Source: an uncultured Candidatus Saccharibacteria bacterium
GTDB taxonomy: Bacteria > Patescibacteriota > WWE3 > UBA101185 > UBA10185
Reading direction: 5' to 3'
NCBI GenBank assembly: GCA_964387275.1
Contig: CAYLVW010000002.1
Span: 63,286 to 127,285, forward strand
Length of the DNA stretch: 64,000 bases
In this document: piece after piece, positions 1-64,000 of the stretch
How the letters are laid out: each line of letters begins with the position of its first letter
How positions within the stretch are numbered: the stretch's first letter is position 1
Made by a program: the position numbers and the translations under genes
The notes under the pieces: generated by a model
Database searches by the model: none
Seen by the model: the letters and a program-made list of their open reading frames with translations, nothing else
Told to the model about the DNA's origin: nothing

Positions 1-81
1 TAGGAACCAATTTATGGCCCCTATCTTCATAAAATTTAATAAATTTTCTTAATAATTGTTCGGTAGTCATATTATTGACCT

Positions 82-156
82 TGGAGGCCTGGGCGGGAAT
101 CGAACCCGCGTATACAGGTTTTGCAGACCCGTGCCTTACCACTTGGCTACCAGGCC
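82..156 (-). tRNA. tRNA-Cys (anticodon GCA), CCA encoded
   Basis: Reverse complement reads GGCCTGGTAGCCAAGTGGTAAGGCACGGGTCTGCAAAACCTGTATACGCGGGTTCGATTCCCGCCCAGGCCTCCA. It has a 7-bp acceptor stem, a D-arm, an anticodon loop CT-GCA-AA, a T-arm GCGGG/TTCGATT/CCCGC, and a 3' CCA. Confidence 0.85.
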
Positions 157-289
157 AAAATCAATTTAGTAACCCTTAGCGTGTTAAAAACACACTATAT
201 AGCAAAATAGTCTTTTATGCGAACACAAAGCCACGCAAGACTAATCTGCTGTTGATATTTTAACACCTGCATGTTAATTTTAAATAACG

Positions 290-1522
290 ATGGCAATTTC
301 AACTATCCAACCAAAGAATAAATCCAACAATTTTAAAAGCTTGGCTTTATATCTTGGGGCTTCTTTTGCAGTAGGAGGTCTCGTTTTTGCAATAGGTTAT
401 TTTGGCACAAGTATTCAAAATCTATTAGGCAAATCTACTCTAAAAGTAACATCACCGTACGGAAACTACGATGTCTACAATGAAGGGAAATTATTAGGCA
501 CAACCCCTATAGAATTTAAAGAATTAAAATCTGGTGAGAATAATGTGAAAATAAGTGGTGACTACTATGACGAAACAATTGACCTTGATGTAGAAACAAA
601 TTCAATGGTAATTATTGAAAAAGACTTAGGTGTTTCAAAACAGTTTTCTTCTGGCCAAGTTTTTTGGGTTGAAAAAGACAAAACAGGCACTGTAGCAAGT
701 ATAATTTCAGACCCCCAAAACGCCAAAGTTATAATTGATGGTACTGAAGTAGGAAAAACACCATATACCTCAAATAGTTTAACAGAGGGAGGGTATGACT
801 TAAGGGTTGAGTCTCCTGGTTTTGAACCACAATCAGCCAGGATAGAGGTAAAGAAGGGACTAACTGTAAAAGGCTCAATTAAACTGTTTCCAAAACCGAT
901 TACAGAAAAAGTATCATTATTTGAAGGCAGCACAAACCTATACAATGGCACCATAGATAATACTAACGTCACATCTGATATCAGAGAGTGGGTCATGGCA
1001 ATTGCATACTGGAATAAAACAAGGGGAATTGCTTTAGGAGAATCAGGTTTAAAAAAAGATGTAGCATTTAATTACTTTTTAGATGCAAATGGAAACTATT
1101 ATGATAAAGATGGTAATGAGATTACAACAAAAGAAGGTGTAGAAACTCTAAAAGGTTCTACTAAAGGACTATATGTAGCCCAAGGACAAACATCCCAAGG
1201 CATATCAGAGCCAGCCAAAGCATCCCTAAGTCTAATTGGAGGTTCTACTAATAAAATGGCTGTGATTAAACAGACACCAACAGGTTGGTTAAGAGTACGG
1301 GATTTGCCCTCACTAAACGGTGTAGAGGTAGCAAGGGTGAATGTAGGAGGTAAATATGAGGTGTTGGAAGAAAAGGAAGGCTGGACAAAAATCAAAATAA
1401 CAGAAAGCTCATCTGGATGGGTGTCCTCAGAGTACATAGACCAAGATTCGCAGTCCGAAACACCTCCAACTACAACTCCCACACCAATACCATCAGCATC
1501 TCCAACCCAATTACCTAACTAA
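290..1522 (+). CDS. Membrane-anchored PEGA-domain protein with a C-terminal SH3b-like domain and Pro/Thr-rich tail
   Basis: There is an N-terminal TM. PEGA-like repeats include VIIDGTEVGKTPYTSNSLTEGGYDLRVESPGFEP. SH3b-like segment is GWLRVRDLPSLNGVEVARVNVGGKYEVLEEKEGWTKIKI...GWVSSEYI. The protein ends in a PTTTPTPIPSASPT tail. Confidence 0.55.
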   Translation: MAISTIQPKNKSNNFKSLALYLGASFAVGGLVFAIGYFGTSIQNLLGKSTLKVTSPYGNYDVYNEGKLLGTTPIEFKELKSGENNVKISGDYYDETIDLDVETNSMVIIEKDLGVSKQFSSGQVFWVEKDKTGTVASIISDPQNAKVIIDGTEVGKTPYTSNSLTEGGYDLRVESPGFEPQSARIEVKKGLTVKGSIKLFPKPITEKVSLFEGSTNLYNGTIDNTNVTSDIREWVMAIAYWNKTRGIALGESGLKKDVAFNYFLDANGNYYDKDGNEITTKEGVETLKGSTKGLYVAQGQTSQGISEPAKASLSLIGGSTNKMAVIKQTPTGWLRVRDLPSLNGVEVARVNVGGKYEVLEEKEGWTKIKITESSSGWVSSEYIDQDSQSETPPTTTPTPIPSASPTQLPN

Positions 1523-2101
1523 CAACGGGTGCCAATCTAAAACGTCCGGTCTAAGGTGTTTAATTCTAGTGACAATCTCCGTATAAGAATCTGTCATACC
1601 AAGTCTTGAATAGTAATTAGCTGTGGTAACTAGGACGCCTAAGTCATTGGGTACATAAGAAGTAAGTGCCTCCGACTTCTCGGCGAACAAATCAAGATAT
1701 TTGTAGTCAAGATTTTTAGCAGTTACAGGATGTGTAAGATCAGTAATTGTTAAATAAAAATAAACAGGAAGGGTATTTCTTAAAGTAGCAAGATTGGTTG
1801 GATTTAGTTTTATAGCTAAGTCTAAAGCATCTACTGCTGAACTTTTATAAACAGGGGACATTTCTCTATCCATAGCAGAAGCATACAATAGCAGATGCGC
1901 CCTGGTTTTGAGGTAGGAGGGTTCAAAAGGATTGAGATTTGTGGCATTTTCACTAAAACTTAACCCTAGAAGTACTTCTTTATTTTTTATCAGAGTGTCT
2001 GCCGCAAAATCAAATGAATCAGCAACAAAAAAAGTGACTCCGATTACAACCACCAGCATATAAATAGCACTTATCAATAAAAAAACTATTTTTTTAGACA
2101 T
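1511..2101 (-). CDS. Hypothetical membrane-anchored (N-terminal TM) protein, co-transcribed with the Wzy-like gene
   Basis: The start is trimmed to MSKKIVFLL (TM helix), so the track ORF carries a 30-aa unsupported N-extension. The CDS overlaps the stop of the upstream ORF by 8 nt. Confidence 0.45.
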   Translation of the reverse strand: MSKKIVFLLISAIYMLVVVIGVTFFVADSFDFAADTLIKNKEVLLGLSFSENATNLNPFEPSYLKTRAHLLLYASAMDREMSPVYKSSAVDALDLAIKLNPTNLATLRNTLPVYFYLTITDLTHPVTAKNLDYKYLDLFAEKSEALTSYVPNDLGVLVTTANYYSRLGMTDSYTEIVTRIKHLRPDVLDWHPLLVR

Positions 2102-3416
2102 GCTTAATTTCCAATCTAAATGATAACCCCAAGAATACCCAATATAGTAGTTCGTTATATGTGGAGGGCCAACCAAATATGTTACAAACAAAGTAACTTA
2201 CTAATACAGCTGAGTACAATAAATGTTTTTTCTTTAAAGCAAAGTAGCCAATACATAAATATAGGATCAAGCTTACCGCCCCCTGTTCTGTAAGTATTTC
2301 CAAATAATAGTTATGAGGTTTATTTAAAATATACTCCCATTCTGATGAGTAATTTAACTCAACAGGTCTGTAGGGTTGAAACGCGTAAGGAAAGGTCTCA
2401 GGACCACTTCCAATAAGAAAAACCTTTGCACTGGATAATGCCAGTCGTATGGAGCCTTCCCACATCCCAAGCCTAATACCACCAGTATCAGAGTAGACAT
2501 AGTTAGAATCCGCATATACTCTAATAGTGGAGGTTACAAGACCACTAAAATCCTCAAATACATCCAGCATCCTACCCTTAAAATAATTAAAATTAAGTAA
2601 AGAGATTATTAAGAAAGAAACCAGTACCCCCAATATCAAATATTTTTTTATTAATACAATTTTGTAATTCATGGCGAGTAACACTAAAATACCAACCCCA
2701 AAACCGATATAACCAGAATTGGAATATGTCCTCCAAAAGCTCAAAAAGGTAAATACTAGGTATATGAAGTAAAAGAAAACCTCTCTCTTATTTTCAGAGT
2801 TTAATAAAATATACATAGAAACTATTAGCACTGTAGAAAGATACATAGACAACCAGTTAGGTTGGCCAATGGTAGAATAAATTCTTGTTATTGAAGGATC
2901 TAGTATTTGTATAAGAGAGACTAAAACAACTGGTATGGAAGAAAGCGTCAAGACACGAATAAATCTTTTGGATTCAGAGTCAGACCATGTAACAGTGTAA
3001 ATAAAAATAGGCACGTATATGAATAAGGAAACCATACCACCGTTAAATCGTGAGAAATAGCCAAAAATAGAAGTATATAAATCTTGGGAAAAGGCTGTAG
3101 ATAGTATAAAAATACTAAAATATGCAAAAACAATCTGCATCCTTTTATCAAATTGTACGGAGATTTTTTGATTTATAGCATCCCATGCAAAAGATATTAC
3201 AAACAAACCCCCGACTAAGTACAAAAAAGTTACTTTTGGAAATTCATAGGATTCGTTTGTGAAACTAGTTGTAATAAAGGGCATAACCACAACAAGTAAA
3301 TAAAACAGTAGTTTTGTTGGATTTTTCAATAAAAACTTAATTGACTGTGCTGTAATCATGATAGTATTATCGTAGTAGTCCTGCTCTATGTTTTCAAGAA
3401 TATTAATAAAACTCAT
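2094..3416 (-). CDS. O-antigen ligase/polymerase (Wzy_C)-like polytopic membrane protein
   Basis: At least 10 predicted TM helices with a large loop, matching the general Wzy/WaaL architecture. The start codon is uncertain. Confidence 0.45.
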   Translation of the reverse strand: MSFINILENIEQDYYDNTIMITAQSIKFLLKNPTKLLFYLLVVVMPFITTSFTNESYEFPKVTFLYLVGGLFVISFAWDAINQKISVQFDKRMQIVFAYFSIFILSTAFSQDLYTSIFGYFSRFNGGMVSLFIYVPIFIYTVTWSDSESKRFIRVLTLSSIPVVLVSLIQILDPSITRIYSTIGQPNWLSMYLSTVLIVSMYILLNSENKREVFFYFIYLVFTFLSFWRTYSNSGYIGFGVGILVLLAMNYKIVLIKKYLILGVLVSFLIISLLNFNYFKGRMLDVFEDFSGLVTSTIRVYADSNYVYSDTGGIRLGMWEGSIRLALSSAKVFLIGSGPETFPYAFQPYRPVELNYSSEWEYILNKPHNYYLEILTEQGAVSLILYLCIGYFALKKKHLLYSAVLVSYFVCNIFGWPSTYNELLYWVFLGLSFRLEIKHV

Positions 3417-3969
3417 CGACCAAGCAATTGTACCTGCTGTGCTTCTAATAGCAGTTAGGGTTGTCTCTGTTCTTGCTATAGCAAACTACCTTCAACTTAA
3501 AATAACCTTAAGCGGAAGTGGGTTTAATATAACAGATCAAGCAAACGGAGCTTCTGTAACACCTGAAACATATGTAATTATTAACTCTTATTCTACTTTA
3601 TCCATAGTTATAACAATGGCGGTAATCTTATTTTTTATAATTACAAAGTCTTTGGTGCTTCATGACACACATATAAAACCTGGCCTTGCTGCCAAAATGT
3701 TCTCACTAAAACTTTCACACTTTATACAAAACTCGTTTCAAATATATTCTCAAGCACTAGTTTGGATGGCTTATCTATACATGTTAGGGGCTGTTTCTGG
3801 AGTAATGGCTCTAAATGGCACACTGTATACGTGGGTGTTTTTTGTGACACTGTCTTTAGCAATAATTTCTACTGTAGTATTTGTGATAGATGTTGAATAT
3901 GAGATTAATATGGATAAACTTGAAGTTCCCCAGTATGAAGAAGAGGAAACTCTAGTAACAATAAAATGA
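3388..3969 (+). CDS. Hypothetical 4-TM membrane protein
   Basis: ORF with four hydrophobic helices and an acidic C-terminus. Confidence 0.4.
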   Translation: MFSRILIKLIDQAIVPAVLLIAVRVVSVLAIANYLQLKITLSGSGFNITDQANGASVTPETYVIINSYSTLSIVITMAVILFFIITKSLVLHDTHIKPGLAAKMFSLKLSHFIQNSFQIYSQALVWMAYLYMLGAVSGVMALNGTLYTWVFFVTLSLAIISTVVFVIDVEYEINMDKLEVPQYEEEETLVTIK

Positions 3970-4241
3970 AAAAAATAAAGGCTATGCTTAAAATATCAAT
4001 AAACTCAATGCTGCTTCTTTTATTAAGTTCTTTTGTGGCCCTACCTGCAGTATCAATGGGAATGTTTAATATAGAGTCTTCTGCCTCAAGTGTACTATCC
4101 TCTACCAGCGCCAGAGAATCCACACCGACAATAACTGAGCAAAAACAAGTGTATGAACCAGAAGTAAAGACTCTTCAGGAAGAGCTACCTTTAATACCCA
4201 CAGCAGCGGAAACAACTGAAACATCATCAACTACAAACTAA
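3966..4241 (+). CDS. Small secreted Ser/Thr-rich protein
   Basis: It has a signal-peptide-like N-terminus (LLLLLSSFVALPAVSMG) followed by a S/T-rich low-complexity region. Its start is coupled ATGA-style to the upstream stop. Confidence 0.35.
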   Translation: MKKIKAMLKISINSMLLLLLSSFVALPAVSMGMFNIESSASSVLSSTSARESTPTITEQKQVYEPEVKTLQEELPLIPTAAETTETSSTTN

Positions 4242-4242
4242 T

Positions 4243-5187
4243 TTATAATGTTGGGTAAAGATAAATAATACCAAGGATGGAAAGCCCCCAAAGTACTATA
4301 GATGCCAGTAGTGGGAAATCTGAGAGCAGTACCCTCTCTGGAGACTCACCTTCTTCCTTCTCATATATAACATAGAGGTACCTTGCAACACCATATATCA
4401 CAAACGGAATTGTTAACATCATCCACCTTGGGCTACTAAGAATGGAGGGTAGTATATCTTTTAACCTATCAGTGGTTGTGTCGGGAGATATCTGAAAAGC
4501 AAACAATGAGTAGGTAATAATACATAAACTTGAGGACATAGAAATCATACTGTCTAAGAGAGTGTCTGGGTAGTGACGTAGTGTTTGTCTAGTAGACCCT
4601 TCTTCAATTAATTTCATATGTTTTTTAAGAAGAGTTCTTTCGGACCGTCTTTTACCAAAAGCTAGCAATAAAGATAATCCGATAGTTGCTAAAATCAACC
4701 AAGAGGATAGAGAGGTGTTGGTGGCAAACCCACCTGCGAACACTCTCAAAACAAAACCAGACCCTACAGCTAAAGAATCAAGAATAATTACATTCCTTAA
4801 ATACAGTGAGTAAGTTAGCTGAAGTATTATATAAATCATTAAAGCAACGGTGAAGAAAGTTCCTACACTAAACATACCAAAGTACAAACTAGATAGCATA
4901 AGAACAAAAGCGACAATCCAAGCTAATTTCTCTGAAAGTTTGCCAGAAGCAATAGGTCTATTTTTCTTTACAGGGTGTAGTCTGTCTTTAGGAGCATCTA
5001 TAAGATCATTCATTATATAGGTGGCAGACGAAACAAGACAGAAAACTAAAAATGCTGTTAAAGCTTGCGAAAATACCTTTTCATCAAAAAGATTCCCAAA
5101 AAATAGAGGGGCTGCAAAAAGGGAAAAGTTTTTCAGCCATTGACGAGGCCGCACTGTCCTAATAATTTGATACAGTTTTTCAGTCAT
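4243..5187 (-). CDS. UbiA-family prenyltransferase, decaprenyl-phosphate phosphoribosyltransferase (DPPRS)-like
   Basis: Contains NDLIDAPKDRLHPVKKNRPIASG, which is the NDxxDxxxD motif plus an RPIA(S/A)G segment, and has multiple TM helices. The start is placed at the internal MTEKLYQ (ATG at 5187), which leaves a 7-nt gap to the upstream gene. Confidence 0.65.
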   Translation of the reverse strand: MTEKLYQIIRTVRPRQWLKNFSLFAAPLFFGNLFDEKVFSQALTAFLVFCLVSSATYIMNDLIDAPKDRLHPVKKNRPIASGKLSEKLAWIVAFVLMLSSLYFGMFSVGTFFTVALMIYIILQLTYSLYLRNVIILDSLAVGSGFVLRVFAGGFATNTSLSSWLILATIGLSLLLAFGKRRSERTLLKKHMKLIEEGSTRQTLRHYPDTLLDSMISMSSSLCIITYSLFAFQISPDTTTDRLKDILPSILSSPRWMMLTIPFVIYGVARYLYVIYEKEEGESPERVLLSDFPLLASIVLWGLSILGIIYLYPTL

Positions 5188-6973
5188 TGTTACTATGATA
5201 TGGGTTTTCTCCGGTACATGCAAATTCGTAAGACCTGTAATCCCTATGCTCACTGCGTAAATACTTTATCTGCTTTAGGTACTTAAATCTCTCCCTGCGG
5301 AAGTAAGAAAACCTTGTACCTAGTTCTGACTCCACTTCACACAGTTTTTTCATAAACAACTGATCCAATTTTATTAAATTGTTAATAGATTTGGGCAAAA
5401 CCAATTTAAAGTAACTTTCAACAGAAATACTATTGTATCTAGAGTAATAGGACCTAACCACATTAACACCGTGTGAGGTATCATCAAAATAGTCGCTTAA
5501 GTCATCGAGATACTGCCTAATAATGAGTTGTATATCAAATAGGCAGGAAAAAACATTCGATATTGCGCAACGAGAAGAAAAAATGTAGTAGATAATAAAC
5601 CTGGATGAAATAGACGCCAGCTTACCTTTACTTAATAATGCCAACATCAACTTATTTATACCTGGGGCAACAATACCTATAAATTGATACTCAAAAGTTA
5701 AAGCTTTAATACAAGACACTAAGAAACGCTGGAAACTTTTGTGAGAATATTTATCTAAAACTTTTGAAGAGTAATCTAAATATGATTTCATGTAGTCCTT
5801 ATACATCAAAGATGTCACAAATATATTTCCTTTTGATTCATCCAAAAAATTATCAAGATCCGTAAATAAAGAAAATCCAACTACATTTAACATAGCTAGT
5901 GTATCTACCATATCTTTCGGTATAGAATTTCCCACTTCCCCAGGAAATGAGTTAAACAAATAGGTCGGCTCCATAAAACTATTAACCATACCGGTAGAAA
6001 TTTCTATAGGTAGGGTAGGTTTTACGATAAATTTTTGATGGTGGTTAATAAGTATTTTGCGGCACCTATTTTCCGCGGTAATTATCGAATTTTTATGTAT
6101 TAAAAGCATTTTTGCTGCTGTATCAACTGCAAACGAACCTACATAGGTATTAACACCGCCGACACTTCTTTCTATAAACAAACTAATAGGCAACTCCCCA
6201 CATGCGACAAAATTAGGATCACGCCGTAAATTATTCAGTGTGTTGCTATACAAGGGTGTAAATCTCTTAAGAAACTGTAAAGATAATAATAAATATGTGG
6301 TTTCAGTTTTATCTAAATTGGCTTTATTACTCAAGGCATTCTCAATTATGCTAAACAGCTTCGAATTACTTTTGTTGGTCAAAACTTCTGAAACTCTCGA
6401 TAGTAAAAAAACCTTAAAACTTAGGTTGCTATAGTACTTTGACTCTAAAGAACCGTTTTGAACTAACCTATTTAAAAATTTAATTAACCCCTCTGGGTAC
6501 AACTTACTCTTGATCAAAGTGTATAAAATGTTAGCGTTAACAAAAAGATCTGGATCTTCTTGGTTTTTGGTAATCCAAGTGTGATAAGGACCTCCAAACT
6601 CTATTGAATTTTTTAACAACAATTCTATGTAATCCCAACGTCTATTATTTAATAAATCAAGCCCATATATTCCGACAAAAGTGTCATCTAAATCATCTGG
6701 ATAAATAGGGTTTTCAAAATGGTAATTCAGGGTTAGTTTATGCTTGATATAAGTTTGAGTGATCTTATGTTTAAGTTTCTTGTACAAGGCGCTGTCTTCA
6801 AACCCAGAATCTCTTAGGAGCATTAATACTAAGTAATTAATAAAAGCATTTGAAGTTACCTCAGCACCAAAATTCACACGCATACTGATGGATTCAAATA
6901 CACCAGAAGAATTAGCTTTGGTAGAAAGTAAATTATATAACTCAGTTAACAATCGGTTGTCTGTGTACATCAA
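5180..6973 (-). CDS. Hypothetical 597-aa protein with a class II terpene cyclase-like DxDDT motif (alpha/alpha-toroid-like)
   Basis: IYPDDLDDTFVGIYGL aligns residue-for-residue with the squalene-hopene cyclase active-site segment YYPDVDDTAVVVWAL. There are no TM helices, and QW repeats are not clearly recognisable. Confidence 0.4.
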   Translation of the reverse strand: MMYTDNRLLTELYNLLSTKANSSGVFESISMRVNFGAEVTSNAFINYLVLMLLRDSGFEDSALYKKLKHKITQTYIKHKLTLNYHFENPIYPDDLDDTFVGIYGLDLLNNRRWDYIELLLKNSIEFGGPYHTWITKNQEDPDLFVNANILYTLIKSKLYPEGLIKFLNRLVQNGSLESKYYSNLSFKVFLLSRVSEVLTNKSNSKLFSIIENALSNKANLDKTETTYLLLSLQFLKRFTPLYSNTLNNLRRDPNFVACGELPISLFIERSVGGVNTYVGSFAVDTAAKMLLIHKNSIITAENRCRKILINHHQKFIVKPTLPIEISTGMVNSFMEPTYLFNSFPGEVGNSIPKDMVDTLAMLNVVGFSLFTDLDNFLDESKGNIFVTSLMYKDYMKSYLDYSSKVLDKYSHKSFQRFLVSCIKALTFEYQFIGIVAPGINKLMLALLSKGKLASISSRFIIYYIFSSRCAISNVFSCLFDIQLIIRQYLDDLSDYFDDTSHGVNVVRSYYSRYNSISVESYFKLVLPKSINNLIKLDQLFMKKLCEVESELGTRFSYFRRERFKYLKQIKYLRSEHRDYRSYEFACTGENPYHSNND

Positions 6974-8243
6974 GTGGAAAGTTCAGTTTAAATTTAGTTC
7001 CCCATGCTCCAGATTCATATGTAATGTCACCGTGAAAATGCTTTTGCATTATTTCTCTACATACAGAAAGCCCAAGGCCTGTACCGCCTACCGCAAGCTT
7101 GGTGGAATAGAATAAGTCAAAAACCCTGTCCCCGATCTCAGAACTTATCCCACAACCATTATCATAAACTTCAATTATTAATAAATCTTTAATACAGACA
7201 AACGAAACCTTAATAATGTTTTGACTCTGAGTAGATAACTTAAAGGAGTCTATAGAATTACTGAGTAGATTTTTCACTAACTGAAAAAACTTTACTGAAT
7301 TTCCATAAAGCTTTGGTGTAAATGTGGCATCAACTAGTACAGTTACCTTATTAGCCTTTATCTGATTCTTTAGAATAACAAGCACATTATCTACCTCAAC
7401 CATAGGAGCAAATAACTCGCTGCTGTCAATACAAGATACCTGTTTTCTAGCTGAATCTAGAAAATTTCTTAACTTACCCATATACTCAATGGTCGTAGAA
7501 ATGTCTTGATGTACAGATAGGTCGAGGTTTTTAGTTCGCAAGGCATTTGTGGATAAATTTTCTAAGCTCAAACTTACAGAAGTAAGTAAGTTAGATAGAT
7601 CGTGAAACAAACCTGAAGTATTTTTACCAACTTCAACCAGATTATTTATCTTGTTTATTTGTTCTGCTTTTAAGTACCTAACCTCTTCAGATTTTTTAGC
7701 CACAAGGTTCTCCAACATCTTATTTTGCTCTATCAAAAAATCTTGGAACTCTTTAGATCTTAGATATAAAGAATTTATTTTTCTTCTTGAATACCAGGAC
7801 AAAGAAGCTATAAATATTAATAATAAACCCACTACCAAAGCATCGCCAATATCAAACTTATCCTGTAACCACGAGCTATCATATAAAAGAATTCCATTAA
7901 ATTGGAGGTAGGAAATAAGACTAAGATAAATCCCAGTTAGGAGCGTTAAAACAAAAGATGCAGATATATCAAAAAGGATACTGGTTAGGGTTATTGTTAA
8001 CAGAAACAGTAGAGTACTTAGTGGAAGTAAAGACCCCCATTTCGCTGCAACCAAACTGGAAGTGATAAATAAAACTAATATAAGAAAACTCTTAACAAAT
8101 TTAAGATAACCCAGTTGCCCCAAAACATACATACAAATAAAAACTAAGGTAAATAATAAGTTGGTATTGGGATCTATACCTCGGAAGTCATAACTATTAA
8201 ATATTTGGTTATAAAGAGTGGAAATATAACAAAACGAGGACAA
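6942..8243 (-). CDS. Sensor histidine kinase with an N-terminal polytopic (5-6 TM) sensor domain
   Basis: H-box is FHDLSNLLTSV. HATPase G-box is GGTGLGLSVCREI. A coiled-coil linker is present. Confidence 0.8.
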   Translation of the reverse strand: MSSFCYISTLYNQIFNSYDFRGIDPNTNLLFTLVFICMYVLGQLGYLKFVKSFLILVLFITSSLVAAKWGSLLPLSTLLFLLTITLTSILFDISASFVLTLLTGIYLSLISYLQFNGILLYDSSWLQDKFDIGDALVVGLLLIFIASLSWYSRRKINSLYLRSKEFQDFLIEQNKMLENLVAKKSEEVRYLKAEQINKINNLVEVGKNTSGLFHDLSNLLTSVSLSLENLSTNALRTKNLDLSVHQDISTTIEYMGKLRNFLDSARKQVSCIDSSELFAPMVEVDNVLVILKNQIKANKVTVLVDATFTPKLYGNSVKFFQLVKNLLSNSIDSFKLSTQSQNIIKVSFVCIKDLLIIEVYDNGCGISSEIGDRVFDLFYSTKLAVGGTGLGLSVCREIMQKHFHGDITYESGAWGTKFKLNFPLDVHRQPIVN

Positions 8244-8361
8244 TATTATGAGACATACTAAAGATGCATTTAATATAATTTTCTTGAATTTTTCAATAGA
8301 GTCTATCTTTCTATCAAATTCTTGTATAAACTCCAGATATTTTTTTTTTTATTTTTTGTTT

Positions 8362-8390
8362 GGGGGGGGGGCTGCGTAGCCCCCCCCCCC
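8362..8390. repeat. G10-CTGCGTAG-C11 homopolymer hairpin preceded by a T-run
   Basis: Sequence tttttttttt atttttt gttt GGGGGGGGGG CTGCGTAG CCCCCCCCCCC, lying in the intergenic region between the response-regulator stop and the histidine-kinase start. Confidence 0.6.
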
Positions 8391-8552
8391 TACAACCCTA
8401 AATCACTAATCTTGCCAAGGCACTCCCACACCTGTTACTAAACTCTTAACAACACCCTTAGCACCCCCAACACTACCTGAATTAAGATATTTACTAAGCA
8501 ACTCATGCATATACCTCCAGTATCTAGTGCTACTCGCCGCGTAATAGCTAAA

Positions 8553-9221
8553 TTAAATAACTTTATACCTATAACCAAACCCATACACTGTATCAATTGG
8601 ATCAATACCCCGATATAAAAACTTCTTTCGAAGATTACGTATGTGCACATCGACAGAGTTTGAAGACATATCAATATTGTTTTCCCATAGCTTATTAAGC
8701 AGTTCATCCCGCTGAACAATACGTCCCTTGTTTTGCACAAGGTACTCTAGTATTCCGTACTCTTTTGGAGTAAACCTAACCTCTACATTATTTACACAAA
8801 CAGTTTTAGCGGTTGTGTCAATTTCTACTCCAAACGCCTTTAACACATTTGTCGTATCGAAGTTTTTGACTCTTCTATTAACAGCTTTAATCCTTGATAT
8901 TAACTCCGCGAAGACGAAAGGTTTAGTGATATAGTCATCAGCACCAAGATCTAAGCTTGAAACCTTATAACCCAGCTCTGATTTAGCTGTTAACATTATT
9001 ATCCCTACCCTGGAGCAAGAAGTCTTTATCAATTTGCACACCTCTGTTCCGCTCATATCAGGCAACCCTATGTCAACCAAGACTATGTCGTAGCTATTCA
9101 TCTGCGAATAATAGACTCCGTCAGAACCATTATCTACGTGGTCAACTATAAAGTGGTTTTTAAGCCCAAGCTTTGTCTGTGTCGCGACATCAAACTCGTC
9201 TTCTATTAATAAAACCCTCAT
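8553..9221 (-). CDS. OmpR/PhoB-family response regulator
   Basis: Receiver domain MRVLLIEDE...DIVLVDIGLPDMSG...KPF, with a winged-helix C-terminus (RFTPKEYGILEYL..VDVHIRNLRKK). Confidence 0.85.
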   Translation of the reverse strand: MRVLLIEDEFDVATQTKLGLKNHFIVDHVDNGSDGVYYSQMNSYDIVLVDIGLPDMSGTEVCKLIKTSCSRVGIIMLTAKSELGYKVSSLDLGADDYITKPFVFAELISRIKAVNRRVKNFDTTNVLKAFGVEIDTTAKTVCVNNVEVRFTPKEYGILEYLVQNKGRIVQRDELLNKLWENNIDMSSNSVDVHIRNLRKKFLYRGIDPIDTVYGFGYRYKVI

Positions 9222-9324
9222 TGTCGTAATCTCTGTACATATTTATACAATACAATAATTAAAAAATAATTAAGAATTGATCCAATTTTTATTTAAAAAA
9301 AGACCCTTGAAAAATCATAGTATT

Positions 9325-9558
9325 TCAAGGGTCAGATTCATAGCTCTTTAGCTCACGAAGAGTTCTATTAAAACCAAACAGACTAAGAATGAGCACAAAT
9401 ACACATCTAAGCATGTTTTCAGAATGATCCATGCCTGTTAACAAATAATTCAGCCCTAAAACTAATGCAAGTGTACTGGAAAACACGACTACAAAACAAA
9501 AAACCAACAACAGTGCATATACAAATTGCGCATATAGTGGCTTTTTAGGCTCTAGCAA
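9325..9558 (-). CDS. Small 2-TM membrane protein (paralog B)
   Basis: Two helices. The C-terminal LFGFNRTLRELKSY matches the paralog A motif. The two genes are separated by 1 nt. Confidence 0.4.
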   Translation of the reverse strand: MLEPKKPLYAQFVYALLLVFCFVVVFSSTLALVLGLNYLLTGMDHSENMLRCVFVLILSLFGFNRTLRELKSYESDP

Positions 9559-9559
9559 T

Positions 9560-9787
9560 TTAGACGTCGCCCGATTTGCTCAAACTGGTGAGATCCTTGG
9601 CAGCTCTATTTAAGCCAAATAAGGCCAAGAAAAGCACCACTGTTGCCCTAATAAGAGCATCGATGTCTATATCAACGAAAAACTCCAGGAATATAGACAC
9701 AATTATGAAAAGGCTGGCAGAAACAGTAATCACAACAAACAGAAAAGAAGCTATCAATATAATGGCTTCATATAGTCTTTGCACCAA
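9560..9787 (-). CDS. Small 2-TM membrane protein (paralog A)
   Basis: Two hydrophobic helices. The C-terminal motif LFGLNRAAKDLTSL is shared with the adjacent ORF. Confidence 0.4.
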   Translation of the reverse strand: MVQRLYEAIILIASFLFVVITVSASLFIIVSIFLEFFVDIDIDALIRATVVLFLALFGLNRAAKDLTSLSKSGDV

Positions 9788-9829
9788 ATTCTCCTTTGCT
9801 ATAGGGTAGGCAAATATTAATGTATAATA

Positions 9830-12697
9830 TTGATTATGTCAAAAAAGAAAACTGCACTAAATGAATCGCAAAAACGAGCGATAGAATTTGAGAAAGGCCC
9901 CCTACTAGTTGTAGCAGGTGCAGGTACAGGTAAAACAAAAGTAATAACTGAACGAATAAAATATCTTATCGAAAAAAAAGATGTAAAACCAGAGGAAATA
10001 CTTGCACTTACTTTTACAGAAAAAGCTTCGCAAGAAATGCTGGAGAGGGTTGGAGACATAATGCCCCTGGGTTATCAAGAACCATACATTTATACGTTCC
10101 ATTCTTTTGCAGATAGAATACTAAAAACTGAGGGAATTGAAATGGGACTTGATACATCCTATAAGATAATTCCCGACACCAGTCAGTGGTTACTTTTTAG
10201 AAAAAACCTATTCAACTTTAAACTTTCCTATTTTAGACCATTGGGAAATCCAACTAAATTTATTTCAGCAATTCTAAAATTCATCTCAAGACTTCAAGAT
10301 GAAAATATATCCCCAGCTAAGTTCACAGAATTTGTTAAAAACTCTAAAACTATAGAACCTGATGAAATAAACAGATGGGAAGAATTAAGTGCTGTATATG
10401 AAAAATACCAAGCGCTCAAAATAGCTCAATCGAAATTGGACTTTGGAGACCTTATAAATAAAACCATTGAGTTATTTCATACAAGACCAAATATATTAAG
10501 AAAATATCAAAATCAATTCAAACACATACTTGTAGACGAATTCCAAGACACCAACTATTCACAGTACGAGCTCATTAAACTACTGTACCCTATAACAGAA
10601 TCAACCAATGTAAGAAGCCTGGTTGTTGTAGGAGATGATTCACAATCAATATATAAATTTAGGGGCGCTGCAATTTCTAATATACTAGAATTCCAACAAG
10701 ACTACCCAAACGCAAACATGATAACGTTAACTCAAAACTATAGATCAAACCAACCTATACTGGATACATCTTACAATTTGATACAAAACAATAACCCGGA
10801 CACTTTAGAATCAAAACTAGGTATTTCAAAAAAACTCAAAAGTGCAAACCAAGAAGAATCTGTGAAACCTCAAATATATCAAGCTAATACACTTGAGGAA
10901 GAAGTGGAAGTGGTAATAGCTAAAATTTTGGAAATTCTTGGTAAAGAACCCAACTATACATATAAAGATTTTGCGATTCTATCAAGAGCAAATTCACATT
11001 TAGATCCGTTTGTTCTTGGGCTTAAAAAATATGGAATACCTTATCAACTTGTAGGAAATAGAGGTTTATACGATCAAGAAGAAATCAGAAACATCATTGC
11101 CTTAGTAAGGCTGATTGTTGATGTAGAAGATAATATCAATCTCTTTAGAGCTTTAAACATAAACGTTTTTGGAATACCTTTTGAGGACATCTCAAAAATA
11201 CTAAACCAAGCCAAATATAATAAATCCTCGATATGGAGTGTGTGTCAAAAATCGGAAAACCCAAAAATTAATAATTTTGTTGAGATAATCAACTCTTACA
11301 GACAAAAGATAACAAAATACCTGCCCTCAGAACTTATCTATGAACTTCTATACAGTACTAACTACTTAAAAAGTTTTACGGAGTCTGAGTCAATTGAAAA
11401 TGAACTGGCATTAAAAAATCTGGATATATTTTATAATATTGTAAAAAGATTTGAGGTGGAGTACAGACAAGATATAAGAGAAAACCCCACACTACTAAAC
11501 CTTGTAGAGCATTTGGATTTGATGATAGAAGCGGGAGATAATCCAGCGCAAGCAGAAATAGAAGATGTAGATACAATAAATCTGTTAACAACACATGCAA
11601 GCAAGGGCTTAGAGTTTAAAGTTGTTTTTATGATTAATTTAGTAAGTGATAGGTTTCCCTCTAGAAATAGAAGTGATGTTATTAACATACCGGATGAACT
11701 CATTAAAGAAGTGTTACCTGAAGGAGATCCCCATATACAAGAAGAACGTAGATTATTTTATGTAGGTATGACAAGGGCCCAAAAGTACCTATACATGACT
11801 CTTGCAAAAAACTATGGCGGCAAAAGAGACAAAACTCCCACAGGCTTCTTACAGGAAACAGGGCTAAAAATTACAGAAATTGATAGTAACGAAATAAACA
11901 AGACTGATTCACAAAATAGTTTGTTCGGTACTAAAACAAACTACAGAGAATCTGGTATGGACACACCATATGAACCCAGTTTTGTAAGCTATACTCAAAT
12001 ATCCAACTACAAAACTTGCCCTCTACAATATAAATACGGCTATGTATTAAAAATACCCGGGTCCCCTAGCCACGCTTTGAGTTTTGGAAATACTATACAT
12101 ACAACTTTAAAGGAGTTTCACACGCAACTATCCTCCGGAAAAAACGTAACCCTAAATGAATTACTAGAACTATATGATAAATTTTGGGATCCAATCGGTT
12201 ACATATCAGAGGAACACAAAAAAGAACGCTACCAAAGTGGAATCAACATACTCACTAAGTACTATGAAAAAGCCATGAAAGAAAAAACTAAACCAAAGGC
12301 CCTGGAACAATCCTTTAATATACGTATTGATGGAATGCGAATGTATGGAAGAATTGACCGTATAGACCCATTGCCTGAAGGCGGAGTAGAAATAATTGAC
12401 TATAAAACTGGTAGTCCTAAAGATCAAAAAGAAGTAGATAGTGATGATCAAGTAGCTGTCTATGCAATTGCTGCTAAAGAAGCTTTAAAACTAGACCCAA
12501 AAAAACTGTCTTTATATTTTGTAGAAACAGATCAAAAAATTTCTACTTCTAGAACAGAAAAACAGTTAGAAGACAAAAAAAAGGAAATAGCTGAAGAAAT
12601 TAGAAAAATAAGAAGTGGGGATTTCCACGCAACTCCCGGTATGCATTGTAACTACTGCGACTATAAACATATATGTCCGCATGCTTATAAAAACTAA
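9830..12697 (+). CDS. UvrD/PcrA-family SF1 helicase fused to a C-terminal PD-(D/E)xK (RecB/Cas4-like) nuclease with a 4-Cys cluster
   Basis: Walker A is AGAGTGKT, Walker B is VDEFQDTN, and UvrD motifs follow. The C-terminus has DRIDRID...EIIDYKTG plus cysteines at CPLQYKYGY and CNYCDYKHIC. Confidence 0.8.
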   Translation: MIMSKKKTALNESQKRAIEFEKGPLLVVAGAGTGKTKVITERIKYLIEKKDVKPEEILALTFTEKASQEMLERVGDIMPLGYQEPYIYTFHSFADRILKTEGIEMGLDTSYKIIPDTSQWLLFRKNLFNFKLSYFRPLGNPTKFISAILKFISRLQDENISPAKFTEFVKNSKTIEPDEINRWEELSAVYEKYQALKIAQSKLDFGDLINKTIELFHTRPNILRKYQNQFKHILVDEFQDTNYSQYELIKLLYPITESTNVRSLVVVGDDSQSIYKFRGAAISNILEFQQDYPNANMITLTQNYRSNQPILDTSYNLIQNNNPDTLESKLGISKKLKSANQEESVKPQIYQANTLEEEVEVVIAKILEILGKEPNYTYKDFAILSRANSHLDPFVLGLKKYGIPYQLVGNRGLYDQEEIRNIIALVRLIVDVEDNINLFRALNINVFGIPFEDISKILNQAKYNKSSIWSVCQKSENPKINNFVEIINSYRQKITKYLPSELIYELLYSTNYLKSFTESESIENELALKNLDIFYNIVKRFEVEYRQDIRENPTLLNLVEHLDLMIEAGDNPAQAEIEDVDTINLLTTHASKGLEFKVVFMINLVSDRFPSRNRSDVINIPDELIKEVLPEGDPHIQEERRLFYVGMTRAQKYLYMTLAKNYGGKRDKTPTGFLQETGLKITEIDSNEINKTDSQNSLFGTKTNYRESGMDTPYEPSFVSYTQISNYKTCPLQYKYGYVLKIPGSPSHALSFGNTIHTTLKEFHTQLSSGKNVTLNELLELYDKFWDPIGYISEEHKKERYQSGINILTKYYEKAMKEKTKPKALEQSFNIRIDGMRMYGRIDRIDPLPEGGVEIIDYKTGSPKDQKEVDSDDQVAVYAIAAKEALKLDPKKLSLYFVETDQKISTSRTEKQLEDKKKEIAEEIRKIRSGDFHATPGMHCNYCDYKHICPHAYKN

Positions 12698-12698
12698 C

Positions 12699-13652
12699 CT
12701 ATAAAGGCAGGTTGAGTAGGCCGCTCATACTTTTTAATACAGGATTATAGATTTTTATGTAGGGGTCAGGATACTGTGCCTCGTACCCATTAAATTTTCT
12801 CTTAAAATGGGTCAACCCCTCCCAGTTCATTGTATACAGCGGGAATCTAGGATCAGAAACTCCCTCAAAGTCGAAAATTTTCATACCCAGTTGTTTAAAA
12901 TAAAGTATAGTTTCCCATGTAAGTAGATAACCACTTTTATCCTTTTGACCGTGATCAGATGTACCCCCATGTAGATACCAAACCGCCTTCCCGTTAATCA
13001 GATGAAACTTTGCACCCGTAAGCTCCCCCAAAGAATCATATGAAAAAGCAAGCACACAGTTATCCAAAAACTCTGTAGCTTTTTTAAGGTTTTCGGTAAG
13101 AGTAGGTACATAGAACTTCTTTTTTAAACCTGTGCTTGCGGCTAGTTTTTGAAATACCTCAACTTGCTCTTTGGTTGGGTTTTTAATAATTTTAACAACT
13201 GTACCTTCACGGCGTGCTCGATTGATAGAGTACTTCGCGCTATGAGAAAGCCTAGACCACAGGTCAGTCTCAGACAAAGTTAAGTCCATAAACACAGTAG
13301 AAGGCGGTATGAGGGGAAACAAGCTTTTCTGATAACCATTTTTTACTAGCAATCCAACCTCTTGCATAATACTAGGTTCTATTTTTACAAAGGCTAAATT
13401 GTATTTCTTTGCAATCAGATCAATTTCAGACATATCGGATTCATTCAAAGGGTGGGGTCTCTGAATCTTGGCCACTTTCATAAAAACAGTATTTATTATC
13501 TGAACAAAAATACCACTACTGGTAATTTGAGTCTTCCATCCTAGGGTATTTAAAAAGTTTGACCAGCCCTGAGTCTGTCTTAAGTCAGTGTAGTTAAAAT
13601 CTAAAGTTGTTCCTTTGAGCTCTTCTAACGAATAAATCTTAGTATCTTCCAT
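12699..13652 (-). CDS. FemAB-family peptidoglycan interpeptide-bridge aminoacyltransferase (paralog 2)
   Basis: WYLHGGTSDHGQKDKSGYLLTWETILYFKQLGMKIFDFEGVSDP matches the FemX/FemAB core (YxxGGS...NxxxxW.I..a...G...yDfwG). Confidence 0.65.
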   Translation of the reverse strand: MEDTKIYSLEELKGTTLDFNYTDLRQTQGWSNFLNTLGWKTQITSSGIFVQIINTVFMKVAKIQRPHPLNESDMSEIDLIAKKYNLAFVKIEPSIMQEVGLLVKNGYQKSLFPLIPPSTVFMDLTLSETDLWSRLSHSAKYSINRARREGTVVKIIKNPTKEQVEVFQKLAASTGLKKKFYVPTLTENLKKATEFLDNCVLAFSYDSLGELTGAKFHLINGKAVWYLHGGTSDHGQKDKSGYLLTWETILYFKQLGMKIFDFEGVSDPRFPLYTMNWEGLTHFKRKFNGYEAQYPDPYIKIYNPVLKSMSGLLNLPL

Positions 13653-14566
13653 CTCATCTCATTCGCAAAACTAAATGTATTATAAGCGGGTTCGTTCAAT
13701 ATAAAATCATATGAATCCATATACTCAACAAACCTACCACCAAACCTAAGCTTGAAATTAGTAAAACCAAACCAAGGATCCAAAGTATTGCCAGGGTCGC
13801 TGGAAGCCCCCCACATATCAAACGCAGTGCAATTATTAGCCTTACCAAATTTTATGACTTCCCAAGCAAGAAGTGTGCTGGGAGAAAGGTTTCTATGCTG
13901 ATCAGAAGATCCCCCATAGGGATAATATAAAACCCCATCATACAAAAATAGCATCCAAGAAGCTAGTGGAGTCGTACCCTTAAAAGCAGTTAAAATTTTA
14001 ACCATTCCCTCCTTACCTAAAATTTCCCATATCATCTTGTAGTATCCTTTTGGATGAATAAAGTATTTCTGCCTCTCTGCAGTTTCTGATAGAAGCTTAT
14101 AAAATATCTCAAAATCCTCAGCGTTCTTACCCTCTACCACAATCACAGAATTCTTTTGAGCATACTTAATATTGTACCTATGCTTATGGTGCATATTAAC
14201 AAGTAATGTTTCTTCAGATGGAGTTATATCTAATAAAATGTTGTGTTTAGCAAATGTGTTCTTTTTTGCTTTCACACATCTCTCCTCAAAAATACTTACA
14301 ATAGACTTTATATTCGGATCGGTAGTAAGAATATTAGGAACGTCAAAATTTATCGCAATACAATTGTTTTCTATAAGTGAAGCTTTTACTTTCTCAAAAT
14401 TAATATTATGTGGGTTTACTTTAGGACAATATGCGTAGTAGTAATTTGTGAAAGGAATTTTATGTTTTGTGTACTGAATGCCTTCTACTAATACAGATGG
14501 GGTGCCATACTGAGATTTAAAATTTCCCCAAATCTGAGATTGAACTATGTGATCCGACATAAGCAC
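13625..14566 (-). CDS. FemAB-family peptidoglycan interpeptide-bridge aminoacyltransferase (paralog 1)
   Basis: QSQIWGNFK...VLYYPYGGSSDQHRNLSPSTLLAWEVIKFGKANNCTAFDMWGASSDP. It overlaps paralog 2 by 28 nt. Confidence 0.7.
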   Translation of the reverse strand: MLMSDHIVQSQIWGNFKSQYGTPSVLVEGIQYTKHKIPFTNYYYAYCPKVNPHNINFEKVKASLIENNCIAINFDVPNILTTDPNIKSIVSIFEERCVKAKKNTFAKHNILLDITPSEETLLVNMHHKHRYNIKYAQKNSVIVVEGKNAEDFEIFYKLLSETAERQKYFIHPKGYYKMIWEILGKEGMVKILTAFKGTTPLASWMLFLYDGVLYYPYGGSSDQHRNLSPSTLLAWEVIKFGKANNCTAFDMWGASSDPGNTLDPWFGFTNFKLRFGGRFVEYMDSYDFILNEPAYNTFSFANEMRWKILRFIR

Positions 14567-14674
14567 AGTATAACATTGACTATACCAACTACATACTTTA
14601 ATCTAAGCTTATGGAACATCTCACCCAGACGAGGGTGATTTGAGACAAAAAAGGTTAAGTTCCTAAAACCGGAA

Positions 14675-14714
14675 GGAGTCCGTTTAGGCTTCTAATACAA
14701 GTTAAACGGACTCC
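14675..14714 (+). promoter_or_regulatory. Perfect 12-bp inverted repeat that would sequester a Shine-Dalgarno-like AAGGAG, 12 nt upstream of the PPIase start
   Basis: GGAGTCCGTTTA-(16 nt)-TAAACGGACTCC. The left arm overlaps ccggAAGGAGtcc, and the start ATG is at 14726. Confidence 0.45.
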
Positions 14715-14725
14715 ATTTCTATCTT

Positions 14726-15439
14726 ATGGACAAAAATTCAATAACATCTATAGCAGTTATAATAATAATGATTACCCTAATAGGCGGGTTAATTTACTTT
14801 TCAAAAAATAATGAAAGTAATATAAGTTCTAGTAACAATGAACCAAATCAATTATCAAATTTGGAGTCAATTAATAAAACTCCGGAAAGCTCCCAAGCAG
14901 CAACTAACAATATGAATAATAAATATACTAAAGCTCCAGTACTAAATCTGGATGCAAAAGTCGACTACAAAGCAGTAATTCACACTACAAAAGGTGACAT
15001 AAAAATAGACCTATTCGAAAAAAAGACCCCGATAACAGTCAATAACTTTGTGTTTTTAGCCAAAGAAACCTTTTACAATAACACAGTGTTTCACAGAATA
15101 ATTAAAGATTTCATGATCCAAGGAGGAGACCCTTTAGGCACAGGTACTGGGGGTCCTGGGTATAAATTTGAGGATGAGCCTTTTGAAGGAGAATATATAC
15201 GAGGAACAATCGCCATGGCTAATGCAGGACCTAACACAAACGGCAGCCAATTTTTTATTATGCACAAGGATACCCCACTACCAAAAAATTACGTAATATT
15301 TGGAAATGTCATTGACAATGACAGCCTAAAGGTACTGGACCTCATTGCAAATTCTGAAGTAAAATCCAGCTTTACAGGGGAAAAATCTACACCCATAGAA
15401 AAAACCACTATAACCAGTGTGGAAATACTGGAAAACTAA
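14726..15439 (+). CDS. ppiB: Cyclophilin-type peptidyl-prolyl cis-trans isomerase, membrane-anchored or secreted
   Basis: FHRIIKDFMIQGGDP...GTIAMANAGPNTNGSQFFI. There is an N-terminal TM or signal sequence. Confidence 0.85.
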   Translation: MDKNSITSIAVIIIMITLIGGLIYFSKNNESNISSSNNEPNQLSNLESINKTPESSQAATNNMNNKYTKAPVLNLDAKVDYKAVIHTTKGDIKIDLFEKKTPITVNNFVFLAKETFYNNTVFHRIIKDFMIQGGDPLGTGTGGPGYKFEDEPFEGEYIRGTIAMANAGPNTNGSQFFIMHKDTPLPKNYVIFGNVIDNDSLKVLDLIANSEVKSSFTGEKSTPIEKTTITSVEILEN

Positions 15440-15440
15440 A

Positions 15441-16214
15441 TTACTGTGGCTTGCGCATTTTAAAAATACGCACCCACTCTTCTGTAGTAATGTTCTGAGG
15501 TCTTAGAGTAGGGTCAATATTAACTGTGGACAAAAATTCCGCATCAAAAACCTTGTTAAGCATTTTTCTGGGATTAGAGTACGCATGGTGTAAAAACTTT
15601 TCGTAGGAAAGTATCTCTCTATGGCTAATTTCTATAATAGACTTTCTAACAAACTTAACAATTCCCCCATCCACACCAGGTACCGGATCGAACCTATCTC
15701 TGGGCACTTTAGTAAGAAAGGTAATATCAAAAAATGTCTGCATAAAAACAGAAAGGTATGAGGAATCCGGAGCAACCTCACAAACCTTCCTAGCAACTTC
15801 ATACTGCACCATAAAAACACAAGAGGAAGGTAAGAAGGGCGACTTAGCTATAACATGAAAAATTGGCGAAGTAATATAATAAGGGAGCGACCCAAAAATC
15901 TTAAAATCAGAGGTCATAGGCTTAAAGTTTTGGTAGTAATCTAGAAAATTGGCGTAATCAATTTTAACATTTGGGAATTTTGAAAACTGATTCCTTAAGG
16001 TACTTATAAACCTAAAATCAAATTCAATTGCCTGCAAACTCCCTTTATCTCCCAAATTCTTGACTATCTCTTTTGTAAAGGCACCAAGCCCGGGACCAAT
16101 CTCTAAAACCTCATCATTTTTAAGGTCAAGAGCACTTACCATACTTTTAATGATTTCTGGATCCTTCATAAAATTCTGTCCCAATTCTTTTTTTGCTTTT
16201 ATCATAATAGTCAT
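15441..16214 (-). CDS. rsmA: 16S rRNA (adenine1518/1519-N6)-dimethyltransferase RsmA/KsgA
   Basis: KKELGQNFMKDPEIIKSMV..LEIGPGLGAFT matches SAM-MTase motif I, and the C-terminal domain is present. The true start is possibly 3 codons downstream (MIKAKK). Confidence 0.85.
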   Translation of the reverse strand: MTIMIKAKKELGQNFMKDPEIIKSMVSALDLKNDEVLEIGPGLGAFTKEIVKNLGDKGSLQAIEFDFRFISTLRNQFSKFPNVKIDYANFLDYYQNFKPMTSDFKIFGSLPYYITSPIFHVIAKSPFLPSSCVFMVQYEVARKVCEVAPDSSYLSVFMQTFFDITFLTKVPRDRFDPVPGVDGGIVKFVRKSIIEISHREILSYEKFLHHAYSNPRKMLNKVFDAEFLSTVNIDPTLRPQNITTEEWVRIFKMRKPQ

Positions 16215-16228
16215 TATACAATCTTTGC

Positions 16229-16708
16229 ATGGATAACATCTTCATCGCCTTGGAAAACATCAGAAGTTTATACAATGTAGGATCTATATTAAGATCGGCA
16301 AGCTTTTTTGGAATTAAAAAGATTCTGCTAGTTGGGTACAGTGGTAAATTGATACTACCAAATGGAAAAGCTGTACTAAATGAAAAACTTAAAAAAACAG
16401 CCCTCACTTCCGAAATGGACATTGAAATTATTATGCTCGATTCTTCAGAAGCAATGTATGATTTTGCTTTGGAAAACTCGCTAAAACTAATAGCTATAGA
16501 GCAAGAACAACACGCAAAACCTCTAATAGCAGAAAATATAGAAAATAACGCAATCTATGTATTAGGTAATGAAGTAGAGGGAGTGAGCAAACTCACTTTA
16601 ACAAAATCCAAAAAGGTATTAGAGATCAAACATACTACCGGACATAACTCACTTAATGTTGCTACAACTGCTGGGGTGCTTTTCCATGTAATTGCATCTA
16701 CCAATTAA
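16229..16708 (+). CDS. SpoU/TrmH-family SPOUT RNA 2'-O-methyltransferase
   Basis: NVGSILRSASFFG...IYVLGNEVEGVS...HNSLNVATTAGVLFH. Confidence 0.75.
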   Translation: MDNIFIALENIRSLYNVGSILRSASFFGIKKILLVGYSGKLILPNGKAVLNEKLKKTALTSEMDIEIIMLDSSEAMYDFALENSLKLIAIEQEQHAKPLIAENIENNAIYVLGNEVEGVSKLTLTKSKKVLEIKHTTGHNSLNVATTAGVLFHVIASTN

Positions 16709-18698
16709 AATTTGACCTATCAGAGTCTAAATCGTCTAAAAATTCGTTTACACCTCCGTCAAGATATGTATCATTTTTATTGTTACTTAAATACTTACCC
16801 AAGCTTCTGCGGTTTCCATTAACACTGCTTCCCCCACCAAATCTGCGAAGAAGTCCTACATAATCCACTAACTCTTGAGGTATTTCAGACAAAAACCTAC
16901 TTGGTATATTTGACTGCCAATTTCCAAAATACATCCTAGATTTTGCGTTCGTCAAAAAAAGTTGGGACATGGCCCTAGTTATTGCGACGTAACAAAGTCG
17001 CCTCTCTTCTTCCAACCCATCAATTTCCATTAGAGAGTTGTTATGCGGAAAAAGACCCTCCTCCATTCCAACCAAAAAAACTACTGGAAATTCCAAACCC
17101 TTGCTGGAATGAATAGTCATTAAAGTAATTGCGTTAAAATCTCCGGTATCTGCTCTGTCAGAACTCTCTATCAAAGTAACGTTCTCAAGAAAATCTTGTA
17201 ATTCTAAAAACTGCAATGCAACTGTTTTCAGCTCTTTAATATTTTCTACCCTTGTTGTGGCATCCTCACTACCATCATCTACCCATTGTATATAGCCCGT
17301 ATCTGACAAAACCATTTCCAAAATTTCTGCTGTGGATAAAGACTCTTTTTTCTCAAACCATTTCTTAATAGGAAGCTTTGTTTTTTGCTCAATCTCACTA
17401 ACATCCCAACCCCCTTCTTTAAGGAGCTGCTCAGACTTAGCCCCAATTCCCCTAGGAGGTACATTTATTATCCTATCCCAGGCAACAGTGTCTTTTGGGT
17501 TATATACAACCCTAAGAAATGCTATAACATCCTTAATTTCTTTTCGTGAATAAAACCTAACACCTCCAAAAATTCTATAAGGCAGATTTCCCTTTATCAG
17601 GTGCTCCTCAATATTTCTAGACTGAGCATTAGTTCTGTATAAAACGGCTATATCTTTATATTTAAGGTTCCCTTCGCCAAGAAGCTCTAAAATCTTTGCT
17701 ACCACAAAAGATCCTTCATCCTTCTCGTCGGTTCCTGTGTAACATATAATCTTTTCCCCTGTATGGTTATCTGTCCATAAGTCTAAGCTTATGTGGTTAC
17801 TATTATTTTTTATCACATTTTTAGCAGCATCTAGTATGTTTTGGGTAGATCGATAATTCTGCTCTAGATGATAAGTCACAACATCAGGGTAGTCGTTTTT
17901 AAAATTTAAAATATTTCTGTAATCAGCCCCTCTAAAGCTGTAGATTGCTTGAGACATGTCTCCCACAACAAAAATATTGTGGTGAAGCTCTGATAACATT
18001 TTTGCAAAAACGTATTGAGACTTATTTGTATCCTGAAATTCATCAATCATTATGAATTGAAAAAGGTTTTGATATTTTCCCAATATTTGAGGATTATGTT
18101 TAAACAAGTTAATCGTCTCAACAATCAAATCGTCAAAATCCAGTGCAAAATTATCCCTTAGTCTCTTTTGATATTCTGGGTAAACTCTTGCAACTATTTT
18201 CTGAAACAAGGAGTGAGAAAAATTAGCATATTCTTTAGCACTTACAAGTTCTGATTTAGCACTAGAGATTGTGGCCAAAACAGCATGTGGATTTGTTTTT
18301 TTTGGATCAAACTGAAAATCCTTTAGTATCTGTTTTATTAAATTTACCTGATCATCTGAATCATAAATTACAAAAGAGGGGGGTATTCCTATATTATGGC
18401 CGTCCTTACGCAAAATCTTGGAACATATAGAATGAAAAGTACCTCCCCAAGGAATTTTATAGTCAGGGTCTTGCAGTATCTCTGTTACCCTATGTTTAAT
18501 TTCAGCAGCTGCCTTATTTGTAAAAGTCACGCATAAAATATTGCTATCGTGTACTTCTTTATCTCTAATTAAAAAGGCAACTCTGTGCGTAAGTACACGG
18601 GTTTTCCCGCTCCCTGGACCCGCTACAACTAAGGCAGGGCCAGTATAATGCTTAAGTGCTTCTATTTGTTGTGGATTTAGTGATTCAAAAGAGCTCAT
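16698..18698 (-). CDS. uvrD: ATP-dependent DNA helicase PcrA/UvrD
   Basis: LNPQQIEALKHYTGPALVVAGPGSGKT, with DEFQDTN and the remaining SF1 motifs. The start is trimmed to MSSFESLNPQQ (ATG at 18698), so the 58-aa hydrophobic N-extension in the track ORF is unsupported. Confidence 0.85.
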   Translation of the reverse strand: MSSFESLNPQQIEALKHYTGPALVVAGPGSGKTRVLTHRVAFLIRDKEVHDSNILCVTFTNKAAAEIKHRVTEILQDPDYKIPWGGTFHSICSKILRKDGHNIGIPPSFVIYDSDDQVNLIKQILKDFQFDPKKTNPHAVLATISSAKSELVSAKEYANFSHSLFQKIVARVYPEYQKRLRDNFALDFDDLIVETINLFKHNPQILGKYQNLFQFIMIDEFQDTNKSQYVFAKMLSELHHNIFVVGDMSQAIYSFRGADYRNILNFKNDYPDVVTYHLEQNYRSTQNILDAAKNVIKNNSNHISLDLWTDNHTGEKIICYTGTDEKDEGSFVVAKILELLGEGNLKYKDIAVLYRTNAQSRNIEEHLIKGNLPYRIFGGVRFYSRKEIKDVIAFLRVVYNPKDTVAWDRIINVPPRGIGAKSEQLLKEGGWDVSEIEQKTKLPIKKWFEKKESLSTAEILEMVLSDTGYIQWVDDGSEDATTRVENIKELKTVALQFLELQDFLENVTLIESSDRADTGDFNAITLMTIHSSKGLEFPVVFLVGMEEGLFPHNNSLMEIDGLEEERRLCYVAITRAMSQLFLTNAKSRMYFGNWQSNIPSRFLSEIPQELVDYVGLLRRFGGGSSVNGNRRSLGKYLSNNKNDTYLDGGVNEFLDDLDSDRSNFNW

Positions 18699-18726
18699 AA
18701 CTGGTTCTCGCGATATAATATCATGT

Positions 18727-19212
18727 ATGCGTAAATATATTATTAAGGTTTTATTAATACTAACTATTATCGTCTTTGTGGTGATCGGATTTGTGATAGT
18801 AGCAATACTTAATAACAATAAAAATTCCGCTGGAAGCAGTAAGGCCATTAATGTCAACAATCGAATATTCAAAGTGGATGTCGCTGAAACTGATCTTGAG
18901 AAAACAATGGGATTGATGTATAGAAAAACCCTTCCGGAAAATGAGGGAATGTTTTTTATTTTTGATAGATCGGGGGTTTACACCTTCTGGATGGCTAATA
19001 CTTTTGTGGATATGGACATCCTTTGGATTGATGAAAATATGCAGGTGGCTTACATACAGAAAAACGCTAAGTCCTGCCCTGACCCAACGAAAACTACATG
19101 CAATATCTATAATCCTAAAATCTCTGCAAAGTATGTATTAGAAATTAATGCTGGTCTTTCAAGTAAATATGGCTTCAAAGTTGGGGATAGAGTAAGCAGG
19201 ATCAACTTCTAA
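18727..19212 (+). CDS. DUF192 (COG1430) family protein with an N-terminal TM
   Basis: FKVDVAETDLEKTMGLMYRKTLPENEGMFFIF...FWMANTFVDMDILWIDEN...YVLEINAG. Confidence 0.6.
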   Translation: MRKYIIKVLLILTIIVFVVIGFVIVAILNNNKNSAGSSKAINVNNRIFKVDVAETDLEKTMGLMYRKTLPENEGMFFIFDRSGVYTFWMANTFVDMDILWIDENMQVAYIQKNAKSCPDPTKTTCNIYNPKISAKYVLEINAGLSSKYGFKVGDRVSRINF

Positions 19213-19322
19213 CAAAACTTCTGATATGATTAAGATGTATTAATTTATTGACGCCGGAAAAACATTAGGCAGTTGTTTTGCTGCGCGTGTAGAAGTCGGG
19301 TACGTCAAATTAGGAGAAAAAT

Positions 19323-19589
19323 ATGTATCAGTTAATTGATTTCTTTGCGGAGTGGTGTGGCCCATGCCATGCTATGAAGCCAGTATTTGAAGAACTATCA
19401 AAAGAGTATTCAGGAAAAGTTGGCTTTAAATCTGTGGATGTAGATGCGGAGATGCAACAAGCAGGTCAGTTTGGTGTTTCTTCCATACCTACCTTTGTGC
19501 TATTAAAAGACGGTAAAGAGGTTTCTAGAAAAATAGGAGCCTCATCAAAAGAAGCTATGAAAGCTTGGATCGATTCCAACACAAAATAG
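19323..19589 (+). CDS. trxA: Thioredoxin
   Basis: WCGPC active site at FFAEWCGPCHAMKPVFEEL; 88 aa. Confidence 0.8.
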   Translation: MYQLIDFFAEWCGPCHAMKPVFEELSKEYSGKVGFKSVDVDAEMQQAGQFGVSSIPTFVLLKDGKEVSRKIGASSKEAMKAWIDSNTK

Positions 19590-19739
19590 CTTAAGGTTGG
19601 AAAAGCCAAGACAGACTCTGGGGACTAAACCCAAGTCTCTTTCTTGCAAGTGGAAGCTTAAGCTCTCGTCTCTTGGTTAAAAATCTAGAGAACCACTAAT
19701 ACAAAATAAAGTAGATAGTTAATGAAAGGACACTGCCCA

Positions 19740-20819
19740 ATGGCAATAAAAGTAGCAATAAATGGTTTCGGAAGAATAGGAAGAGCTGCCTTTAAAATAG
19801 CTCAATCAAAACCAGAACTAGAAGTTGTAGCGATTAATGATCTTGCTAATGCAAGAATACTTGCTCAATTACTTAAATATGATACTGCCTACAAGATATT
19901 TGATAAAGAAGTGGGGGTAGAAGAAGATGGAAAGTATACTAATATAACCCACAATGATGGAAATAAAGATTTCTTTAAGCCCACTAGTTCAAAAAACTAC
20001 TTGGTGGTTGAAGGAAAAAAAATCCTAATTACTGCTGAAAAAGAACCAAATCTTCTGCCATGGAAGGAACTAGGTATAGATGTGGTTCTTGAATGTACCG
20101 GTAGATTTACAGACCATGATAGCGCACAAGCTCATCTACAAGCTGGGGCAAAAAAGGTACTCATATCAGCTCCGGCAAAGGGAGATAAAACACAAATATT
20201 TTTGATGGGAGTTAATGAAGATAAGTATTTTATGAATGATTTGGTGTCAACAGCATCATGTACAACAAACTGTATTTCACCAGTAGTATCAATAATTCAC
20301 AATAAATATAAAGTTTTAAAATCCGTTATGACAACAGTACACGCCATAACAGCAGAACAAAACATTGTGGATGGACCACCACCAGCAAGACACCCAGATA
20401 TGAGAAGGGCTAGAGCTTCTGGACACAATATGGTTCCTACAACTACAGGGGCAGCCAAAGCTACCACCGAGATTATTCCCGAGCTAAAAGGTTTATTTGA
20501 TGGTATTTCAATAAGAGTTCCGATAATTACGGGTTCTTTATCTGATATAACAATGGTGCTGGAAAATAAAACTACTGTAGACGAGATAAACAAACTTTTT
20601 CTAGAAACAAAAAACAACCCAAGATATAAAGGTATTATAGATGCAACTTATGAACCACTTGTATCAAGCGATATAATTGGAAACCCCCACTCAGCAATTG
20701 TGGATCTAAGTATGACTAAAGTAGTTGGTGGAGACTTAGTAAAAATACTGGCTTGGTACGACAATGAATGGGGCTACAGTAACAGGTTAGTGGAAATGGC
20801 TATTCTTGTAGCTAAATAA
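19740..20819 (+). CDS. gap: Glyceraldehyde-3-phosphate dehydrogenase (type I)
   Basis: NGFGRIGR Rossmann motif, the ASCTTNC catalytic cysteine segment, and WYDNEWGYSNR. The start is placed at MAIKVAING because AAGGA lies 8 nt upstream; the ATG at 19722 has no SD. Confidence 0.9.
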   Translation: MAIKVAINGFGRIGRAAFKIAQSKPELEVVAINDLANARILAQLLKYDTAYKIFDKEVGVEEDGKYTNITHNDGNKDFFKPTSSKNYLVVEGKKILITAEKEPNLLPWKELGIDVVLECTGRFTDHDSAQAHLQAGAKKVLISAPAKGDKTQIFLMGVNEDKYFMNDLVSTASCTTNCISPVVSIIHNKYKVLKSVMTTVHAITAEQNIVDGPPPARHPDMRRARASGHNMVPTTTGAAKATTEIIPELKGLFDGISIRVPIITGSLSDITMVLENKTTVDEINKLFLETKNNPRYKGIIDATYEPLVSSDIIGNPHSAIVDLSMTKVVGGDLVKILAWYDNEWGYSNRLVEMAILVAK

Positions 20820-20861
20820 CAAATAGTGCTCGCCTTATTTACTCTGGTATATAATGAGTAA

Positions 20862-21818
20862 ATGAAAAAACTAACTGATGCCAAAATAGACTCTAACACT
20901 AAGGTATTTGTAAGATTAGATTTGGATGTACCGATAAAAGATGGAGTTATTCAAGATAATTCCAGAATCAAAGCAGCAATACCCACATTAAAATATCTAA
21001 GAGACCGAGGCGCTCAAATTGTTATAGCAGGGCACATGGGGAGACCAAAGGACAACGACCCAAAACTCAGCACCTCACAGCTAAAACCCTTGTTCGATAA
21101 AATGTTTAAAAATTACCCTTATAAACTCCTAGAAAACCTTAGATATGATGCAAGAGAAGAAACAGACTCCCCAGAGTATGCTAAAGAACTGATAGGTACC
21201 TGTAATATGTACGTAAATGAGAGCTTTGCAACATCCCACAGATCTCATACCTCAATTGTGTCTATCCCTAAACTAATACCAGGGTACGCTGGAATTAATT
21301 TCCAAAAAGAAGTAGAAAATATCAATAAAGTATTACAAAATCCAGAAAGACCGCTAACAGCCATAGTTGGTGGAGCAAAAATTGATAGTAAAAAACCTGT
21401 GATTAAAAAATTCCTAAAAGTGTGTGACCATGTATTGGTGGGAGGTAAAATTGGGTTTGATTGGGATGAGGACGTACCAACCAACCTCCATTTACCAAAA
21501 GACTATGAGGAAGATAAAAAAGACATAGGTATGCAAACGGTCATTTATTTCTCAGAAATAATAAAAAGATCAAAAACTGTTATCTGGGCAGGACCTATGG
21601 GACTTTTTGAACAGCAGATGTTTGCAAAAGGAACCCAACTTATTGCTGAGGCAGTTATTGCATCTGGTGCCTATTCAATAATTGGGGGCGGCGACACTGC
21701 TAGTGCAATTGAAGATTTTGGACTAACTGATAAATTCTCGTTTGTATCAACAGGTGGAGGAGCACTACTAGAGCTTATTATTAATGGCACGCTTCCAGGC
21801 GTAGAGGCTGTTAGCTAA
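20862..21818 (+). CDS. pgk: Phosphoglycerate kinase (compact, 318 aa)
   Basis: VRLDLDVP, VNESFATSHRSHTS, AIVGGAKIDSKK, and IIGGGDTASA...STGGGALLE. Confidence 0.85.
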   Translation: MKKLTDAKIDSNTKVFVRLDLDVPIKDGVIQDNSRIKAAIPTLKYLRDRGAQIVIAGHMGRPKDNDPKLSTSQLKPLFDKMFKNYPYKLLENLRYDAREETDSPEYAKELIGTCNMYVNESFATSHRSHTSIVSIPKLIPGYAGINFQKEVENINKVLQNPERPLTAIVGGAKIDSKKPVIKKFLKVCDHVLVGGKIGFDWDEDVPTNLHLPKDYEEDKKDIGMQTVIYFSEIIKRSKTVIWAGPMGLFEQQMFAKGTQLIAEAVIASGAYSIIGGGDTASAIEDFGLTDKFSFVSTGGGALLELIINGTLPGVEAVS

Positions 21819-21822
21819 ATTT

Positions 21823-22089
21823 ATGTCAAAAGTCCTGAAAGTAACATTCCCAGAAAATTGCATTGGCTGTGAGATGTGTGTAATGGAGGCTCAAAAGCAA
21901 ATAGGCAAAGTTGGGCTAAATGGAGCGCTAGTTAGAGTACTAAAATCGAAGTCTGAAACCGGGCTAGATTTCTTAGTAGAAGTCGACCCACAAGTCAATG
22001 AGCTTGATATAAAAAAAATAGCAAGAATATGCCCTAAAAGTGTATTTACAATAGAGGAAAAGGAAACCGACGATGGCCTTACTAGCTAA
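21823..22089 (+). CDS. Single-cluster [4Fe-4S] ferredoxin-like protein (Pyrococcus Fd-like architecture)
   Basis: CIGCEMCV...(about 50 aa)...ICPKSVFTIEEKE, a CxxCxxC...CP arrangement with an ITIEE-like end. Confidence 0.5.
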   Translation: MSKVLKVTFPENCIGCEMCVMEAQKQIGKVGLNGALVRVLKSKSETGLDFLVEVDPQVNELDIKKIARICPKSVFTIEEKETDDGLTS

Positions 22090-22966
22090 AAAAGTTTTGT
22101 ACATAAATCTCGAAGAAAAAACTTACGAATTAAAATCATTAACTGATTTATATAAATATATAGGTGGTGTAGGAATTGGGATAAAGTTGCTTCAAGAAGA
22201 GGCACAATATGACCCGATAATTTTCTCAACAGGACCTTTGAATGGGTTTTTCCCCTATGCTTCAAAAACATCGGTAGTATTAAACAGTGATGGGGTGATT
22301 GAGGATATTTATATAGGAGGTACTTTATCAAGCAGGATAAAATTTGCTGGACTGGACTCAGTAGTTTTAAGAGGCAGGTCTGAGGAACCTATAACCATAG
22401 AGATAATTGATGATGTTGTCAATTTTCATACCCCAAATATAGATGTTACAACACTAGGGTTACCCGGAAAACGAAGTACACTTACTTGGGACAATAAGGA
22501 TAACTCAAAAACAGATACAATCGTAGAGACAGGCCCAGAAACCAACGAAAAAAAGTTCTTACTTGATGGATATTTTTCAGCCCCAGAAAAGATACTAGAA
22601 AAAAAACTCTTACTAAAAAATATAAAAGGGTTGTCTATCACAGGTAACAAAACGATAGACATAAAAGACACAGAGGAATATGACAGACTGTACAAATTAC
22701 TCCTAGGAAGGATAAAAGATATGTGGATAGAGCCAAACAAATACCCATCTTGTAGCGGATGCCCATTAGGGTGTGTGGCATCCAAAAGAGGTGAAATTGG
22801 CGGAAATATAATTACCCACTCTCTTGTAGCATGTTCTTTCGCTGAAGGAATATATTCGGATCTTGGAATAACTTTTGCGTGCTTAAATTCACTTGGATAT
22901 CACTACAGACATGAAGATATACAAGCACTGCCGAAACTTATCGACCAAATCCTTAGAAAATTTTAG
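22073..22966 (+). CDS. Truncated aldehyde:ferredoxin oxidoreductase (AOR)-family protein: N-terminal AFOR_N domain plus a CxxCxxxC cluster motif, lacking the tungstopterin catalytic domains
   Basis: KVLYINLEEKTYE, YIGGVGIGIKLL, PIIFSTGPLNG and KFAGLDSVVLRGRSEEPITIEI parallel P. furiosus AOR residues 1-130. CSGCPLGC matches the AOR 4Fe-4S ligand spacing. The protein is only 297 aa. Confidence 0.5.
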   Translation: MALLAKKVLYINLEEKTYELKSLTDLYKYIGGVGIGIKLLQEEAQYDPIIFSTGPLNGFFPYASKTSVVLNSDGVIEDIYIGGTLSSRIKFAGLDSVVLRGRSEEPITIEIIDDVVNFHTPNIDVTTLGLPGKRSTLTWDNKDNSKTDTIVETGPETNEKKFLLDGYFSAPEKILEKKLLLKNIKGLSITGNKTIDIKDTEEYDRLYKLLLGRIKDMWIEPNKYPSCSGCPLGCVASKRGEIGGNIITHSLVACSFAEGIYSDLGITFACLNSLGYHYRHEDIQALPKLIDQILRKF

Positions 22967-22976
22967 AATTCTATTA

Positions 22977-23630
22977 ATGAAAAAAACTATAATCGCAAAC
23001 TGGAAAATGAATATGGATAAAAAAGGGGTGCTATCCTGGTTTGAAGAATTCCAACATCTATACACCCAGATAGACTTTGACAAAAAATCTATAATAATTG
23101 CCCCAAGTTTTACCCACCTAGAACTTGTTAAATCATTGATACAGAAACATGCATATAAAAATATCAGCCTAGCTGCTCAAGGCGCATCAGAATTTGAAAA
23201 AGGTGCATACACATCTCAAATCTCCATACCGCAAATAAAAGACTATTGTGATTACATAATTGTTGGACATAGTGAAACAGGAATTGATATTCATAAAAAA
23301 ATCTTAATCTCATCAAAAGCTCAGGAAATGGGAATTACACCTATAATATGTTTTACAAATCTCAGTGATGTTCCTACAACTTTGGAACCTTACGAATACG
23401 TAGCTTGGGAAGACCCAAATAACATCTCAAATAATGGCGTGTACAAACCAAAAGATCACAATGAAATAAAAGAAGCGCTCTCAAGTTACAAAAGTAAGAT
23501 AATATATGGTGGCTCAGTTAATGAAACAAACATCAGCAGCCTCTCAGAAATAACTAATATAAGTGGTTTCTTGGTTGGAAATGCAAGTTTAAACCCACAA
23601 AGCTTTTATGAGATAATGAAGCTCTGTTAG
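22977..23630 (+). CDS. tpiA: Triosephosphate isomerase (divergent)
   Basis: IIANWKMN, IIVGHSETG, YGGSV and FLVGNASL. The start is trimmed to MKKTIIANWKMN (ATG at 22977). The usual EPxWAIGTG loop is replaced by WEDPNNISNNG. Confidence 0.75.
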   Translation: MKKTIIANWKMNMDKKGVLSWFEEFQHLYTQIDFDKKSIIIAPSFTHLELVKSLIQKHAYKNISLAAQGASEFEKGAYTSQISIPQIKDYCDYIIVGHSETGIDIHKKILISSKAQEMGITPIICFTNLSDVPTTLEPYEYVAWEDPNNISNNGVYKPKDHNEIKEALSSYKSKIIYGGSVNETNISSLSEITNISGFLVGNASLNPQSFYEIMKLC

Positions 23631-23675
23631 AGTGCCCAAACAGTATATAATAACCTTATTTTGAAAGTTAGCTAA

Positions 23676-24755
23676 ATGAAATATGTTGATTTAAAAGCAA
23701 AAAATGAAGAAAAAATTAGCAGCCTGTCTGTATCTAAAGGTACCTCTTCGAAGAAAGTGTTAATATTCCTTGTTATTATTGTTGTTGCAGTAATAGGTTT
23801 AAGCACCCTGCTTAGTAAAAAGGTGTCTGCACTATTTAACCCAATAAGTATAGTGGCAAATTTCAAAAAAAACGACCTAAAGGACTCAGATGGAAGAACA
23901 AATATCTTACTTCTTGGTACAGATGGAAGAACTATAGGTAATATACAATCGAAGCTTACAGATACCATTATGGTTGCATCCATTGGTAAATCTTCGAAGG
24001 ATGTTGTCTTGATCTCAATACCCAGAGACTTGTGGGTCCAAGGAAAAATAGGTTCTTATCAAGGTAAGATAAACGCAATGTATACATACGGAGGTATAGA
24101 AGAAACTAAGGCAGTCGTGGAAGATTTTTTAGGAATACCGGTACATTATTATGGTGTAACTGGATTTGAATTATTTAAAGATGCTGTTGACATTGCAGGA
24201 GGAATCATCGTAAATGTTGAGCACTCTTTTACAGACTACGAATACCCCATTGAAGGTAAGGAGGATGCACCAGAAGATGAAAGATATGAAGTTGTTCACT
24301 TTGATGCAGGTGTGCAAACAATGTCAGGCGATAAAGCACTTAAGTACGTGAGATCAAGAAAATCGGCTGATTCCTCGGAAGGGACAGACTTTGCAAGATC
24401 GAAACGCCAGCAAAACGTAATTCTAGCCTTAAAAGACAAATTACTAAGCCCAGAGATACTTCTAAATCCACTAAAGCTAAGAAACTTATATGATACATAT
24501 GTAGATAATGTCGAAACAAACATTGATCTTGGAGCAACGCAATCTCTAGTGTTGGTAGCAAAAGATCTGGATTTCTCAAAAACCAAATCACTAATCATTG
24601 ATGATAGAAGTGATCCTTCAGCAGGAGGATTACTATATGTACCTGAAAATAGGGATTTGTATGGAGGTGCATATGTACTAGTACCAAGACAGGGCACTTT
24701 CGATCAAGTCCATGCATATGTACATAAATACCTGTTTGAAGCGCAGCAAGAATGA
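23676..24755 (+). CDS. LytR-CpsA-Psr (LCP) family cell-wall glycopolymer phosphotransferase
   Basis: There is an N-terminal TM, followed by RTNILLLGTDGR...DTIMVASI...LISIPRDLWV. Confidence 0.8.
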   Translation: MKYVDLKAKNEEKISSLSVSKGTSSKKVLIFLVIIVVAVIGLSTLLSKKVSALFNPISIVANFKKNDLKDSDGRTNILLLGTDGRTIGNIQSKLTDTIMVASIGKSSKDVVLISIPRDLWVQGKIGSYQGKINAMYTYGGIEETKAVVEDFLGIPVHYYGVTGFELFKDAVDIAGGIIVNVEHSFTDYEYPIEGKEDAPEDERYEVVHFDAGVQTMSGDKALKYVRSRKSADSSEGTDFARSKRQQNVILALKDKLLSPEILLNPLKLRNLYDTYVDNVETNIDLGATQSLVLVAKDLDFSKTKSLIIDDRSDPSAGGLLYVPENRDLYGGAYVLVPRQGTFDQVHAYVHKYLFEAQQE

Positions 24756-25492
24756 CCCTCCTATTACATGGAAATAATATACCCAAAATAAGCACACAAC
24801 TTACAAGTTTAAAAAAGCAGCTACAGGATAAAGGTGCAGAGAAGTTGGAATTCGATAAAAGTAATTTTGATAAAAACTTAGTCAGAAACGCCCTAAGCTC
24901 TCCTGATTTTTTTGGTAACACCCCTTGTATTATAGTTAATCTAACTGAAGTACAAAAAAAAGATGTTACAGACTTGTATGAAGTAGTAAAAAACAGCTCT
25001 CCAAATGCCAAAATAATCCTGTACTCATATAAAACACTACCGAAAACTAATGACTTTATAAAAAACCCTGACAAGTTAAAAATAAATACTGTTGTCATTG
25101 AAGAATTTGATAACAAAGATATATTTAAATATAGTGATGGGATTATTGGGGGTAACAGAAGTACAGTATATAAAGCTATTAAAAATTTGTTGGAAGACCC
25201 AACAGACCCAGACCCAATTCCCGTTATAGCGTATCTGCATACTGTAGTTAGGAATATGTTACTGATAAATATAGAGTCTCCAAAATCCAAAGAGATAAAT
25301 CCATTTATACTATCAAAAATCTCAGGTGTAGCTAAGAAAACACCTACAAATGATTTGAAGTATCTAATGAAGTCCTTCTATAATGTAGATAAAGATATTA
25401 AACAAGGCCGAACTACCCCCGAAATAGCCTTGAACTTAATAACAGAGAAAGTAATTACCTGCCTGTATGATAAAAAAATACATCAAAGATGA
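24752..25492 (+). CDS. Possible DNA polymerase III delta subunit (HolA)-like protein
   Basis: The C-terminal region VYKAIKNLLEDP...PVIAYLHTVVRNMLLI...KQGRTTPEIALNL resembles the HolA C-domain pattern. The similarity is weak. Confidence 0.35.
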   Translation: MTLLLHGNNIPKISTQLTSLKKQLQDKGAEKLEFDKSNFDKNLVRNALSSPDFFGNTPCIIVNLTEVQKKDVTDLYEVVKNSSPNAKIILYSYKTLPKTNDFIKNPDKLKINTVVIEEFDNKDIFKYSDGIIGGNRSTVYKAIKNLLEDPTDPDPIPVIAYLHTVVRNMLLINIESPKSKEINPFILSKISGVAKKTPTNDLKYLMKSFYNVDKDIKQGRTTPEIALNLITEKVITCLYDKKIHQR

Positions 25493-26180
25493 ATCTTTCG
25501 ATCCAATATATAACGAAAAAAGCAGAGCCTTTTGGGCAATAACCAGCCTTTTCCCAAAACTAGTTGTATTCGGCGGTTTGGTCTTATTGACAAGCCAGGT
25601 AGCTTTCCCACTCGTATATTTTAAAACGACGGACATAACAGTAAATCCAGGGGCCGCAGGAACAGTCTTGGGGACAACCTCTGGCTTTTCTGAATTCAGT
25701 TTTACAGAGTTGAATAATCATAATCGTGGGGGTGTAAATAACAATTATCCAAAATACTATAATCTTAGCGTTCCAAAATTGGGTATAAATAACGCTGTGG
25801 TAGAGACTAACCCCGCTACACTTAATCCAGACAGCGCGTTAGGTCATTACATAGGATCAGCCTTTCCAGGAGAAACAGGTAACGCCTTTATCTATGGACA
25901 CTCCGTGCTACCTTTTTTTTATAACCCTAAAAACTACAAGACTATTTTCTCTACGCTAGATAATTTAAAAATAGGGGATATCATTCATATTGAAGCAAAT
26001 GGGAAAAAATACAAATATGTAGTGGAATCAAAAAACATCATGGACCCAGAGAAAGTCGACCCGCTCGCAAAAGTAAAGCCTGACTACTTAAATGAGTCGA
26101 CTATAACACTTATGACTTGTACTCCACCGGGAACTAAAGAGAAACGATTATTAGTCAACGCTGTGATGGAAAAAAACTAA
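25467..26180 (+). CDS. Sortase-family transpeptidase (class A/E-like), membrane-anchored
   Basis: N-terminal TM, His in FIYGHSV, and catalytic Cys in ITLMTCTPPGT. Confidence 0.7.
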   Translation: MIKKYIKDESFDPIYNEKSRAFWAITSLFPKLVVFGGLVLLTSQVAFPLVYFKTTDITVNPGAAGTVLGTTSGFSEFSFTELNNHNRGGVNNNYPKYYNLSVPKLGINNAVVETNPATLNPDSALGHYIGSAFPGETGNAFIYGHSVLPFFYNPKNYKTIFSTLDNLKIGDIIHIEANGKKYKYVVESKNIMDPEKVDPLAKVKPDYLNESTITLMTCTPPGTKEKRLLVNAVMEKN

Positions 26181-26184
26181 TTTA

Positions 26185-26667
26185 TTATAGATCCTTATCT
26201 AAGCTTCTTATAACTTCTTTTTCAAAGGATCTTATAGCAATCCTCCTAGGACCGTACATGTAGATGAAGACACCTATACCCAATAGCAAGGAGGAACCAA
26301 TTAGGGCGTAGGTTATGGAGTCAACACCTGTTTCAGGCACTGAAGATTGAGATGTTTGGGTAGCCCCTGCCAAAACAGTTCGTTGCTTCGGAGAATCTTT
26401 CATTTTATTAATTTCTCCAAATAAACTTTCTGGGTTTGAAGAACCAACTGCTACCTTAGTATCTTCTTGCTTCATATCAGTAGTGCCTGCAACTTCCGGG
26501 GAGGCGATAGTCTCTGTAGTTGCAGAAACACTATCAGTATCCTCTATATTAAACTCATCTCTGGAATCAGTAACAACGTAATATACAAAACTAAATAAAA
26601 CTAAAGATACTGATAAAGTAATCAAGAATGTTTTAAAACCTTTTTTTGCTTGCTCTGATGTATTCAT
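26185..26667 (-). CDS. Putative sortase substrate with a VPETG sorting signal, hydrophobic segment and basic tail
   Basis: N-terminal TM or signal sequence, a low-complexity middle region, then SVPETGVDSITYALIGSSLLLGIGVFIYMYGPRR. Confidence 0.4.
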   Translation of the reverse strand: MNTSEQAKKGFKTFLITLSVSLVLFSFVYYVVTDSRDEFNIEDTDSVSATTETIASPEVAGTTDMKQEDTKVAVGSSNPESLFGEINKMKDSPKQRTVLAGATQTSQSSVPETGVDSITYALIGSSLLLGIGVFIYMYGPRRIAIRSFEKEVIRSLDKDL

Positions 26668-26706
26668 AGGCAGGTGGTTTTGCTTAAATTAACAAAACCT
26701 AGTACG

Positions 26707-26877
26707 TTAATTAAAGGTTTTTAGAGTTTCTTTGTCAAGACCTTCTGGTAGGGATTTTATGGCTTTTTCTATATCAGGATTGGTAGTCTCTAAAGTAACA
26801 AGGTATTCAGCATTAAATCTCAGGAAAATAGCAACACTGGCAATTATTAAAATAGCTAATAGTAATAATCTTTTCAT
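26707..26877 (-). CDS. Unannotated 56-aa signal-anchored small protein, ATGA-coupled to the pilO-like stop
   Basis: Hand-translated as MKRLLLLAILIIASVAIFLRFNAEYLVTLETTNPDIEKAIKSLPEGLDKETLKTFN. Its ATG overlaps the TGA of the upstream gene. It falls below the ORF-track length cutoff. Confidence 0.3.
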   Translation of the reverse strand: MKRLLLLAILIIASVAIFLRFNAEYLVTLETTNPDIEKAIKSLPEGLDKETLKTFN

Positions 26878-27446
26878 AGTACCTGCTTTGTATAAATTTC
26901 TATGTCTATAGTATAAGAATACTCCTTGCCAGAATCGTTAACATCGGCAAAAAATGAGATAGTCTGGACTTTTGCAATTCGTTTCAGAGATTCAATATTT
27001 TTAATATAGAGTGCAAGATCCTTGCTACTGCCAACTCCTGTAACTCTAATACCAATAACACCATCGCCAGGAGTAACTTGAACCTGCCGTGTTTCAAACC
27101 CAACAACACCGCCAGCAGCAACTAACTCAACAACAAACTCATCAATTCTCGGTAACTCAGGACGAAGGTTATAAACATTTGAAATAGCAGAGGCATTTTG
27201 AATCATAAATTCTTCATACTCTTTGAGAACAGCGAGTTTCTTAGTAAGAGTAGTTTGTTTATTCTTAATCTCTCTATACTGAACAACCTTATCTGAAATA
27301 GAAAGAATCTGAGGAAATACACCAAACACCCCGAGAATCATAAAAGTTATAAAAGTCATAACTCCGTATACGCGTAGAGTTCTACCGTGAGAAAAAAGTA
27401 GTTCGGTCTTATAAAATAATTTTAGTTTTTGCAATAATTTGTGCAT
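26874..27446 (-). CDS. Type IV pilus assembly protein PilO-like
   Basis: N-terminal TM, a coiled-coil stretch, then VVELVAAGGVVGFETRQVQVTPGDG...IGIRVTGVGSSKDLALYIKNIESLKRIAKVQTISF, which follows the PilO pattern. Confidence 0.5.
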   Translation of the reverse strand: MHKLLQKLKLFYKTELLFSHGRTLRVYGVMTFITFMILGVFGVFPQILSISDKVVQYREIKNKQTTLTKKLAVLKEYEEFMIQNASAISNVYNLRPELPRIDEFVVELVAAGGVVGFETRQVQVTPGDGVIGIRVTGVGSSKDLALYIKNIESLKRIAKVQTISFFADVNDSGKEYSYTIDIEIYTKQVL

Positions 27447-28087
27447 TAGTATTCCAAACCCAAACTAGAATAAACACGTTTTCTCGAAGAATCATAATTT
27501 ACCTCTGATATTACAATCTGTTTAATTCCTTTAGAGGTGAGGTAGGCGTCAATAACACTAGCCACTTGCAAAGCGTTATCAGATTCCAAGTACAAGGAAA
27601 TGCTCATGTTATCGTAAGTAAGTGCAATAATACGAACACCAGCAGGTAGTTTACTAATAACAGTATCAACTTTTGAATCTAAATTTAGAGATGCTTGCTT
27701 ACTTGTATTGTAAAAACTAAGTATCTCAGAAAGATCCCGTATCTTAACTTCTGTAGAACCCATGTTTAAAACCTCTGTTGCTTTTCTCTGCAAAATAAGG
27801 TTCTCTGTCTTAACAAGACCAGACATTAGGATACTTAAACCCAGTAAAACCAGGTATAAGCCTATTATGGTAAGGGTTAAGATCTGAAATACTAATAAAG
27901 TTTTGGAAAAGTAAAGTTCCGTAAAAATACCAAGAGTGGTTTTAAGTCTATTCCCTCCTGTAGATTCTTGAAGAAGGTTAGGACTTAGACTTAGTTGATT
28001 TTGGTTTTCTGGATTTGGCTCCAGAATCTTTTCCGGTGGATTCTGAAGATTTAATTTCTTTAGAAATTCCGGCAATTTTAAGGGCAT
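27446..28087 (-). CDS. Type IV pilus assembly protein PilN-like (start uncertain, overlaps the rpsT 3' end)
   Basis: TM helix LLVFQILTLTIIGLYLVLLGLSILMSGL followed by a coiled coil and a periplasmic domain. An AGGAGGG sequence lies about 20 nt upstream of the TM-proximal region, but no canonical start codon follows it. Confidence 0.4.
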   Translation of the reverse strand: MPLKLPEFLKKLNLQNPPEKILEPNPENQNQLSLSPNLLQESTGGNRLKTTLGIFTELYFSKTLLVFQILTLTIIGLYLVLLGLSILMSGLVKTENLILQRKATEVLNMGSTEVKIRDLSEILSFYNTSKQASLNLDSKVDTVISKLPAGVRIIALTYDNMSISLYLESDNALQVASVIDAYLTSKGIKQIVISEVNYDSSRKRVYSSLGLEY

Positions 28088-28325
28088 ACTTTGATTTTAA
28101 TCTATTTGCCTTGTTTTTATGAATAGCTTTTTCTTTGGAAGCCTTATCTAATACCTTCTGTAACATCTTAATTTCCGCGTCAATCTGGGATTTTTCGGCT
28201 TTTGAAGCAACAAGTTCTTTTACAGCTTTCAAAGCGTTTTTTACCCTCTTTTTCCAAAAAAGGTTGTGCTGTCTTTTTTTATCTGATTGTCTTACTGCTT
28301 TTTTCGCAGAGGAAGTGTTTGCCAT
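27978..28325 (-). CDS. rpsT: 30S ribosomal protein S20 with a Lys/Ser-rich C-terminal extension
   Basis: MANTSSAKKAVRQSDKKRQHN...IHKNKANRLKS aligns with the E. coli S20 segments MANIKSAKKRA and LIHKNKAARHK. The start is trimmed to MANTSS (ATG at 28325). Confidence 0.8.
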   Translation of the reverse strand: MANTSSAKKAVRQSDKKRQHNLFWKKRVKNALKAVKELVASKAEKSQIDAEIKMLQKVLDKASKEKAIHKNKANRLKSKYALKIAGISKEIKSSESTGKDSGAKSRKPKSTKSKS

Positions 28326-28412
28326 AACGGCTTGTATAATAACATATAACCCGCGTTTGTAAAGCTTTGACTCAGACACAGGGTAAAGAAGTATAATCAG
28401 ATAGTAAAACTT

Positions 28413-30044
28413 ATGAAATCCACAAATGTGTTTCTAAAAAGCCAAAACTCTATAGTATCCGCTGCAATAATAATTGCAGCAACGACGGGCATAAATGCAT
28501 TTTTGGGACTTATTAAAGGCAGACTTTTTACACATTACTACGGGGTCTCAGATCAGTTGGCAATTTTTTACACTGCGGATCGTATACCTAACATGGTGTA
28601 TTCATTATTAGTAGTGGGAGCACTATCAACAGTGTTTATACCAATATTTTCGGAGCTGGTTAAAAAAAATAAGGATGAAGCAAGCGAAACTGCATCTGCT
28701 GCTATAAATTTGTCACTAATTACTTTCACAATTCTTGGAACTATAGCTTTTATTTTTGCTAAACAAATTATAGAAATCCTATCTCTTGGGCAGTTTGACA
28801 AGGTAAATATAAGCTTGGGGGTAGATTTGATGAGAATAATGCTCGTAGGACAATTTATACTCATTTTGAGTAGTTTTATCAGCACGGTATTACAAACACT
28901 AAGAATGTTTGTGATACCAGCACTCGCTCCTGTACTGTACAACATGGGAATGCTAGTTACTACAATTATATTGCATGAGCAGTTAGGTATATATGCCCCT
29001 GCCATTGGAGTTGTTGTGGGAGCATTACTTCACGTCCTAATTCAAATTCCAGTAATAAATAAAACAGGGATCAATTATTTACCCACATTAAAAATTACAA
29101 AAGGTATCAACAAACTCAGCCACCTGGTTCCTTACAGAATACTTGCAGTATTTGCTGCAAACTCATTACAAACAATTAACAACTCTTTTGCTATATTAAT
29201 ATCTTCTTCGGCAGTGATACATTTAAAATTTGCCACACAGCTCCAAGCTTTACCTGTAAGTTTATTTGGAGCATCGATGTCTATGGCAGCACTACCCACA
29301 TTATCAGCAGAGAGTGTAGGCAAGACCCTAGATGACTTCAAAAAAACATTTACTACTTCCCTTTTACAGATGCTTTATATGGTAGTGCCAGCTAGTATCA
29401 TCCTGATTGTGCTTAAAGTCCCTATTGTTCGAATTGTTTATGGTGTTTCTCAATTTCCATGGGATGCTACAGTGAAAACTTCTTACGCTCTAGGGTTTTT
29501 TGGTCTATCTATTATATTTCAGAGTGTTATTTATCTACTGACCCGATCGTTCTACGCTCTAAAGGACACTAAGTCGCCGGTAGTGGTAAGTTTAGCAACT
29601 ATACCTGTAAATATAGCTCTAACTTATATATGTATTACATACCTAAAACTGGGTGTATGGAGTATTGCGATGACATATACAGTTACTTCGTTTGTAGACA
29701 TGATGGCACTAATGATTTTACTAAATAAGAGGGTTGGCGGATTTGATACTAAGGCTCTACTTAAACCAGTAGTTAAAATATCGTATGCCTCTTTGATAAT
29801 GGGTCTAGCACTATATTTACCACTAAAACTTCTAGATAACTTTGTGTTTGATACAGCAAAAACTGTAGGCTTAATAATGCTAACTGTAGTTGCTGGAACA
29901 TTGGGGTTAGCTACATATCTTGCTTTAACACATCTTATGAAAGTAGAAGAAATTCAAATGTTTTATAAACTACTGAGAAAACTTAATTTTACGACCTCAT
30001 CAAAAGACGTGATCCTAGAAAGTGACTCCGGGAACGAGAAATAG
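28413..30044 (+). CDS. murJ: Lipid II flippase MurJ (MviN)
   Basis: 14-TM MOP-family architecture, with the N-terminal segment SAAIIIAATTGINAFLGLIKGRLFTHYYG. Confidence 0.85.
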   Translation: MKSTNVFLKSQNSIVSAAIIIAATTGINAFLGLIKGRLFTHYYGVSDQLAIFYTADRIPNMVYSLLVVGALSTVFIPIFSELVKKNKDEASETASAAINLSLITFTILGTIAFIFAKQIIEILSLGQFDKVNISLGVDLMRIMLVGQFILILSSFISTVLQTLRMFVIPALAPVLYNMGMLVTTIILHEQLGIYAPAIGVVVGALLHVLIQIPVINKTGINYLPTLKITKGINKLSHLVPYRILAVFAANSLQTINNSFAILISSSAVIHLKFATQLQALPVSLFGASMSMAALPTLSAESVGKTLDDFKKTFTTSLLQMLYMVVPASIILIVLKVPIVRIVYGVSQFPWDATVKTSYALGFFGLSIIFQSVIYLLTRSFYALKDTKSPVVVSLATIPVNIALTYICITYLKLGVWSIAMTYTVTSFVDMMALMILLNKRVGGFDTKALLKPVVKISYASLIMGLALYLPLKLLDNFVFDTAKTVGLIMLTVVAGTLGLATYLALTHLMKVEEIQMFYKLLRKLNFTTSSKDVILESDSGNEK

Positions 30045-30110
30045 ACGTTACCAATAGATACTTTTTTACCAAAATAGGCACAAAGATGATAGAATCCAAC
30101 AGTTATTCAT

Positions 30111-31931
30111 ATGGAAACAAGAACCCTTCAAGAAAAAATCAGAAACTTCTGCATAATAGCTCATATTGATCATGGTAAATCAACACTAGCTGATAGATTT
30201 TTAGAAATTACAAAAACTGTAGAAAGAAGAAAACTCAAAGAACAGTTGCTAGACAGCATGGAACTTGAACGGGAAAAAGGAATTACAATTAAGCTTAAAG
30301 CCGTTCGAATGAGGTATGAGAAAGAAGGAGCTGAGTATCAACTCAATCTTATAGACACGCCGGGTCACGTTGATTTTTCTTATGAAGTTTCAAGATCGCT
30401 GGCAGCTTGCGAAGGAGCTATACTTGTTGTCGACGCTTCTCAAGGAATACAGGCTCAAACAGTTTCCAATGTGTACAAAGCAATTGATGCCAATCTCACT
30501 ATTATTCCGGTACTTAACAAAATAGATTTACCTGCAAGTGAAGTAGAGAAAGTTTCAGATGATCTTTGCAGGACATTTGGTTTTAGTAAAGACGAAATTC
30601 TACATGTTTCTGCAAAAACAGGACATGGGGTAGATATATTACTATCAGAAATAATAAAAAAAGTACCGTCTCCAAACGGCAAAGAAAACTTACCCACAAG
30701 AGCACTAATATTTGACACTTTTTATGATGAGTTTTTGGGTGTGGTTGCTGCAATAAAAGTAGTCGACGGTAAATTTACTTTCACACCCGAAGACTATGAA
30801 TCAAACAAAATAAAATTTATAGCAACTGACACTATATCTGTTATGCAAGAAATGGGAGTTTTTACACCAGAAAGAAAAAGGCTCGATGAATTAAAGGCAG
30901 GGGAAGTAGGATACATAGCAACGGGATTAAAAGATATTCACACAGCTAAAGTAGGAGATACAATAACTACGGCAACAAATCCTTCAGATAAACAGCTAGA
31001 TGGATATAAAGAAATAAAACCTTTTGTGTTTGTTTCAATTTTCCCAATAGAGAATGATAAATTCCCACAACTCAGAGACGCTTTGGAAAAGTTATCACTC
31101 TCTGACTCATCACTAACGTTTGAGCCTGAAAGTTCTACCGCTTTAGGTTTTGGTTTTAGATGTGGGTTTTTGGGATTACTCCATGCAGACATAATTCAAG
31201 AAAGATTAGAAAGGGAATACAATCTAGAGCTTATATCATCAACACCAACTGTAGAGTACCATGTCGGTCTAACTAATGGAGATAATATTCTTGTTAAAGC
31301 AGCGGATGAGCTTCCAGAGGTAACAAGAATAGATAAAATACAAGAGCCCTGGATAAGTACAACCATAGTTACCCCTACAGAGTATGTAGGGCAAATAATC
31401 ACCCTTTGTGAAGACAGGAGGGGTATCTTAAAAAAAATGGACTACCCTACAGAAAACAGAGTAATTTTTGAATATGAACTACCTCTTGCGGAACTTGTAT
31501 ATAATTTTTTTGATGATCTTAAGACAGTGTCCTCAGGATTTGCTAGCCTGGATTATGAATTTTTAAACTATAGAGAGGTTAATGCAGTTAAACTAGATAT
31601 CCTTGTACATGGGGAAGTAGTAGGCCCACTAGCCCAAATCGTATTAAAAACAAAAGCTACAGAGTTTGGTAAAAGAACCTTGGCAAAACTTAAAGAAGTG
31701 ATACCAAGACAACAATTTCAGGTTGCGCTACAAGCTGCAATAGGCGGAAAGATAATTGCCAGAGAAGACATACCAGCGCTTAGGAAAAACGTGTTGGCTA
31801 AAATGTCCGGAGGCCATAGAGAAAGAAAAGATAAGTTGTTGGATATTCAAAAAAAGGGAAAGCAAAGGATGAAAAGATTAGGCCGAGTTGACATACCACA
31901 AGAGGCTTTTAGAGAAATATTGCGGTCGTAG
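30111..31931 (+). CDS. lepA: Elongation factor 4 (LepA)
   Basis: IRNFCIIAHIDHGKSTLADR at G1, DTPGHVDF, NKIDL, and the LepA-specific C-terminal domain. Confidence 0.9.
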   Translation: METRTLQEKIRNFCIIAHIDHGKSTLADRFLEITKTVERRKLKEQLLDSMELEREKGITIKLKAVRMRYEKEGAEYQLNLIDTPGHVDFSYEVSRSLAACEGAILVVDASQGIQAQTVSNVYKAIDANLTIIPVLNKIDLPASEVEKVSDDLCRTFGFSKDEILHVSAKTGHGVDILLSEIIKKVPSPNGKENLPTRALIFDTFYDEFLGVVAAIKVVDGKFTFTPEDYESNKIKFIATDTISVMQEMGVFTPERKRLDELKAGEVGYIATGLKDIHTAKVGDTITTATNPSDKQLDGYKEIKPFVFVSIFPIENDKFPQLRDALEKLSLSDSSLTFEPESSTALGFGFRCGFLGLLHADIIQERLEREYNLELISSTPTVEYHVGLTNGDNILVKAADELPEVTRIDKIQEPWISTTIVTPTEYVGQIITLCEDRRGILKKMDYPTENRVIFEYELPLAELVYNFFDDLKTVSSGFASLDYEFLNYREVNAVKLDILVHGEVVGPLAQIVLKTKATEFGKRTLAKLKEVIPRQQFQVALQAAIGGKIIAREDIPALRKNVLAKMSGGHRERKDKLLDIQKKGKQRMKRLGRVDIPQEAFREILRS

Positions 31932-31939
31932 TGTTACCT

Positions 31940-31968
31940 TTGACAGTTTTTTAATTCTCGTGTAATAT
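31940..31968 (+). promoter_or_regulatory. Sigma70-like promoter TTGACA-17-TAATAT upstream of the 32002 ORF
   Basis: ttTGACAgttttttaattctcgtgTAATAT, with AAAGGAGAG as the SD before the ATG at 32002. Confidence 0.5.
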
Positions 31969-32001
31969 ACCCTATAGTCTTTGATGTGAAAAGGAGAGAG
32001 A

Positions 32002-32409
32002 ATGGCAAACCTAGCCCGCGATATGTGGCGTCTGGTTAGTCTTGCAATTATCGTAAGTATATCTTTTGTAAGACCTTCTGATGAGGTTATGTGGTTTCTA
32101 ATTGTGCTATGTGCGGTTTGTCTGTTGATCTGTGTTCTAGCTCTAAAATCCACAGCTTCAGATAAAACACTTAAAAGCTCGCACCCATCCTTGTTTAGCT
32201 ACCTAAAAACCTTTACGGGAATAATTCTTACTATCGGGGCAGTAACAAACCTCGTAACCCTTATTCTTGATACCACTAGCTTTGTGGCTACCTCAAACGA
32301 GGTATTGCTAGCAAGTGCAAAGTATTCGTTGGTTTTGTTGATTGGATGGGTTATGTATATTGTCGGAAGTTACATCAGCACGTTTAAGCCGAGTGCTCAA
32401 GCAGAGTAA
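32002..32409 (+). CDS. Hypothetical 4-TM membrane protein
   Basis: ORF with a strong promoter and RBS, and hydrophobic helices. Confidence 0.45.
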   Translation: MANLARDMWRLVSLAIIVSISFVRPSDEVMWFLIVLCAVCLLICVLALKSTASDKTLKSSHPSLFSYLKTFTGIILTIGAVTNLVTLILDTTSFVATSNEVLLASAKYSLVLLIGWVMYIVGSYISTFKPSAQAE

Positions 32410-32450
32410 GAACTGCAGATGTGCAAATGAATGAGGTCTAGATATAGAAA

Positions 32451-32493
32451 GGGGCGGGCGCAAATTTTGAAATTCATAATTTGCGCCCGCCCC
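32451..32493. terminator. GC-rich 16-bp stem-loop between convergent genes, a putative bidirectional terminator
   Basis: GGGGCGGGCGCAAATT-ttgaaattcat-AATTTGCGCCCGCCCC. Confidence 0.55.
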
Positions 32494-32530
32494 GAATTTG
32501 TACCAAACACCAAACCCTTAAGAAATAAAA

Positions 32531-33004
32531 CTACTTCAACTTAAAAGTAGTAATAACAAGACCCTTAAAAACAAGAAGGCATGATATAACCACCCCCGCA
32601 CTTAGTGAAAACACAAAAAAAAGTATGACGTTCTGATCAGAACCCACAGCATTAGCAACAAGGCTTATCTGCCAGGTAGCCCACATATACATTGCGAAAT
32701 GTACAAAAACACCAATTATAGAAACGACTCTCATAATCCGTGAAGGTACTTCCTTGGAAAAGAAATCAATTCCCCAAACATAGTAAACACCAAACCCCAA
32801 GCTAAAAACCGCACAAGCTAAACCTAGTCTTCCTAAAAGTGCGAAATCAATAGGATCTACCTGAGCAAAAGATCCAAACAGGGTAAAGATAATAAGTGCG
32901 ATAACTCCAACAAAAATTGTAGTAGGACCCCAGTAAGAGGTAGGTTTCATTGTGTTCACTCCTTTGAACAGGCAAGTTTTACAACAAAAATAGGATACAA
33001 ACAA
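32531..33004 (-). CDS. Hypothetical polytopic membrane protein
   Basis: ORF with about five TM helices. Confidence 0.4.
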   Translation of the reverse strand: MFVSYFCCKTCLFKGVNTMKPTSYWGPTTIFVGVIALIIFTLFGSFAQVDPIDFALLGRLGLACAVFSLGFGVYYVWGIDFFSKEVPSRIMRVVSIIGVFVHFAMYMWATWQISLVANAVGSDQNVILFFVFSLSAGVVISCLLVFKGLVITTFKLK

Positions 33005-33013
33005 ATTTAATAT

Positions 33014-33060
33014 CTTGACACTCTTAGCACTCGTGATATATTACTGATAATATGCTAAGT
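33014..33060 (+). promoter_or_regulatory. hrcA promoter (TTGACA-17-ATATTA) with an embedded CIRCE-like half site TTAGCACTC, near-leaderless
   Basis: cTTGACActcTTAGCACTCgtgatATATTActgataatATGCTAAgtg. There is a degenerate inverted repeat TTAGCA-N21-TGCTAA. Confidence 0.4.
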
Positions 33061-33774
33061 GACCGTCAGTTAGAATTACTAAAAGCCGTAATACAAGAGT
33101 ATATAAGCTCAGCAGAACCTGTTGGGTCTAATGACCTTGTAAATAAATACAACCTTAAATTCTCAGCAGCAACAGTTAGAAACGAGATGGCAAAATTGAT
33201 TGATCATGGACTCTTAGAGATGGTACATACATCCTCAGGTAGAATCCCTACCCCAAACGCCTACAGATTTTTCATACAAGAATTAATGGAAGAGGAAGAA
33301 ATTCCGGTTTTACAAGAAATAGCTTTTAAACAAAAGCTTTGGCCAAGAAGATTTGAATTTGAAAAAATGCTTAGAGAAGCAATGATTTCTCTATCGGATA
33401 TCACTAAAGAGCTCACAATAGCAACAACAGCTGATGGCTACCTAGTCCACGCAGGAGCAGTTAATGTACTGGATAATAAAGAGTTCTGGGACATTAATGT
33501 GGCAAAAGCAGCTTTGTACTTACTAGATCGTTATGAGTTACTAGAACAAATCCTAAGTAAAGCCCAGTATGGCGAAGACGTAAGATACTTACTAGGTGCC
33601 GAGATAGGAAATGAGCATCTTCAAGAATGTGGAATTGTTTTTACACCATATAATGCTGAAAATAAGTCAGGATTTATATGTGTTCTAGGACCAGCCAGAA
33701 TGAATTACCCAAAAATAATTCCGTCTGTTAGGTATGCCAAAAACCTTATTGAAGAACTCGCAGGATCTTGGTAA
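33052..33774 (+). CDS. hrcA: Heat-inducible transcription repressor HrcA (short form)
   Basis: MLSDRQLELLKAVIQEYISSAEPVGSNDLV...ATVRNEMAKL forms the winged-helix N-domain. Confidence 0.75.
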   Translation: MLSDRQLELLKAVIQEYISSAEPVGSNDLVNKYNLKFSAATVRNEMAKLIDHGLLEMVHTSSGRIPTPNAYRFFIQELMEEEEIPVLQEIAFKQKLWPRRFEFEKMLREAMISLSDITKELTIATTADGYLVHAGAVNVLDNKEFWDINVAKAALYLLDRYELLEQILSKAQYGEDVRYLLGAEIGNEHLQECGIVFTPYNAENKSGFICVLGPARMNYPKIIPSVRYAKNLIEELAGSW

Positions 33775-33821
33775 TCACAAATATATTTTTAATAAAATAT
33801 TTTAATTAGGTTTAATAAAAT

Positions 33822-34277
33822 ATGGATCAAAACGATAATAATCAACAAAATAACCTACAAACCCAAGTAGATGAATTAACTAAAAAGGTTGGGGAACTAG
33901 ACAATAGTTGGAAGAGAGCTTTAGCAGACTACAAAAATCTGGAAAAAAGGATGTTCGACGAAAAATTGGAGTTTGCCTCATATGCAAATTCGAATCTCTT
34001 ATACAAGTTGCTACCAATTATGGATAACCTGGAACTACTTGATATGCACCTAAATGACATGGGACTTAAATTAGTGCTAAAAGAACTAAAACAAATACTA
34101 ACAGAACAGGGTGTTACAGAGATAGAAACCAGAGATAAAGAATTTGATGCGGAGAAAATGGAAGCAATAGAGCTTGTGGATGGGCCCAAAAATATAGTTG
34201 TTGAGACTTTAAATAAAGGATATTTGATTAAAAATAAACTACTTAGACCGGCCAGGGTCAAAGTTGGAAAAGATTAA
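33822..34277 (+). CDS. grpE: Nucleotide exchange factor GrpE
   Basis: Coiled-coil N-terminus, LLPIMDNLE, and the C-terminal beta domain ending in PARVKVGK. Confidence 0.85.
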   Translation: MDQNDNNQQNNLQTQVDELTKKVGELDNSWKRALADYKNLEKRMFDEKLEFASYANSNLLYKLLPIMDNLELLDMHLNDMGLKLVLKELKQILTEQGVTEIETRDKEFDAEKMEAIELVDGPKNIVVETLNKGYLIKNKLLRPARVKVGKD

Positions 34278-34323
34278 TTATTTCGACTCTGTTATAGACA
34301 GAGCTAATAAATAGGAGGCTTTT

Positions 34324-36201
34324 ATGGCAAAAATCATAGGAATTGACTTAGGAACCACAAACAGCTGTATGGCCGTAATGGAAGGTGGTCAACCTAAAGT
34401 TATTGTAAATTTAGAAGGAGGTAATACAACACCATCAGTTGTCGCACCCTCATCAAATCTAGTTGGTGTCACAGCAAAAAGACAACAAGTAGTAAATCCA
34501 AAAAATACAGTATTCTCTGTCAAAAGACTTATAGGAATGAAGTTCAACGACAAAGAGATACAAGAAATCAAAAAAAGCTACCCATATAGCATTGTTGAAG
34601 GAGCTAATGGGATGGCCTGCGTTGAAATTGAAGGAAAAATATACACTCCCCAAGAAGTGTCAGCAAAAATACTAGCAAAACTCAAAGCGGATGCTGAAAA
34701 ATTTTTAGGCCAACCGGTTACAGAGGCAGTGATAACAGTCCCGGCGTACTTTAATGACGCTCAAAGATCAGCAACCAAAGAAGCCGGTCAAATTGCAGGT
34801 CTTGAAGTAAAGAGAATCATAAACGAACCAACAGCAGCAGCCTTAGCGTACGGTCTTGATAAAAAAACTGCTCAAAAAATTGCGGTGTATGATCTGGGAG
34901 GAGGAACATTTGATGTGTCTATCCTAGAAATTGGTGATGGCGTTTTTGAAGTAAAAGCAACAAATGGAGATACACATCTAGGTGGAGATGATTTCGATAA
35001 AAAAATTATAGATTGGTTAATCGAGTCGTTTAAACAAGAATCAGGTGTAGATCTATCAAACGATAGACAAGCCATGCAAAGACTTAAAGATGCTGCAGAA
35101 AAAGCAAAAATTGAACTATCCTCAGCAATGGAAACAGAAATTAGTATTCCATTTATTACGGCAGATGCATCAGGTCCAAAACACTTAAACATAAAATTAA
35201 GCAGAGCAAAACTCGAACAGCTCGTAGACGATCTGATACAAAGAACTGTCACACCTATTGTTAACGCCCTAAAAGATGCCGGTTTATCAAAGACTGATAT
35301 ATCTGAAATAGTTATGGTCGGTGGTATGACTAGGATGCCTAAAGTAGTTTCTGTAGTAAAAGAATTTTTTGGAAAAGAACCACATCAAGGTGTAAATCCT
35401 GACGAAGTTGTGGCGGTCGGGGCAGCCATACAAGGAGGTGTCTTAGGAGGAGATGTTAAGGATGTGCTTTTATTAGACGTAACACCGCTTACTCTGGGAA
35501 TAGAAACTTTAGGAGGTGTGAGTACACCTATAATTAAGCGAAATACTACCATCCCAACATCAGCTTCCCAAGTATTCTCTACAGCTGCAGATAACCAAAC
35601 CAGTGTAGAAATTAATGTTCTTCAGGGTGAAAGAGAACTTGCTGTATATAACAAATCTCTAGGCCGATTCATCTTGGACGGTATTCCCCCATCACCAAGA
35701 GGAGTTCCACAAGTAGAAGTCAAATTTGATATAGATGCTAATGGAATAATTCATGTAACTGCTAAGGATAAAGCTTCCAACAAAGAGCAAAAAATAACTA
35801 TACAAGGTGGGACAGGTCTCTCTAAAGATGAGATTGATAGAATGGTAAAAGAAGCAGAGGCTAATGCGGATGCGGACAAAAAGAAAAAAGAAGAAGTAGA
35901 AATTCGAAACACGGCAGACAATCTATGCTATACCGCAGAAAAAGCACTAAAAGACGCAGGAGACAAAGTATCATCAGACATTAAAACTGAAATTGAATCT
36001 AAGATAAAAGCAATAAAAGAAGTGCTTCAAACAGCTACCATAGAGGAGCTAAAGTCAAAAACGGAAGAACTTTCAACAAGTCTACAAAAAATTGGTCAAA
36101 GTATGTACGGTCAGCAAGGCCAACCAAACCAAGACCCTAACACAGGGCCTCAAAACACAGGGCCTTCAGACGGACCGATTGATGGGGAAATTGTTAAATA
36201 G
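34324..36201 (+). CDS. dnaK: Molecular chaperone DnaK (Hsp70)
   Basis: [26 protein letters not shown], and the full set of Hsp70 signatures. Confidence 0.95.
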
Positions 36202-36257
36202 ATTTCTGTTAGAAGTTTCTTAGTCATTAAGTGGGGTGGGTTTGCTGTAGAAGTAGG

Positions 36258-36288
36258 AAGAGGCGGGGGCCGAAGGCCCCCGCCTCTT
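36258..36288 (+). terminator. GC-rich hairpin downstream of dnaK (GGCCGAAGGCC-core family)
   Basis: AAGAGGCGGGGGCC-GAA-GGCCCCCGCCTCTT is a perfect 14-bp stem, but the following U-tract is weak. Confidence 0.5.
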
Positions 36289-36359
36289 TACAACCAAACA
36301 CACACTAAAAAACCAAACGCTCTAAACCTCAAGTCACTAACATCACCACCCCAAAGCAA

Positions 36360-36389
36360 TTGACTCAAAATACAAAATAACTCTATAAT
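36360..36389 (+). promoter_or_regulatory. Sigma70-like promoter TTGACT-18-TATAAT
   Basis: aaTTGACTcaaaatacaaaataactcTATAATtaatcactgcctATG. Confidence 0.5.
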
Positions 36390-36401
36390 TAATCACTGCC
36401 T

Positions 36402-36671
36402 ATGGATATTCAACTAGTACTAATAGTAATACTTGTTATTCTAACAATTAACCTAGTAATAGTCGGTTTCTATGTATTTTTAATACTTAGGGATCTCAGA
36501 GAAACTATTAAAAAAACAAACTCTGTATTAGATGATGCAAAAATAATAACCAAAACAGTTTCAAACCCACTTGGCTCTATTACAACTCTAGCAACATACC
36601 TAATTAAATCCTATAAATCTACCAAAACTGTAAATTCTTTGGTTGATTTCAAAGGAAGAAAGGGTGAATAA
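36402..36671 (+). CDS. Small N-terminal-TM protein
   Basis: ORF that directly follows the promoter. Confidence 0.4.
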   Translation: MDIQLVLIVILVILTINLVIVGFYVFLILRDLRETIKKTNSVLDDAKIITKTVSNPLGSITTLATYLIKSYKSTKTVNSLVDFKGRKGE

Positions 36672-36673
36672 AT

Positions 36674-37111
36674 ATGTGTGAAAAATGTGATAATAGTGGA
36701 TCATTTGTAACAGGTGCTGTTCTTGGAAGTGTGCTTGGATTTGCACTTGGGATCTTACTAGCCCCAGATTCGGGAACCAACACCAGGAAAAAGTTAAAAG
36801 ACACAAGTCAAAAGTATATAGAAGATGGAAAAGAAAAAGTCCAAAAAATAAGAGAATCAGCAGAACCCTATCTTGAAAACTTAGAAGAAAAATTAGAAGA
36901 AGTAAAAGACAAGGTTGAGCCGTATGTTGTAGATTTCCAAGAAAAAGTAGTACCAGCGTTGCAGGAGTTAGAAGAAAAAGCTAGAAACATGGCAGATCCT
37001 ATAGGTACAGAGATTGCTGAGAAAATCCAAGATCTAACTGGAGCCTTTGAGGATAAACCGGAAAAGCCAAGAAAAGCAGTAAAAAAGAAGTTATTCAACG
37101 GAATAAAGTGA
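36674..37111 (+). CDS. YtxH-like (DUF948) stress-associated protein
   Basis: GAVLGSVLGFALGILLAPDSGTNTRKKL followed by a charged helical tail. Confidence 0.55.
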   Translation: MCEKCDNSGSFVTGAVLGSVLGFALGILLAPDSGTNTRKKLKDTSQKYIEDGKEKVQKIRESAEPYLENLEEKLEEVKDKVEPYVVDFQEKVVPALQELEEKARNMADPIGTEIAEKIQDLTGAFEDKPEKPRKAVKKKLFNGIK

Positions 37112-37126
37112 TGCTATCATATAAGT

Positions 37127-37579
37127 ATGGTATTAGACTCAAAGCAGACAAGTGCTCCCACACAAAATGATCAGGCTGTAAACTCAGGGGTAACCCAGGC
37201 ACCGTCGCCAAATAACTTACCTACAAACCCAGCTACCGCAACCAGAAATACTATCAATTCTTTGTATGGTGGGTATGTGGAACAGGAATCACTACAACAA
37301 GCAACTGACCTAGAGAATATATCAATAGTCCCAGAAATAGTAAAAAACCCCGAAACTAATATACAAATAGAACCGACTATTCAACAAGAACCAAAAAAAT
37401 CCCCCACCACGCCAGAGGTGCAAATAGGTCAAAATGAAAAAGTCCCTAATGTAGAGGATCATTCAACTCACAAAGTGCAGCAGCACAGTGTAAATGCAAA
37501 AGCAGATGCGGTCACAAGCTTTGCAGACAAGGACGAAGAGGAATTTATTACAGGAATAGTACAACACCATGCAAACTAA
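37127..37579 (+). CDS. Hypothetical low-complexity protein (Gln/Pro/Thr-rich)
   Basis: ORF that overlaps the next gene's start by 11 nt. Confidence 0.35.
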   Translation: MVLDSKQTSAPTQNDQAVNSGVTQAPSPNNLPTNPATATRNTINSLYGGYVEQESLQQATDLENISIVPEIVKNPETNIQIEPTIQQEPKKSPTTPEVQIGQNEKVPNVEDHSTHKVQQHSVNAKADAVTSFADKDEEEFITGIVQHHAN

Positions 37580-39977
37580 TGACGTAGGATACATTGTTTT
37601 TTGGATAGTACTGTATCTAACACTTCTTTTCACCGTAATATTTAGTATTGTCTATCTCATATCCAGCTGGTGGCAAAAGCAAATGGATAAAAAGTACGGA
37701 TATGATTTTACGTTTCTTCAAGTTAAAATGCCTCCTTTAAATGAAATAGAAATCAAAAGTGCCGAACAATTCTTTGCAAGTCTTTCAGGATTTAGACGTT
37801 CATTTTGGGACTTTTTGCTAAAGGGAGAGTATAGGATCTCTTTTGAAATTGTATCTAAGGTAACTGGTATAGGGTTTTATGTTGTAGTGCCTGACGAAAT
37901 TGTCACTCTGGTAGAAAAACAAATTAATGGTGCGTACCCTGAAGCAGAAATAGATATTGTAGATCCAAATGAAATATGGGATAGAGGGACATATACCTCA
38001 GTGGCAGAACTTAAACTTGCGGGAGCCTCTTACTACCCAATAAAAAACTACGAAGATCTAAAAAGTGATGCTCTTAGCGCAATAACATCTACAATGAGCA
38101 AGTTACAAGATAATGAGGTCTTAGCAGTCCAGTATGTAATACAATCTGCAGGAGAATCATGGAAAAGAGAGGGCGAGAGGTTCGTGTCTGATGTAAAAAA
38201 CAAAGGAGCAAATCCAGAAAAGAAAACCAATATAGATACGTCATTTCTTGAAGGAGTAGAGAAAAAAATTGTTAAACCAGGTTTCTATGTCTCAATAAGA
38301 GTAATATCTATTGCAGACAGTAAAGTTGCGGCAGAGACACACATTAGAAATATTGTGTCCTCATTTGATCAATTTACAGATTTTAAATACAACAAGTTCA
38401 AACGTACTTGGCACTTTTCATCAAAAAAACTTGTAGATAATTTTATACACAGAAGAATATCTAATTTTGAAATAACAATTCCCATATTTGAAGTCAATCT
38501 TTTCAGATCTTCTTCTATTCTAAATATCGCAGAATTAGCAACAATATTTCACTTCCCTAACAAAGAGATTAAAACACCTAATATAATTTGGTTGCACTCA
38601 AGAAAATCTCAAGCACCAACTAATCTACCAGATGAAGGGCTTTATCTGGGTAAAAGTATATTCAGAGGGGTAAATAAAAAAGTTTTCATGGCTCCTAAGG
38701 ATAGAACAAGACACTTCTATATAATAGGCCAAACGGGTACAGGTAAATCCGAGTTTATGAAGTCTTTAGCATTACAAGATATCGCAAATGGTGAAGGACT
38801 AGCTTTTATCGATCCACATGGAAGTGACATAGACGATATCCTGTCTAAGATACCAGATCATAGAAAAGATGACGTAATACTGTTCGATTTATCAGATACA
38901 GAAAGACCCTTAGGGTTGAATCTACTGGAAGCAGAAAACGAAGAACAAAAACATATGATTATAAACGCGTTCATTGCACTTCTCTACAAACTTTATGACC
39001 CAAATCACCAAGGTATTATGGGACCTTTGCTTGAAAGAGCAATTAGAAATGTTATGTTAACAGCAATGGAAGACCCAAATGCAACTATGGTAGATGTAAT
39101 GAGACTTTTAATAGACCCAAAATATGTACAGAAGTTCATCCCCCTAATTAAGGATCCTATGGTTAAAAAATACTGGACCGATGAAGTTGCTAAAACCTCC
39201 GAAAACAGAAAAGGAGAAACAATGGGTTATTTTGTTGCTAAATTTGATAGGTTTGTAACGGACAAAACAATGAGAAATATTTTAGGACAACCAAAGTCGT
39301 CTTTCAGATTCTCGGACATAATGGCTCAGAAAAAAATTCTGCTTGTAGACCTATCAAAAGGTAAAATTGGTGAAGAAAACTCAAACTTCATTGGCTTATT
39401 ACTTGTTCCAAGAATACTAGCAACAGCATTAGCAAGAGCAAAATTCTTAGGAAAAGAGGATTTCCCAGATTTCTTCTTGTATGTAGATGAGTTTCAAAAC
39501 TTCGCAACACCTGATTTTGCAGTTATTCTATCCGAAGCAAGAAAGTACAAACTCAATCTTGTAGTGGCACATCAATTTATCTCACAATTGTCAGATGAAA
39601 TAAAAACAGCTGTCTTTGGTAACGTAGGTACAATGACAGTTTTTAGAATTGGTGTTGATGATGCCGAGTATCTTGAATCTCAATTTGAGCCCACTTTCAC
39701 AAAAACTGACCTAGCTAATAATCCAAACGGAGCAGCTTATGTAAAACTCCTTGTTAATGGGCATCCTACCCCACCTTTTTCAATGTCAGTAGATTGGGAC
39801 ATGATTACAAAAACACAAAAAAGCAGTGAAATGACAAACTACATAAGAGAAATGTCCCGAACAAAGTATGGAACACCTGTAGCAGAAGTTGAAGAGTATA
39901 TTAACAGAAGGGCGGGTCTTTATGATAAAGAAACCACACCAGAAGCACCGGCAAAATTGCCCAAACTTCCTTTCTAA
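37569..39977 (+). CDS. Membrane-anchored VirD4/TraG/TraD-type coupling-protein-like ATPase with a roughly 350-aa N-terminal extension
   Basis: N-terminal TM. Walker A is FYIIGQTGTGKSEF...AFIDPHGSD, which resembles TrwB (GATGTGKS...VDPNGD). The TraG-D_C-like region is FFLYVDEFQNF...KLNLVVAHQFISQL...AVFGNVGT. Confidence 0.55.
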   Translation: MQTNDVGYIVFWIVLYLTLLFTVIFSIVYLISSWWQKQMDKKYGYDFTFLQVKMPPLNEIEIKSAEQFFASLSGFRRSFWDFLLKGEYRISFEIVSKVTGIGFYVVVPDEIVTLVEKQINGAYPEAEIDIVDPNEIWDRGTYTSVAELKLAGASYYPIKNYEDLKSDALSAITSTMSKLQDNEVLAVQYVIQSAGESWKREGERFVSDVKNKGANPEKKTNIDTSFLEGVEKKIVKPGFYVSIRVISIADSKVAAETHIRNIVSSFDQFTDFKYNKFKRTWHFSSKKLVDNFIHRRISNFEITIPIFEVNLFRSSSILNIAELATIFHFPNKEIKTPNIIWLHSRKSQAPTNLPDEGLYLGKSIFRGVNKKVFMAPKDRTRHFYIIGQTGTGKSEFMKSLALQDIANGEGLAFIDPHGSDIDDILSKIPDHRKDDVILFDLSDTERPLGLNLLEAENEEQKHMIINAFIALLYKLYDPNHQGIMGPLLERAIRNVMLTAMEDPNATMVDVMRLLIDPKYVQKFIPLIKDPMVKKYWTDEVAKTSENRKGETMGYFVAKFDRFVTDKTMRNILGQPKSSFRFSDIMAQKKILLVDLSKGKIGEENSNFIGLLLVPRILATALARAKFLGKEDFPDFFLYVDEFQNFATPDFAVILSEARKYKLNLVVAHQFISQLSDEIKTAVFGNVGTMTVFRIGVDDAEYLESQFEPTFTKTDLANNPNGAAYVKLLVNGHPTPPFSMSVDWDMITKTQKSSEMTNYIREMSRTKYGTPVAEVEEYINRRAGLYDKETTPEAPAKLPKLPF

Positions 39978-39980
39978 TAT

Positions 39981-41738
39981 ATGAGTAAAAAAAATAAACT
40001 ATTTGAAGTAACAGAAGGTACAACAAGCGCAGAAGTAAGAGAACGTACTACGTTACTTGAAACGTCTGAAGACGAAATAAAATATGAACCCAACGCTATA
40101 GCAGAAAGAATATTAGAACGCATAGAAAAAATAAAAACAGGCAATACAGCCTTGGACAAAGCACTCCAAGATGCGGCTGATAAATTGGACGCACATGTAC
40201 ACGGACTAAATAGGTATAGCGAAGGAAGTGAAAAAAGTAGAGATGCGTACCATGAGCTTGAGAAGGATAACCCAGAAAAACTCCAAGAGGTATTTGGAAC
40301 CTACAAAACAATGGTAACAGACCACTTACTAATTGTAGAAAAGCTGTTAGATCAAACAGAAACAAATCCCCAGGGAGCCGCACTAGCAGTAGAACTTATA
40401 ACTGCTTCCACTGAAAACAGAAGAGGAAAAGAAGAGGAAACAAGAAAAAGGTTAAGAGAGTTTGGCATAAGCCAAGGGTTACCTCAAGGCGGAGAAGAGC
40501 AAGTAGTCGAACTACTTAATAAAATATCAGACGGTAGAATTGAATCCTTTGCAGACTATCTTGAGACAAGTGGCTTTGATTCTATTACAGTGGAAAACTC
40601 AGCAAACACCCATAGGGAAAACCTAGGAAAAATTATTAGTCTATCGGAGCGATTTGTAGAACCAAAGGATTATGATGATATATTTGCAACAACCACAAAA
40701 GTAAAAACTAAAGTTAAGGTAGAAAAAACATCCACCGAAGCCCACACAGATGAAACACTGAATAATTTAACAGTTGAACAAATACGTGAACGTATTGCAA
40801 AGCAATGGGATACAGAAAACCAAGACGGCAGTAACCTAATAGACACAACAAGTGGACCAAAACTAGCAGAGCGAACATTTCTCGGGGGAGAAAAGCTAAG
40901 GAAACCACGACAGTTTGCACAAGTTTTTGAAAGGTATATCACTACAAAAGATAAGGATGATATAACCAGATACGATAGAGTTGATGTACCTGTAATAACC
41001 TTGTACGCCGAAAGACAATTAAGTGATTTCACCAAATCAGAAAAAATCTACTCAAATAGAAAAGACCCCGTTGTAAGGATCCCTGTTCTTAATTTTGATC
41101 CAAAAGATTTTGATGAAATAGCCTTTATGAATGAGATGTTAAAAATGGCTCGAAATAACCCTGATGGCAGCTTCGATGTATTTGTAGCAAATGATAGTGG
41201 TAAAGCTGAAACATTTAGAGTGAATGCAGAAACGTATAACGCAATGAGGTATGTGGTACAACGATCAGTGGAATCCCATGCAAAAAAGGGCATAACTTAT
41301 AATCCAGAAGAGATACTTAAAAAGGGTTTAAAAAAGCTAGGACCAAATGAAACGACAACTGAAGAAGAAATAGAGATTGAAACAGAAACAATTACTACAG
41401 AAAGTCAAAACCCTAACGAATGGGTAAATCACAAGCGAGCTCTAGCTAGAATGAAAAGTTTAAGGTCTATTGCAGGCAAAAAATTAGATTTTACGGAAGA
41501 AGAAATGGATCAAACCGGAGAGTCTCTTACCAATTTGGAAAGGATATATACTGAATTTACATCACACATAGGAAGAGTGGAATCGTACTACTATATAGCC
41601 CAACAAAGATTAAAAACTCTTAGTGGAGTTTCTAAAGGACATCCTAGATACGAAGAAGGCTTGGAGATCTACTTACAAAACTATGTGTTGGAACTTGGAG
41701 AAATGTCCATAACATTAAAAAATGCTACAACAACTTGA
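39981..41738 (+). CDS. Hypothetical acidic cytoplasmic protein (585 aa)
   Basis: Start is 4 nt after the upstream stop. No recognisable domain. Confidence 0.4.
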   Translation: MSKKNKLFEVTEGTTSAEVRERTTLLETSEDEIKYEPNAIAERILERIEKIKTGNTALDKALQDAADKLDAHVHGLNRYSEGSEKSRDAYHELEKDNPEKLQEVFGTYKTMVTDHLLIVEKLLDQTETNPQGAALAVELITASTENRRGKEEETRKRLREFGISQGLPQGGEEQVVELLNKISDGRIESFADYLETSGFDSITVENSANTHRENLGKIISLSERFVEPKDYDDIFATTTKVKTKVKVEKTSTEAHTDETLNNLTVEQIRERIAKQWDTENQDGSNLIDTTSGPKLAERTFLGGEKLRKPRQFAQVFERYITTKDKDDITRYDRVDVPVITLYAERQLSDFTKSEKIYSNRKDPVVRIPVLNFDPKDFDEIAFMNEMLKMARNNPDGSFDVFVANDSGKAETFRVNAETYNAMRYVVQRSVESHAKKGITYNPEEILKKGLKKLGPNETTTEEEIEIETETITTESQNPNEWVNHKRALARMKSLRSIAGKKLDFTEEEMDQTGESLTNLERIYTEFTSHIGRVESYYYIAQQRLKTLSGVSKGHPRYEEGLEIYLQNYVLELGEMSITLKNATTT

Positions 41739-42280
41739 TGAATCAAATGACGCTTCTAGAATCCTATGAAGACCTACCAGAAGCTGAAAAGAAAGCGATT
41801 AGAAATCAAATAGTAACATTGCTAAGTTCAATAGATGGAATGGTCCTTGAGCAAAATCCAAACTGGAGAGGTGGTCTTAGGGAAATAAACTCTGTGGATG
41901 CAACTAACCCAAACCCAATAGAAACTAAAGACCCTGTATCACCGGCACCTATATCAGAAGACAGAGCCAAAAATACAGAAGACACAGCAACTGTACAAAC
42001 CCCACAATCTGAGACCGAGGCAGATACTATCCCGCTACTACAAGAGGCAGAAGAAACAACTACTATAGTAGAACCTATAGGTCAAGAAGTGGAAAGAGCA
42101 CAACAACCTGTGTTAGAAACAGTAAGCACTATAACAGAAAAAGGGCCAGTAACTGAAAACGAGCAGGAAGCACAAGAAACGACGCCAAAATCACGAAAAA
42201 CTACTAAAAGAAAAGGTAAGAATATCAGAAAAGAAGCAGACAGACAAAGACGGCAGGCGCGACGGGAAGAAGCCTATTAG
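41735..42280 (+). CDS. Hypothetical acidic protein with an Arg/Lys-rich C-terminal tail
   Basis: Overlaps the upstream stop by 4 nt. It ends KSRKTTKRKGKNIRKEADRQRRQARREEAY. Confidence 0.4.
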   Translation: MMNQMTLLESYEDLPEAEKKAIRNQIVTLLSSIDGMVLEQNPNWRGGLREINSVDATNPNPIETKDPVSPAPISEDRAKNTEDTATVQTPQSETEADTIPLLQEAEETTTIVEPIGQEVERAQQPVLETVSTITEKGPVTENEQEAQETTPKSRKTTKRKGKNIRKEADRQRRQARREEAY

Positions 42281-42311
42281 TTGATTAATCCATAATGCTA
42301 TAATCAATTTA

Positions 42312-43502
42312 ATGCTCAATCTACCTTTTTTTAAGACAACTTCCAAAAACAAATTCCTAACAATAGACTTCGGATCAGATAGCGTTAAATGCTTGGCTTT
42401 TTACAATGACGGAGAGATAAATAAAATTATTGGGTTTGGTAAACAACAAGTGGAAAAAGGACATATCCGATCAGGAGCTGTAGTTGATATAGAAGGCGTA
42501 GATCTAGTACTAAAAGAAGCTATTGCTCAAGCAACCCAAAATTCAGGAGAATCTATTGACCAAGCCATTATAGGTCTAAATGGAACATTTATCATCAACC
42601 AATTAGTTACAGCCAGGTTACTTAGAGGTAAAAGTTCTGATATATCAAATAATGAAATGGACGATATATATGAAAGAACGGTTAAATCATCAACAGAACA
42701 AGCTTACAGTGAACTAGTAAAGACCACTGGTAGCAATGATATGGATTTGGAACTCGTAACAGCGGAGAAAGCGTATGTGAGAGTTGATGATAGACCTATC
42801 CACAAAGATACAAAACCTGCAGGAAACAAAGTTGAAATGGCTGTATTCTCATCTTTTGCACCAAGCTATCAAATGAAAAATTTATCAAAGTTATTAAAAC
42901 GCAGTGGTTTAAAAATAATAGGTGTGGTACCGGAAATGTATTCGTTGGTTAAGTCTATCAACCATAAAAAGATTGGATCAAATGATTACCTAATAATAAA
43001 CATTGGTAGCGATAAAACTGAGATTGGCATAGTCTTTGGGGGAAATTTAATTTCCACCAAATCACTTCCTATTGGTGGATATCACTTTACTTATCAAATG
43101 AGTCATGTGTTAGGTTTATCAATAAAAGAAGCTGAAAATTTGAAACGTTCATATTCGCAAGGAAAGCTGCCTAATAGTGAAAGTCTAACAGTTCAAAACT
43201 GTTTTAGTGAAATACTGGAAACCTGGTTAAGTGGTATTGAATTAACTTTTGGAGAATTTACAGGAGTAAAAACTTTCTCATCTAAAATATACTTAACCGG
43301 TGGGGGAATTCATCTTCCTGACATATATGATTACCTAACTAGTGAACCTTGGACCAAATCGATACCATTTAAAGACACGCCAACATTCGAAAAAGTGACA
43401 GCCAAAGATCTACCAGGCATTCAAGATGAAACACAGATGGTAAGTGGGCCTGAGTGGGTAATGCCTGTTTCACTAAGTAATATATTTCATAATCTTGTAT
43501 GA
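42312..43502 (+). CDS. Actin-like ATPase of the FtsA/PilM family
   Basis: Phosphate-1 motif FLTIDFGSDSVKCLAF, and KIYLTGGGIHLPDI near the C-terminus. Confidence 0.5.
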   Translation: MLNLPFFKTTSKNKFLTIDFGSDSVKCLAFYNDGEINKIIGFGKQQVEKGHIRSGAVVDIEGVDLVLKEAIAQATQNSGESIDQAIIGLNGTFIINQLVTARLLRGKSSDISNNEMDDIYERTVKSSTEQAYSELVKTTGSNDMDLELVTAEKAYVRVDDRPIHKDTKPAGNKVEMAVFSSFAPSYQMKNLSKLLKRSGLKIIGVVPEMYSLVKSINHKKIGSNDYLIINIGSDKTEIGIVFGGNLISTKSLPIGGYHFTYQMSHVLGLSIKEAENLKRSYSQGKLPNSESLTVQNCFSEILETWLSGIELTFGEFTGVKTFSSKIYLTGGGIHLPDIYDYLTSEPWTKSIPFKDTPTFEKVTAKDLPGIQDETQMVSGPEWVMPVSLSNIFHNLV

Positions 43503-45016
43503 CTAAAATAGAACTAGAAATTTTTGACGACCTAATAGTTACACTAAACAAAATAAGAGCGGTTAATGATTCTGGGATTGAGCTCCACATACCAGAAGGC
43601 TCTCCTATTTTGGACAACATTGTTTCATTAAAACTTCTAAAAAAAGAGGCAGAAAACATGCAAAAAATCCTGCACTTTGTTACAAAAGATGTAGCAGGTC
43701 TTGAACTTTTATCGCAACTACAAGAAGAACAAACAGATACTTTAGTGGAGCAAGAAGTAGATAAAATATCAGAAGACGGCGCAATAGGAACAATCACAAA
43801 AAAACCTGCGTTTAGATTCCCTACATTAAAACTCCCAAAACTGCACGCAGGACTCCCAATAATTGCATTAATAATTGTAGTTGTTGGGGGAATCTTACTT
43901 GCAGGTGGTTGGTATTTGTATAACTTGCCGAAGGCTGAAGTCACAATTGTGGTAAGCTCAGAATCACTTTCCAAAGGATTACCGGTTAAAGTGAAAGACG
44001 GGGTTTCTACTTCAGCAGAACAAAAAACTCTAAGAGGGTACATATTTAAATCAACCCTAACAGAAACAAAAGAAGCGGATACTACAGGAGAGAAAATTGT
44101 AGGAAAAAGCGCCAAAGGTAAAATAAAGATCTTTAATAAAACTACTGAAGAAAAAACTTTTAAAAAAGGACAAACTGTAACATACGAAGATGACGAAGAA
44201 AACGATTTTACATTTACGACTGATGAAGAAATAACAGTACCTGCAAGAGTAGATAATATTGATGGGACTATTACCTCCGGGGAAAAGGAGGTTTCTGTAA
44301 CCGCATCAAATATAGGTGAGAACTATAATATTAAGTCTGGGAAAACACTTAGCGTTAAGGATCAGAAAAGCGCAGATTTTACCGCAATTTCTGTTGAAAA
44401 CTTCACTGGAGGAAAGAGTGAAAAAGTTAAAGTGGTCGCTCAATCCGATCTAACTAAATTATCAAGCGATGTAACAACCGCATTAAAACAAAAAGCTCTT
44501 GAGGATTTGAAATTCAAATTAGGTCTTACCCAAAAAATAATTGAGGGAACCATACAAACTAAGGTTGTTGAAGAAGCATTCAATCATAAAGTAAACGAAG
44601 AATCTGAAAAAATTATACTTACACAAAATGTCGAAGCCAGCGCCTTGGTATATTCTTCGGTAGATATGGATGAACTGCTAGATAATCTATTGGAGAGCTT
44701 TGTACCAAGTGGGTATGTGCTATCTTCAAAAGATAAGGTTGTTAATATTGAGGTTTTAGGAAACTCAGCAACAACAGTGTTAAAAGAAAACGAAGCTGAC
44801 GTACAACTTACTATTAAAACTTATATAGTCGCTGATATTACAGAGGAAGGCATTAAAGATGCGATAAAGGGAAAGGGGGTAGAAGAGGCTAAAAAAGTGC
44901 TAGACGAAGTTAAAAACGTTAACAGTTACGCTTTAAATCTAAACCCTTCTATCCCACTACTAAGTTTTATACCTAAAGACACCAATAGAATAACAGTTGA
45001 TATCAAAAGGGAGTGA
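43499..45016 (+). CDS. Hypothetical bitopic membrane protein (TM near residue 115, large Lys/Thr-rich ectodomain)
   Basis: Contains LPIIALIIVVVGGILLAGGWYLY. Overlaps the upstream stop by 4 nt. Confidence 0.4.
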   Translation: MTKIELEIFDDLIVTLNKIRAVNDSGIELHIPEGSPILDNIVSLKLLKKEAENMQKILHFVTKDVAGLELLSQLQEEQTDTLVEQEVDKISEDGAIGTITKKPAFRFPTLKLPKLHAGLPIIALIIVVVGGILLAGGWYLYNLPKAEVTIVVSSESLSKGLPVKVKDGVSTSAEQKTLRGYIFKSTLTETKEADTTGEKIVGKSAKGKIKIFNKTTEEKTFKKGQTVTYEDDEENDFTFTTDEEITVPARVDNIDGTITSGEKEVSVTASNIGENYNIKSGKTLSVKDQKSADFTAISVENFTGGKSEKVKVVAQSDLTKLSSDVTTALKQKALEDLKFKLGLTQKIIEGTIQTKVVEEAFNHKVNEESEKIILTQNVEASALVYSSVDMDELLDNLLESFVPSGYVLSSKDKVVNIEVLGNSATTVLKENEADVQLTIKTYIVADITEEGIKDAIKGKGVEEAKKVLDEVKNVNSYALNLNPSIPLLSFIPKDTNRITVDIKRE

Positions 45017-45471
45017 TAATGCCCAAACTAACACAGAAACATCGAGACAGACTCAAAAAAGAGGATAAGGAAATACTACTGGGGATAGACTACGGCAATA
45101 AAAATCTCGGAATTGCGTTCGGCAGAGATGGACTTGTTAAACCACTTAAAGTCCTAAAAGCTGAAGACATGCCCGCCCTACTTCATGAAATCACAAAATT
45201 TATCTTTGAAAATAAGGTAACAAAAATTGTTGTAGGACTACCCCTAACATATGAGGGCAAAGACACTCAAAAATCCAAAGAAATAAGAAACTTTGCTAAA
45301 CAAATTAAAGTATATCTTAAAAAACCTGTTGTTTTTGTAAATGAATACAGAAGTACCGAGGAAATACTTGAAGGTAGCTCTTTTGGAATACCACATAGAG
45401 GTAAGGATCCTGTAGATCACCTATCAGCAGCTGTGATCCTTAGACGGTTTTATGAAGAAGGTATAAAGTAA
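45013..45471 (+). CDS. ruvX: RuvX/YqgF Holliday-junction-resolvase-like pre-16S rRNA nuclease
   Basis: ILLGIDYGNKNLGIAFG...KIVVGLPLTYEGKDT...NEYRSTEE. Confidence 0.8.
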   Translation: MIMPKLTQKHRDRLKKEDKEILLGIDYGNKNLGIAFGRDGLVKPLKVLKAEDMPALLHEITKFIFENKVTKIVVGLPLTYEGKDTQKSKEIRNFAKQIKVYLKKPVVFVNEYRSTEEILEGSSFGIPHRGKDPVDHLSAAVILRRFYEEGIK

Positions 45472-45573
45472 ATAGATCATTATCTCAGTCAAAAAACAAT
45501 TCAGCAAAATCACTTATAACCTTAGCGTATCTCGAAAACAAAAATGATCATCAAGAGAGCATCTTCATTTTTC

Positions 45574-45975
45574 TGGTGGAGATGGCGAGAATCGAACTCG
45601 CGTCTTGAAAACCCAAAAACAAAAAACTACAAGTTTAGCTGTACTTAAGTGTCAGAAAATCATGGAGTACAACAACCTAAAATCTTCCTAAGACCTTCTT
45701 CTGTGAAAGGTGGAATTACATCCTAAAAATCAAAGTGGGTCAAACTCTAATTTCGCATCCGAAAATTATAAAGTTGTGGTCTTACATCTTTCGGAGGAAG
45801 TAAGGCAACTTAACCTAAGCTCTTTGAGCTGTGGTTAGGCTAAAGCACCGGCGTAAGCTGGTACTAAAGCTTCTGATTCAACATCAGCATTTATTTTTTG
45901 CAAATTTTTTGAAGCAGTTTTGCAACTTCTACTTGTTTCTGAGATTGGGAAATCCAATCAAAGCCGATCATCCCC
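45574..45975 (-). ncRNA. ssrA: tmRNA (SsrA)
   Basis: The 5' end GGGGATGATCGGCTTTGATTGGATTTCCC resembles E. coli GGGGCUGAUUCUGGAUUCGACGGGAUUUGCG. The 3' end GCGAGTTCGATTCTCGCCATCTCCACCA has a tRNA-like T-arm and CCA. The internal tag ORF GCT GAT GTT GAA TCA GAA GCT TTA GTA CCA GCT TAC GCC GGT GCT TTA GCC TAA translates to ADVESEALVPAYAGALA*. Confidence 0.85.
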
Positions 45976-46057
45976 TTGTTAAAGTGCCCATAGAACATAT
46001 TTAGTTTACAATGGTGTACCCTAAATAAACCTACAGTAAAATTTATAATACAGAAAA

Positions 46058-46510
46058 CTAATGCCAGATACTTTTTAACTCAACCTTTAGATCCTTGTCC
46101 ATCTGTTTCACCTTTTCTATATCTTTCTTCTCATATTTCTTAAGACCTCTTACTATACCAAGTTCCAATTTTATCAGATTGTGTGACAATATCAACGCAA
46201 GGGGCACCGCAGACTTCCCTTTCTGAGATAGTTCTTTTATTAAGATACTTACTTCTTTGGAAGTCAGTAGAAGTGAGCGTGTTTTTCTACTGTCTGCTTC
46301 ATTATGGGGTTGTGATTGATTTGAGTACCTACCTACGTACATATTCAATATAACAGGCTTCCCTGAAAGTACTTGTACAAAACTGCCATCAAAGTTAACT
46401 TTTCCTTCTCTTATTGCCTTAACCTCATAACCTTTAAGAACGAGTCCTGCTGTTAACGTCTCGAGTATTTCGTAATCGTGGAAAGCTTTTCTATTCTTAG
46501 CTAGTAACAT
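46058..46510 (-). CDS. smpB: SsrA-binding protein SmpB
   Basis: NRKAFHDYEILETLTAGLVLKGYEVKAIREG compares with NRKARHDYEILETYEAGIVL in the SmpB consensus. Confidence 0.9.
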   Translation of the reverse strand: MLLAKNRKAFHDYEILETLTAGLVLKGYEVKAIREGKVNFDGSFVQVLSGKPVILNMYVGRYSNQSQPHNEADSRKTRSLLLTSKEVSILIKELSQKGKSAVPLALILSHNLIKLELGIVRGLKKYEKKDIEKVKQMDKDLKVELKSIWH

Positions 46511-46554
46511 GTGGAGAGTATATCAAAAGACTGCTTACTTAGAAATTCCAGAAA

Positions 46555-47967
46555 TTATCTTCTACCGCCCTTTTTTTCACCCATTATCATTGCTTCAACT
46601 TTTGAAGGAGCAGAATTCGCAAAATAGAAACCCATCATTAAAATAGCAGGTAACATTACGAGAGTTACCATACCCCCAGCTGTATAACCAAATATAGCAA
46701 CACCAAAGAAGTTATCTACCCCAGTCATTACCTGAACAAAAATATTCATCGCAATCAAAAACGTCATTGCCAAGACCCCAGTCATAGCAGGTAAGCTTAG
46801 CATGTAAACTGCCATCTGCTTAAACCAATCAATGGTCATATTATCATTTCCCGGTATAGCACCAATAACAAATATTATAGGGGAGGTTATTATAGCCACT
46901 ATCATTTTGACGTAAGTAAAACCAATTTTTACAGCAATCCAAAGCATCCCAACCAAAGCCATTACTGCAAGAATTATTGGAACAAGAAAGATAAAACCCA
47001 CAGTCATTAAACCTAAAGAAGCCCCAGTTAAAAAGAAATAGAATATAGGTAAAGGCCCTAGATGAGAAAATAGGTCTGCTGCCTGTTGTAAGGAAGGTGT
47101 GTCACCTCCAGTCACAGCCGCTGTCATGATAATAGGAACTATACTTACCATTAAGGATCTACCGATAGTGGTCATAGTGGCCCCAATAGGATAACTGAAA
47201 GTTATTAGTATAATGGCTATAATAATTCTTGGTATTGCAAATTGAACTGTTACGATTGTTTGCTGATCTATCTTTCTCCTATTCATTATCATAAAACCAA
47301 GCACTAACATCACTATCGCTAATAAGCCGTAAGAAATGTTTCTAAACAACTTCCATGTACCTAAAACCATAGAAAGGGCTACTTGGTTACCCGGATCTCC
47401 GTAGGTTTGAGCTAAGGCTTTACCAATAAAAGGCACGTGGGCAACGGTGTCGTTAGCGTAGTAAGCTAGATTTACAGGAACCAAATCTGTGTGGGTAGTG
47501 CTGTTCACAAAACCTACCAACCCAGCAAAACTACCACCAACAGTGGATTTTGGATCCACTAAAGCGTAGTTATCAACAAACGCTGATGATATGTAACCAG
47601 GCTTTAAAGAATTTGCCAAATTCTGACAAAACTCTGCATCATATGTATCTGCTGTAGAGGGATCTAAACTGACTAAAGAGGGATCTACATCGTGAATAGC
47701 TTGAGCGCACCCACAAATTTGATCTATATTACCACCAAAAAAAGCTGCGCTAGGAATCTCTTGTATAAGAGTGGTTGCAATATTCATGGTAGTTCGGGTT
47801 ATATCTAAGTTTCTGAATATATCTACAACATTTATGTAGGTGTTCTCTCTGCTGTTGCAAGTAGCAACAACCTGAGCAGAAACACTTGGAGTTAAGTACA
47901 AAGCGATGGAAGTGAAAAGCAGTGTGAATACAGAGTATTTAATTAGACTTATTCTCTCAGTTAACAT
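46555..47967 (-). CDS. VirB6/TrbL-like polytopic membrane protein (signal peptide, roughly 200-aa ectodomain, at least 5 TM)
   Basis: Assigned on topology only. It has a signal peptide MLTERISLIKYSVFTLLFTSIALYLTPSVSAQ and a Cys-containing ectodomain, followed by multiple TM helices. Confidence 0.4.
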   Translation of the reverse strand: MLTERISLIKYSVFTLLFTSIALYLTPSVSAQVVATCNSRENTYINVVDIFRNLDITRTTMNIATTLIQEIPSAAFFGGNIDQICGCAQAIHDVDPSLVSLDPSTADTYDAEFCQNLANSLKPGYISSAFVDNYALVDPKSTVGGSFAGLVGFVNSTTHTDLVPVNLAYYANDTVAHVPFIGKALAQTYGDPGNQVALSMVLGTWKLFRNISYGLLAIVMLVLGFMIMNRRKIDQQTIVTVQFAIPRIIIAIILITFSYPIGATMTTIGRSLMVSIVPIIMTAAVTGGDTPSLQQAADLFSHLGPLPIFYFFLTGASLGLMTVGFIFLVPIILAVMALVGMLWIAVKIGFTYVKMIVAIITSPIIFVIGAIPGNDNMTIDWFKQMAVYMLSLPAMTGVLAMTFLIAMNIFVQVMTGVDNFFGVAIFGYTAGGMVTLVMLPAILMMGFYFANSAPSKVEAMIMGEKKGGRR

Positions 47968-48034
47968 TCTGAGGAAATTTTACAATAAAAACAAAATATC
48001 AACAACAACCTACTTATATACTATAATTCAGGGT

Positions 48035-51000
48035 ATGGCACGTAATCCATTCTATACAGGATATATACCTGGTGATGAAAACGATCCACTATATAAAATA
48101 AGGCCTAAGAGAGTTAAGCCCGGTACTCCTGTAAATTTTGGGTTTAATTTTGAAACACAATTAGTGCAGGAGCTTGAACATGAAGCAGACATTCCAGCCA
48201 AAGTAAAAGAATACATTATAGACGCGGAGGTAGACGAAATTAAGTCAGCATTTAAGGTGTCGGCTGGCATAGGTAAGAAAAGCTCGCTATCAAACCAAAA
48301 ACTAAACGATATTCAAAGAACTGGCGAAGAACCAGAACTACCCGGAGCAATGGGTCTTAGTGTAAATCTAATTGATCTTGTAACTAATCCGCAAGAAACT
48401 GTAGCAAAAGTTCTAACCGAGGGCTGGAAAAACATCACCAGCTGGGAGGAATTTGATCAAAACCTATCGCACAGAGCATTTGCAAGAATTTTAATGGATA
48501 AAGATGCTCCAATTGATGAAGAGAACGGGCCAAATACAGGTAAAGAACTTGAGCCAAGGCTACCTCTACAAAAACTTGCAGAAGATACATATACAAGAGG
48601 AACAATAAATCTCTCTGGTATAGAACTTCCCGATTATTCAGACCAAGGACAAAAAAACCCACTACAAATGTGGAGTGATAATAAATCTGGCTTTAGAAGA
48701 GGTAGAGGTAGATTCTTTGAAATCAAATATAAAAATTATGATGGAGACGAAGTAACAGAGAAAGTTGGTATGGAAACAATGTATAAAGAAGTTGCGGATA
48801 AAGCTTCTAAATTTGTGATGACCTCAAAATCCGCTTCAAGTAGGGATAGTGCTTATGAAGACTACCTAGCAACTTTACAAAAGGTACTCACCAAAGAGCT
48901 TGATCAATGGGACGGAACTCTAACAGATGACATGAAGGAAAGGTTAAAAAAGGCTGCAGCCATAAATCCTGCCCTTGCAATACCTGAAGATAAGGTTGTA
49001 GAGGTATTAAAACAAGCACGAAGTAATTTTGTGAATAAAGGGGGCTTAATAAACGCTGTTAGGGATTTGGGTGGAGATGAAGATAGTGGTCTGGGAGGAC
49101 TATCATCCCAGCTAAGTAGGTTTGTAGTCGAAGGACGCACAGACAATACAGCCTCCGAGATGGAAAAAACCATAGCAGGAATAGGTAGTGCAATAAAAAC
49201 CAGTGAAAAAAAGATAGATACACTAAGAAACGCATTATCAGGAGAAGCACTAAGCACTTTCAATAAACAAATCAGACCGTATGAAGAGTTGTTAACACAA
49301 ATTAAAGGTACAGTTTTTGATGTTAAAGAAGGTGAAACTCTAGCAGTATTTAATGCAACTACAGCAAGCCCAAATGTAAGAAGATTATTAAATAATATCA
49401 AGTCTGGCGTAGCAGGCCTTGGGGATAAAGCAGATGCTACATCAATATTAACTACCATAAATTTTGTAACTAGTGGTGGATTAGACCCCACTAAAAGCCC
49501 TCTTACAAACGGTACAGTTGTAAATCAAAGTCTTTTATTTAAGTTGCAAAGAGATCTTATTGAAGGTGGGTTTGATAGAAGTATCGGCGCCAGAGAAATG
49601 GTACACCTTGATGACATTGGAGTATTAACAGACATAATGGGTGTTGAAGATGCAAACGCTTTGAAAGTCCTCACTAAAAGACTCCAAAATATGAGGGAGT
49701 GGGACGCGTTTAGAGAAGCACTACAAAACTTTGATGGAGGAAAGCTTTGGAGAAACTATTACTATGTAAAAAGAATTAGAGACAACCTTACAATTCTCAC
49801 ACCTTCTTATTGGGTTAACCACGCACTAAAACGGGTTCAGTACTTTGGATTTAAGATTGATGAGAAAAACTTGGCTAAAAGTCCTAAATTAATCCAATAT
49901 CTAATAACAGGGTCTCCTCTGAGTGCTTTATTTGTAAACAGATTTTCATTAAATATTACTTTTGTAGGTGCTGGTAAAACTAAAGTTAAGCTTGAGGGTG
50001 GAAAACACTTTAATGGAGTAACAAGCCTATACAGCTTATACAGCTCAGAAAAATTAAGCAAAGCAGAACTTAAAAGTTTCCTAAGTTTTATAGCCTTTGA
50101 TGCAAAAGCACTCTACAAAGATCCCGCAAAGAAAATAATGAATGCTGATTGGGTTGAGTGGCATAAGAAACTAACAGATGTTTTTAAAGATAAAGATAAA
50201 GCCCAAAAGTTTTTAGAAGATATACAAGGCTTCACAACTTGGTTACAAACTAAAGGAAAATCAATTGTTGGTGAAAAAGTGCTTAGAGACGCCGAAAATC
50301 TATTTAAACTTCTAGGAGCTTTGGTAAATCACGAAAGCAAGGCAGGCACTTCAAGCATCACAACGACTTTCCTGGGTGTAATAGATAAGGTAGCCATTCA
50401 ATTTAATAAAGTTCAGTCCTATTTGTTAAATAAATTTGGTAAGTGGCTTGCACCAATCAGCTACCTAAAACAAGCTATTGCAGAGGGTGTGACGGATGCA
50501 TTAATGGGCATACTTGCTGCGATCACAGGGGGTCTATCTGCCACTGCAACTCCTATAATAAAGTGGGTCCTACAATGGACCGTCGTTAAAACCCTAGATT
50601 TCTTCGAAAAAATAATACAAGGCATATCAAAAGGAGATTTATCCTTCATATTTAAGGGATACGAAAAAACCCTAACCAGAATATTCAAATATGTAATGTA
50701 CGCTTCTATTGTCCCGTTCACATGTATGCTTCTGGTTTTGTTTGTTTTTAATGTGTTGCTTTCTTCGATAAACCCGGTTAATGTGGCTAGAAACACCGTA
50801 AGTTCTGCGTTTTCATCTGTAACAGGTAGTTTTTTTACTGGAGCTGTAGGGGCGATTGTAGGAGCACTCTTTGATGGAGGAAGTGATGGGCATTATCTAT
50901 CTCAAAGAGATGCAGCATGGGCTACAGTACTTATAGGTGCCTCAGGACTTACTTTATATGAAGTTGGTTGTTTAATTGTTAGTGTTGCTATGGTGTATAG

Positions 51001-51322
51001 CTATTACGGTATAAATATCTCTCCAGTGGAAATAGCCCTAAATGCAGCCAATTTCGCTGGAAATAGTGCTTTACTATATATGCCTTCTATCGGTGGGCAT
51101 ACTTGGGCAACCGCTACATCAATTGCAGGTGAGATTGCAGCAGGAAACCCTGTAATTCTAGGGATAAACACAGGCCCTTGGGGTACTCATTTTGTAGTAG
51201 CTATAGGCATGGACTCAAATGGATGTCCTATAATACATGACCCCTGGATTGGCCCTGATAGAAATTACTGCACTGAGTACGGCAGTATGAGCAAAATATT
51301 TACTACAAGAGTACTAAGATAA
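48035..51322 (+). CDS. Giant (about 1096 aa) envelope protein: soluble N-region, multi-TM region, and a C-terminal C39-like (Peptidase_C39_2) papain-fold cysteine peptidase domain
   Basis: The C-terminal YEVGCLIVSVAMVYSYYGINISPVEIA...GTHFVVAIGMDSNGCPIIHDPW matches the C39_2 pattern (nGCeitSLAMvLnYYG...HavVvtGyd...vnDP). The start is trimmed to MARNPFYTG (ATG at 48035), with TATAAT 8 nt upstream. Confidence 0.5.
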   Translation: MARNPFYTGYIPGDENDPLYKIRPKRVKPGTPVNFGFNFETQLVQELEHEADIPAKVKEYIIDAEVDEIKSAFKVSAGIGKKSSLSNQKLNDIQRTGEEPELPGAMGLSVNLIDLVTNPQETVAKVLTEGWKNITSWEEFDQNLSHRAFARILMDKDAPIDEENGPNTGKELEPRLPLQKLAEDTYTRGTINLSGIELPDYSDQGQKNPLQMWSDNKSGFRRGRGRFFEIKYKNYDGDEVTEKVGMETMYKEVADKASKFVMTSKSASSRDSAYEDYLATLQKVLTKELDQWDGTLTDDMKERLKKAAAINPALAIPEDKVVEVLKQARSNFVNKGGLINAVRDLGGDEDSGLGGLSSQLSRFVVEGRTDNTASEMEKTIAGIGSAIKTSEKKIDTLRNALSGEALSTFNKQIRPYEELLTQIKGTVFDVKEGETLAVFNATTASPNVRRLLNNIKSGVAGLGDKADATSILTTINFVTSGGLDPTKSPLTNGTVVNQSLLFKLQRDLIEGGFDRSIGAREMVHLDDIGVLTDIMGVEDANALKVLTKRLQNMREWDAFREALQNFDGGKLWRNYYYVKRIRDNLTILTPSYWVNHALKRVQYFGFKIDEKNLAKSPKLIQYLITGSPLSALFVNRFSLNITFVGAGKTKVKLEGGKHFNGVTSLYSLYSSEKLSKAELKSFLSFIAFDAKALYKDPAKKIMNADWVEWHKKLTDVFKDKDKAQKFLEDIQGFTTWLQTKGKSIVGEKVLRDAENLFKLLGALVNHESKAGTSSITTTFLGVIDKVAIQFNKVQSYLLNKFGKWLAPISYLKQAIAEGVTDALMGILAAITGGLSATATPIIKWVLQWTVVKTLDFFEKIIQGISKGDLSFIFKGYEKTLTRIFKYVMYASIVPFTCMLLVLFVFNVLLSSINPVNVARNTVSSAFSSVTGSFFTGAVGAIVGALFDGGSDGHYLSQRDAAWATVLIGASGLTLYEVGCLIVSVAMVYSYYGINISPVEIALNAANFAGNSALLYMPSIGGHTWATATSIAGEIAAGNPVILGINTGPWGTHFVVAIGMDSNGCPIIHDPWIGPDRNYCTEYGSMSKIFTTRVLR

Positions 51323-51443
51323 GCCACTGCCCTAAACCAACCCTAAATAGGTATTACAGCCCAATTAAATAAACCTAAAAAAGACGTTAGTAAAGATGAT
51401 ATTAATAGGCATTAACTGGAGGGAGCCGGTTATTGGTACAGGG

Positions 51444-51920
51444 TTATAAAGTGATTCCAAAATTACTCAACAAATTAACCAGTGAGGCATAAAAAGTGTT
51501 AACTATACCTTGGGGGCTGGATGCATTTATACCGACCATGCCAGCAGCAATACCAACAATAGAGAAACTTCCCAACACAGCCAAAAAACCCAAGAAAGCA
51601 TAAAATATTGTATCTTTTGCTCCTTGAAATCCTTTTGGGTCACCTAAGGACTGAGACATTTTAATACCACCATATGCTGCCATAATTGCGAAAACAAGGC
51701 TTGAAGAATATAAAGCTATATTTACTACCCTAAGCAAAGGACAAATTATTGCGGCAATACTTGGGGGGTCAGCATCTCCACTACCCGAACCCCAATCGAC
51801 GATAGAAGGACATGAATATGGTGTGGGGCTCATCGGAACCGCATAAACATTAGGGGTCAAAAAAAAGAGTGAAACTAATAAAGTTAAACTTATTATAATT
51901 GGGTTAAAACGTTTTCTCAC
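51444..51920 (-). CDS. VirB2/TrbC-like pilin paralog 4 (signal peptide plus TM hairpin)
   Basis: Signal peptide, a Cys-containing spacer, TM1, the loop SQSLGDPKGFQGAKDT, then TM2. Confidence 0.45.
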   Translation of the reverse strand: MRKRFNPIIISLTLLVSLFFLTPNVYAVPMSPTPYSCPSIVDWGSGSGDADPPSIAAIICPLLRVVNIALYSSSLVFAIMAAYGGIKMSQSLGDPKGFQGAKDTIFYAFLGFLAVLGSFSIVGIAAGMVGINASSPQGIVNTFYASLVNLLSNFGITL

Positions 51921-51922
51921 TT

Positions 51923-52243
51923 TTAGAACTCTGTATTTAAATTAGTAATATTTGGGTCAGTAACACCAAGAGCTTGGGTTATGGTTAATCTTGCCCCAAT
52001 AACCACAAAAGAAATTAAAATAGCAAAAGCACCATAAACAACAGCGTTCCAAGCCTGCTGTACCCCTTTTGGATCCCCTTTACTCATAATATATAAGTAA
52101 CAGGCCCATGCCAAGTTAACAATCGCAGCGCCAAACCCTACTCCCGCTAGGATATTTAGACCTACAATCAAAAAGTCCCTAATAGAATCAGGGGCTGATG
52201 CTGGATAAAATTGAGTTGCTAAGTTGTCTATTACGTTGAACAT
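51923..52243 (-). CDS. VirB2/TrbC-like pilin paralog 3
   Basis: TM1 is LIVGLNILAGVGFGAAIVNLAWACYLYIM, the loop is SKGDPKGVQQAWN, and TM2 is AVVYGAFAILISFVVIGA. Confidence 0.45.
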   Translation of the reverse strand: MFNVIDNLATQFYPASAPDSIRDFLIVGLNILAGVGFGAAIVNLAWACYLYIMSKGDPKGVQQAWNAVVYGAFAILISFVVIGARLTITQALGVTDPNITNLNTEF

Positions 52244-52270
52244 TGTTTCGTGTTTCTACCGTCCCGATTT

Positions 52271-52295
52271 CTGGGCGGGCCGAAGGCCCGCCCAG
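52271..52295 (-). terminator. GC-rich hairpin (GGCCGAAGGCC core) between pilin paralogs 2 and 3, a putative intra-operon attenuator
   Basis: CTGGGCGGGCC-GAA-GGCCCGCCCAG lies between the 52310 stop and the 52243 start. Confidence 0.45.
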
Positions 52296-52309
52296 CTCCA
52301 AGAACAAAA

Positions 52310-52645
52310 TTAGAATATTGCGGATCCTCCCGGTCCTGTGGCATTTCCACCGATCAAACCTGGGATAATAGTCCTCAATACTGTGATAAAGAAAAGACCC
52401 ACGCCTCCTACTACGGCATAAGTAAGCCATTGTCTGGCTGCATCAGTAGCTTTAACTTCTCCCTTGGATGTAACATACTGTACAAAACCCAAAGCTAACA
52501 TAACGAAAACTAAAGCCCATCCTATACCGATAATGAGGTTAATTACCATAGCGAATACCTGAGGCAAACTGGATACGTTTGGTAATGGGTTGCTCAACGT
52601 GGTACTAACCGCGGTTTGAGCATAAACTCTTTGTAATAATTCCAT
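52310..52645 (-). CDS. VirB2/TrbC-like pilin paralog 2
   Basis: Long leader, TM1 FAMVINLIIGIGWALVFVMLALGFVQYV, loop TSKGEVKATDAARQW, TM2 LTYAVVGGVGLFFITVL. Confidence 0.45.
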   Translation of the reverse strand: MELLQRVYAQTAVSTTLSNPLPNVSSLPQVFAMVINLIIGIGWALVFVMLALGFVQYVTSKGEVKATDAARQWLTYAVVGGVGLFFITVLRTIIPGLIGGNATGPGGSAIF

Positions 52646-52674
52646 AATTGTTTAAAGTTGTTACACCTCCTCTT

Positions 52675-53190
52675 CTAAAGTAATGCTGTTATTATAACCC
52701 TTAATAATCCTGCAGACAACAAAATAAACAAAGTGCCCATAATTGCGGAGGACATCTCCTCTACAGCTTCTTTATACTTCTGTGGATTGCCTTCACTCAG
52801 TTTTATAGAATAACCGGCTTTAATTATAGAAAATATTGCATATCCTATAGCCAACGGAAACGCTACTGCATAAAGGTTCTCTATAACGGTATTAAAATTA
52901 AGGATTGTATACCACTCACTTGCTGTTCCAGTAGGTAAGGGCATTGGGGGAACAGGAGTAGGCGTAGGGGTAATTACTACACAAGTACACATCTCAGACC
53001 CGGGAGGGTTTTCAACACAGCGTATGGGATTACCACCCCCATCGGGAACCACACCGCCAATTAAGGAACCCTGACAAGGACCACAACTAGTAGGCAAGCA
53101 CAGCTGCGCAAAGACACTTGGAGTGAAAAACACTAAAGATGCCAAAAGAAAAAGGAAAAACACTGTTAAGTTTTGGTATAATCTCTTCAT
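52675..53190 (-). CDS. VirB2/TrbC-like pilin paralog 1 with a Cys/Pro-rich N-region
   Basis: Signal peptide, then CLPTSCGPCQG...CTCVVITPTPTPVP, a hydrophobic helix, the loop KLSEGNPQKYKEAVEEM, and a second helix. Confidence 0.4.
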   Translation of the reverse strand: MKRLYQNLTVFFLFLLASLVFFTPSVFAQLCLPTSCGPCQGSLIGGVVPDGGGNPIRCVENPPGSEMCTCVVITPTPTPVPPMPLPTGTASEWYTILNFNTVIENLYAVAFPLAIGYAIFSIIKAGYSIKLSEGNPQKYKEAVEEMSSAIMGTLFILLSAGLLRVIITALL

Positions 53191-53248
53191 AAGTATGACC
53201 TGCCAAAATTATCAAGCACCCCAAAATAAACGTCAAGGTTTATTGATA

Positions 53249-55072
53249 ATGACTTTGATGATTATAACAACGATTGTGGTAATTACCATACCTCCAATGA
53301 TTGTTTATGCTGAAGACGACCTTGAGGATATCCAAAAAGAGATTGAAGAAAAAGAAGAAGATTATGAATCTACATCCAAAAAACTAGACAGTATTAAAAG
53401 CCAAAAAGACAATATTGCCCAAAAGATAGCAAATCTATCAAGCCAACTTACTGTAACAGACTCCGAAATAAAAGATCTAGAAAATGATATACAAAAACTC
53501 CAGTCTGATTTAGAAGTTATTAATAAAAATCTGTTGGACAGCAACACAGCACTTCAGGATCGAATTGATCTTAGAAATAAGGTCATTAGAAATTACTCAA
53601 AAAGAAGCACCGAAAATTACCTGCAGATGTTTTTATTAAATGGAAATGGACTAAATGGTTTCCAATTTAATACCTTAACCTATATTTTTGATAAAACTTT
53701 TTCTGACGAAAGTATCCAGCTAATTCAAAGCATAAACGTAGAGATTGATAATTTCGAAAAGGATAAGAAAGAATCAGAAGAATTAAAAAAGCAAATTGAA
53801 GAACAAAAAACCAAACTTGTAAATGCAAAAAATGTGCTTCTTGCTCAAAAAAGCTCTGCACAGGGTGAATTAGATAACCTACAAAAACAGCAAAGTTCCT
53901 TCGAAAATGAGCTAGCAAAAATTAGTGCTACTCTAGACAATCTGAACAAAAAACAACAAGAGATTCTAAAAGAAAAGTATGGATCCGAACAAGAAACGGT
54001 GGGAGACAACGAAACAGACTACTCAGAACTACCTGATCCAAGCTTTTCACCAGCGTATGCTTTCTACACTTATGGCTACCCACATAGAGTTGGAATGAGT
54101 CAATACGGAGCTTACGGCAGGGCAAAAGCAGGGCAAAAGTATAAAGACATTCTAAAAGCCTATTTTAACAATGTAAGTGTTGAGGAGAAGTGGGACGATG
54201 ACGATAAAATACCTGTACAAGGTTACGGAAATATAAAAATGCGCGACTACCTATATGGAATTGCAGAAGTTCCGGAAAGTTGGGCTGATCATGGGGGTTA
54301 TGAAGCTTTGAAAGCTCAGGCAGTAGCGGCGAGAACGTATGCTCTTAACTATATTTATTACACTTATGACTCGAAATCTGGAACTATCAAAGAAAAATCC
54401 CCGGTATCAATTTGCACTACTCAAGCATGCCAAGTATACAATGGTGGCAAAAAAACTGGTACTTGGAAAAAAGCTGTAGATGAAACGGAAGGTGAGGTAA
54501 TAACCTATGGCGGTAAACCCATTACCTCTTGGTTCGCATCGACATCGGGTGGTTACACCCGAACAGCAGCTCAGGTGTGGGGTAGCACAAGACCATGGAC
54601 AAAAAACATGAAAGATGCTTCCTGCTCAGGAAACCTTTCGGACTGTGCTTATGAAGGACCTAAATATGGTAATTCTCCGTGGTTCTATAAAGCCTGGAAT
54701 TCAGGATATTCTGCAAAAAATGCCTGGATGAAAGAAGACGAGGTTCAAGATATTATTAACTCTTATCTACTTTGGGATGACGACAACGACTTGATAGACA
54801 AACTCTCACCACCTTCAAAAGACGGAGATGCCTGGGACAAGGAGGAAGTTATAGAGGAGCTAGAGGACAGAGATATTGATCCTGTAGGTAATATATCGTC
54901 AATAAAAGCTTATGACGATGGAAACGGATATACCACAAAAATTGTTGTTAAATCGTCAAATTACTCAAACCTAGAGCTTGATGGATACGATTTTAGAAAT
55001 ATTTTTAACCTAAGATCACGAGAAAGTCTTTATATCTATACATCATTCTTTAATATCAGGGTTGAGAATTAA
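53249..55072 (+). CDS. SpoIID/LytB-domain protein with an N-terminal TM and a long coiled coil
   Basis: GYPHRVGMSQYGAYGRA...AVAARTYALNY...ICTTQACQVYNGG...SWFASTSGGYT. The start is trimmed to MTLMIITT (ATG at 53249). Confidence 0.7.
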   Translation: MTLMIITTIVVITIPPMIVYAEDDLEDIQKEIEEKEEDYESTSKKLDSIKSQKDNIAQKIANLSSQLTVTDSEIKDLENDIQKLQSDLEVINKNLLDSNTALQDRIDLRNKVIRNYSKRSTENYLQMFLLNGNGLNGFQFNTLTYIFDKTFSDESIQLIQSINVEIDNFEKDKKESEELKKQIEEQKTKLVNAKNVLLAQKSSAQGELDNLQKQQSSFENELAKISATLDNLNKKQQEILKEKYGSEQETVGDNETDYSELPDPSFSPAYAFYTYGYPHRVGMSQYGAYGRAKAGQKYKDILKAYFNNVSVEEKWDDDDKIPVQGYGNIKMRDYLYGIAEVPESWADHGGYEALKAQAVAARTYALNYIYYTYDSKSGTIKEKSPVSICTTQACQVYNGGKKTGTWKKAVDETEGEVITYGGKPITSWFASTSGGYTRTAAQVWGSTRPWTKNMKDASCSGNLSDCAYEGPKYGNSPWFYKAWNSGYSAKNAWMKEDEVQDIINSYLLWDDDNDLIDKLSPPSKDGDAWDKEEVIEELEDRDIDPVGNISSIKAYDDGNGYTTKIVVKSSNYSNLELDGYDFRNIFNLRSRESLYIYTSFFNIRVEN

Positions 55073-55982
55073 TTGTCTTCTTGGTCTGTGTTAAAAACAC
55101 GCTTTTAGCAACATAAACAAAAGAAACGCCTAAAACAATTCCTAGCAAAATGTCTAACACATAGTGCTCGGCACCATATAAAACAGAAAAACAAATCCCA
55201 AGCGGGATTAGAAAAAAGAAACCAAATTTTTTACTAACATTCTTAAATAAATAAGTGACTTGAAAAACTGTCCAAGCTACATGGAAAGAAGGCAAAGCAG
55301 CAAACAAATTATCACTAAGTAAATATCTAACAAAACCATAACCAACTAAACTTGAGTTCAAACCTTCTGTGTAAAGAATTCTAGTAAAACCCAAAGACAA
55401 GGCATCGCTCACATACCATGGAGGTGCTGTAGGAATCAAATAAAAAAAGGCTAACCCAACAACCATTAAACATATAAACCTTATAACATAATCTCTAAAA
55501 TAATAATCTTTATAAACCCAAATCCCAAACGGTACTGCCAAAATCATAAAAAAATACATGTTGTACAAAATAGAAGATACATACAAAACAATGGGGTTTA
55601 TACCAACTAACTGCTGAATAAACATACCTGCCTTTACACCAAGTAAGTCATACTCAAAATTATGCACCAGAAATAGGGTCGCTGATTTAAATGGCGCTAT
55701 ATCATCAACCACCCCTCTTGCCCAGGCATATAATAAAATTGAGCTAATTAGAAACGCCCAGTCAGAAAGAAATCTTCCAATCGCTTTATGTTTAAAAACA
55801 GCAAGTACTACTAAAAACTGAAGCAGCATAGACTCGGGTGTAGCTCTTAGCAAAAACACATTAACTACAACTAGAAGAACAACCACTAAAGTAATGATTA
55901 ATTGCTTTAATAACTTAGGGGTTAACAGAGGACTCATCAGAAAATTATAAAGTAAAAGCGAACAGAAAACACTTGATATCAA
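55056..55982 (-). CDS. PAP2-superfamily (PAP2_3/Aur1-like) integral membrane protein
   Basis: PPWYVSD, LPSFHVAW and YGAEHYVLDIL correspond to PAP2 motifs C1, C2 and C3. It has about 8 TM helices. Confidence 0.5.
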   Translation of the reverse strand: MISSVFCSLLLYNFLMSPLLTPKLLKQLIITLVVVLLVVVNVFLLRATPESMLLQFLVVLAVFKHKAIGRFLSDWAFLISSILLYAWARGVVDDIAPFKSATLFLVHNFEYDLLGVKAGMFIQQLVGINPIVLYVSSILYNMYFFMILAVPFGIWVYKDYYFRDYVIRFICLMVVGLAFFYLIPTAPPWYVSDALSLGFTRILYTEGLNSSLVGYGFVRYLLSDNLFAALPSFHVAWTVFQVTYLFKNVSKKFGFFFLIPLGICFSVLYGAEHYVLDILLGIVLGVSFVYVAKSVFLTQTKKTINSQP

Positions 55983-55994
55983 AGTAGATAAAGT

Positions 55995-56429
55995 TTATTT
56001 AGGTAGTTTTAACCCAGAAACATCGTACTCAAAACACACCCTACCTGTACCATGAATTGTTGGATCTGGGTAAGCTCCATAATAATAGCTCTTATTATTA
56101 TCCTTACTTACCTCAGTTAGAAATACACCACATAATTGGTAGCTCTGTGTATCCAAAACAGAATAACCAACTTTATTTAGAGCTTCTTTCTCCAAACCGT
56201 ATAGATATTTACCGACAGCGTCCAATGTACTTGGTAGTACCTGATTATTAGAATAATAAGCGTCAATGGAGGAGGCGATACTACTTATGGAGTTTGAAAG
56301 AGTCAAATCATGTTCGGAATTCTTTACAGAGATAGGATTGCCCAAAAAGATAAAACCTAAAATCAAAACTGCAACAGTATATATAGTTAAAACAATAATA
56401 CCCAAGTAAAAGTTTTGTGTGCCTCTCAT
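55995..56429 (-). CDS. Hypothetical signal-anchored protein
   Basis: ORF with an N-terminal TM. It is 4 nt-coupled to the upstream gene. Confidence 0.4.
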   Translation of the reverse strand: MRGTQNFYLGIIVLTIYTVAVLILGFIFLGNPISVKNSEHDLTLSNSISSIASSIDAYYSNNQVLPSTLDAVGKYLYGLEKEALNKVGYSVLDTQSYQLCGVFLTEVSKDNNKSYYYGAYPDPTIHGTGRVCFEYDVSGLKLPK

Positions 56430-57079
56430 TTCTCCCTAGCCTCTCGTATAAAGTATGTAAATATTATTGAGCACATAAAAATTGGTGAAAGAAAGTGCAG
56501 AAAATTAGTTAGCGCCAGATTACCAGTCAAAACCTGAAACAGCATACTCACAATATTACCCAATACAATCAAAAACGTCACACCAAGTGTAATGTACGTC
56601 AAGACCTTTCTGGATTTGAGAGATTTCAAGGCGGGATTTGCAAGAGTCTGTCTCTTAATTTTAATAAATAAGAAAACAAAAATAGGAAAAGTTATTATAA
56701 CAACGGACATCAAAGCCATCCCAAAGTACTGACCAAAACTATAGCTATAAAACTCATACCATGGAGCCTCTTTTGAAGGTAATAACCTCTCAAGCAATTG
56801 GTAAGTCAACATATCCAAAGCAGTTGCGTATATTGCCATTGTTAAAAACATTAAAAAATGCTGAAACGTGTCCCACAAAGTATAGTTATAAGCTAATGGC
56901 TGGGTTGCAGTGATATCTGAGTTAAATGTAGCATAATCAGGAGTAGGAACTATATCACCAGACAAAGCTGCTTCTATATCCAGCTCATTCCAGCCCGCCT
57001 TTTTAAGGCTTTCGGAAATGGAGCTATTTAATACACCTTTTTGTTTTTGAAGTAGCACGTAGTCAAAGAGCCTATTCAT
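56426..57079 (-). CDS. Hypothetical 4-TM membrane protein
   Basis: ORF with a cytoplasmic N-domain and four helices. Confidence 0.4.
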   Translation of the reverse strand: MNRLFDYVLLQKQKGVLNSSISESLKKAGWNELDIEAALSGDIVPTPDYATFNSDITATQPLAYNYTLWDTFQHFLMFLTMAIYATALDMLTYQLLERLLPSKEAPWYEFYSYSFGQYFGMALMSVVIITFPIFVFLFIKIKRQTLANPALKSLKSRKVLTYITLGVTFLIVLGNIVSMLFQVLTGNLALTNFLHFLSPIFMCSIIFTYFIREAREK

Positions 57080-57168
57080 TAAAATTAATACTACAGACCA
57101 CGAAGATTTGTTTCAAGTTTCCTAAGGTATTTTCCTACAACAACACCGTTTAATGCTATAATTCAGCC

Positions 57169-57738
57169 ATGGATTTTATTTTTAAGACTTTCATAAAAGA
57201 CCCAAAAGACACTTGTTATGATGGTGAAGATAGGGATGAAAGAATTTTATATGTGATTAGGAAAAGCTGGATCATAATTTTTAGATGGATGATTATTTTT
57301 GTATTAATGTTAGTAGCCCCCCAATTTATTTTTCCAATAATCTTTGATTCCTTTGGTGGAGCAAGTAATTTCTTCTCGCCTCAATTTTTATTTATAACAA
57401 ACGTGTTCTGGTACTTAGTAAGCTTAGGTTTTTTCCTACAAAATTTTATGAATTGGTATTTCAGCGTTAATGTCATCACCAACAAAAAAATTATTGATGT
57501 AGATTTCAAAGGATTACTATACAAAAATATTTCTGAGGCACCATTAGACAATATAGAAGATGTAACATCAAACATTAGCGGGACCTTAAAAGTAATTTTC
57601 AACTATGGCAACATATTAATTCAAACCGCCGCTGAAAAAACAGAGTTTGAGTTTGAAGACATAGATAACCCCTCTAAAGTCAGGGATATAATTTCAGACC
57701 TGATAGCGGAACTTGATAAAAACAGAAAGGATAAATAG
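57169..57738 (+). CDS. Bacterial PH-domain (bPH_2/YdbT-like) membrane protein
   Basis: Two TM helices, then GTLKVIFNYGNILIQTAAEKTEFEFEDIDNPSKVRDII. Confidence 0.5.
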   Translation: MDFIFKTFIKDPKDTCYDGEDRDERILYVIRKSWIIIFRWMIIFVLMLVAPQFIFPIIFDSFGGASNFFSPQFLFITNVFWYLVSLGFFLQNFMNWYFSVNVITNKKIIDVDFKGLLYKNISEAPLDNIEDVTSNISGTLKVIFNYGNILIQTAAEKTEFEFEDIDNPSKVRDIISDLIAELDKNRKDK

Positions 57739-57741
57739 CTT

Positions 57742-57969
57742 ATGGATTCTTTACCAACAACAATAAATATTGGGGCTACATTTGAACTACTAATTTTTGG
57801 TATGCAGTTGCTTTATGTTTTTTTTGCTTTCTTACTAACAAGACAGGCTGCACTTATGCACAGAAGTTTTACCACAAAAGCTTCCCCGCTTTTTATGGCA
57901 ATAGCTAATGTACACTTCTTTGCATCTTTCGGCGTTGCATTTCTTTCTTTTCTAATAATTTTCAAATAA
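57742..57969 (+). CDS. Small 2-TM protein
   Basis: ORF that sits immediately next to its neighbours. Confidence 0.35.
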   Translation: MDSLPTTINIGATFELLIFGMQLLYVFFAFLLTRQAALMHRSFTTKASPLFMAIANVHFFASFGVAFLSFLIIFK

Positions 57970-59631
57970 ATGAAAAAGTCGCTGCTAACAAAAATTCAAA
58001 AAATAACCCCTAACTACTCACAAAGAACCGGTTCTTTTTCGAACACAATAATCATAAACGCTGAAACCGAAGAACTATTGGAAAGAAAAGGTAATGTTTA
58101 TTGTGTTTTTTCAATTAGCAGCTCACAAGAAATTGATGCAAGCGTAACTACAAAAATAATACAAGATTATATTCACGATACTTATTACCAGTCTGACTCT
58201 GTATCCCCAACTCAAACTATAGAAAAGTGTATTAATGAAATTAAAGATAAAGTGATCAAAATAACCAACGATACGTCTACTGAACTTAATATGGTGTGTG
58301 GTGTGCTTTGGGGTAATGTCTTCTATTATGTTTTGTATGGATCTGGGTGTGGTTATTTAGTAAGAGATGGTGTCGATAAAACGATAAACCCAAACTCAGA
58401 AGGAAGGTTCTCATCTGCCTCAGGGATAATTAAGGATCAGGATGTTATCGTACTAGCCACCGAAAAATTTGCTGAAGAATACACACCAAGTAAACTCCTA
58501 AGCACCTCGATATCAATTCAAAACCTTACCCCACTATCCGCATGCCTAATAATCAAGGCTGTTGTTGATAACTCATTCTCTGAACAGGAAAAACTAAACA
58601 TTAAATCCCCGTCATCTCAAAAACAAACACAAAAAATTCAAAAACAAAAAAAACCACTTTCTCTGCTAGGTTTTCTTGCTAAAAGTAAAGCACTGATACT
58701 AATTCTGCCAATAGTAGCTACATTAAGTGCGATTGGAATTGGCATATATTTTTTCTTAAAACAACCATCTACTAACAAAGTGGCTCAAAACATCAACACC
58801 CCAAATAAAAGCACTGAGGTAATGGGGGTTGCTACAACACCTACCCCAACGCCAGTTCCAACGCCAACAGAAAAAACTACAAAAAATGATTTCCAAGTCT
58901 ATTATGACCTCACCTTAGTAACCTCAGCGGTTACTCCAAGTGAAATTGCTATATTAGGAGACAATATATTTATAGCAGATAAAACAGCTGGCAAAATCTA
59001 CACCAGCACCTTAGAAACCCCAAAATTCACAGAAATACCCACAATATTTCCGAGTATACGTAATTTAAGAACACGCAAAGACTCTCTAACCTTTCTGGAT
59101 AACACTGGGTATAAAATAGTAAACCCAACTGATGGTAGTGTTACTTTGTCTTATAATGCCGATTTTGAGGTCTCTTCAAACTACCTAGACTTTATTTATG
59201 CTAATACCGGTTCTAGCTTATATAGATACTCAATCTCAGGAGACACACTAACTCAGACTCTATGGGGAGATAGCAACTTGTTCAATAATATGAGAAGTAT
59301 GTCTATTGCAATAAACATTTATACAATTGACCAAAATGGTGAAGTACACAGATTCAGTAAAGGTGCACTCGAAGATTTTGAATTAAATGGCTTAGCCAAA
59401 AAACTTGTAAACCCAACCAAAATACTTACTCACATAGATTATGATCATTTATATATCCTAGACACGTCAGGCAATAAAATTTCGATTTTTGATAAAGATG
59501 GGGTATTTATAGCCCACGTGATGCATTCAAATCAAAACGCCTGGACAAATCTCAAAGACATAGCCATAGACCCAGACGAAACTAAAATGGCTGTTCTAGA
59601 CGGCACAAAGGTCTACCTATTAAATTTGTGA
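57970..59631 (+). CDS. Hypothetical bitopic protein: cytoplasmic N-domain, TM, Thr/Pro linker, and a large extracytoplasmic (beta-rich) domain
   Basis: TM is ILILPIVATLSAIGIGIYFFL, with a TTPTPTPVPTPTE linker. Confidence 0.4.
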   Translation: MKKSLLTKIQKITPNYSQRTGSFSNTIIINAETEELLERKGNVYCVFSISSSQEIDASVTTKIIQDYIHDTYYQSDSVSPTQTIEKCINEIKDKVIKITNDTSTELNMVCGVLWGNVFYYVLYGSGCGYLVRDGVDKTINPNSEGRFSSASGIIKDQDVIVLATEKFAEEYTPSKLLSTSISIQNLTPLSACLIIKAVVDNSFSEQEKLNIKSPSSQKQTQKIQKQKKPLSLLGFLAKSKALILILPIVATLSAIGIGIYFFLKQPSTNKVAQNINTPNKSTEVMGVATTPTPTPVPTPTEKTTKNDFQVYYDLTLVTSAVTPSEIAILGDNIFIADKTAGKIYTSTLETPKFTEIPTIFPSIRNLRTRKDSLTFLDNTGYKIVNPTDGSVTLSYNADFEVSSNYLDFIYANTGSSLYRYSISGDTLTQTLWGDSNLFNNMRSMSIAINIYTIDQNGEVHRFSKGALEDFELNGLAKKLVNPTKILTHIDYDHLYILDTSGNKISIFDKDGVFIAHVMHSNQNAWTNLKDIAIDPDETKMAVLDGTKVYLLNL

Positions 59632-59663
59632 GTCTCAATAAAACTCCCTTCTCCCCTAACCTT

Positions 59664-59692
59664 TTTACAACCTATAGTATTTGTAGTATAAT
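59664..59692 (+). promoter_or_regulatory. Consensus-like promoter TTTACA-17-TATAAT driving the GC-rich islet gene
   Basis: ctTTTACAacctatagtatttgtagTATAATagtgg. Confidence 0.5.
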
Positions 59693-59732
59693 AGTGGAAG
59701 GTCAAATTAACCTCAAAAGAAAGGTCACTCTG

Positions 59733-60101
59733 ATGAAGTTTTTCCTCCTAATCGTACTGTCCACATTTATTATGTGGGTTGGGGCCAGTGTTGCCATGGG
59801 CAACACCTCCCCACAAAGCGTCGTGGAGGCTCCCGAGCAGACGCTCGGAGAAGCCGTAAACATGAGTGTGATTGGGTGTGGAGACACCCAAATATATAAC
59901 AACCTCCCCATGAGGGAAGTTGTCGTCAGGAATACCAATGGGGCTGTCAATGCCTACGCCTATCAGCAAAAGGCTGATGGCAGCCGTCGGGAGTATTTTC
60001 TGGATAAGTTTACCGATATCGGGAAATACCAGGTTTCCTGGGATGCTCCAGGTGTCGGAACGTTAACGTTCGGTTTAATGATCGAGGAGATCTGCCGATA
60101 A
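59733..60101 (+). CDS. Small secreted protein (signal peptide, two Cys) encoded in a roughly 50%-GC islet
   Basis: MKFFLLIVLSTFIMWVGASVAMG signal peptide, with codon usage atypical for the window (GCC, CTC, CGG). The start is trimmed to ATG at 59733, with AAAGAAAGG upstream. Confidence 0.5.
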   Translation: MKFFLLIVLSTFIMWVGASVAMGNTSPQSVVEAPEQTLGEAVNMSVIGCGDTQIYNNLPMREVVVRNTNGAVNAYAYQQKADGSRREYFLDKFTDIGKYQVSWDAPGVGTLTFGLMIEEICR

Positions 60102-60339
60102 CCAACACCCCTGTTTTTAGATCTGTGCTTTGCACAAATTCTACTGACAGGGGCTTTCTATAACTATGGGGTATTTCATACTTTCTGGATGTGATAAAAT
60201 TACGTATCTAAAGTGTTGGTACGAATAAGTTAAATATTGACTTTAAGCCCTGTCATCAAGTAAAATGACACTCGCTTCTCTCGTTTTGCATTTGAAGAGA
60301 AAAATAAAGGTGAAAGTCACTTTTGGTTTTTAAAAACTA

Positions 60340-60693
60340 ATGTTAGAAAAAAAGTTTATTAAAGAAAATTTAGAAAAAACTTTTTGCTACAAATGCGGGA
60401 CTAGCTTAGCAAGCGCAAAAGTAAGCCCAATTACAGAAGCATCAATTGTAGTTATAGCTCATGCGGTTTGCACAAAGTGCCAAGCAGAAAGTATGATTAC
60501 AATAACTTCTAATGGTAGTGGTTCTGTGCCTCATATCTCTGATATGGGAAGTGAAGAAATTAAGAAGTTTATTCGTCTTAAGCCAGTAACTTACGACGAG
60601 ATAATTGACCTGCACCTAGCTTTAAAGAAAGAAAATATATGGAAATTAATGCACAAAAAAGATCCCATCTCGGGAAAAAAATTAAAGAAATAA
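60340..60693 (+). CDS. Doubtful small ORF with two CxxC pairs (zinc-ribbon-like)
   Basis: Contains CYKCG...CTKCQ. It overlaps the rplY start by 55 nt and may be spurious. Confidence 0.2.
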   Translation: MLEKKFIKENLEKTFCYKCGTSLASAKVSPITEASIVVIAHAVCTKCQAESMITITSNGSGSVPHISDMGSEEIKKFIRLKPVTYDEIIDLHLALKKENIWKLMHKKDPISGKKLKK

Positions 60694-61340
60694 AAACTCA
60701 TTTAGAGACACCAGCAGTTTTGTTTGGTAAGGGTCTTGAATCACAACCTTTGATGATAAACACTTTTCAATTCACTAAGGTTTTAAAAGAAGCCGGGGAA
60801 ACTACACTTGTTGATTTAATTATCCAAGACGGCAAAACAGAAAAAGTACTCGTTAAGGATGTTCAGCTAGATCCAATTACTTTAAAACCAGCTCACGTTA
60901 GTTTTTATAAAGTAAACTTAAAAGAAAAAATCAACGCTAACATACCTGTAGAAATTATTGGAGACGAAATAAACCCATTAATAAAATCTGGGGAGGGTGT
61001 TGTATTAATCTTGATGAATGAAATTGAAGTAGAAGCATTACCTTCAGATCTACCAAGAAAATTTGAAATAAACGTAGCAGAAATCGCAAACTTGGGAGAT
61101 GGTGTTACTTTTGGACAACTACAATATGATAGAAGTAAGGTAGAGGTATTAGGGCACGAAGAAGACGATCTGGTGGTAAAGATTGACCATGCAGGTATGG
61201 CCGAAGAAGAGGTTGTTGCAGAACCTGTATCTGAAGCGGATGCAATTGCAAAAGTAGCAGCAACTAAAGAACTAACTGAAGAAGAAAAAGCAAAAAGAGC
61301 TGCTGAAAAAACAGACGATAAGGGCAAAGATAAGAAATAA
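60639..61340 (+). CDS. rplY: 50S ribosomal protein L25/general stress protein Ctc
   Basis: MEINAQKRSHLGKK...PAVLFGKG, with the C-terminal Ctc extension carrying an acidic/Lys tail. Confidence 0.8.
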   Translation: MEINAQKRSHLGKKIKEIKTHLETPAVLFGKGLESQPLMINTFQFTKVLKEAGETTLVDLIIQDGKTEKVLVKDVQLDPITLKPAHVSFYKVNLKEKINANIPVEIIGDEINPLIKSGEGVVLILMNEIEVEALPSDLPRKFEINVAEIANLGDGVTFGQLQYDRSKVEVLGHEEDDLVVKIDHAGMAEEEVVAEPVSEADAIAKVAATKELTEEEKAKRAAEKTDDKGKDKK

Positions 61341-61365
61341 GTTAGTGTTCTTCCGACTTTTTTAA

Positions 61366-61408
61366 GCTCCGAAGTTCGGGGCTTTTTTTGTAAACAAAAA
61401 AAGCCCCT
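61366..61408. terminator. Tandem hairpins between convergent rplY and the M23/SLT gene: GCTCCGAA-G-TTCGGGGC plus T7 (plus-strand intrinsic terminator), overlapping GGGGCTTTTTTT-gtaaac-AAAAAAAGCCCC
   Basis: The stem and T-tract lie 26 nt after the rplY stop. Confidence 0.6.
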
Positions 61409-61444
61409 TGTAGATGAAAACTCACCTAAAAGGGGCATAACAAA

Positions 61445-62758
61445 CTATCTCTCATCGAGATACTTATCCAAGAAGATCTGAAAATCCCTATGATTTCGAT
61501 AATCCGACTGGGTAATACCCTTATACAAGGCTACCGCACAAAACCAACGTTCCTCTCCTTCATAAGTAGCTCCACAAACTCCATACTTCTGAAGGAAAAT
61601 CTCATCTGCATCCTGCATATGAGAATCCACATCATACAAAACCAGGTTAGGGTTTAGATGAGAATGGACGGCAAGATAAATTTGCCCCACACCAATAGCA
61701 CCCAACTCATTAATCTTAATGAATTCTGTACCTTCCCAACAGTGACTAAAATTACTCTCAGATTCCCAAAGAGCAAGTTGAATTCTTGTGGGAATACCAA
61801 GGCTTAAAGCCAAGGATCTTGCTTTTTCCCGCAACTCTTCTTTAGAAAAGGTACAAGAGGTACCACCATAAATCTGAGGCTTCTCCGTTCTAACCCCAGT
61901 TAGATTTACAGTCTCTGGGTCAATAAATTTACCGTCCTTCCAAAGCGCTTGGTGACAATGAGGGCCGGTAGAATTTCCCGTACTACCTTGTCTACCAATA
62001 ATCTGCCCTGAGTTTACGAAAGTTCCAACATCAGGCATATCTTGACCTGTTAGGTGACCACAAAGCCACATATATTCCGAGGGGTTTGACCCATCGGGGT
62101 TGGCCAAAATGCTCTTAAGAATTACTGTAAAACCAGATACCCACAGATCTACCGCCATCCTATCAGTTTTTTCATCAATGTAACCGGATCCTACAACAAC
62201 TGCAGGAAACGGTGCAACAATAGGAACATCGTAAAGACTTCTACCCACATCACTCAAACCACAAGATGTATCCAAACCAGGATGTGGTTGCGATATAGAA
62301 AATCTGTAACCAGTAATAACGGTGTTAACCCCCTTTTCACATGGAGGCATAATGACCCCACCATTGATTACAGGAACAACCACCTCAGGATCCACAGTTG
62401 AAAAACCGCCAGTACTACTAATACCAAAACCCCCATTATCAGATGCATACGCTACAATAAACTTTTTGATAGCATCCACTGAGTAAATTGAAGCATTAGG
62501 TGCAGCGCTTGAATCAAAACCAAAGTTAGGAAGCGCTGGTACTTCAACCGATACCTGAGTAGAAACAACTGTAGGTAACTGGGTCGCAGCAGTAGGACTT
62601 ACAGTTAACAAACTTGTGTAATCTTTAGTAGGTGAAATCTGTGATTCACTGGGTTTTGGTACGATAGATGGGTTGGTATAAGCTAGCACTCCCATTAAAA
62701 CCCCAAAAGCCAAACCAAGTACAACAATAATCTCTATAACATGAGATTGTTTGTTCAT
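61445..62758 (-). CDS. Bifunctional cell-wall hydrolase: M23/LytM metallopeptidase plus C-terminal lytic transglycosylase (SLT)-like domain, signal-anchored
   Basis: M23 motifs are PHPGLD and GSTGNSTGPHCH. SLT-like segments are LALWESESNF and GAIGVGQI. The start is trimmed to MNKQSHV (ATG at 62758), with AGGAG 8 nt upstream. Confidence 0.6.
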   Translation of the reverse strand: MNKQSHVIEIIVVLGLAFGVLMGVLAYTNPSIVPKPSESQISPTKDYTSLLTVSPTAATQLPTVVSTQVSVEVPALPNFGFDSSAAPNASIYSVDAIKKFIVAYASDNGGFGISSTGGFSTVDPEVVVPVINGGVIMPPCEKGVNTVITGYRFSISQPHPGLDTSCGLSDVGRSLYDVPIVAPFPAVVVGSGYIDEKTDRMAVDLWVSGFTVILKSILANPDGSNPSEYMWLCGHLTGQDMPDVGTFVNSGQIIGRQGSTGNSTGPHCHQALWKDGKFIDPETVNLTGVRTEKPQIYGGTSCTFSKEELREKARSLALSLGIPTRIQLALWESESNFSHCWEGTEFIKINELGAIGVGQIYLAVHSHLNPNLVLYDVDSHMQDADEIFLQKYGVCGATYEGEERWFCAVALYKGITQSDYRNHRDFQIFLDKYLDER

Positions 62759-62867
62759 TTCTCTCTTCTCCTGATTTTGATCTCTCGTCTCCACACACCT
62801 TAAGATGTATGAAAAAGAAAGGGTGAGAAGGTTGGTTTGTAACCAAATCCTTCTCACCACAGGTGAG

Positions 62868-64000
62868 CTAATCTTGCGCACCCAATAACTTAAGCAAATT
62901 GCTTAAAGAAACTTGATCACCAATGGTAAAAGGGTCCCCAAACCCAGAGTAAACAGTATAGAAAACAAACCATGTACCAATAGTACCCTCAGGGTCTGTA
63001 CAAAACGTATTTCCATACGACCTAGACGTTACTTGTTCGACGTAAGAATTACCATATCTGGAAAGATCCAAGTTAATTCTTAGTACTGTAGGACAGCTTG
63101 ATAACATGTATTGATACGCCGCTACCCCAGGCATAGAATCCGAAGTGTACTTCACATAATCCACAACCTTATAGGTTCTATCCAGGTTTTCATCCACACC
63201 CATACCAAGTATAGAACTTGCACTCCATACAAAAGAGGCAAGGCTAAAACCAGGCATGTTAACTTCACGAGGAACAGAAGCCGTAAAAGTTACTTTTGGC
63301 GAAGCTTGCGAAAGCTTACTTCCGGCGACATTCGGAACTTCCACAATTGTAGACATTTCCACAACTGAATAAGTATCCTGAGCTAACCCAGGTTCTAGAG
63401 GATTTTCCCTCTCATACAATATATCTTCTACCCTAGCAGCATTCGTTTGAATTTGGTCCTTTGCCTCATCCAAACCAATGGATCTCAATGCATACAACGT
63501 CCAGATAGAATTACTAATAATAATTTGGTTTTCAGGACTTACATCCCATCTGGAATGATCCAAAAACAAATTTACAGTACCCTCATAGACATCAAGACCT
63601 TCTTGATCAGTCTTAGATGCTCTCCAAAGTAAGTCAGAATAATAAACCAACTTATCTGGACTATCCTCTCCATAACCACCCAACCAAGCTTTAGCAATAC
63701 CGGCTTGGTATTGAGTTAAGGTATTTGAATACTGCTCAGGCGTAAGCCCAGTTGTATCCAAAAACCCAACAACTCGAACCTCCTTAACCTCTACTGTAAC
63801 AATCTCGGCATCAGGAACCGAAGAGATATCCAAATCAAAATCCGGCAAAGCAGAGCTTTCCGAAATGATGTCTGTACCTCTATACGGAGTATCTGTGTTA
63901 GCAATAGCCACAACAGTCGGAATAAGAGATTCGGGCTTCTTTCCAGTCATGCCCAAAATCTGAAAAGTTCCAAAAGCAATAACAACTACAAGAAAAATCA
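62868..64000 (-). CDS. Hypothetical secreted or envelope protein (5' end beyond the window)
   Basis: The ORF continues past 63956 into a hydrophobic stretch (FLVVVIAFGTFQIL) and is cut by the window edge. It overlaps the M23/SLT gene region by 14 nt. Confidence 0.4.
   Translation of the reverse strand, partial: IFLVVVIAFGTFQILGMTGKKPESLIPTVVAIANTDTPYRGTDIISESSALPDFDLDISSVPDAEIVTVEVKEVRVVGFLDTTGLTPEQYSNTLTQYQAGIAKAWLGGYGEDSPDKLVYYSDLLWRASKTDQEGLDVYEGTVNLFLDHSRWDVSPENQIIISNSIWTLYALRSIGLDEAKDQIQTNAARVEDILYERENPLEPGLAQDTYSVVEMSTIVEVPNVAGSKLSQASPKVTFTASVPREVNMPGFSLASFVWSASSILGMGVDENLDRTYKVVDYVKYTSDSMPGVAAYQYMLSSCPTVLRINLDLSRYGNSYVEQVTSRSYGNTFCTDPEGTIGTWFVFYTVYSGFGDPFTIGDQVSLSNLLKLLGAQD

Follow-up and report, generated by a model that had tools for sequence, protein, structure and literature searches.

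The 64-kb stretch of DNA analysed here, which we call the window, contains a chromosomal cassette from an ultrasmall bacterium of the WWE3 lineage of Patescibacteria that probably encodes four specialised VirB2-like pilins of the PF18895 family, assembled by a T4SS, with O3 as the major subunit, O2 and O1 as minor subunits and O4 as a subunit that bears an ectodomain. Tandem arrays of diverged VirB2-like pilins have already been published for Patescibacteria, and the present cassette adds to them.

The four small ORFs of the cassette, which the initial annotation had picked out as tandem paralogs, lie consecutively on the minus strand at exactly 51444–53190 (Table 1). Its loop strings (SLGDPKGFQGAK in O1, SKGDPKGVQQAW in O2, SKGEVKATDAARQW in O3, and SEGNPQKYKEAVEE) were each found between two hydrophobic stretches, and the paralogy that it claimed is borne out by pairwise BLASTP alignment, with 23–32% identity among the paralogs and E values of 3e-6 for O1–O2, 4e-8 for O1–O3, 6e-7 for O2–O3 and 1.5e-4 for O1–O4. 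Hydropathy profiles show in each protein two hydrophobic helices with a short loop between them that contains Lys and follows the pattern S-x-G-(D/E/N), and all four share the architecture of PF18895: two hydrophobic helices, a short polar or charged loop and a core of ~70 residues.

Table 1. Features of the pilin cassette and its surroundings, in window positions
Feature	Position	Strand	Details
O1 (type g4)	51444-51920	minus	ORF, 158 aa
O2 (type g3)	51923-52243	minus	ORF, 106 aa
GC-rich stem-loop	52271-52295	minus	O3-O2 spacer; perfect 11-bp stem, 3-nt loop
O3 (type g2)	52310-52645	minus	ORF, 111 aa
Shine-Dalgarno-like GGAGGTG	52664-52670	minus	upstream of O3; read from sequence
O4 (type g1)	52675-53190	minus	ORF, 171 aa
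Sigma-70-like motif TTGTCT-N17-TATAAT	52691-52719	minus	putative promoter; within O4 3' end
O4 signal peptide	53107-53190	minus	residues 1-28, MKRLYQNLTVFFLFLLASLVFFTPSVFA/QL; from sequence and hydropathy, cleavage predicted
SpoIID-like protein (lytic transglycosylase family)	53195-55072	plus	PF08486, E=1.2e-18; N-terminal coiled coil
Large membrane protein	47906-51322	plus	C-terminal papain-like Peptidase_C39_2 (PF13529, E=3e-9)
T4CP-like ATPase	37569-39977		only T4SS-related match besides the pilins in window scans

Judged by profile scores, membership in PF18895 (T4SS_pilin) appears clear at the level of the group and marginal for three of the individual proteins. Against the curated gathering cut-off of 26.6 bits, O4 scores 27.4, and O3 and O2 fall below it at 22.1 and 18.5; the sequence of O1 itself has no Pfam match, and two of its positional orthologues score 35.8 and 27.5 bits. 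A profile of the four cores retrieves 15,293 cluster representatives, and 89 of 96 family members match PF18895 at E<=0.01 (best E 9e-12), compared with 4 of 96 for TrbC/VirB2 (PF04956, cut-off 27.9 bits). None of the four window proteins matches PF04956 at E<=10, and on these scores they are not direct members of that family. The two families nevertheless overlap, because P0257, a relative of O1 (40% identity, E=3e-19), passes the PF04956 cut-off with 31.2 bits, and P0266 clears both Pfam cut-offs (28.4 bits for PF04956). By hhalign, the family profile aligns with a 'TrbC/VirB2 family protein' of a pLS20-type conjugation cluster (probability 88%, E=3e-6), and a conserved, non-hydrophobic loop motif, S-x-G-D/E-x-K...A, is common to the family, the PF18895 model and that plasmid protein. 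NF045849 matches O1 and O2 weakly, at ~21 bits (21.3 for O2) against a family cut-off of 40 bits. The PF18895 scores, the orthologues of O1 and the passage of P0257 over the PF04956 threshold thus support the VirB2/TrbC-like T4SS pilin family to which the cassette had been assigned. A Methylorubrum plasmid gene inside a Dot/Icm-type cluster was set aside as a homologue, its E of ~0.5 being too weak to serve as evidence.

Could the matches to pilin models instead reflect hydrophobic composition only, in an unrelated family of small membrane proteins such as holins or bacteriocin immunity proteins? The sub-threshold scores of O2 and O3, the missing Pfam match of O1 and occasional weak matches of relatives to holin, MatE and DctQ models would fit such an origin, which is extremely improbable in the face of the 89 relatives that match PF18895, the shared loop motif, which is not hydrophobic, and the setting of the cassette, which lies among housekeeping genes of the chromosome and has neither phage nor bacteriocin genes around it. 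PHROGs matched none of the four to a holin or any further phage family at E<=0.01, and the holin idea was abandoned for that reason.

The subunits differ in how they begin and in what they carry. All four had been credited with a signal peptide; sequence and hydropathy profiles uphold this for O1 and O4 and contradict it for O2 and O3. In O1, residues 1–27 (MRKRFNPIIISLTLLVSLFFLTPNVYA/VP) have the n/h/c structure of a signal peptide. An in-frame stop lies 15 nt upstream of the O2 start and 9 nt upstream of the O3 start, and in both proteins the first hydrophobic segment already forms helix 1 of the pilin core. The same split, with signal peptides in g1 and g4 and none in g2 and g3, occurs in 16 other lineages. 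The Cys/Pro-rich N-region that the initial annotation had noted in one protein belongs to O4, where six Cys are followed by TPTPTPVPPMPLP; this Cys-rich and Pro-rich ectodomain leads into a VirB2-like two-helix module at the C-terminus, whose loop reads SEGNPQKY. Across related lineages, the variability is limited to one part of one type, the N-terminal ectodomain encoded by O4-type genes: products range from 118 to 620 aa, with ectodomains of up to ~520 aa on the two-helix module, and only the C-terminal module is kept. O3 has a conserved N-terminus, MELLQRVYAQ, and a core that is near-invariant among 26 relatives; O2 starts with the motif MFNVI (MFD.L in relatives). O1, whose GTG start codon lies 2 nt past the O2 stop, is marked by a pair of conserved cysteines (C37, C60) and by one further helix at its C-terminus.

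AlphaFold2 models agree with the two-helix pilin topology proposed from the sequence, giving helix-loop-helix cores for both O3 (helices 27–59 and 64–98, core pLDDT 88–95) and O1 (helices 55–90, 95–128 and 138–153, core pLDDT ~90). The helical hairpin is a non-specific fold. When the models were searched against the PDB with Foldseek, the archaeal conjugation pilin 8dfu was the top match of O3 and ranked ninth for O1, in neither case significantly (E=1.8 and 2.7), and no pilin turned up in profile searches of solved-structure sequences, in which the matches were limited to helical proteins that are designed or unrelated.

Comparison with 16 other WWE3-type lineages (17 in all, including the window) provides insight into how these paralogs relate to one another. 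The related loci were located with a narrow O3-type alignment, the whole-family alignment being too diverse, and they contain four positional orthologue types in one constant order, with the length class and N-terminal motifs of each type also conserved in the 17 lineages. In the two closest lineages, orthologues of O3 are 78–81% identical, of O2 50–58%, of O1 40–47% and of O4 42–43%, and paralogs only ~25%; the species of the window itself lacks a near counterpart in a set of species-representative genomes, where the best O3 identity is 67%. The O3-type gene is the most conserved of the four, with a mean pairwise identity of 0.54 for g2, 0.45 for the g1 module, 0.33 for g4 and 0.31 for g3. 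Some lineages (L021, L023, L027, L030) have a fifth gene, an additional O3-like copy. The closest named homologues come from 'candidate division WWE3 bacterium', syntenic loci also occur in MAGs labelled 'Patescibacteria group bacterium', and the CPR-typical families DUF5671 and DUF5657 are encoded near the cassette; its host, like that of the published VirB2 arrays, is a member of the Patescibacteria/CPR.

The constant order of four orthologous types indicates that the paralogs are old and specialised and not interchangeable antigenic variants. The initial annotation had suggested antigenic variation, an idea that the comparison does not support: all related lineages have, for each of the four paralogs, an orthologue at the corresponding position, and orthologues are far more alike than paralogs. 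The broader proposal, that the four genes are interchangeable pilin variants serving antigenic or host-range variation, has been made for the VirB2 paralogs of Bartonella and Anaplasma and raised for Patescibacteria as well (PMC12102498), and it draws on the low identity among the paralogs, the extra O3-like copy of some lineages and the very variable length of the O4-type ectodomain. We consider it quite unlikely here: orthology is one-to-one and positional across the 17 lineages, with order, length class, signal-peptide state and N-terminal motifs kept, and the regulatory layout described below is not equal among the genes. The strong conservation of the O3-type gene is the opposite of what would be expected for an antigenically varying major subunit, and the pattern of the Bartonella/Anaplasma type, lineage-specific duplication and turnover with paralogs more alike within than between genomes, was not found.

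The putative regulatory signals of the cassette lie around O3. A consensus-like motif that we regard as a candidate promoter, on the strength of its sequence and conservation, sits 45 nt upstream of the O3 start codon. The pattern TTGnCn-N17-TATAAT matches once in the 64-kb window, where 0.29 matches would be expected by chance, and each cassette-bearing locus has one match at the same place, ahead of the O3-type gene in every lineage. Because the motif is intergenic in L013 and L015, it is not a by-product of coding sequence. A Shine-Dalgarno-like sequence, GGAGGTG or GGGGGTG, precedes the g2 gene in 17 of 17 lineages, 5–23 nt before the start codon; in the window lineage it lies ~20 nt from the ATG of O3, which is unusually distant.

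At the other end of O3, the GC-rich hairpin reported between paralogs 2 and 3 is present; its coding-strand sequence is CTGGGCGGGCC-TTC-GGCCCGCCCAG. The spacer between O3 and O2, 66 nt long, folds with -31.2 kcal/mol (z=-3.6), and none of 200 shuffled sequences folds as well. Stem-loops of -10 kcal/mol or stronger occur at the g2–g3 junction in 17 of 17 lineages, compared with 1 of 17 at g1–g2 and 0 of 17 at g3–g4. This recurrence of a strong stem-loop at one junction strengthens the earlier suggestion that the hairpin could tune stoichiometry. In the window no U-tract follows the hairpin (the downstream sequence is AAAUCGGG); in seven other lineages (L007, L011, L013, L016, L017, L026, L029) the stem-loop at the same junction is trailed by one. 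The window hairpin resembles a terminator or attenuator. At this position Rfam gave nothing above threshold, its sole match, which was sub-threshold, covering the terminator portion of an sRNA model. Two further genes of the window, one of them dnaK, are followed by similar GC-rich hairpins that likewise lack a U-tract. Because the O2 start codon lies only 27 nt beyond the hairpin, O2 and O1 would need read-through, and since these two genes are also coupled, they would be expressible only in this way, at a lower level.

We envision the following division of labour. All four subunits would span the membrane with their two helices, the loop facing the cytoplasm and both termini facing outwards; O4 and O1 would be inserted by way of cleavable signal peptides, and O2 and O3 without one. 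A T4SS encoded elsewhere in the genome would extract the subunits and polymerise them into either a filament on the cell surface or an extension of the channel. As the most conserved type, with its own promoter motif, a strong ribosome-binding site and a terminator-like hairpin behind it, O3 may be the major subunit, a role suggested by conservation and regulatory layout. O2 and O1, coupled across a 2-nt gap, would be minor subunits made at a lower level by read-through past the hairpin. O4, a pilin module fused to a hypervariable, disulfide-rich ectodomain, would be the likeliest host-contact or tip component.

Two flanking genes could contribute to this process. The SpoIID-like gene is divergent from the cassette, its ATG 4 bp from that of O4, and it adjoins the cassette in those related loci that are long enough to show it. 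From the other side, the gene for the large membrane protein (1138 aa by ORF, 1095 aa as called in a near-identical contig) converges on the cassette, and its orthologues of more than 1000 aa flank the cassette in related loci; a scan of genome contigs gave no relatives of the 1138-aa protein. More distant orthologues have their C-terminal domain swapped for an HExxH-motif domain, which was assigned from its motif, Pfam giving no protease family for it. Both genes may be linked to the cassette in function: the SpoIID-like enzyme and the protease-bearing membrane protein could breach the cell wall or act in subunit processing.

The secretion machinery itself was not found nearby. Of the 76 window ORFs of at least 100 aa, 52 were scanned with Pfam and NCBIfam (most of the others sit inside longer ORFs on the opposite strand), and none matched VirB4, VirB6, VirB3 or VirB8; the window extends 51 kb to one side of the cassette and 11 kb to the other. 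A pilin of the PF04956 type would be expected alongside T4SS assembly genes, and no such association was seen within these 64 kb. The operon of the T4CP-like ATPase (37–45 kb) was considered as the missing machine and rejected, as it matches the coupling proteins TrwB and DotL and not VirB4. T4CP-like genes are reported to be common in Patescibacteria and usually unlinked to a T4SS.

The lack of T4SS core genes nearby is one reason to consider that these proteins are VirB2-like by descent and form no extracellular pilus, acting instead as membrane-resident channel parts or as two-helix anchors that display ectodomains, as in O4. The ectodomains of up to ~520 aa on O4-type modules would suit an anchor, conjugation clusters of single-membrane bacteria, a group reported to lack conjugative pili, likewise encode small VirB2-like proteins, and the papers examined describe the proteins of this family only as predicted pilins with the potential to form pili. 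We rate this reading as rather unlikely, since the conserved core of O3, with its glycine-rich helix faces (GIGWALVFVMLALGF...GGVGLFF), fits tight packing between subunits, and a putative promoter and terminator bracket one small gene. Such a bracket around a single small gene is typical of abundant filament subunits. The pilin genes of Southlakia epibionticum, moreover, are described as essential (PMC10633639).

A more elaborate form of the filament model, to which we attach a low probability, is a heteromeric VirB2-type filament of a single-membrane host in which O3, made in abundance from a promoter-terminator unit of its own, would form the shaft, and host specificity would be set by O4, a hypervariable, disulfide-rich tip or adhesin anchored through its pilin module. 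The two subunits that lack signal peptides, O2 and O3, would then be recognised or trimmed at their short, conserved N-terminal motifs (M.LLQKVYA/Q and MFD.L), with the trimming done by the neighbouring membrane protein, whose protease domain has been exchanged between the cysteine type and the HExxH type. If true, it would define for the first time, in a pilus of the PF18895 family, which subunits are major and which minor and by what route they are processed.

The closest published systems are the arrays of Patescibacteria themselves. In Southlakia epibionticum, a pilin series within a T4SS cluster is essential (Wang 2023, PMC10633639), and a survey (Quinonero-Coronel 2025, PMC12102498) describes 441 arrays of 2–11 pilin genes with a mean identity of 25%, the pilin gene lying near virB4 in 1,135 of the 1,948 assemblies that have both. 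The survey defines an array as at least two PF18895/PF04956-type pilin genes, in tandem or one gene apart and of low identity, and the four consecutive pilin genes of the cassette, at 23–32% identity, fall within that definition. Like strain ML1 of S. epibionticum and the surveyed arrays, the cassette comprises small two-helix PF18895 pilins in tandem at ~25% identity, in the same phylum-level group, on a chromosome and with no relaxase nearby. Unlike them, it has no virB4 within 64 kb and comes from WWE3, a lineage that goes without mention in the main texts of both reports; the available supplements of PMC12102498 likewise make no mention of WWE3 or related assemblies. In the passages of the two papers that were searched we found no description of the constant four-type order, the conserved promoter motif of the second gene and the conserved stem-loop after it, the signal-peptide split between subunits, or the SpoIID and protease-domain neighbours.

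More distant systems share parts of this picture. Agrobacterium VirB2 and RP4 TrbC are likewise small, with two hydrophobic helices, a short basic loop and, as in O1 and O4, a signal peptide, and some PF18895-family members exceed the cut-offs of both families. In contrast to these pilins of two-membrane bacteria, the cassette belongs to a single-membrane host and has no adjacent virB operon, its proteins lack a PF04956 match, and O2 and O3 lack a signal peptide. NF045849 (the Mbov_0395 family of a mycoplasma ICE), with its weak matches to O1 and O2, shares the single-membrane envelope, and the TrbC/VirB2 protein aligned by hhalign belongs to a pLS20-type cluster of Macrococcus. Each of these is a lone gene within a mobile conjugation cluster that also contains VirD4 and further transfer genes; the cassette, by contrast, unites four specialised paralogs on a chromosome, in a setting that is not mobile. 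Archaeal conjugation or Ced-type pili, represented by the Aeropyrum pernix pilin 8dfu, also have a helical-hairpin pilin, but one with no sequence similarity to the window proteins and no significant fold match.

Overall, the locus reveals no new kind of system, and its value lies in the testable predictions that the comparison yields. Patescibacteria make up a large and mostly uncultured share of bacterial diversity and live attached to other microbes, and in the sole species tested a T4SS with its pilin series is described as essential for the attached lifestyle (PMC10633639). The predictions, of four constant subunit types with one between a conserved promoter motif and a conserved hairpin and one bearing a hypervariable ectodomain, point to O3 as the protein to seek in filaments and to O4 as the likely host contact, and they speak against the view now put forward that arrays of this kind serve chiefly as a reservoir of variants.

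The four small genes O4, O3, O2 and O1, named in transcription order, belong to the VirB2-like pilins, as the initial annotation had proposed, and they lie exactly where it placed them. O4 passes the Pfam cut-off for PF18895 (T4SS_pilin; 27.4 bits against 26.6), with O3 (22.1 bits) and O2 (18.5 bits) slightly under it; O1 has no Pfam match, and its positional orthologues pass the PF18895 cut-off. O1 and O2 also weakly match NCBIfam NF045849 (~21 bits), which stands for a pilin-like protein in the conjugal transfer of mycoplasma ICEs. When a profile built on the four cores was run against a library of 1.84 billion proteins, 15,293 cluster representatives scored E<=1e-3, and in a 96-member alignment the matches were to PF18895 (89/96), TrbC/VirB2 (PF04956; 4/96), CagC (1/96) and DUF4134 (1/96). 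One database protein, P0266, scores above the cut-offs of both PF18895 and PF04956, and another, P0257, is above the TrbC/VirB2 cut-off and 40% identical to O1 (E=3e-19); these two relatives bridge the families. The family profile also aligns with a 76-aa Macrococcus plasmid 'TrbC/VirB2 family protein' (hhalign 88%, E=3e-6). We dropped a holin reading because none of the four proteins matches any PHROGs family.

Coordinates of features in the window
Feature	Position	Strand	Description	Orthologous type	Mean pairwise identity	Signal peptide
O4	52675-53190	minus	171-aa ORF	g1	0.45 (C-terminal module)	yes
O3	52310-52645	minus	111-aa ORF	g2	0.54	no
O2	51923-52243	minus	106-aa ORF; type N-terminus MFD.L	g3	0.31	no
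O1	51444-51920	minus	158-aa ORF; GTG start 2 nt past O2 stop	g4	0.33	yes
Promoter motif	52691-52719	minus	TTGTCT-N17-TATAAT, upstream of O3
Ribosome-binding site	52664-52670		GGAGGTG, before O3
Hairpin after O3	52271-52295		GC-rich, perfect 11-bp stem, 3-nt loop; no U-tract
Hairpin	36258-36288		14-bp GC-rich stem right behind dnaK; no U-tract
Hairpin	8362-8389		G10/C10 stem; no U-tract
Terminator	61378-61407		A/T-flanked, bidirectional, between L25 and M23 peptidase genes
Promoter-like match	53236-53208	minus	TTGACG-N17-GATAAT
Large membrane protein	47906-51322	plus	C-terminal papain-like Peptidase_C39_2 domain
Operon-like run	37127-45016	plus	Closely spaced or overlapping genes, then ruvX
T4CP-like ATPase	37569-39977	plus	802 aa; DUF87, TraG-D_C and TrwB matches

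All four proteins have a two-helix architecture, and each of the loop strings quoted in the initial annotation was found between two hydrophobic stretches. Confident helix-loop-helix cores appear in the AlphaFold2 models of O3 (helices 27-59 and 64-98) and O1 (55-90 and 95-128), the latter with a signal-peptide helix and an additional C-terminal helix. A signal peptide had been assigned to all four, which sequence and hydropathy bear out for O1 (ending ...NVYA|VP) and O4 (...SVFA|QL) but not for O2 and O3, where the first hydrophobic segment is itself core helix 1 and in-frame stops lie 15 nt and 9 nt, respectively, upstream of the start. Pairwise BLASTP gives 23-32% identity among the paralogs (E of 3e-6 for O1-O2, 4e-8 for O1-O3, 6e-7 for O2-O3 and 1.5e-4 for O1-O4), with O4 the outlier.

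The four genes represent four fixed orthologous types, g1 to g4. Across 17 lineages (the window and 16 others), the order is invariably a divergent SpoIID-like gene, g1, g2, g3, g4 and, converging on them, the gene of a >1000-aa membrane protein; four further lineages (L021, L023, L027 and L030) have five pilin genes, the additional one being a g2-like copy. This copy sits directly behind the first, and L027 also holds a third. In the two closest lineages, orthologues are 78-81% (O3), 50-58% (O2), 40-47% (O1) and 42-43% (O4) identical, against only ~25% between paralogs. Because the types keep clear positional orthologues across lineages, we regard the paralogs as ancient and specialised, which argues against the antigenic variation that had been suggested from their tandem arrangement and that Quinonero-Coronel et al. 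2025 (PMC12102498) also raise tentatively. Each type has marks of its own: g1 varies from 118 to 620 aa with its ectodomain, which is often very Cys-rich, g4 has a conserved Cys pair immediately ahead of the first core helix, and g2 begins with a conserved M.LLQKVYAQ whose Ala is at least 90% conserved. In alignments A3 and A5 the O3-type N-terminus reads M-x(0-5)-[LI]-x-x-V-[YF]-A-[QA] (window start 52643-52645); of a signal peptide it resembles no more than the cleavage region, and these pilins have no hydrophobic signal sequence. The conserved short N-termini of O3-type and O2-type pilins are candidates for a processing site or contact surface.

The positions of a promoter motif and a stem-loop around the O3-type gene are conserved as well. 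TTGnCn-N17-TATAAT occurs once in the whole window, against 0.29 expected by chance, and once at the same position in all 29 cassette-bearing loci, with only two additional matches elsewhere. In most lineages it overlaps the final g1 codons (L-S...R-V-I-I); in L013 and L015 it is intergenic, so protein conservation does not account for it. GGAGGTG precedes the O3-type gene in all 17 lineages, 5 to ~23 nt from the ATG (~20 nt in the window, unusually far). In the window lineage the sequence upstream of O3 reads GGAGGTGTAACAAC, and three species share it almost unchanged.

Downstream of O3, the 66-nt spacer before O2 folds at -31.2 kcal/mol (z=-3.6). Stem-loops of <=-10 kcal/mol (median -20.5) occupy the g2-g3 spacer in 17/17 lineages, against 1/17 at g1-g2 and 0/17 at g3-g4; their sequences vary by lineage, and in several a U-tract makes them canonical terminators. 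The earlier idea that this hairpin could tune stoichiometry between paralogs is thereby strengthened. O3 therefore sits between a promoter motif of its own and a hairpin that resembles a terminator, and we infer from these sequence features that the motif is active and that the hairpin terminates transcription. The O2 ATG follows the hairpin by just 27 nt, a gap with no room for a promoter, so O2 and O1 have to be expressed by read-through. Three further strong hairpins lie in intergenic regions of the window (see table), and it seems that some genes of this genome are followed by GC-rich hairpins that have no U-tract.

At the other end of the cassette, the O4 start codon (53190-53188, minus) and the SpoIID-like ATG (53195, plus, as called in near-identical contigs) stand head to head 4 bp apart, so each promoter must sit within the other gene's coding sequence. 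The large membrane protein has its Peptidase_C39_2 domain in both the window and L007; in four more distant orthologues (L009, L011, L012 and L013) the C-terminal domain carries a conserved HExxH, LFAHE[STA]GH, and has no Pfam match, which looks like an exchange between two protease types.

The low-GC window (~0.36) is chromosomal, with housekeeping genes on both sides (hrcA-grpE-dnaK, lepA, murJ, ruvX, tmRNA, smpB and the L25 gene). MAGs of 'candidate division WWE3 bacterium' hold both the syntenic loci and the closest named O3 relatives; in a species-representative genome set the best O3 identity was 67%, with no close match to the window's species, and a scan of that set with the 1138-aa neighbour found nothing. 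A scan of 52 of the 76 ORFs of >=100 aa in the window found no integrase, relaxase, VirB4, VirB6, VirB3 or VirB8, and the sole T4SS-related gene was a T4CP-like ATPase (top PDB relatives DotL and TrwB), a kind reported as common in this phylum, mostly without virB4 linkage. The ATPase belongs to the operon-like run, which is no T4SS core of the VirB4 type; the other members are a 150-aa ORF, ORFs of 585 aa and 181 aa that match no family, a gene for a PilM/FtsA-like protein and an ORF of 505 aa.

Outside the window, many of the proteins that best match the pilin-core profile carry 2-11 tandem two-helix modules in one polypeptide ('polypilins'; for example, P0004, 552 aa; P0078, 1147 aa; P0013, 287 aa; P0029, 226 aa), with the loop S-x-G-D/E...AK kept in every copy. 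Such fusions are topologically consistent because both ends of every module lie outside the membrane; they may be polyproteins or result from faulty gene calling. The 76-aa Macrococcus protein is encoded on M. armenti plasmid pJEK46-1 (L032, NZ_CP083605.1, 13348-13578) in a pLS20-type conjugation cluster, beside genes for an isopeptide-forming fimbrial protein, a VirD4-like protein and a pLS20_p028-family protein. pLS20-family plasmids are said to be without VirB2 homologues (2021 paper, PMC8557374), and the conjugation systems of bacteria with one membrane may include small VirB2-like proteins that have escaped notice.

We propose that on insertion the basic loop of each of the four proteins would face the cytoplasm and the two termini the outside, with signal peptides used by O1 and O4 but not by O2 and O3, and that a T4SS encoded elsewhere in the genome would polymerise them. 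O3 would be the abundant shaft subunit, O4 would contact the host through a variable ectodomain rich in disulfides, and O2 and O1 would be subunits present in small amounts; possible targets of the two flanking gene products, the SpoIID-like enzyme and the protease-domain membrane protein, are the cell wall or the pilin subunits. In the main rival reading, these VirB2-family proteins form no filament and stay in the membrane as parts of a channel or as anchors, in keeping with the literature we draw on (Wang et al. 2023, PMC10633639; a 2025 review), which describes PF18895 proteins only as predicted pilins. Wang et al. report an essential series of these in the Southlakia epibionticum T4SS cluster.

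VirB2-like arrays in Patescibacteria are already published, so the cassette belongs to a known kind: Quinonero-Coronel et al., whose profiles include PF18895, describe 441 arrays of 2-11 genes in 383 assemblies (mean identity 25%), and the 2025 review singles out Patescibacteria pilin arrays as the exception among single-membrane T4SSs. What the present comparison adds is a fixed four-type cassette in WWE3, together with a putative promoter/terminator bracket round its O3-type gene.

What the first reader, a model, noticed from the sequence alone, without database searches (positions are those of the whole stretch)
59664..60170. About 0.5-kb islet with roughly 50% GC encoding a small secreted two-Cys protein with its own consensus promoter
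Base composition jumps from about 35% to about 50% GC across the ORF 59733-60101, which is rich in GCC, CTC, CGG and GGG codons. The flanking regions are AT-rich and there is a 240-nt gene-free stretch downstream. Upstream is a near-perfect TTTACA-17-TATAAT promoter, followed by a purine-rich RBS. The product has a signal peptide followed by about 100 aa and matches no obvious family. This is consistent with a recently acquired moron, toxin or effector.
Basis: seen in the sequence. Interest (0 to 1): 0.6.

Follow-up and report, generated by a model that had tools for sequence, protein, structure and literature searches.

The report
Old, fast-evolving GC-rich exported-protein gene
The GC-rich islet is a real, self-contained gene for a small exported protein that entered this spot in an ancestor of one group of ultra-small (CPR) bacteria long ago, not recently. 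It has kept its odd GC-rich codons, and in some lineages an unusually folded mRNA, while its protein sequence changed very fast.

Summary
ORF 59733-60101 (122 aa) has 50% GC against 36% for the window. The excess sits at third codon positions (GC3 0.59 vs 0.30), and codon usage is the most atypical of 53 ORFs. The gene has its own promoter, ribosome-binding site and terminator hairpin, a signal peptide and two cysteines, and no family match.

"Recently acquired moron/toxin/effector" is not supported. The slot between the beta-propeller gene and the Zn-ribbon/L25 operon is empty in every other related locus surveyed (22 distinct sequences). It is occupied in one monophyletic clade: the window, L010, L014/L073, L015 and probably L019.

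Within that clade the promoter is conserved and the proteins are homologous but only 23-31% identical, while neighbouring proteins stay 70-89% identical. Neighbours' fourfold sites are saturated, yet the slot gene stays GC3-rich, so the GC is maintained rather than a relic.

The GC3 excess tracks excess mRNA folding (synonymous-shuffle z = -4.3 window, -3.8 L015, -2.8 L010, about 0 to -1.5 elsewhere).

Best reading: an old, vertically inherited cassette encoding a rapidly evolving, probably disulfide-clamped all-beta envelope protein, a lipoprotein in sister lineages. Its biochemical function is unknown. Interest is modest.

The parts
59664..59692 (+). Sigma-70-type promoter TTTACA-17-TATAAT of the slot gene. 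Its spacer contains the conserved motif ACCTATAG.
   Evidence: Matches 11 of 12 positions. The same promoter and spacer motif lie upstream of the positional orthologues in L010, L014, L073 and L015, and in a shifted form in L019.
59716..59724 (+). Purine-rich ribosome-binding site (AAAGAAAGG), 8 nt upstream of the ATG. It lies in a roughly 33-nt 5' UTR; the transcription start near 59698-59700 is inferred.
   Evidence: Read from the sequence. AGGAG-type sites occupy the same place in L014, L015 and L019.
59733..60101 (+). Protein-coding ORF of 122 aa plus stop. GC is 0.50 and GC3 is 0.59.
   Evidence: dN/dS against L001 is 0.16. Substitutions by codon position are 13:8:32. The ATG and signal peptide are conserved in L001, with in-frame stops upstream.
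59733..59798 (+). Sec-type signal peptide (aa 1-22, MKFFLLIVLSTFIMWVGASVAM). It has no lipobox cysteine in this lineage.
   Evidence: Judged by inspection, since no signal-peptide predictor was available. AF2 predicts a helix for residues 3-18. The L014, L015 and L019 orthologues have lipobox-like VVGC, TVAC and STAC.
59799..59858 (+). Low-complexity, probably flexible linker (aa 23-42, rich in Pro, Glu, Gln and Ser).
   Evidence: pLDDT is below 50 for residues 9-42 in both AF2 runs. This is the most divergent part of the protein between lineages.
59859..60098 (+). All-beta domain (aa 43-122, seven predicted strands). Cys49 and the C-terminal Cys121 are conserved, so a disulfide clamp is inferred.
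   Evidence: AF2 with a 7-sequence alignment gives pLDDT 80-90 for residues 61-120. Cys121 is invariant and the first Cys is conserved in win, L014 and L015; in L019 the equivalent Cys is displaced in the alignment.
60108..60160 (+). Terminator-like compound hairpin (CCCCTGT...ACAGGGG) followed by CTTTCTA.
   Evidence: Inverted repeat I5 and RNA folds. The hairpin is almost invariant in L010 and L002. Canonical GC-stem plus T-run terminators occupy the same place in L014, L015 and L019.
60237..60339 (+). Not part of the cassette. This is the ancestral promoter (TTGACT-18-TAAAAT, 60237-60266) and conserved 5' leader of the downstream Zn-ribbon (117 aa)/L25 operon. It accounts for most of the 'gene-free' stretch.
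   Evidence: Promoter scan. The same TTGAC...AAGTAnAAT promoter is present in occupied and empty loci alike.

Best explanation
The islet is a monocistronic gene cassette: promoter, SD, ORF and terminator.

Origin. It was inserted between the membrane beta-propeller gene and the Zn-ribbon/L25 operon in the ancestor of one subclade of CPR/Patescibacteria. It has been inherited vertically at that spot since. The single gain is inferred from the tree.

Product. The protein is exported through Sec. In sister lineages it carries a lipobox, so it would be lipid-anchored on the outer face of the membrane. In the window lineage the lipobox cysteine is gone, so the protein is either released or held by an uncleaved signal peptide. 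The mature part is a flexible linker of about 20 aa followed by an all-beta domain of about 80 aa. That domain is probably clamped by a Cys49-Cys121 disulfide. The fold, the disulfide and the localisation are inferred, not shown.

Evolution. The protein evolves several-fold faster than its neighbours but stays under purifying selection over short timescales. This is typical of a surface or envelope protein exposed to hosts or phages. Its biochemical role is unknown.

The GC excess. It lies at synonymous sites and is not a leftover of the donor's composition, because synonymous sites in the flanking genes have turned over completely since the lineages split. A gene-specific force therefore keeps GC3 high.

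My preferred cause is selection for a compact, stable mRNA from a strongly transcribed unit. The lineages with a large GC3 excess are the ones whose mRNA folds significantly better than codon-shuffled versions of itself. I put this last step at about 0.4.
For: Coding and real:
- dN/dS is 0.16 and third positions dominate the substitutions.
- The reading frame, start codon and signal peptide are conserved.

Cassette anatomy is conserved across lineages.

Old single gain:
- The slot is empty (10-170 nt) in all other loci that carry both flanking genes, 22 distinct sequences.
- It is occupied only in win, L010-13/L001, L014/L073, L015 and L019.
- On an NJ tree of three flanking proteins the core clade has 200/200 bootstrap support. 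With L019 included the support is 137/200.

Homology of the slot proteins:
- Smith-Waterman z = 10 (win vs L014) and 8.3 (win vs L015) against shuffles.
- tblastn of the L014 protein against the window gives E = 2e-6.
- A profile search recovers only proteins from this slot.

Fast protein evolution: 23-31% identity, against 70-73% (propeller), 79-89% (Zn-ribbon) and 78-82% (L25).

GC is maintained rather than residual:
- Flank fourfold sites are 26-39% identical between win and L014/L015 in the two larger flanking genes (propeller, L25), which is about chance.
- Slot fourfold GC is 0.63, 0.71, 0.46 and 0.61 in win, L010, L014 and L015. In the flanks it is 0.13-0.39.

mRNA folding:
- The full transcript has z = -5.7 against dinucleotide shuffles.
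- The ORF has z = -4.3 against 200 synonymous-codon shuffles (0/200 fold as well).
- In a separate run over the window's ORFs it was the most extreme of 53 (z = -4.7; the others average -0.41 +/- 1.17).
- Other lineages: L015 -3.8, L010 -2.8, L014 -1.0, L073 -1.5, L019 +0.25.
- Pearson r with GC3 excess is -0.89 over 5 lineages.
- The window ORF holds 10 perfect hairpins of at least 5 bp, against 2.9 expected (0/500 shuffles).

Fold: seven beta strands with pLDDT 80-90 in the core.
Against: Function:
- It is not established. There is no family, solved-structure or fold match.
- The AF2 model is only moderately confident (mean pLDDT 67).

mRNA-structure explanation is incomplete:
- L014/L073 and L019 show no significant folding excess.
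- Individual hairpins are not conserved between the window and L010.
- Covariation is weak: 2 compensatory pairs against 15 broken, from only 3 sequences.
- Substitutions are depleted in stems overall (OR 0.46, p = 0.006), but not significantly at third positions (p = 0.2). That test also leans toward a structure derived from the consensus.

Other weaknesses:
- The L019 protein is not significantly similar in sequence and its sister position has only 68% bootstrap support.
- The L014 and L015 proteins are not detectably similar to each other (z = 0.4) although both match the window protein. This fits very fast divergence but also fits allele replacement.
- The composition background is only 64 kb, and the ORFs were chosen heuristically.
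- High expression is inferred from the promoter match alone.
Confidence: 0.6

Rival explanations
1. Recent horizontal acquisition. The gene is a freshly imported moron, toxin or effector, and its GC still reflects a GC-richer donor.
For: Strongly atypical GC3 and codon usage. The gene has its own promoter and terminator. It is absent from more distant relatives. It has no homologues outside the clade.
Against: The gene is present at the same position throughout a clade whose flanking genes are saturated at synonymous sites. The window and L001 copies differ by dS of about 0.5 and are collinear with their flanks. There is no mobile-element context, no tRNA or integrase, no convincing direct repeats, and no phage or plasmid match.
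Confidence: 0.04
2. Ancient slot with repeated allele replacement. The cassette is a recombination hotspot. Divergent alleles from an unsampled, GC-richer gene pool are swapped in through the conserved flanks. This would keep GC high and make the proteins look hyper-divergent.
For: Slot GC is roughly constant (0.45-0.53) whatever the host GC (0.35-0.43). L014 and L015 are sisters on the flank tree, yet their slot proteins are unrelated by score (z = 0.4) while each matches the window protein. dS inside the ORF is uneven: 11/20 third positions differ at the 5' end but only 1/20 in mid-ORF.
Against: No member of the family was found anywhere else among about 15 billion proteins, 1.8 billion representatives, viral contigs, phages or plasmids. 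No GC-rich donor lineage is known. The promoter, which would be swapped along with the gene, is conserved in step with the flanks. The L014/L015 branch is short, so it is close to a trichotomy.
Confidence: 0.17
3. The GC-rich, hairpin-dense segment is primarily a structured non-coding or dual-function RNA gene, and the ORF is incidental or secondary.
For: GC-rich islets in AT-rich genomes are usually RNA genes (general knowledge). The transcript folds far better than shuffles (z = -5.7) and has many perfect hairpins. It has its own promoter and terminator. Mid-ORF synonymous sites are nearly invariant between win and L010.
Against: The coding signatures are clear: dN/dS is 0.16, third-position changes dominate, and the signal peptide or lipobox and the two Cys survive down to 25% identity. 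There is no Rfam match even at E <= 1. The hairpins are not conserved between lineages, and L014 and L019 show no folding excess.
Confidence: 0.07
4. Slowly ameliorating relic, or a neutral regional bias such as GC-biased gene conversion, with no selection on the RNA.
For: L014 and L019 have a smaller GC3 excess, as if partly ameliorated. The gene-specific force is unidentified.
Against: Flank fourfold sites are saturated while the window, L010 and L015 copies keep a GC3 excess of about 0.3. A relic should have decayed by then. The bias stops sharply at the ORF and terminator and does not spread to the adjacent intergenic DNA. The excess folding relative to composition-matched shuffles is not predicted by a pure compositional bias.
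Confidence: 0.12

Closest known systems
Lineage-specific orphan (ORFan) genes for small exported proteins or lipoproteins in bacteria
   Same: The gene is short and taxonomically restricted and has no family assignment. It evolves fast, carries a signal peptide or lipobox, and was inserted between conserved housekeeping genes.
   Different: From my own knowledge, not tested here, bacterial ORFans are typically AT-richer than their genome. This one is much GC-richer, the excess is synonymous, and it has persisted through saturating divergence. It also has a conserved near-consensus promoter and an over-folded mRNA.
Prophage 'morons' (autonomous promoter-ORF-terminator units)
   Same: It is a self-contained transcription unit of about 0.5 kb with a composition different from its surroundings, inserted between two older genes.
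   Different: There is no prophage or phage context and no phage homologue or fold match. It is chromosomal and vertically inherited in a clade.
Small beta-rich, disulfide-containing envelope lipoproteins such as the MliC/PliC lysozyme inhibitors (a resemblance recalled from memory)
   Same: The mature protein is about 100 aa and all-beta. Sister lineages have a lipobox. It has a conserved Cys pair and lies in an envelope-related gene neighbourhood that includes an M23 peptidase.
   Different: There is no Pfam or PDB sequence match. No PDB chain, MliC/PliC included, scored better than E = 0.09 in the Foldseek searches. Membership is not supported.
PKD / Ig-like beta-sandwich domains
   Same: The predicted fold is an all-beta sandwich-like domain. 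A local motif, DGSxxEYFxxFTxxGxYxV, resembles the PKD signature, and the only distant hit (P0003) is a PKD-repeat protein.
   Different: That hit is inflated by five repeats. hhalign gives a probability of 0.5%, and there is no Pfam PKD hit even at E <= 10.

Membership tests
Recently acquired genomic islet (HGT) | Composition and codon usage atypical for the host | tested here: met
   GC 0.50 vs 0.36, GC3 0.59 vs 0.30, CAI-like z = -7.5.
Recently acquired genomic islet (HGT) | Absent at this position from closely related genomes | tested here: not met
   Present in L001/L010-13, L014/L073, L015 and L019. The clade has 100% bootstrap support and its flanks are saturated at fourfold sites.
Recently acquired genomic islet (HGT) | Mobility signatures: flanking direct repeats, tRNA, integrase or transposase | tested here: not met
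   The only flanking repeat is a 22-nt, 82% match lying inside the propeller ORF, which is chance level. The nearest tRNA or tmRNA is at least 14 kb away. The neighbours are housekeeping genes.
Prophage moron | Located within a prophage or phage genome | tested here: not met
   No phage genes in the neighbourhood. No hits in viral contigs, phage records or the viral fold library.
Prophage moron | Own promoter and terminator flanking a single ORF | tested here: met
Sec-exported protein | N-terminal n-h-c signal peptide | tested here: inconclusive
   MK followed by about 20 hydrophobic residues and ASVAMG, judged by inspection. AF2 predicts an N-terminal helix. The feature is conserved in orthologues. 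No dedicated predictor was available.
Bacterial lipoprotein | Lipobox [LVI][ASTVI][GAS]C at the end of the signal peptide | tested here: not met
   The window protein has no Cys before residue 49. L014/L073 have VVGC; L015 (TVAC) and L019 (STAC) are close but do not fit the first lipobox position. The window lineage appears to have lost the lipobox.
PKD domain (PF00801 / PF18911) | Significant profile match to the domain | tested here: not met
   No Pfam hit at E <= 10. hhalign against the P0003 repeats gives probability 0.5%.
Toxin/bacteriocin-immunity or effector module | Adjacent cognate immunity, transport or secretion-system gene, or homology to known toxins | tested here: not met
   The unit is monocistronic between a propeller gene and the L25 operon. 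No PADLOC, Pfam or NCBIfam hits.
Diversity-generating retroelement target | A template/variable repeat pair and a nearby reverse transcriptase | tested here: not met
   No repeat of at least 30 nt involving 59664-60170 anywhere in the window. No paralogue.
Structured non-coding RNA (Rfam families) | Covariance-model match, and absence of coding constraint | tested here: not met
   No Rfam hit at the gathering score or at E <= 1. The coding constraint is clear.

The most novel reading that the evidence does not exclude
A gene-specific force, most plausibly selection for a hyper-structured and long-lived (or dual-function) mRNA, has held synonymous GC about 30 points above the genome average. 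It has done so through complete synonymous turnover, while the encoded surface protein raced ahead. The ORF may also have been captured between two pre-existing tandem promoters of the L25 operon: an ACCTRTAG(T)ATTT element from the slot promoter also occurs just after the propeller gene in 'empty' lineages. This would be a clean natural example of RNA-level selection decoupling a gene's composition from its genome in an uncultivated CPR bacterium.
Probability: 0.2. Interest if true: 0.55.

Novelty: new member of a known kind. Interest (0 to 1): 0.33.

Why it matters
A sharp compositional anomaly with its own promoter is usually read as recent horizontal transfer, and here that reading is wrong. 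The gene is old at this locus, and its GC-rich synonymous sites are actively maintained. This is a caution for composition-based HGT calls in AT-rich, reduced genomes.

Such proteins are candidates for the cell-surface interface on which these episymbionts depend.

If the link between GC3 excess and mRNA folding holds up, the locus would be a compact system for studying selection on mRNA structure.

Tried and rejected
- PKD relationship via P0003: rejected. The hit is repeat-inflated and hhalign gives probability 0.5%.
- Phage or plasmid origin: no hits.
- DGR target or paralogue: no template/variable-type repeats and no paralogue in the window.
- Remnant direct repeats: the only candidate is 59487-59508 / 60155-60176 (22 nt, 82%). 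Its first copy lies inside the propeller ORF at normal GC and it is absent in L014 and L015, so I treat it as chance.
- ncRNA: no Rfam hit. Covariation from 3 sequences is uninformative.
- Antisense ORFs of 82 and 73 aa: expected by-products of high GC, since substitutions follow the + frame.
- The longer GTG start at 59628 (157 aa): rejected. The conserved promoter lies downstream of it, and L001 has in-frame stops there.
- P0028: a chimeric metagenome contig, not a new context.
- Organism identification: the genome-contig scan with L25 gave only 36%-identical Patescibacteria MAGs, and the cluster look-up returned no names.
- Structure in the leader of the L25 operon: not significant.
- Two literature searches found nothing specific.

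Full report
**1. Observation**

The described feature is real.

Composition:
- ORF 59733-60101 (+, 122 aa) has GC 0.501 in a window of GC 0.363. Among 369-nt windows the sd is 0.032, and this is the highest peak of the 64 kb.
- The anomaly is synonymous. GC1, GC2 and GC3 are 0.52, 0.39 and 0.59, against means of 0.45, 0.34 and 0.30 over 53 long ORFs. The next-highest GC3 is 0.39.
- A CAI-like index based on window usage is 0.51 against 0.74 +/- 0.03 (z = -7.5).

Expression signals:
- TTTACA-17-TATAAT lies at 59664-59692 (11/12).
- A purine-rich SD lies at 59716-59724.
- A compound hairpin at 60108-60153 is followed by CTTTCT.
- A single 11/12 promoter match is not above chance in this AT-rich DNA: 4 occur in the window against about 3 in shuffles. 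Its conservation across lineages (section 3) is what makes it credible.

**2. It is a protein-coding gene**

- Against the collinear relative L001 (88.8% nt identity over 5 kb), dN/dS is 0.16. Differences fall 13:8:32 on codon positions 1:2:3.
- The ATG, the hydrophobic N-terminus and both cysteines are conserved. L001 has stop codons upstream in frame, which excludes the longer GTG start.
- The antisense ORFs are what a GC-rich stretch produces by chance.

**3. Not recent: a positional orthologue in a whole clade**

Protein searches found very little:
- A search of about 15 billion proteins found only two near-identical homologues.
- An exhaustive HMMER scan of 1.8 billion representatives added only a spurious PKD-repeat protein.

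I therefore surveyed the locus through its downstream neighbour, a 117-aa Zn-ribbon protein co-transcribed with L25. That gave about 60 related loci.

Slot occupancy:
- Wherever both flanking genes are on the contig, the propeller gene and the Zn-ribbon gene are 10-170 nt apart. This holds in 22 distinct sequences.
- The exception is a single group: window, L001/L010-13, L014/L073, L015 and L019. There the gap is 700-920 nt and holds one small gene.
- On an NJ tree of the three flanking proteins the core group has 200/200 bootstrap support. With L019 as sister the support is 137/200.
- One ancient gain is therefore the parsimonious reading.

Shared features of the slot genes:
- They share a near-consensus promoter (TTTACA in win, L010, L014/L073 and L015; TTGACA in L019), a conserved ACCTATAG motif, an SD and a terminator.
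- The proteins share the same architecture: a signal peptide or lipobox, a linker, a Cys early in the mature chain, beta strands, and a Cys 2-6 residues from the C-terminus.
- The window protein is significantly similar to those of L014 (Smith-Waterman z = 10; tblastn E = 2e-6) and L015 (z = 8.3).
- L019 is similar in position, promoter motif and architecture only.
- A profile of the family finds nothing outside this slot. P0028 is a chimeric contig.

**4. Fast protein, persistent GC**

- Slot proteins are 23-31% identical between lineages. The flanking proteins are 70-73% (propeller), 79-89% (Zn-ribbon) and 78-82% (L25) identical.
- Fourfold sites of the two larger flanking genes (propeller, L25) are 26-39% identical between the window and L014/L015, which is saturation.
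- Even so, fourfold GC of the slot gene is 0.63 (window), 0.71 (L010), 0.46 (L014) and 0.61 (L015). In the flanks it is 0.13-0.39.
- After complete synonymous turnover the donor's composition cannot survive passively. Something specific to this gene keeps GC3 high, or alleles are being replaced from outside.

**5. A clue to the force: the mRNA is over-folded**

- The transcript 59700-60165 folds at -179.6 kcal/mol against -140.3 +/- 6.9 for dinucleotide shuffles (z = -5.7).
- Against shuffles that keep the protein and the codon counts, the ORF has z = -4.3 (0/200).
- In a separate run over the window's ORFs it was the most extreme of 53 (z = -4.7; the others average -0.41 +/- 1.17).
- It contains 10 perfect hairpins of at least 5 bp, where 2.9 are expected (0/500).
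- Across lineages the folding excess follows the GC3 excess:

| Lineage | GC3 excess | Folding z |
|---|---|---|
| window | +0.32 | -4.3 |
| L010 | +0.35 | -2.8 |
| L015 | +0.27 | -3.8 |
| L014 | +0.09 | -1.0 |
| L019 | +0.05 | +0.25 |

- Pearson r is -0.89 over these five non-independent points.

Caveats:
- Specific hairpins are not conserved between the window and L010.
- Covariation from three sequences is uninformative.
- Depletion of substitutions in stems is significant overall (p = 0.006) but not at third positions (p = 0.2).
- I therefore treat 'selection for global mRNA compactness or stability in a strongly transcribed unit' as the leading idea, at about 0.4, and not as shown.

**6. 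The protein**

- AF2 with the 7-sequence family alignment predicts a disordered N-terminal 42 residues (signal peptide plus linker). It then predicts a seven-stranded all-beta domain with pLDDT 80-90 for residues 61-120.
- No fold or sequence relative was found.
- The L014/L073 orthologues have a lipobox (VVGC) and those of L015 and L019 have lipobox-like TVAC and STAC, while the window lineage has lost that cysteine.
- The neighbourhood is envelope and housekeeping genes: a bPH-domain membrane protein, DUF5657, a membrane beta-propeller, L25, an M23 peptidase, SpoIID and PAP2.
- My committed reading is a tethered or released, disulfide-clamped surface or envelope module under rapid diversification. 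Its molecular partner is unknown.

**7. The downstream 'gene-free' 238 nt**

This stretch holds three features:
- the terminator of the slot gene;
- a spacer;
- the ancestral TTGACT-18-TAAAAT promoter with the conserved leader of the Zn-ribbon/L25 operon.

The promoter and leader are present in occupied and empty loci alike.

**8. Verdict**

It is refuted on 'recent', and unsupported on 'moron, toxin or effector'.
- The kind of thing, a lineage-specific orphan gene for an exported protein, is known.
- The unusual aspect is the long-term maintenance of GC-rich synonymous sites, coupled in three lineages to an over-structured mRNA.
- Host: CPR/Patescibacteria. DUF5671 and DUF5657 are present, and the best L25 match is 36% to Paceibacterota and Buchananbacteria MAGs. 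The lineage is not resolved further.

Noticed in passing
window 60237-60339 (also L010, L014, L015, L019, L073 upstream of the Zn-ribbon gene): The 5' leader of the Zn-ribbon/L25 operon (GACACTCGCTTCKCTCGTTTGCATTTG...CACTTTTGGTTTT) is conserved behind a conserved TTGACT-18-TAAAAT promoter. A unit of about 46 nt of the leader is tandemly duplicated in L014 and L073. It could be a ribosomal-protein autoregulatory leader. There is no Rfam hit and no significant predicted structure.
   Followed up: partly
window 59670-59684; L037-L050 about 17-18 nt after the propeller stop; L032 at the propeller stop: The motif ACCTRTAG(T)ATTT from the spacer of the slot-gene promoter also occurs in the short intergenic region of an 'empty' clade (GACCTGTAGTATTTG, conserved while its flanks vary). 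In L032 it is part of a TTGACT-17-TAGAAT promoter-like site. The upstream promoter or element may therefore predate the inserted ORF, giving tandem promoters. The statistical support is borderline.
   Followed up: partly
window 59733-60101: The exact 122-aa product is not on record in the 15-billion-protein collection. Its two neighbours from the same 212-kb NCBI contig are on record. The gene was probably not called, or was called from the GTG at 59628 as a 157-aa product.
   Followed up: partly
L074 (GCA_020047435.1 contig, 2133 nt), gene 1592-2005: P0028 fuses an unrelated N-terminus, followed by a Gln/Pro-rich stretch, to the L014-type slot protein at APAPVAPEE. The upstream genes are L32 and FabH-like. 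This looks like a chimeric metagenome assembly at a low-complexity stretch.
   Followed up: no
window 59853-59972: Between the window and L010 only 4 of 40 third codon positions differ in mid-ORF, against 11 of 20 in the signal-peptide region. This suggests nucleotide-level constraint or recent gene conversion in the part that holds the two hairpins shared by both lineages.
   Followed up: partly
window 51923-52645 (-): Two small genes (106 and 111 aa) lie under the second-highest GC peak of the window (about 0.47 at 52101). One has a weak T4SS_pilin (PF18895) match. This is a second case of a small, probably exported protein with raised GC, but its GC3 is only 0.31-0.36.
   Followed up: no
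window 45574-46510 (-): A tmRNA gene (tag peptide ADVESEALVPAYAGALA) lies next to smpB. This is an ordinary housekeeping pair with no island integrated next to it.
   Followed up: no
window 57970-59631 (+): The upstream neighbour is a 553-aa membrane protein. It has a Pro/Thr-rich linker and a C-terminal region with a weak match to the 6-bladed beta-propeller family DUF5128. It is conserved next to the Zn-ribbon/L25 operon in most of the surveyed loci, and in some 'empty' loci the operon's -35 box overlaps its last codons.
   Followed up: partly
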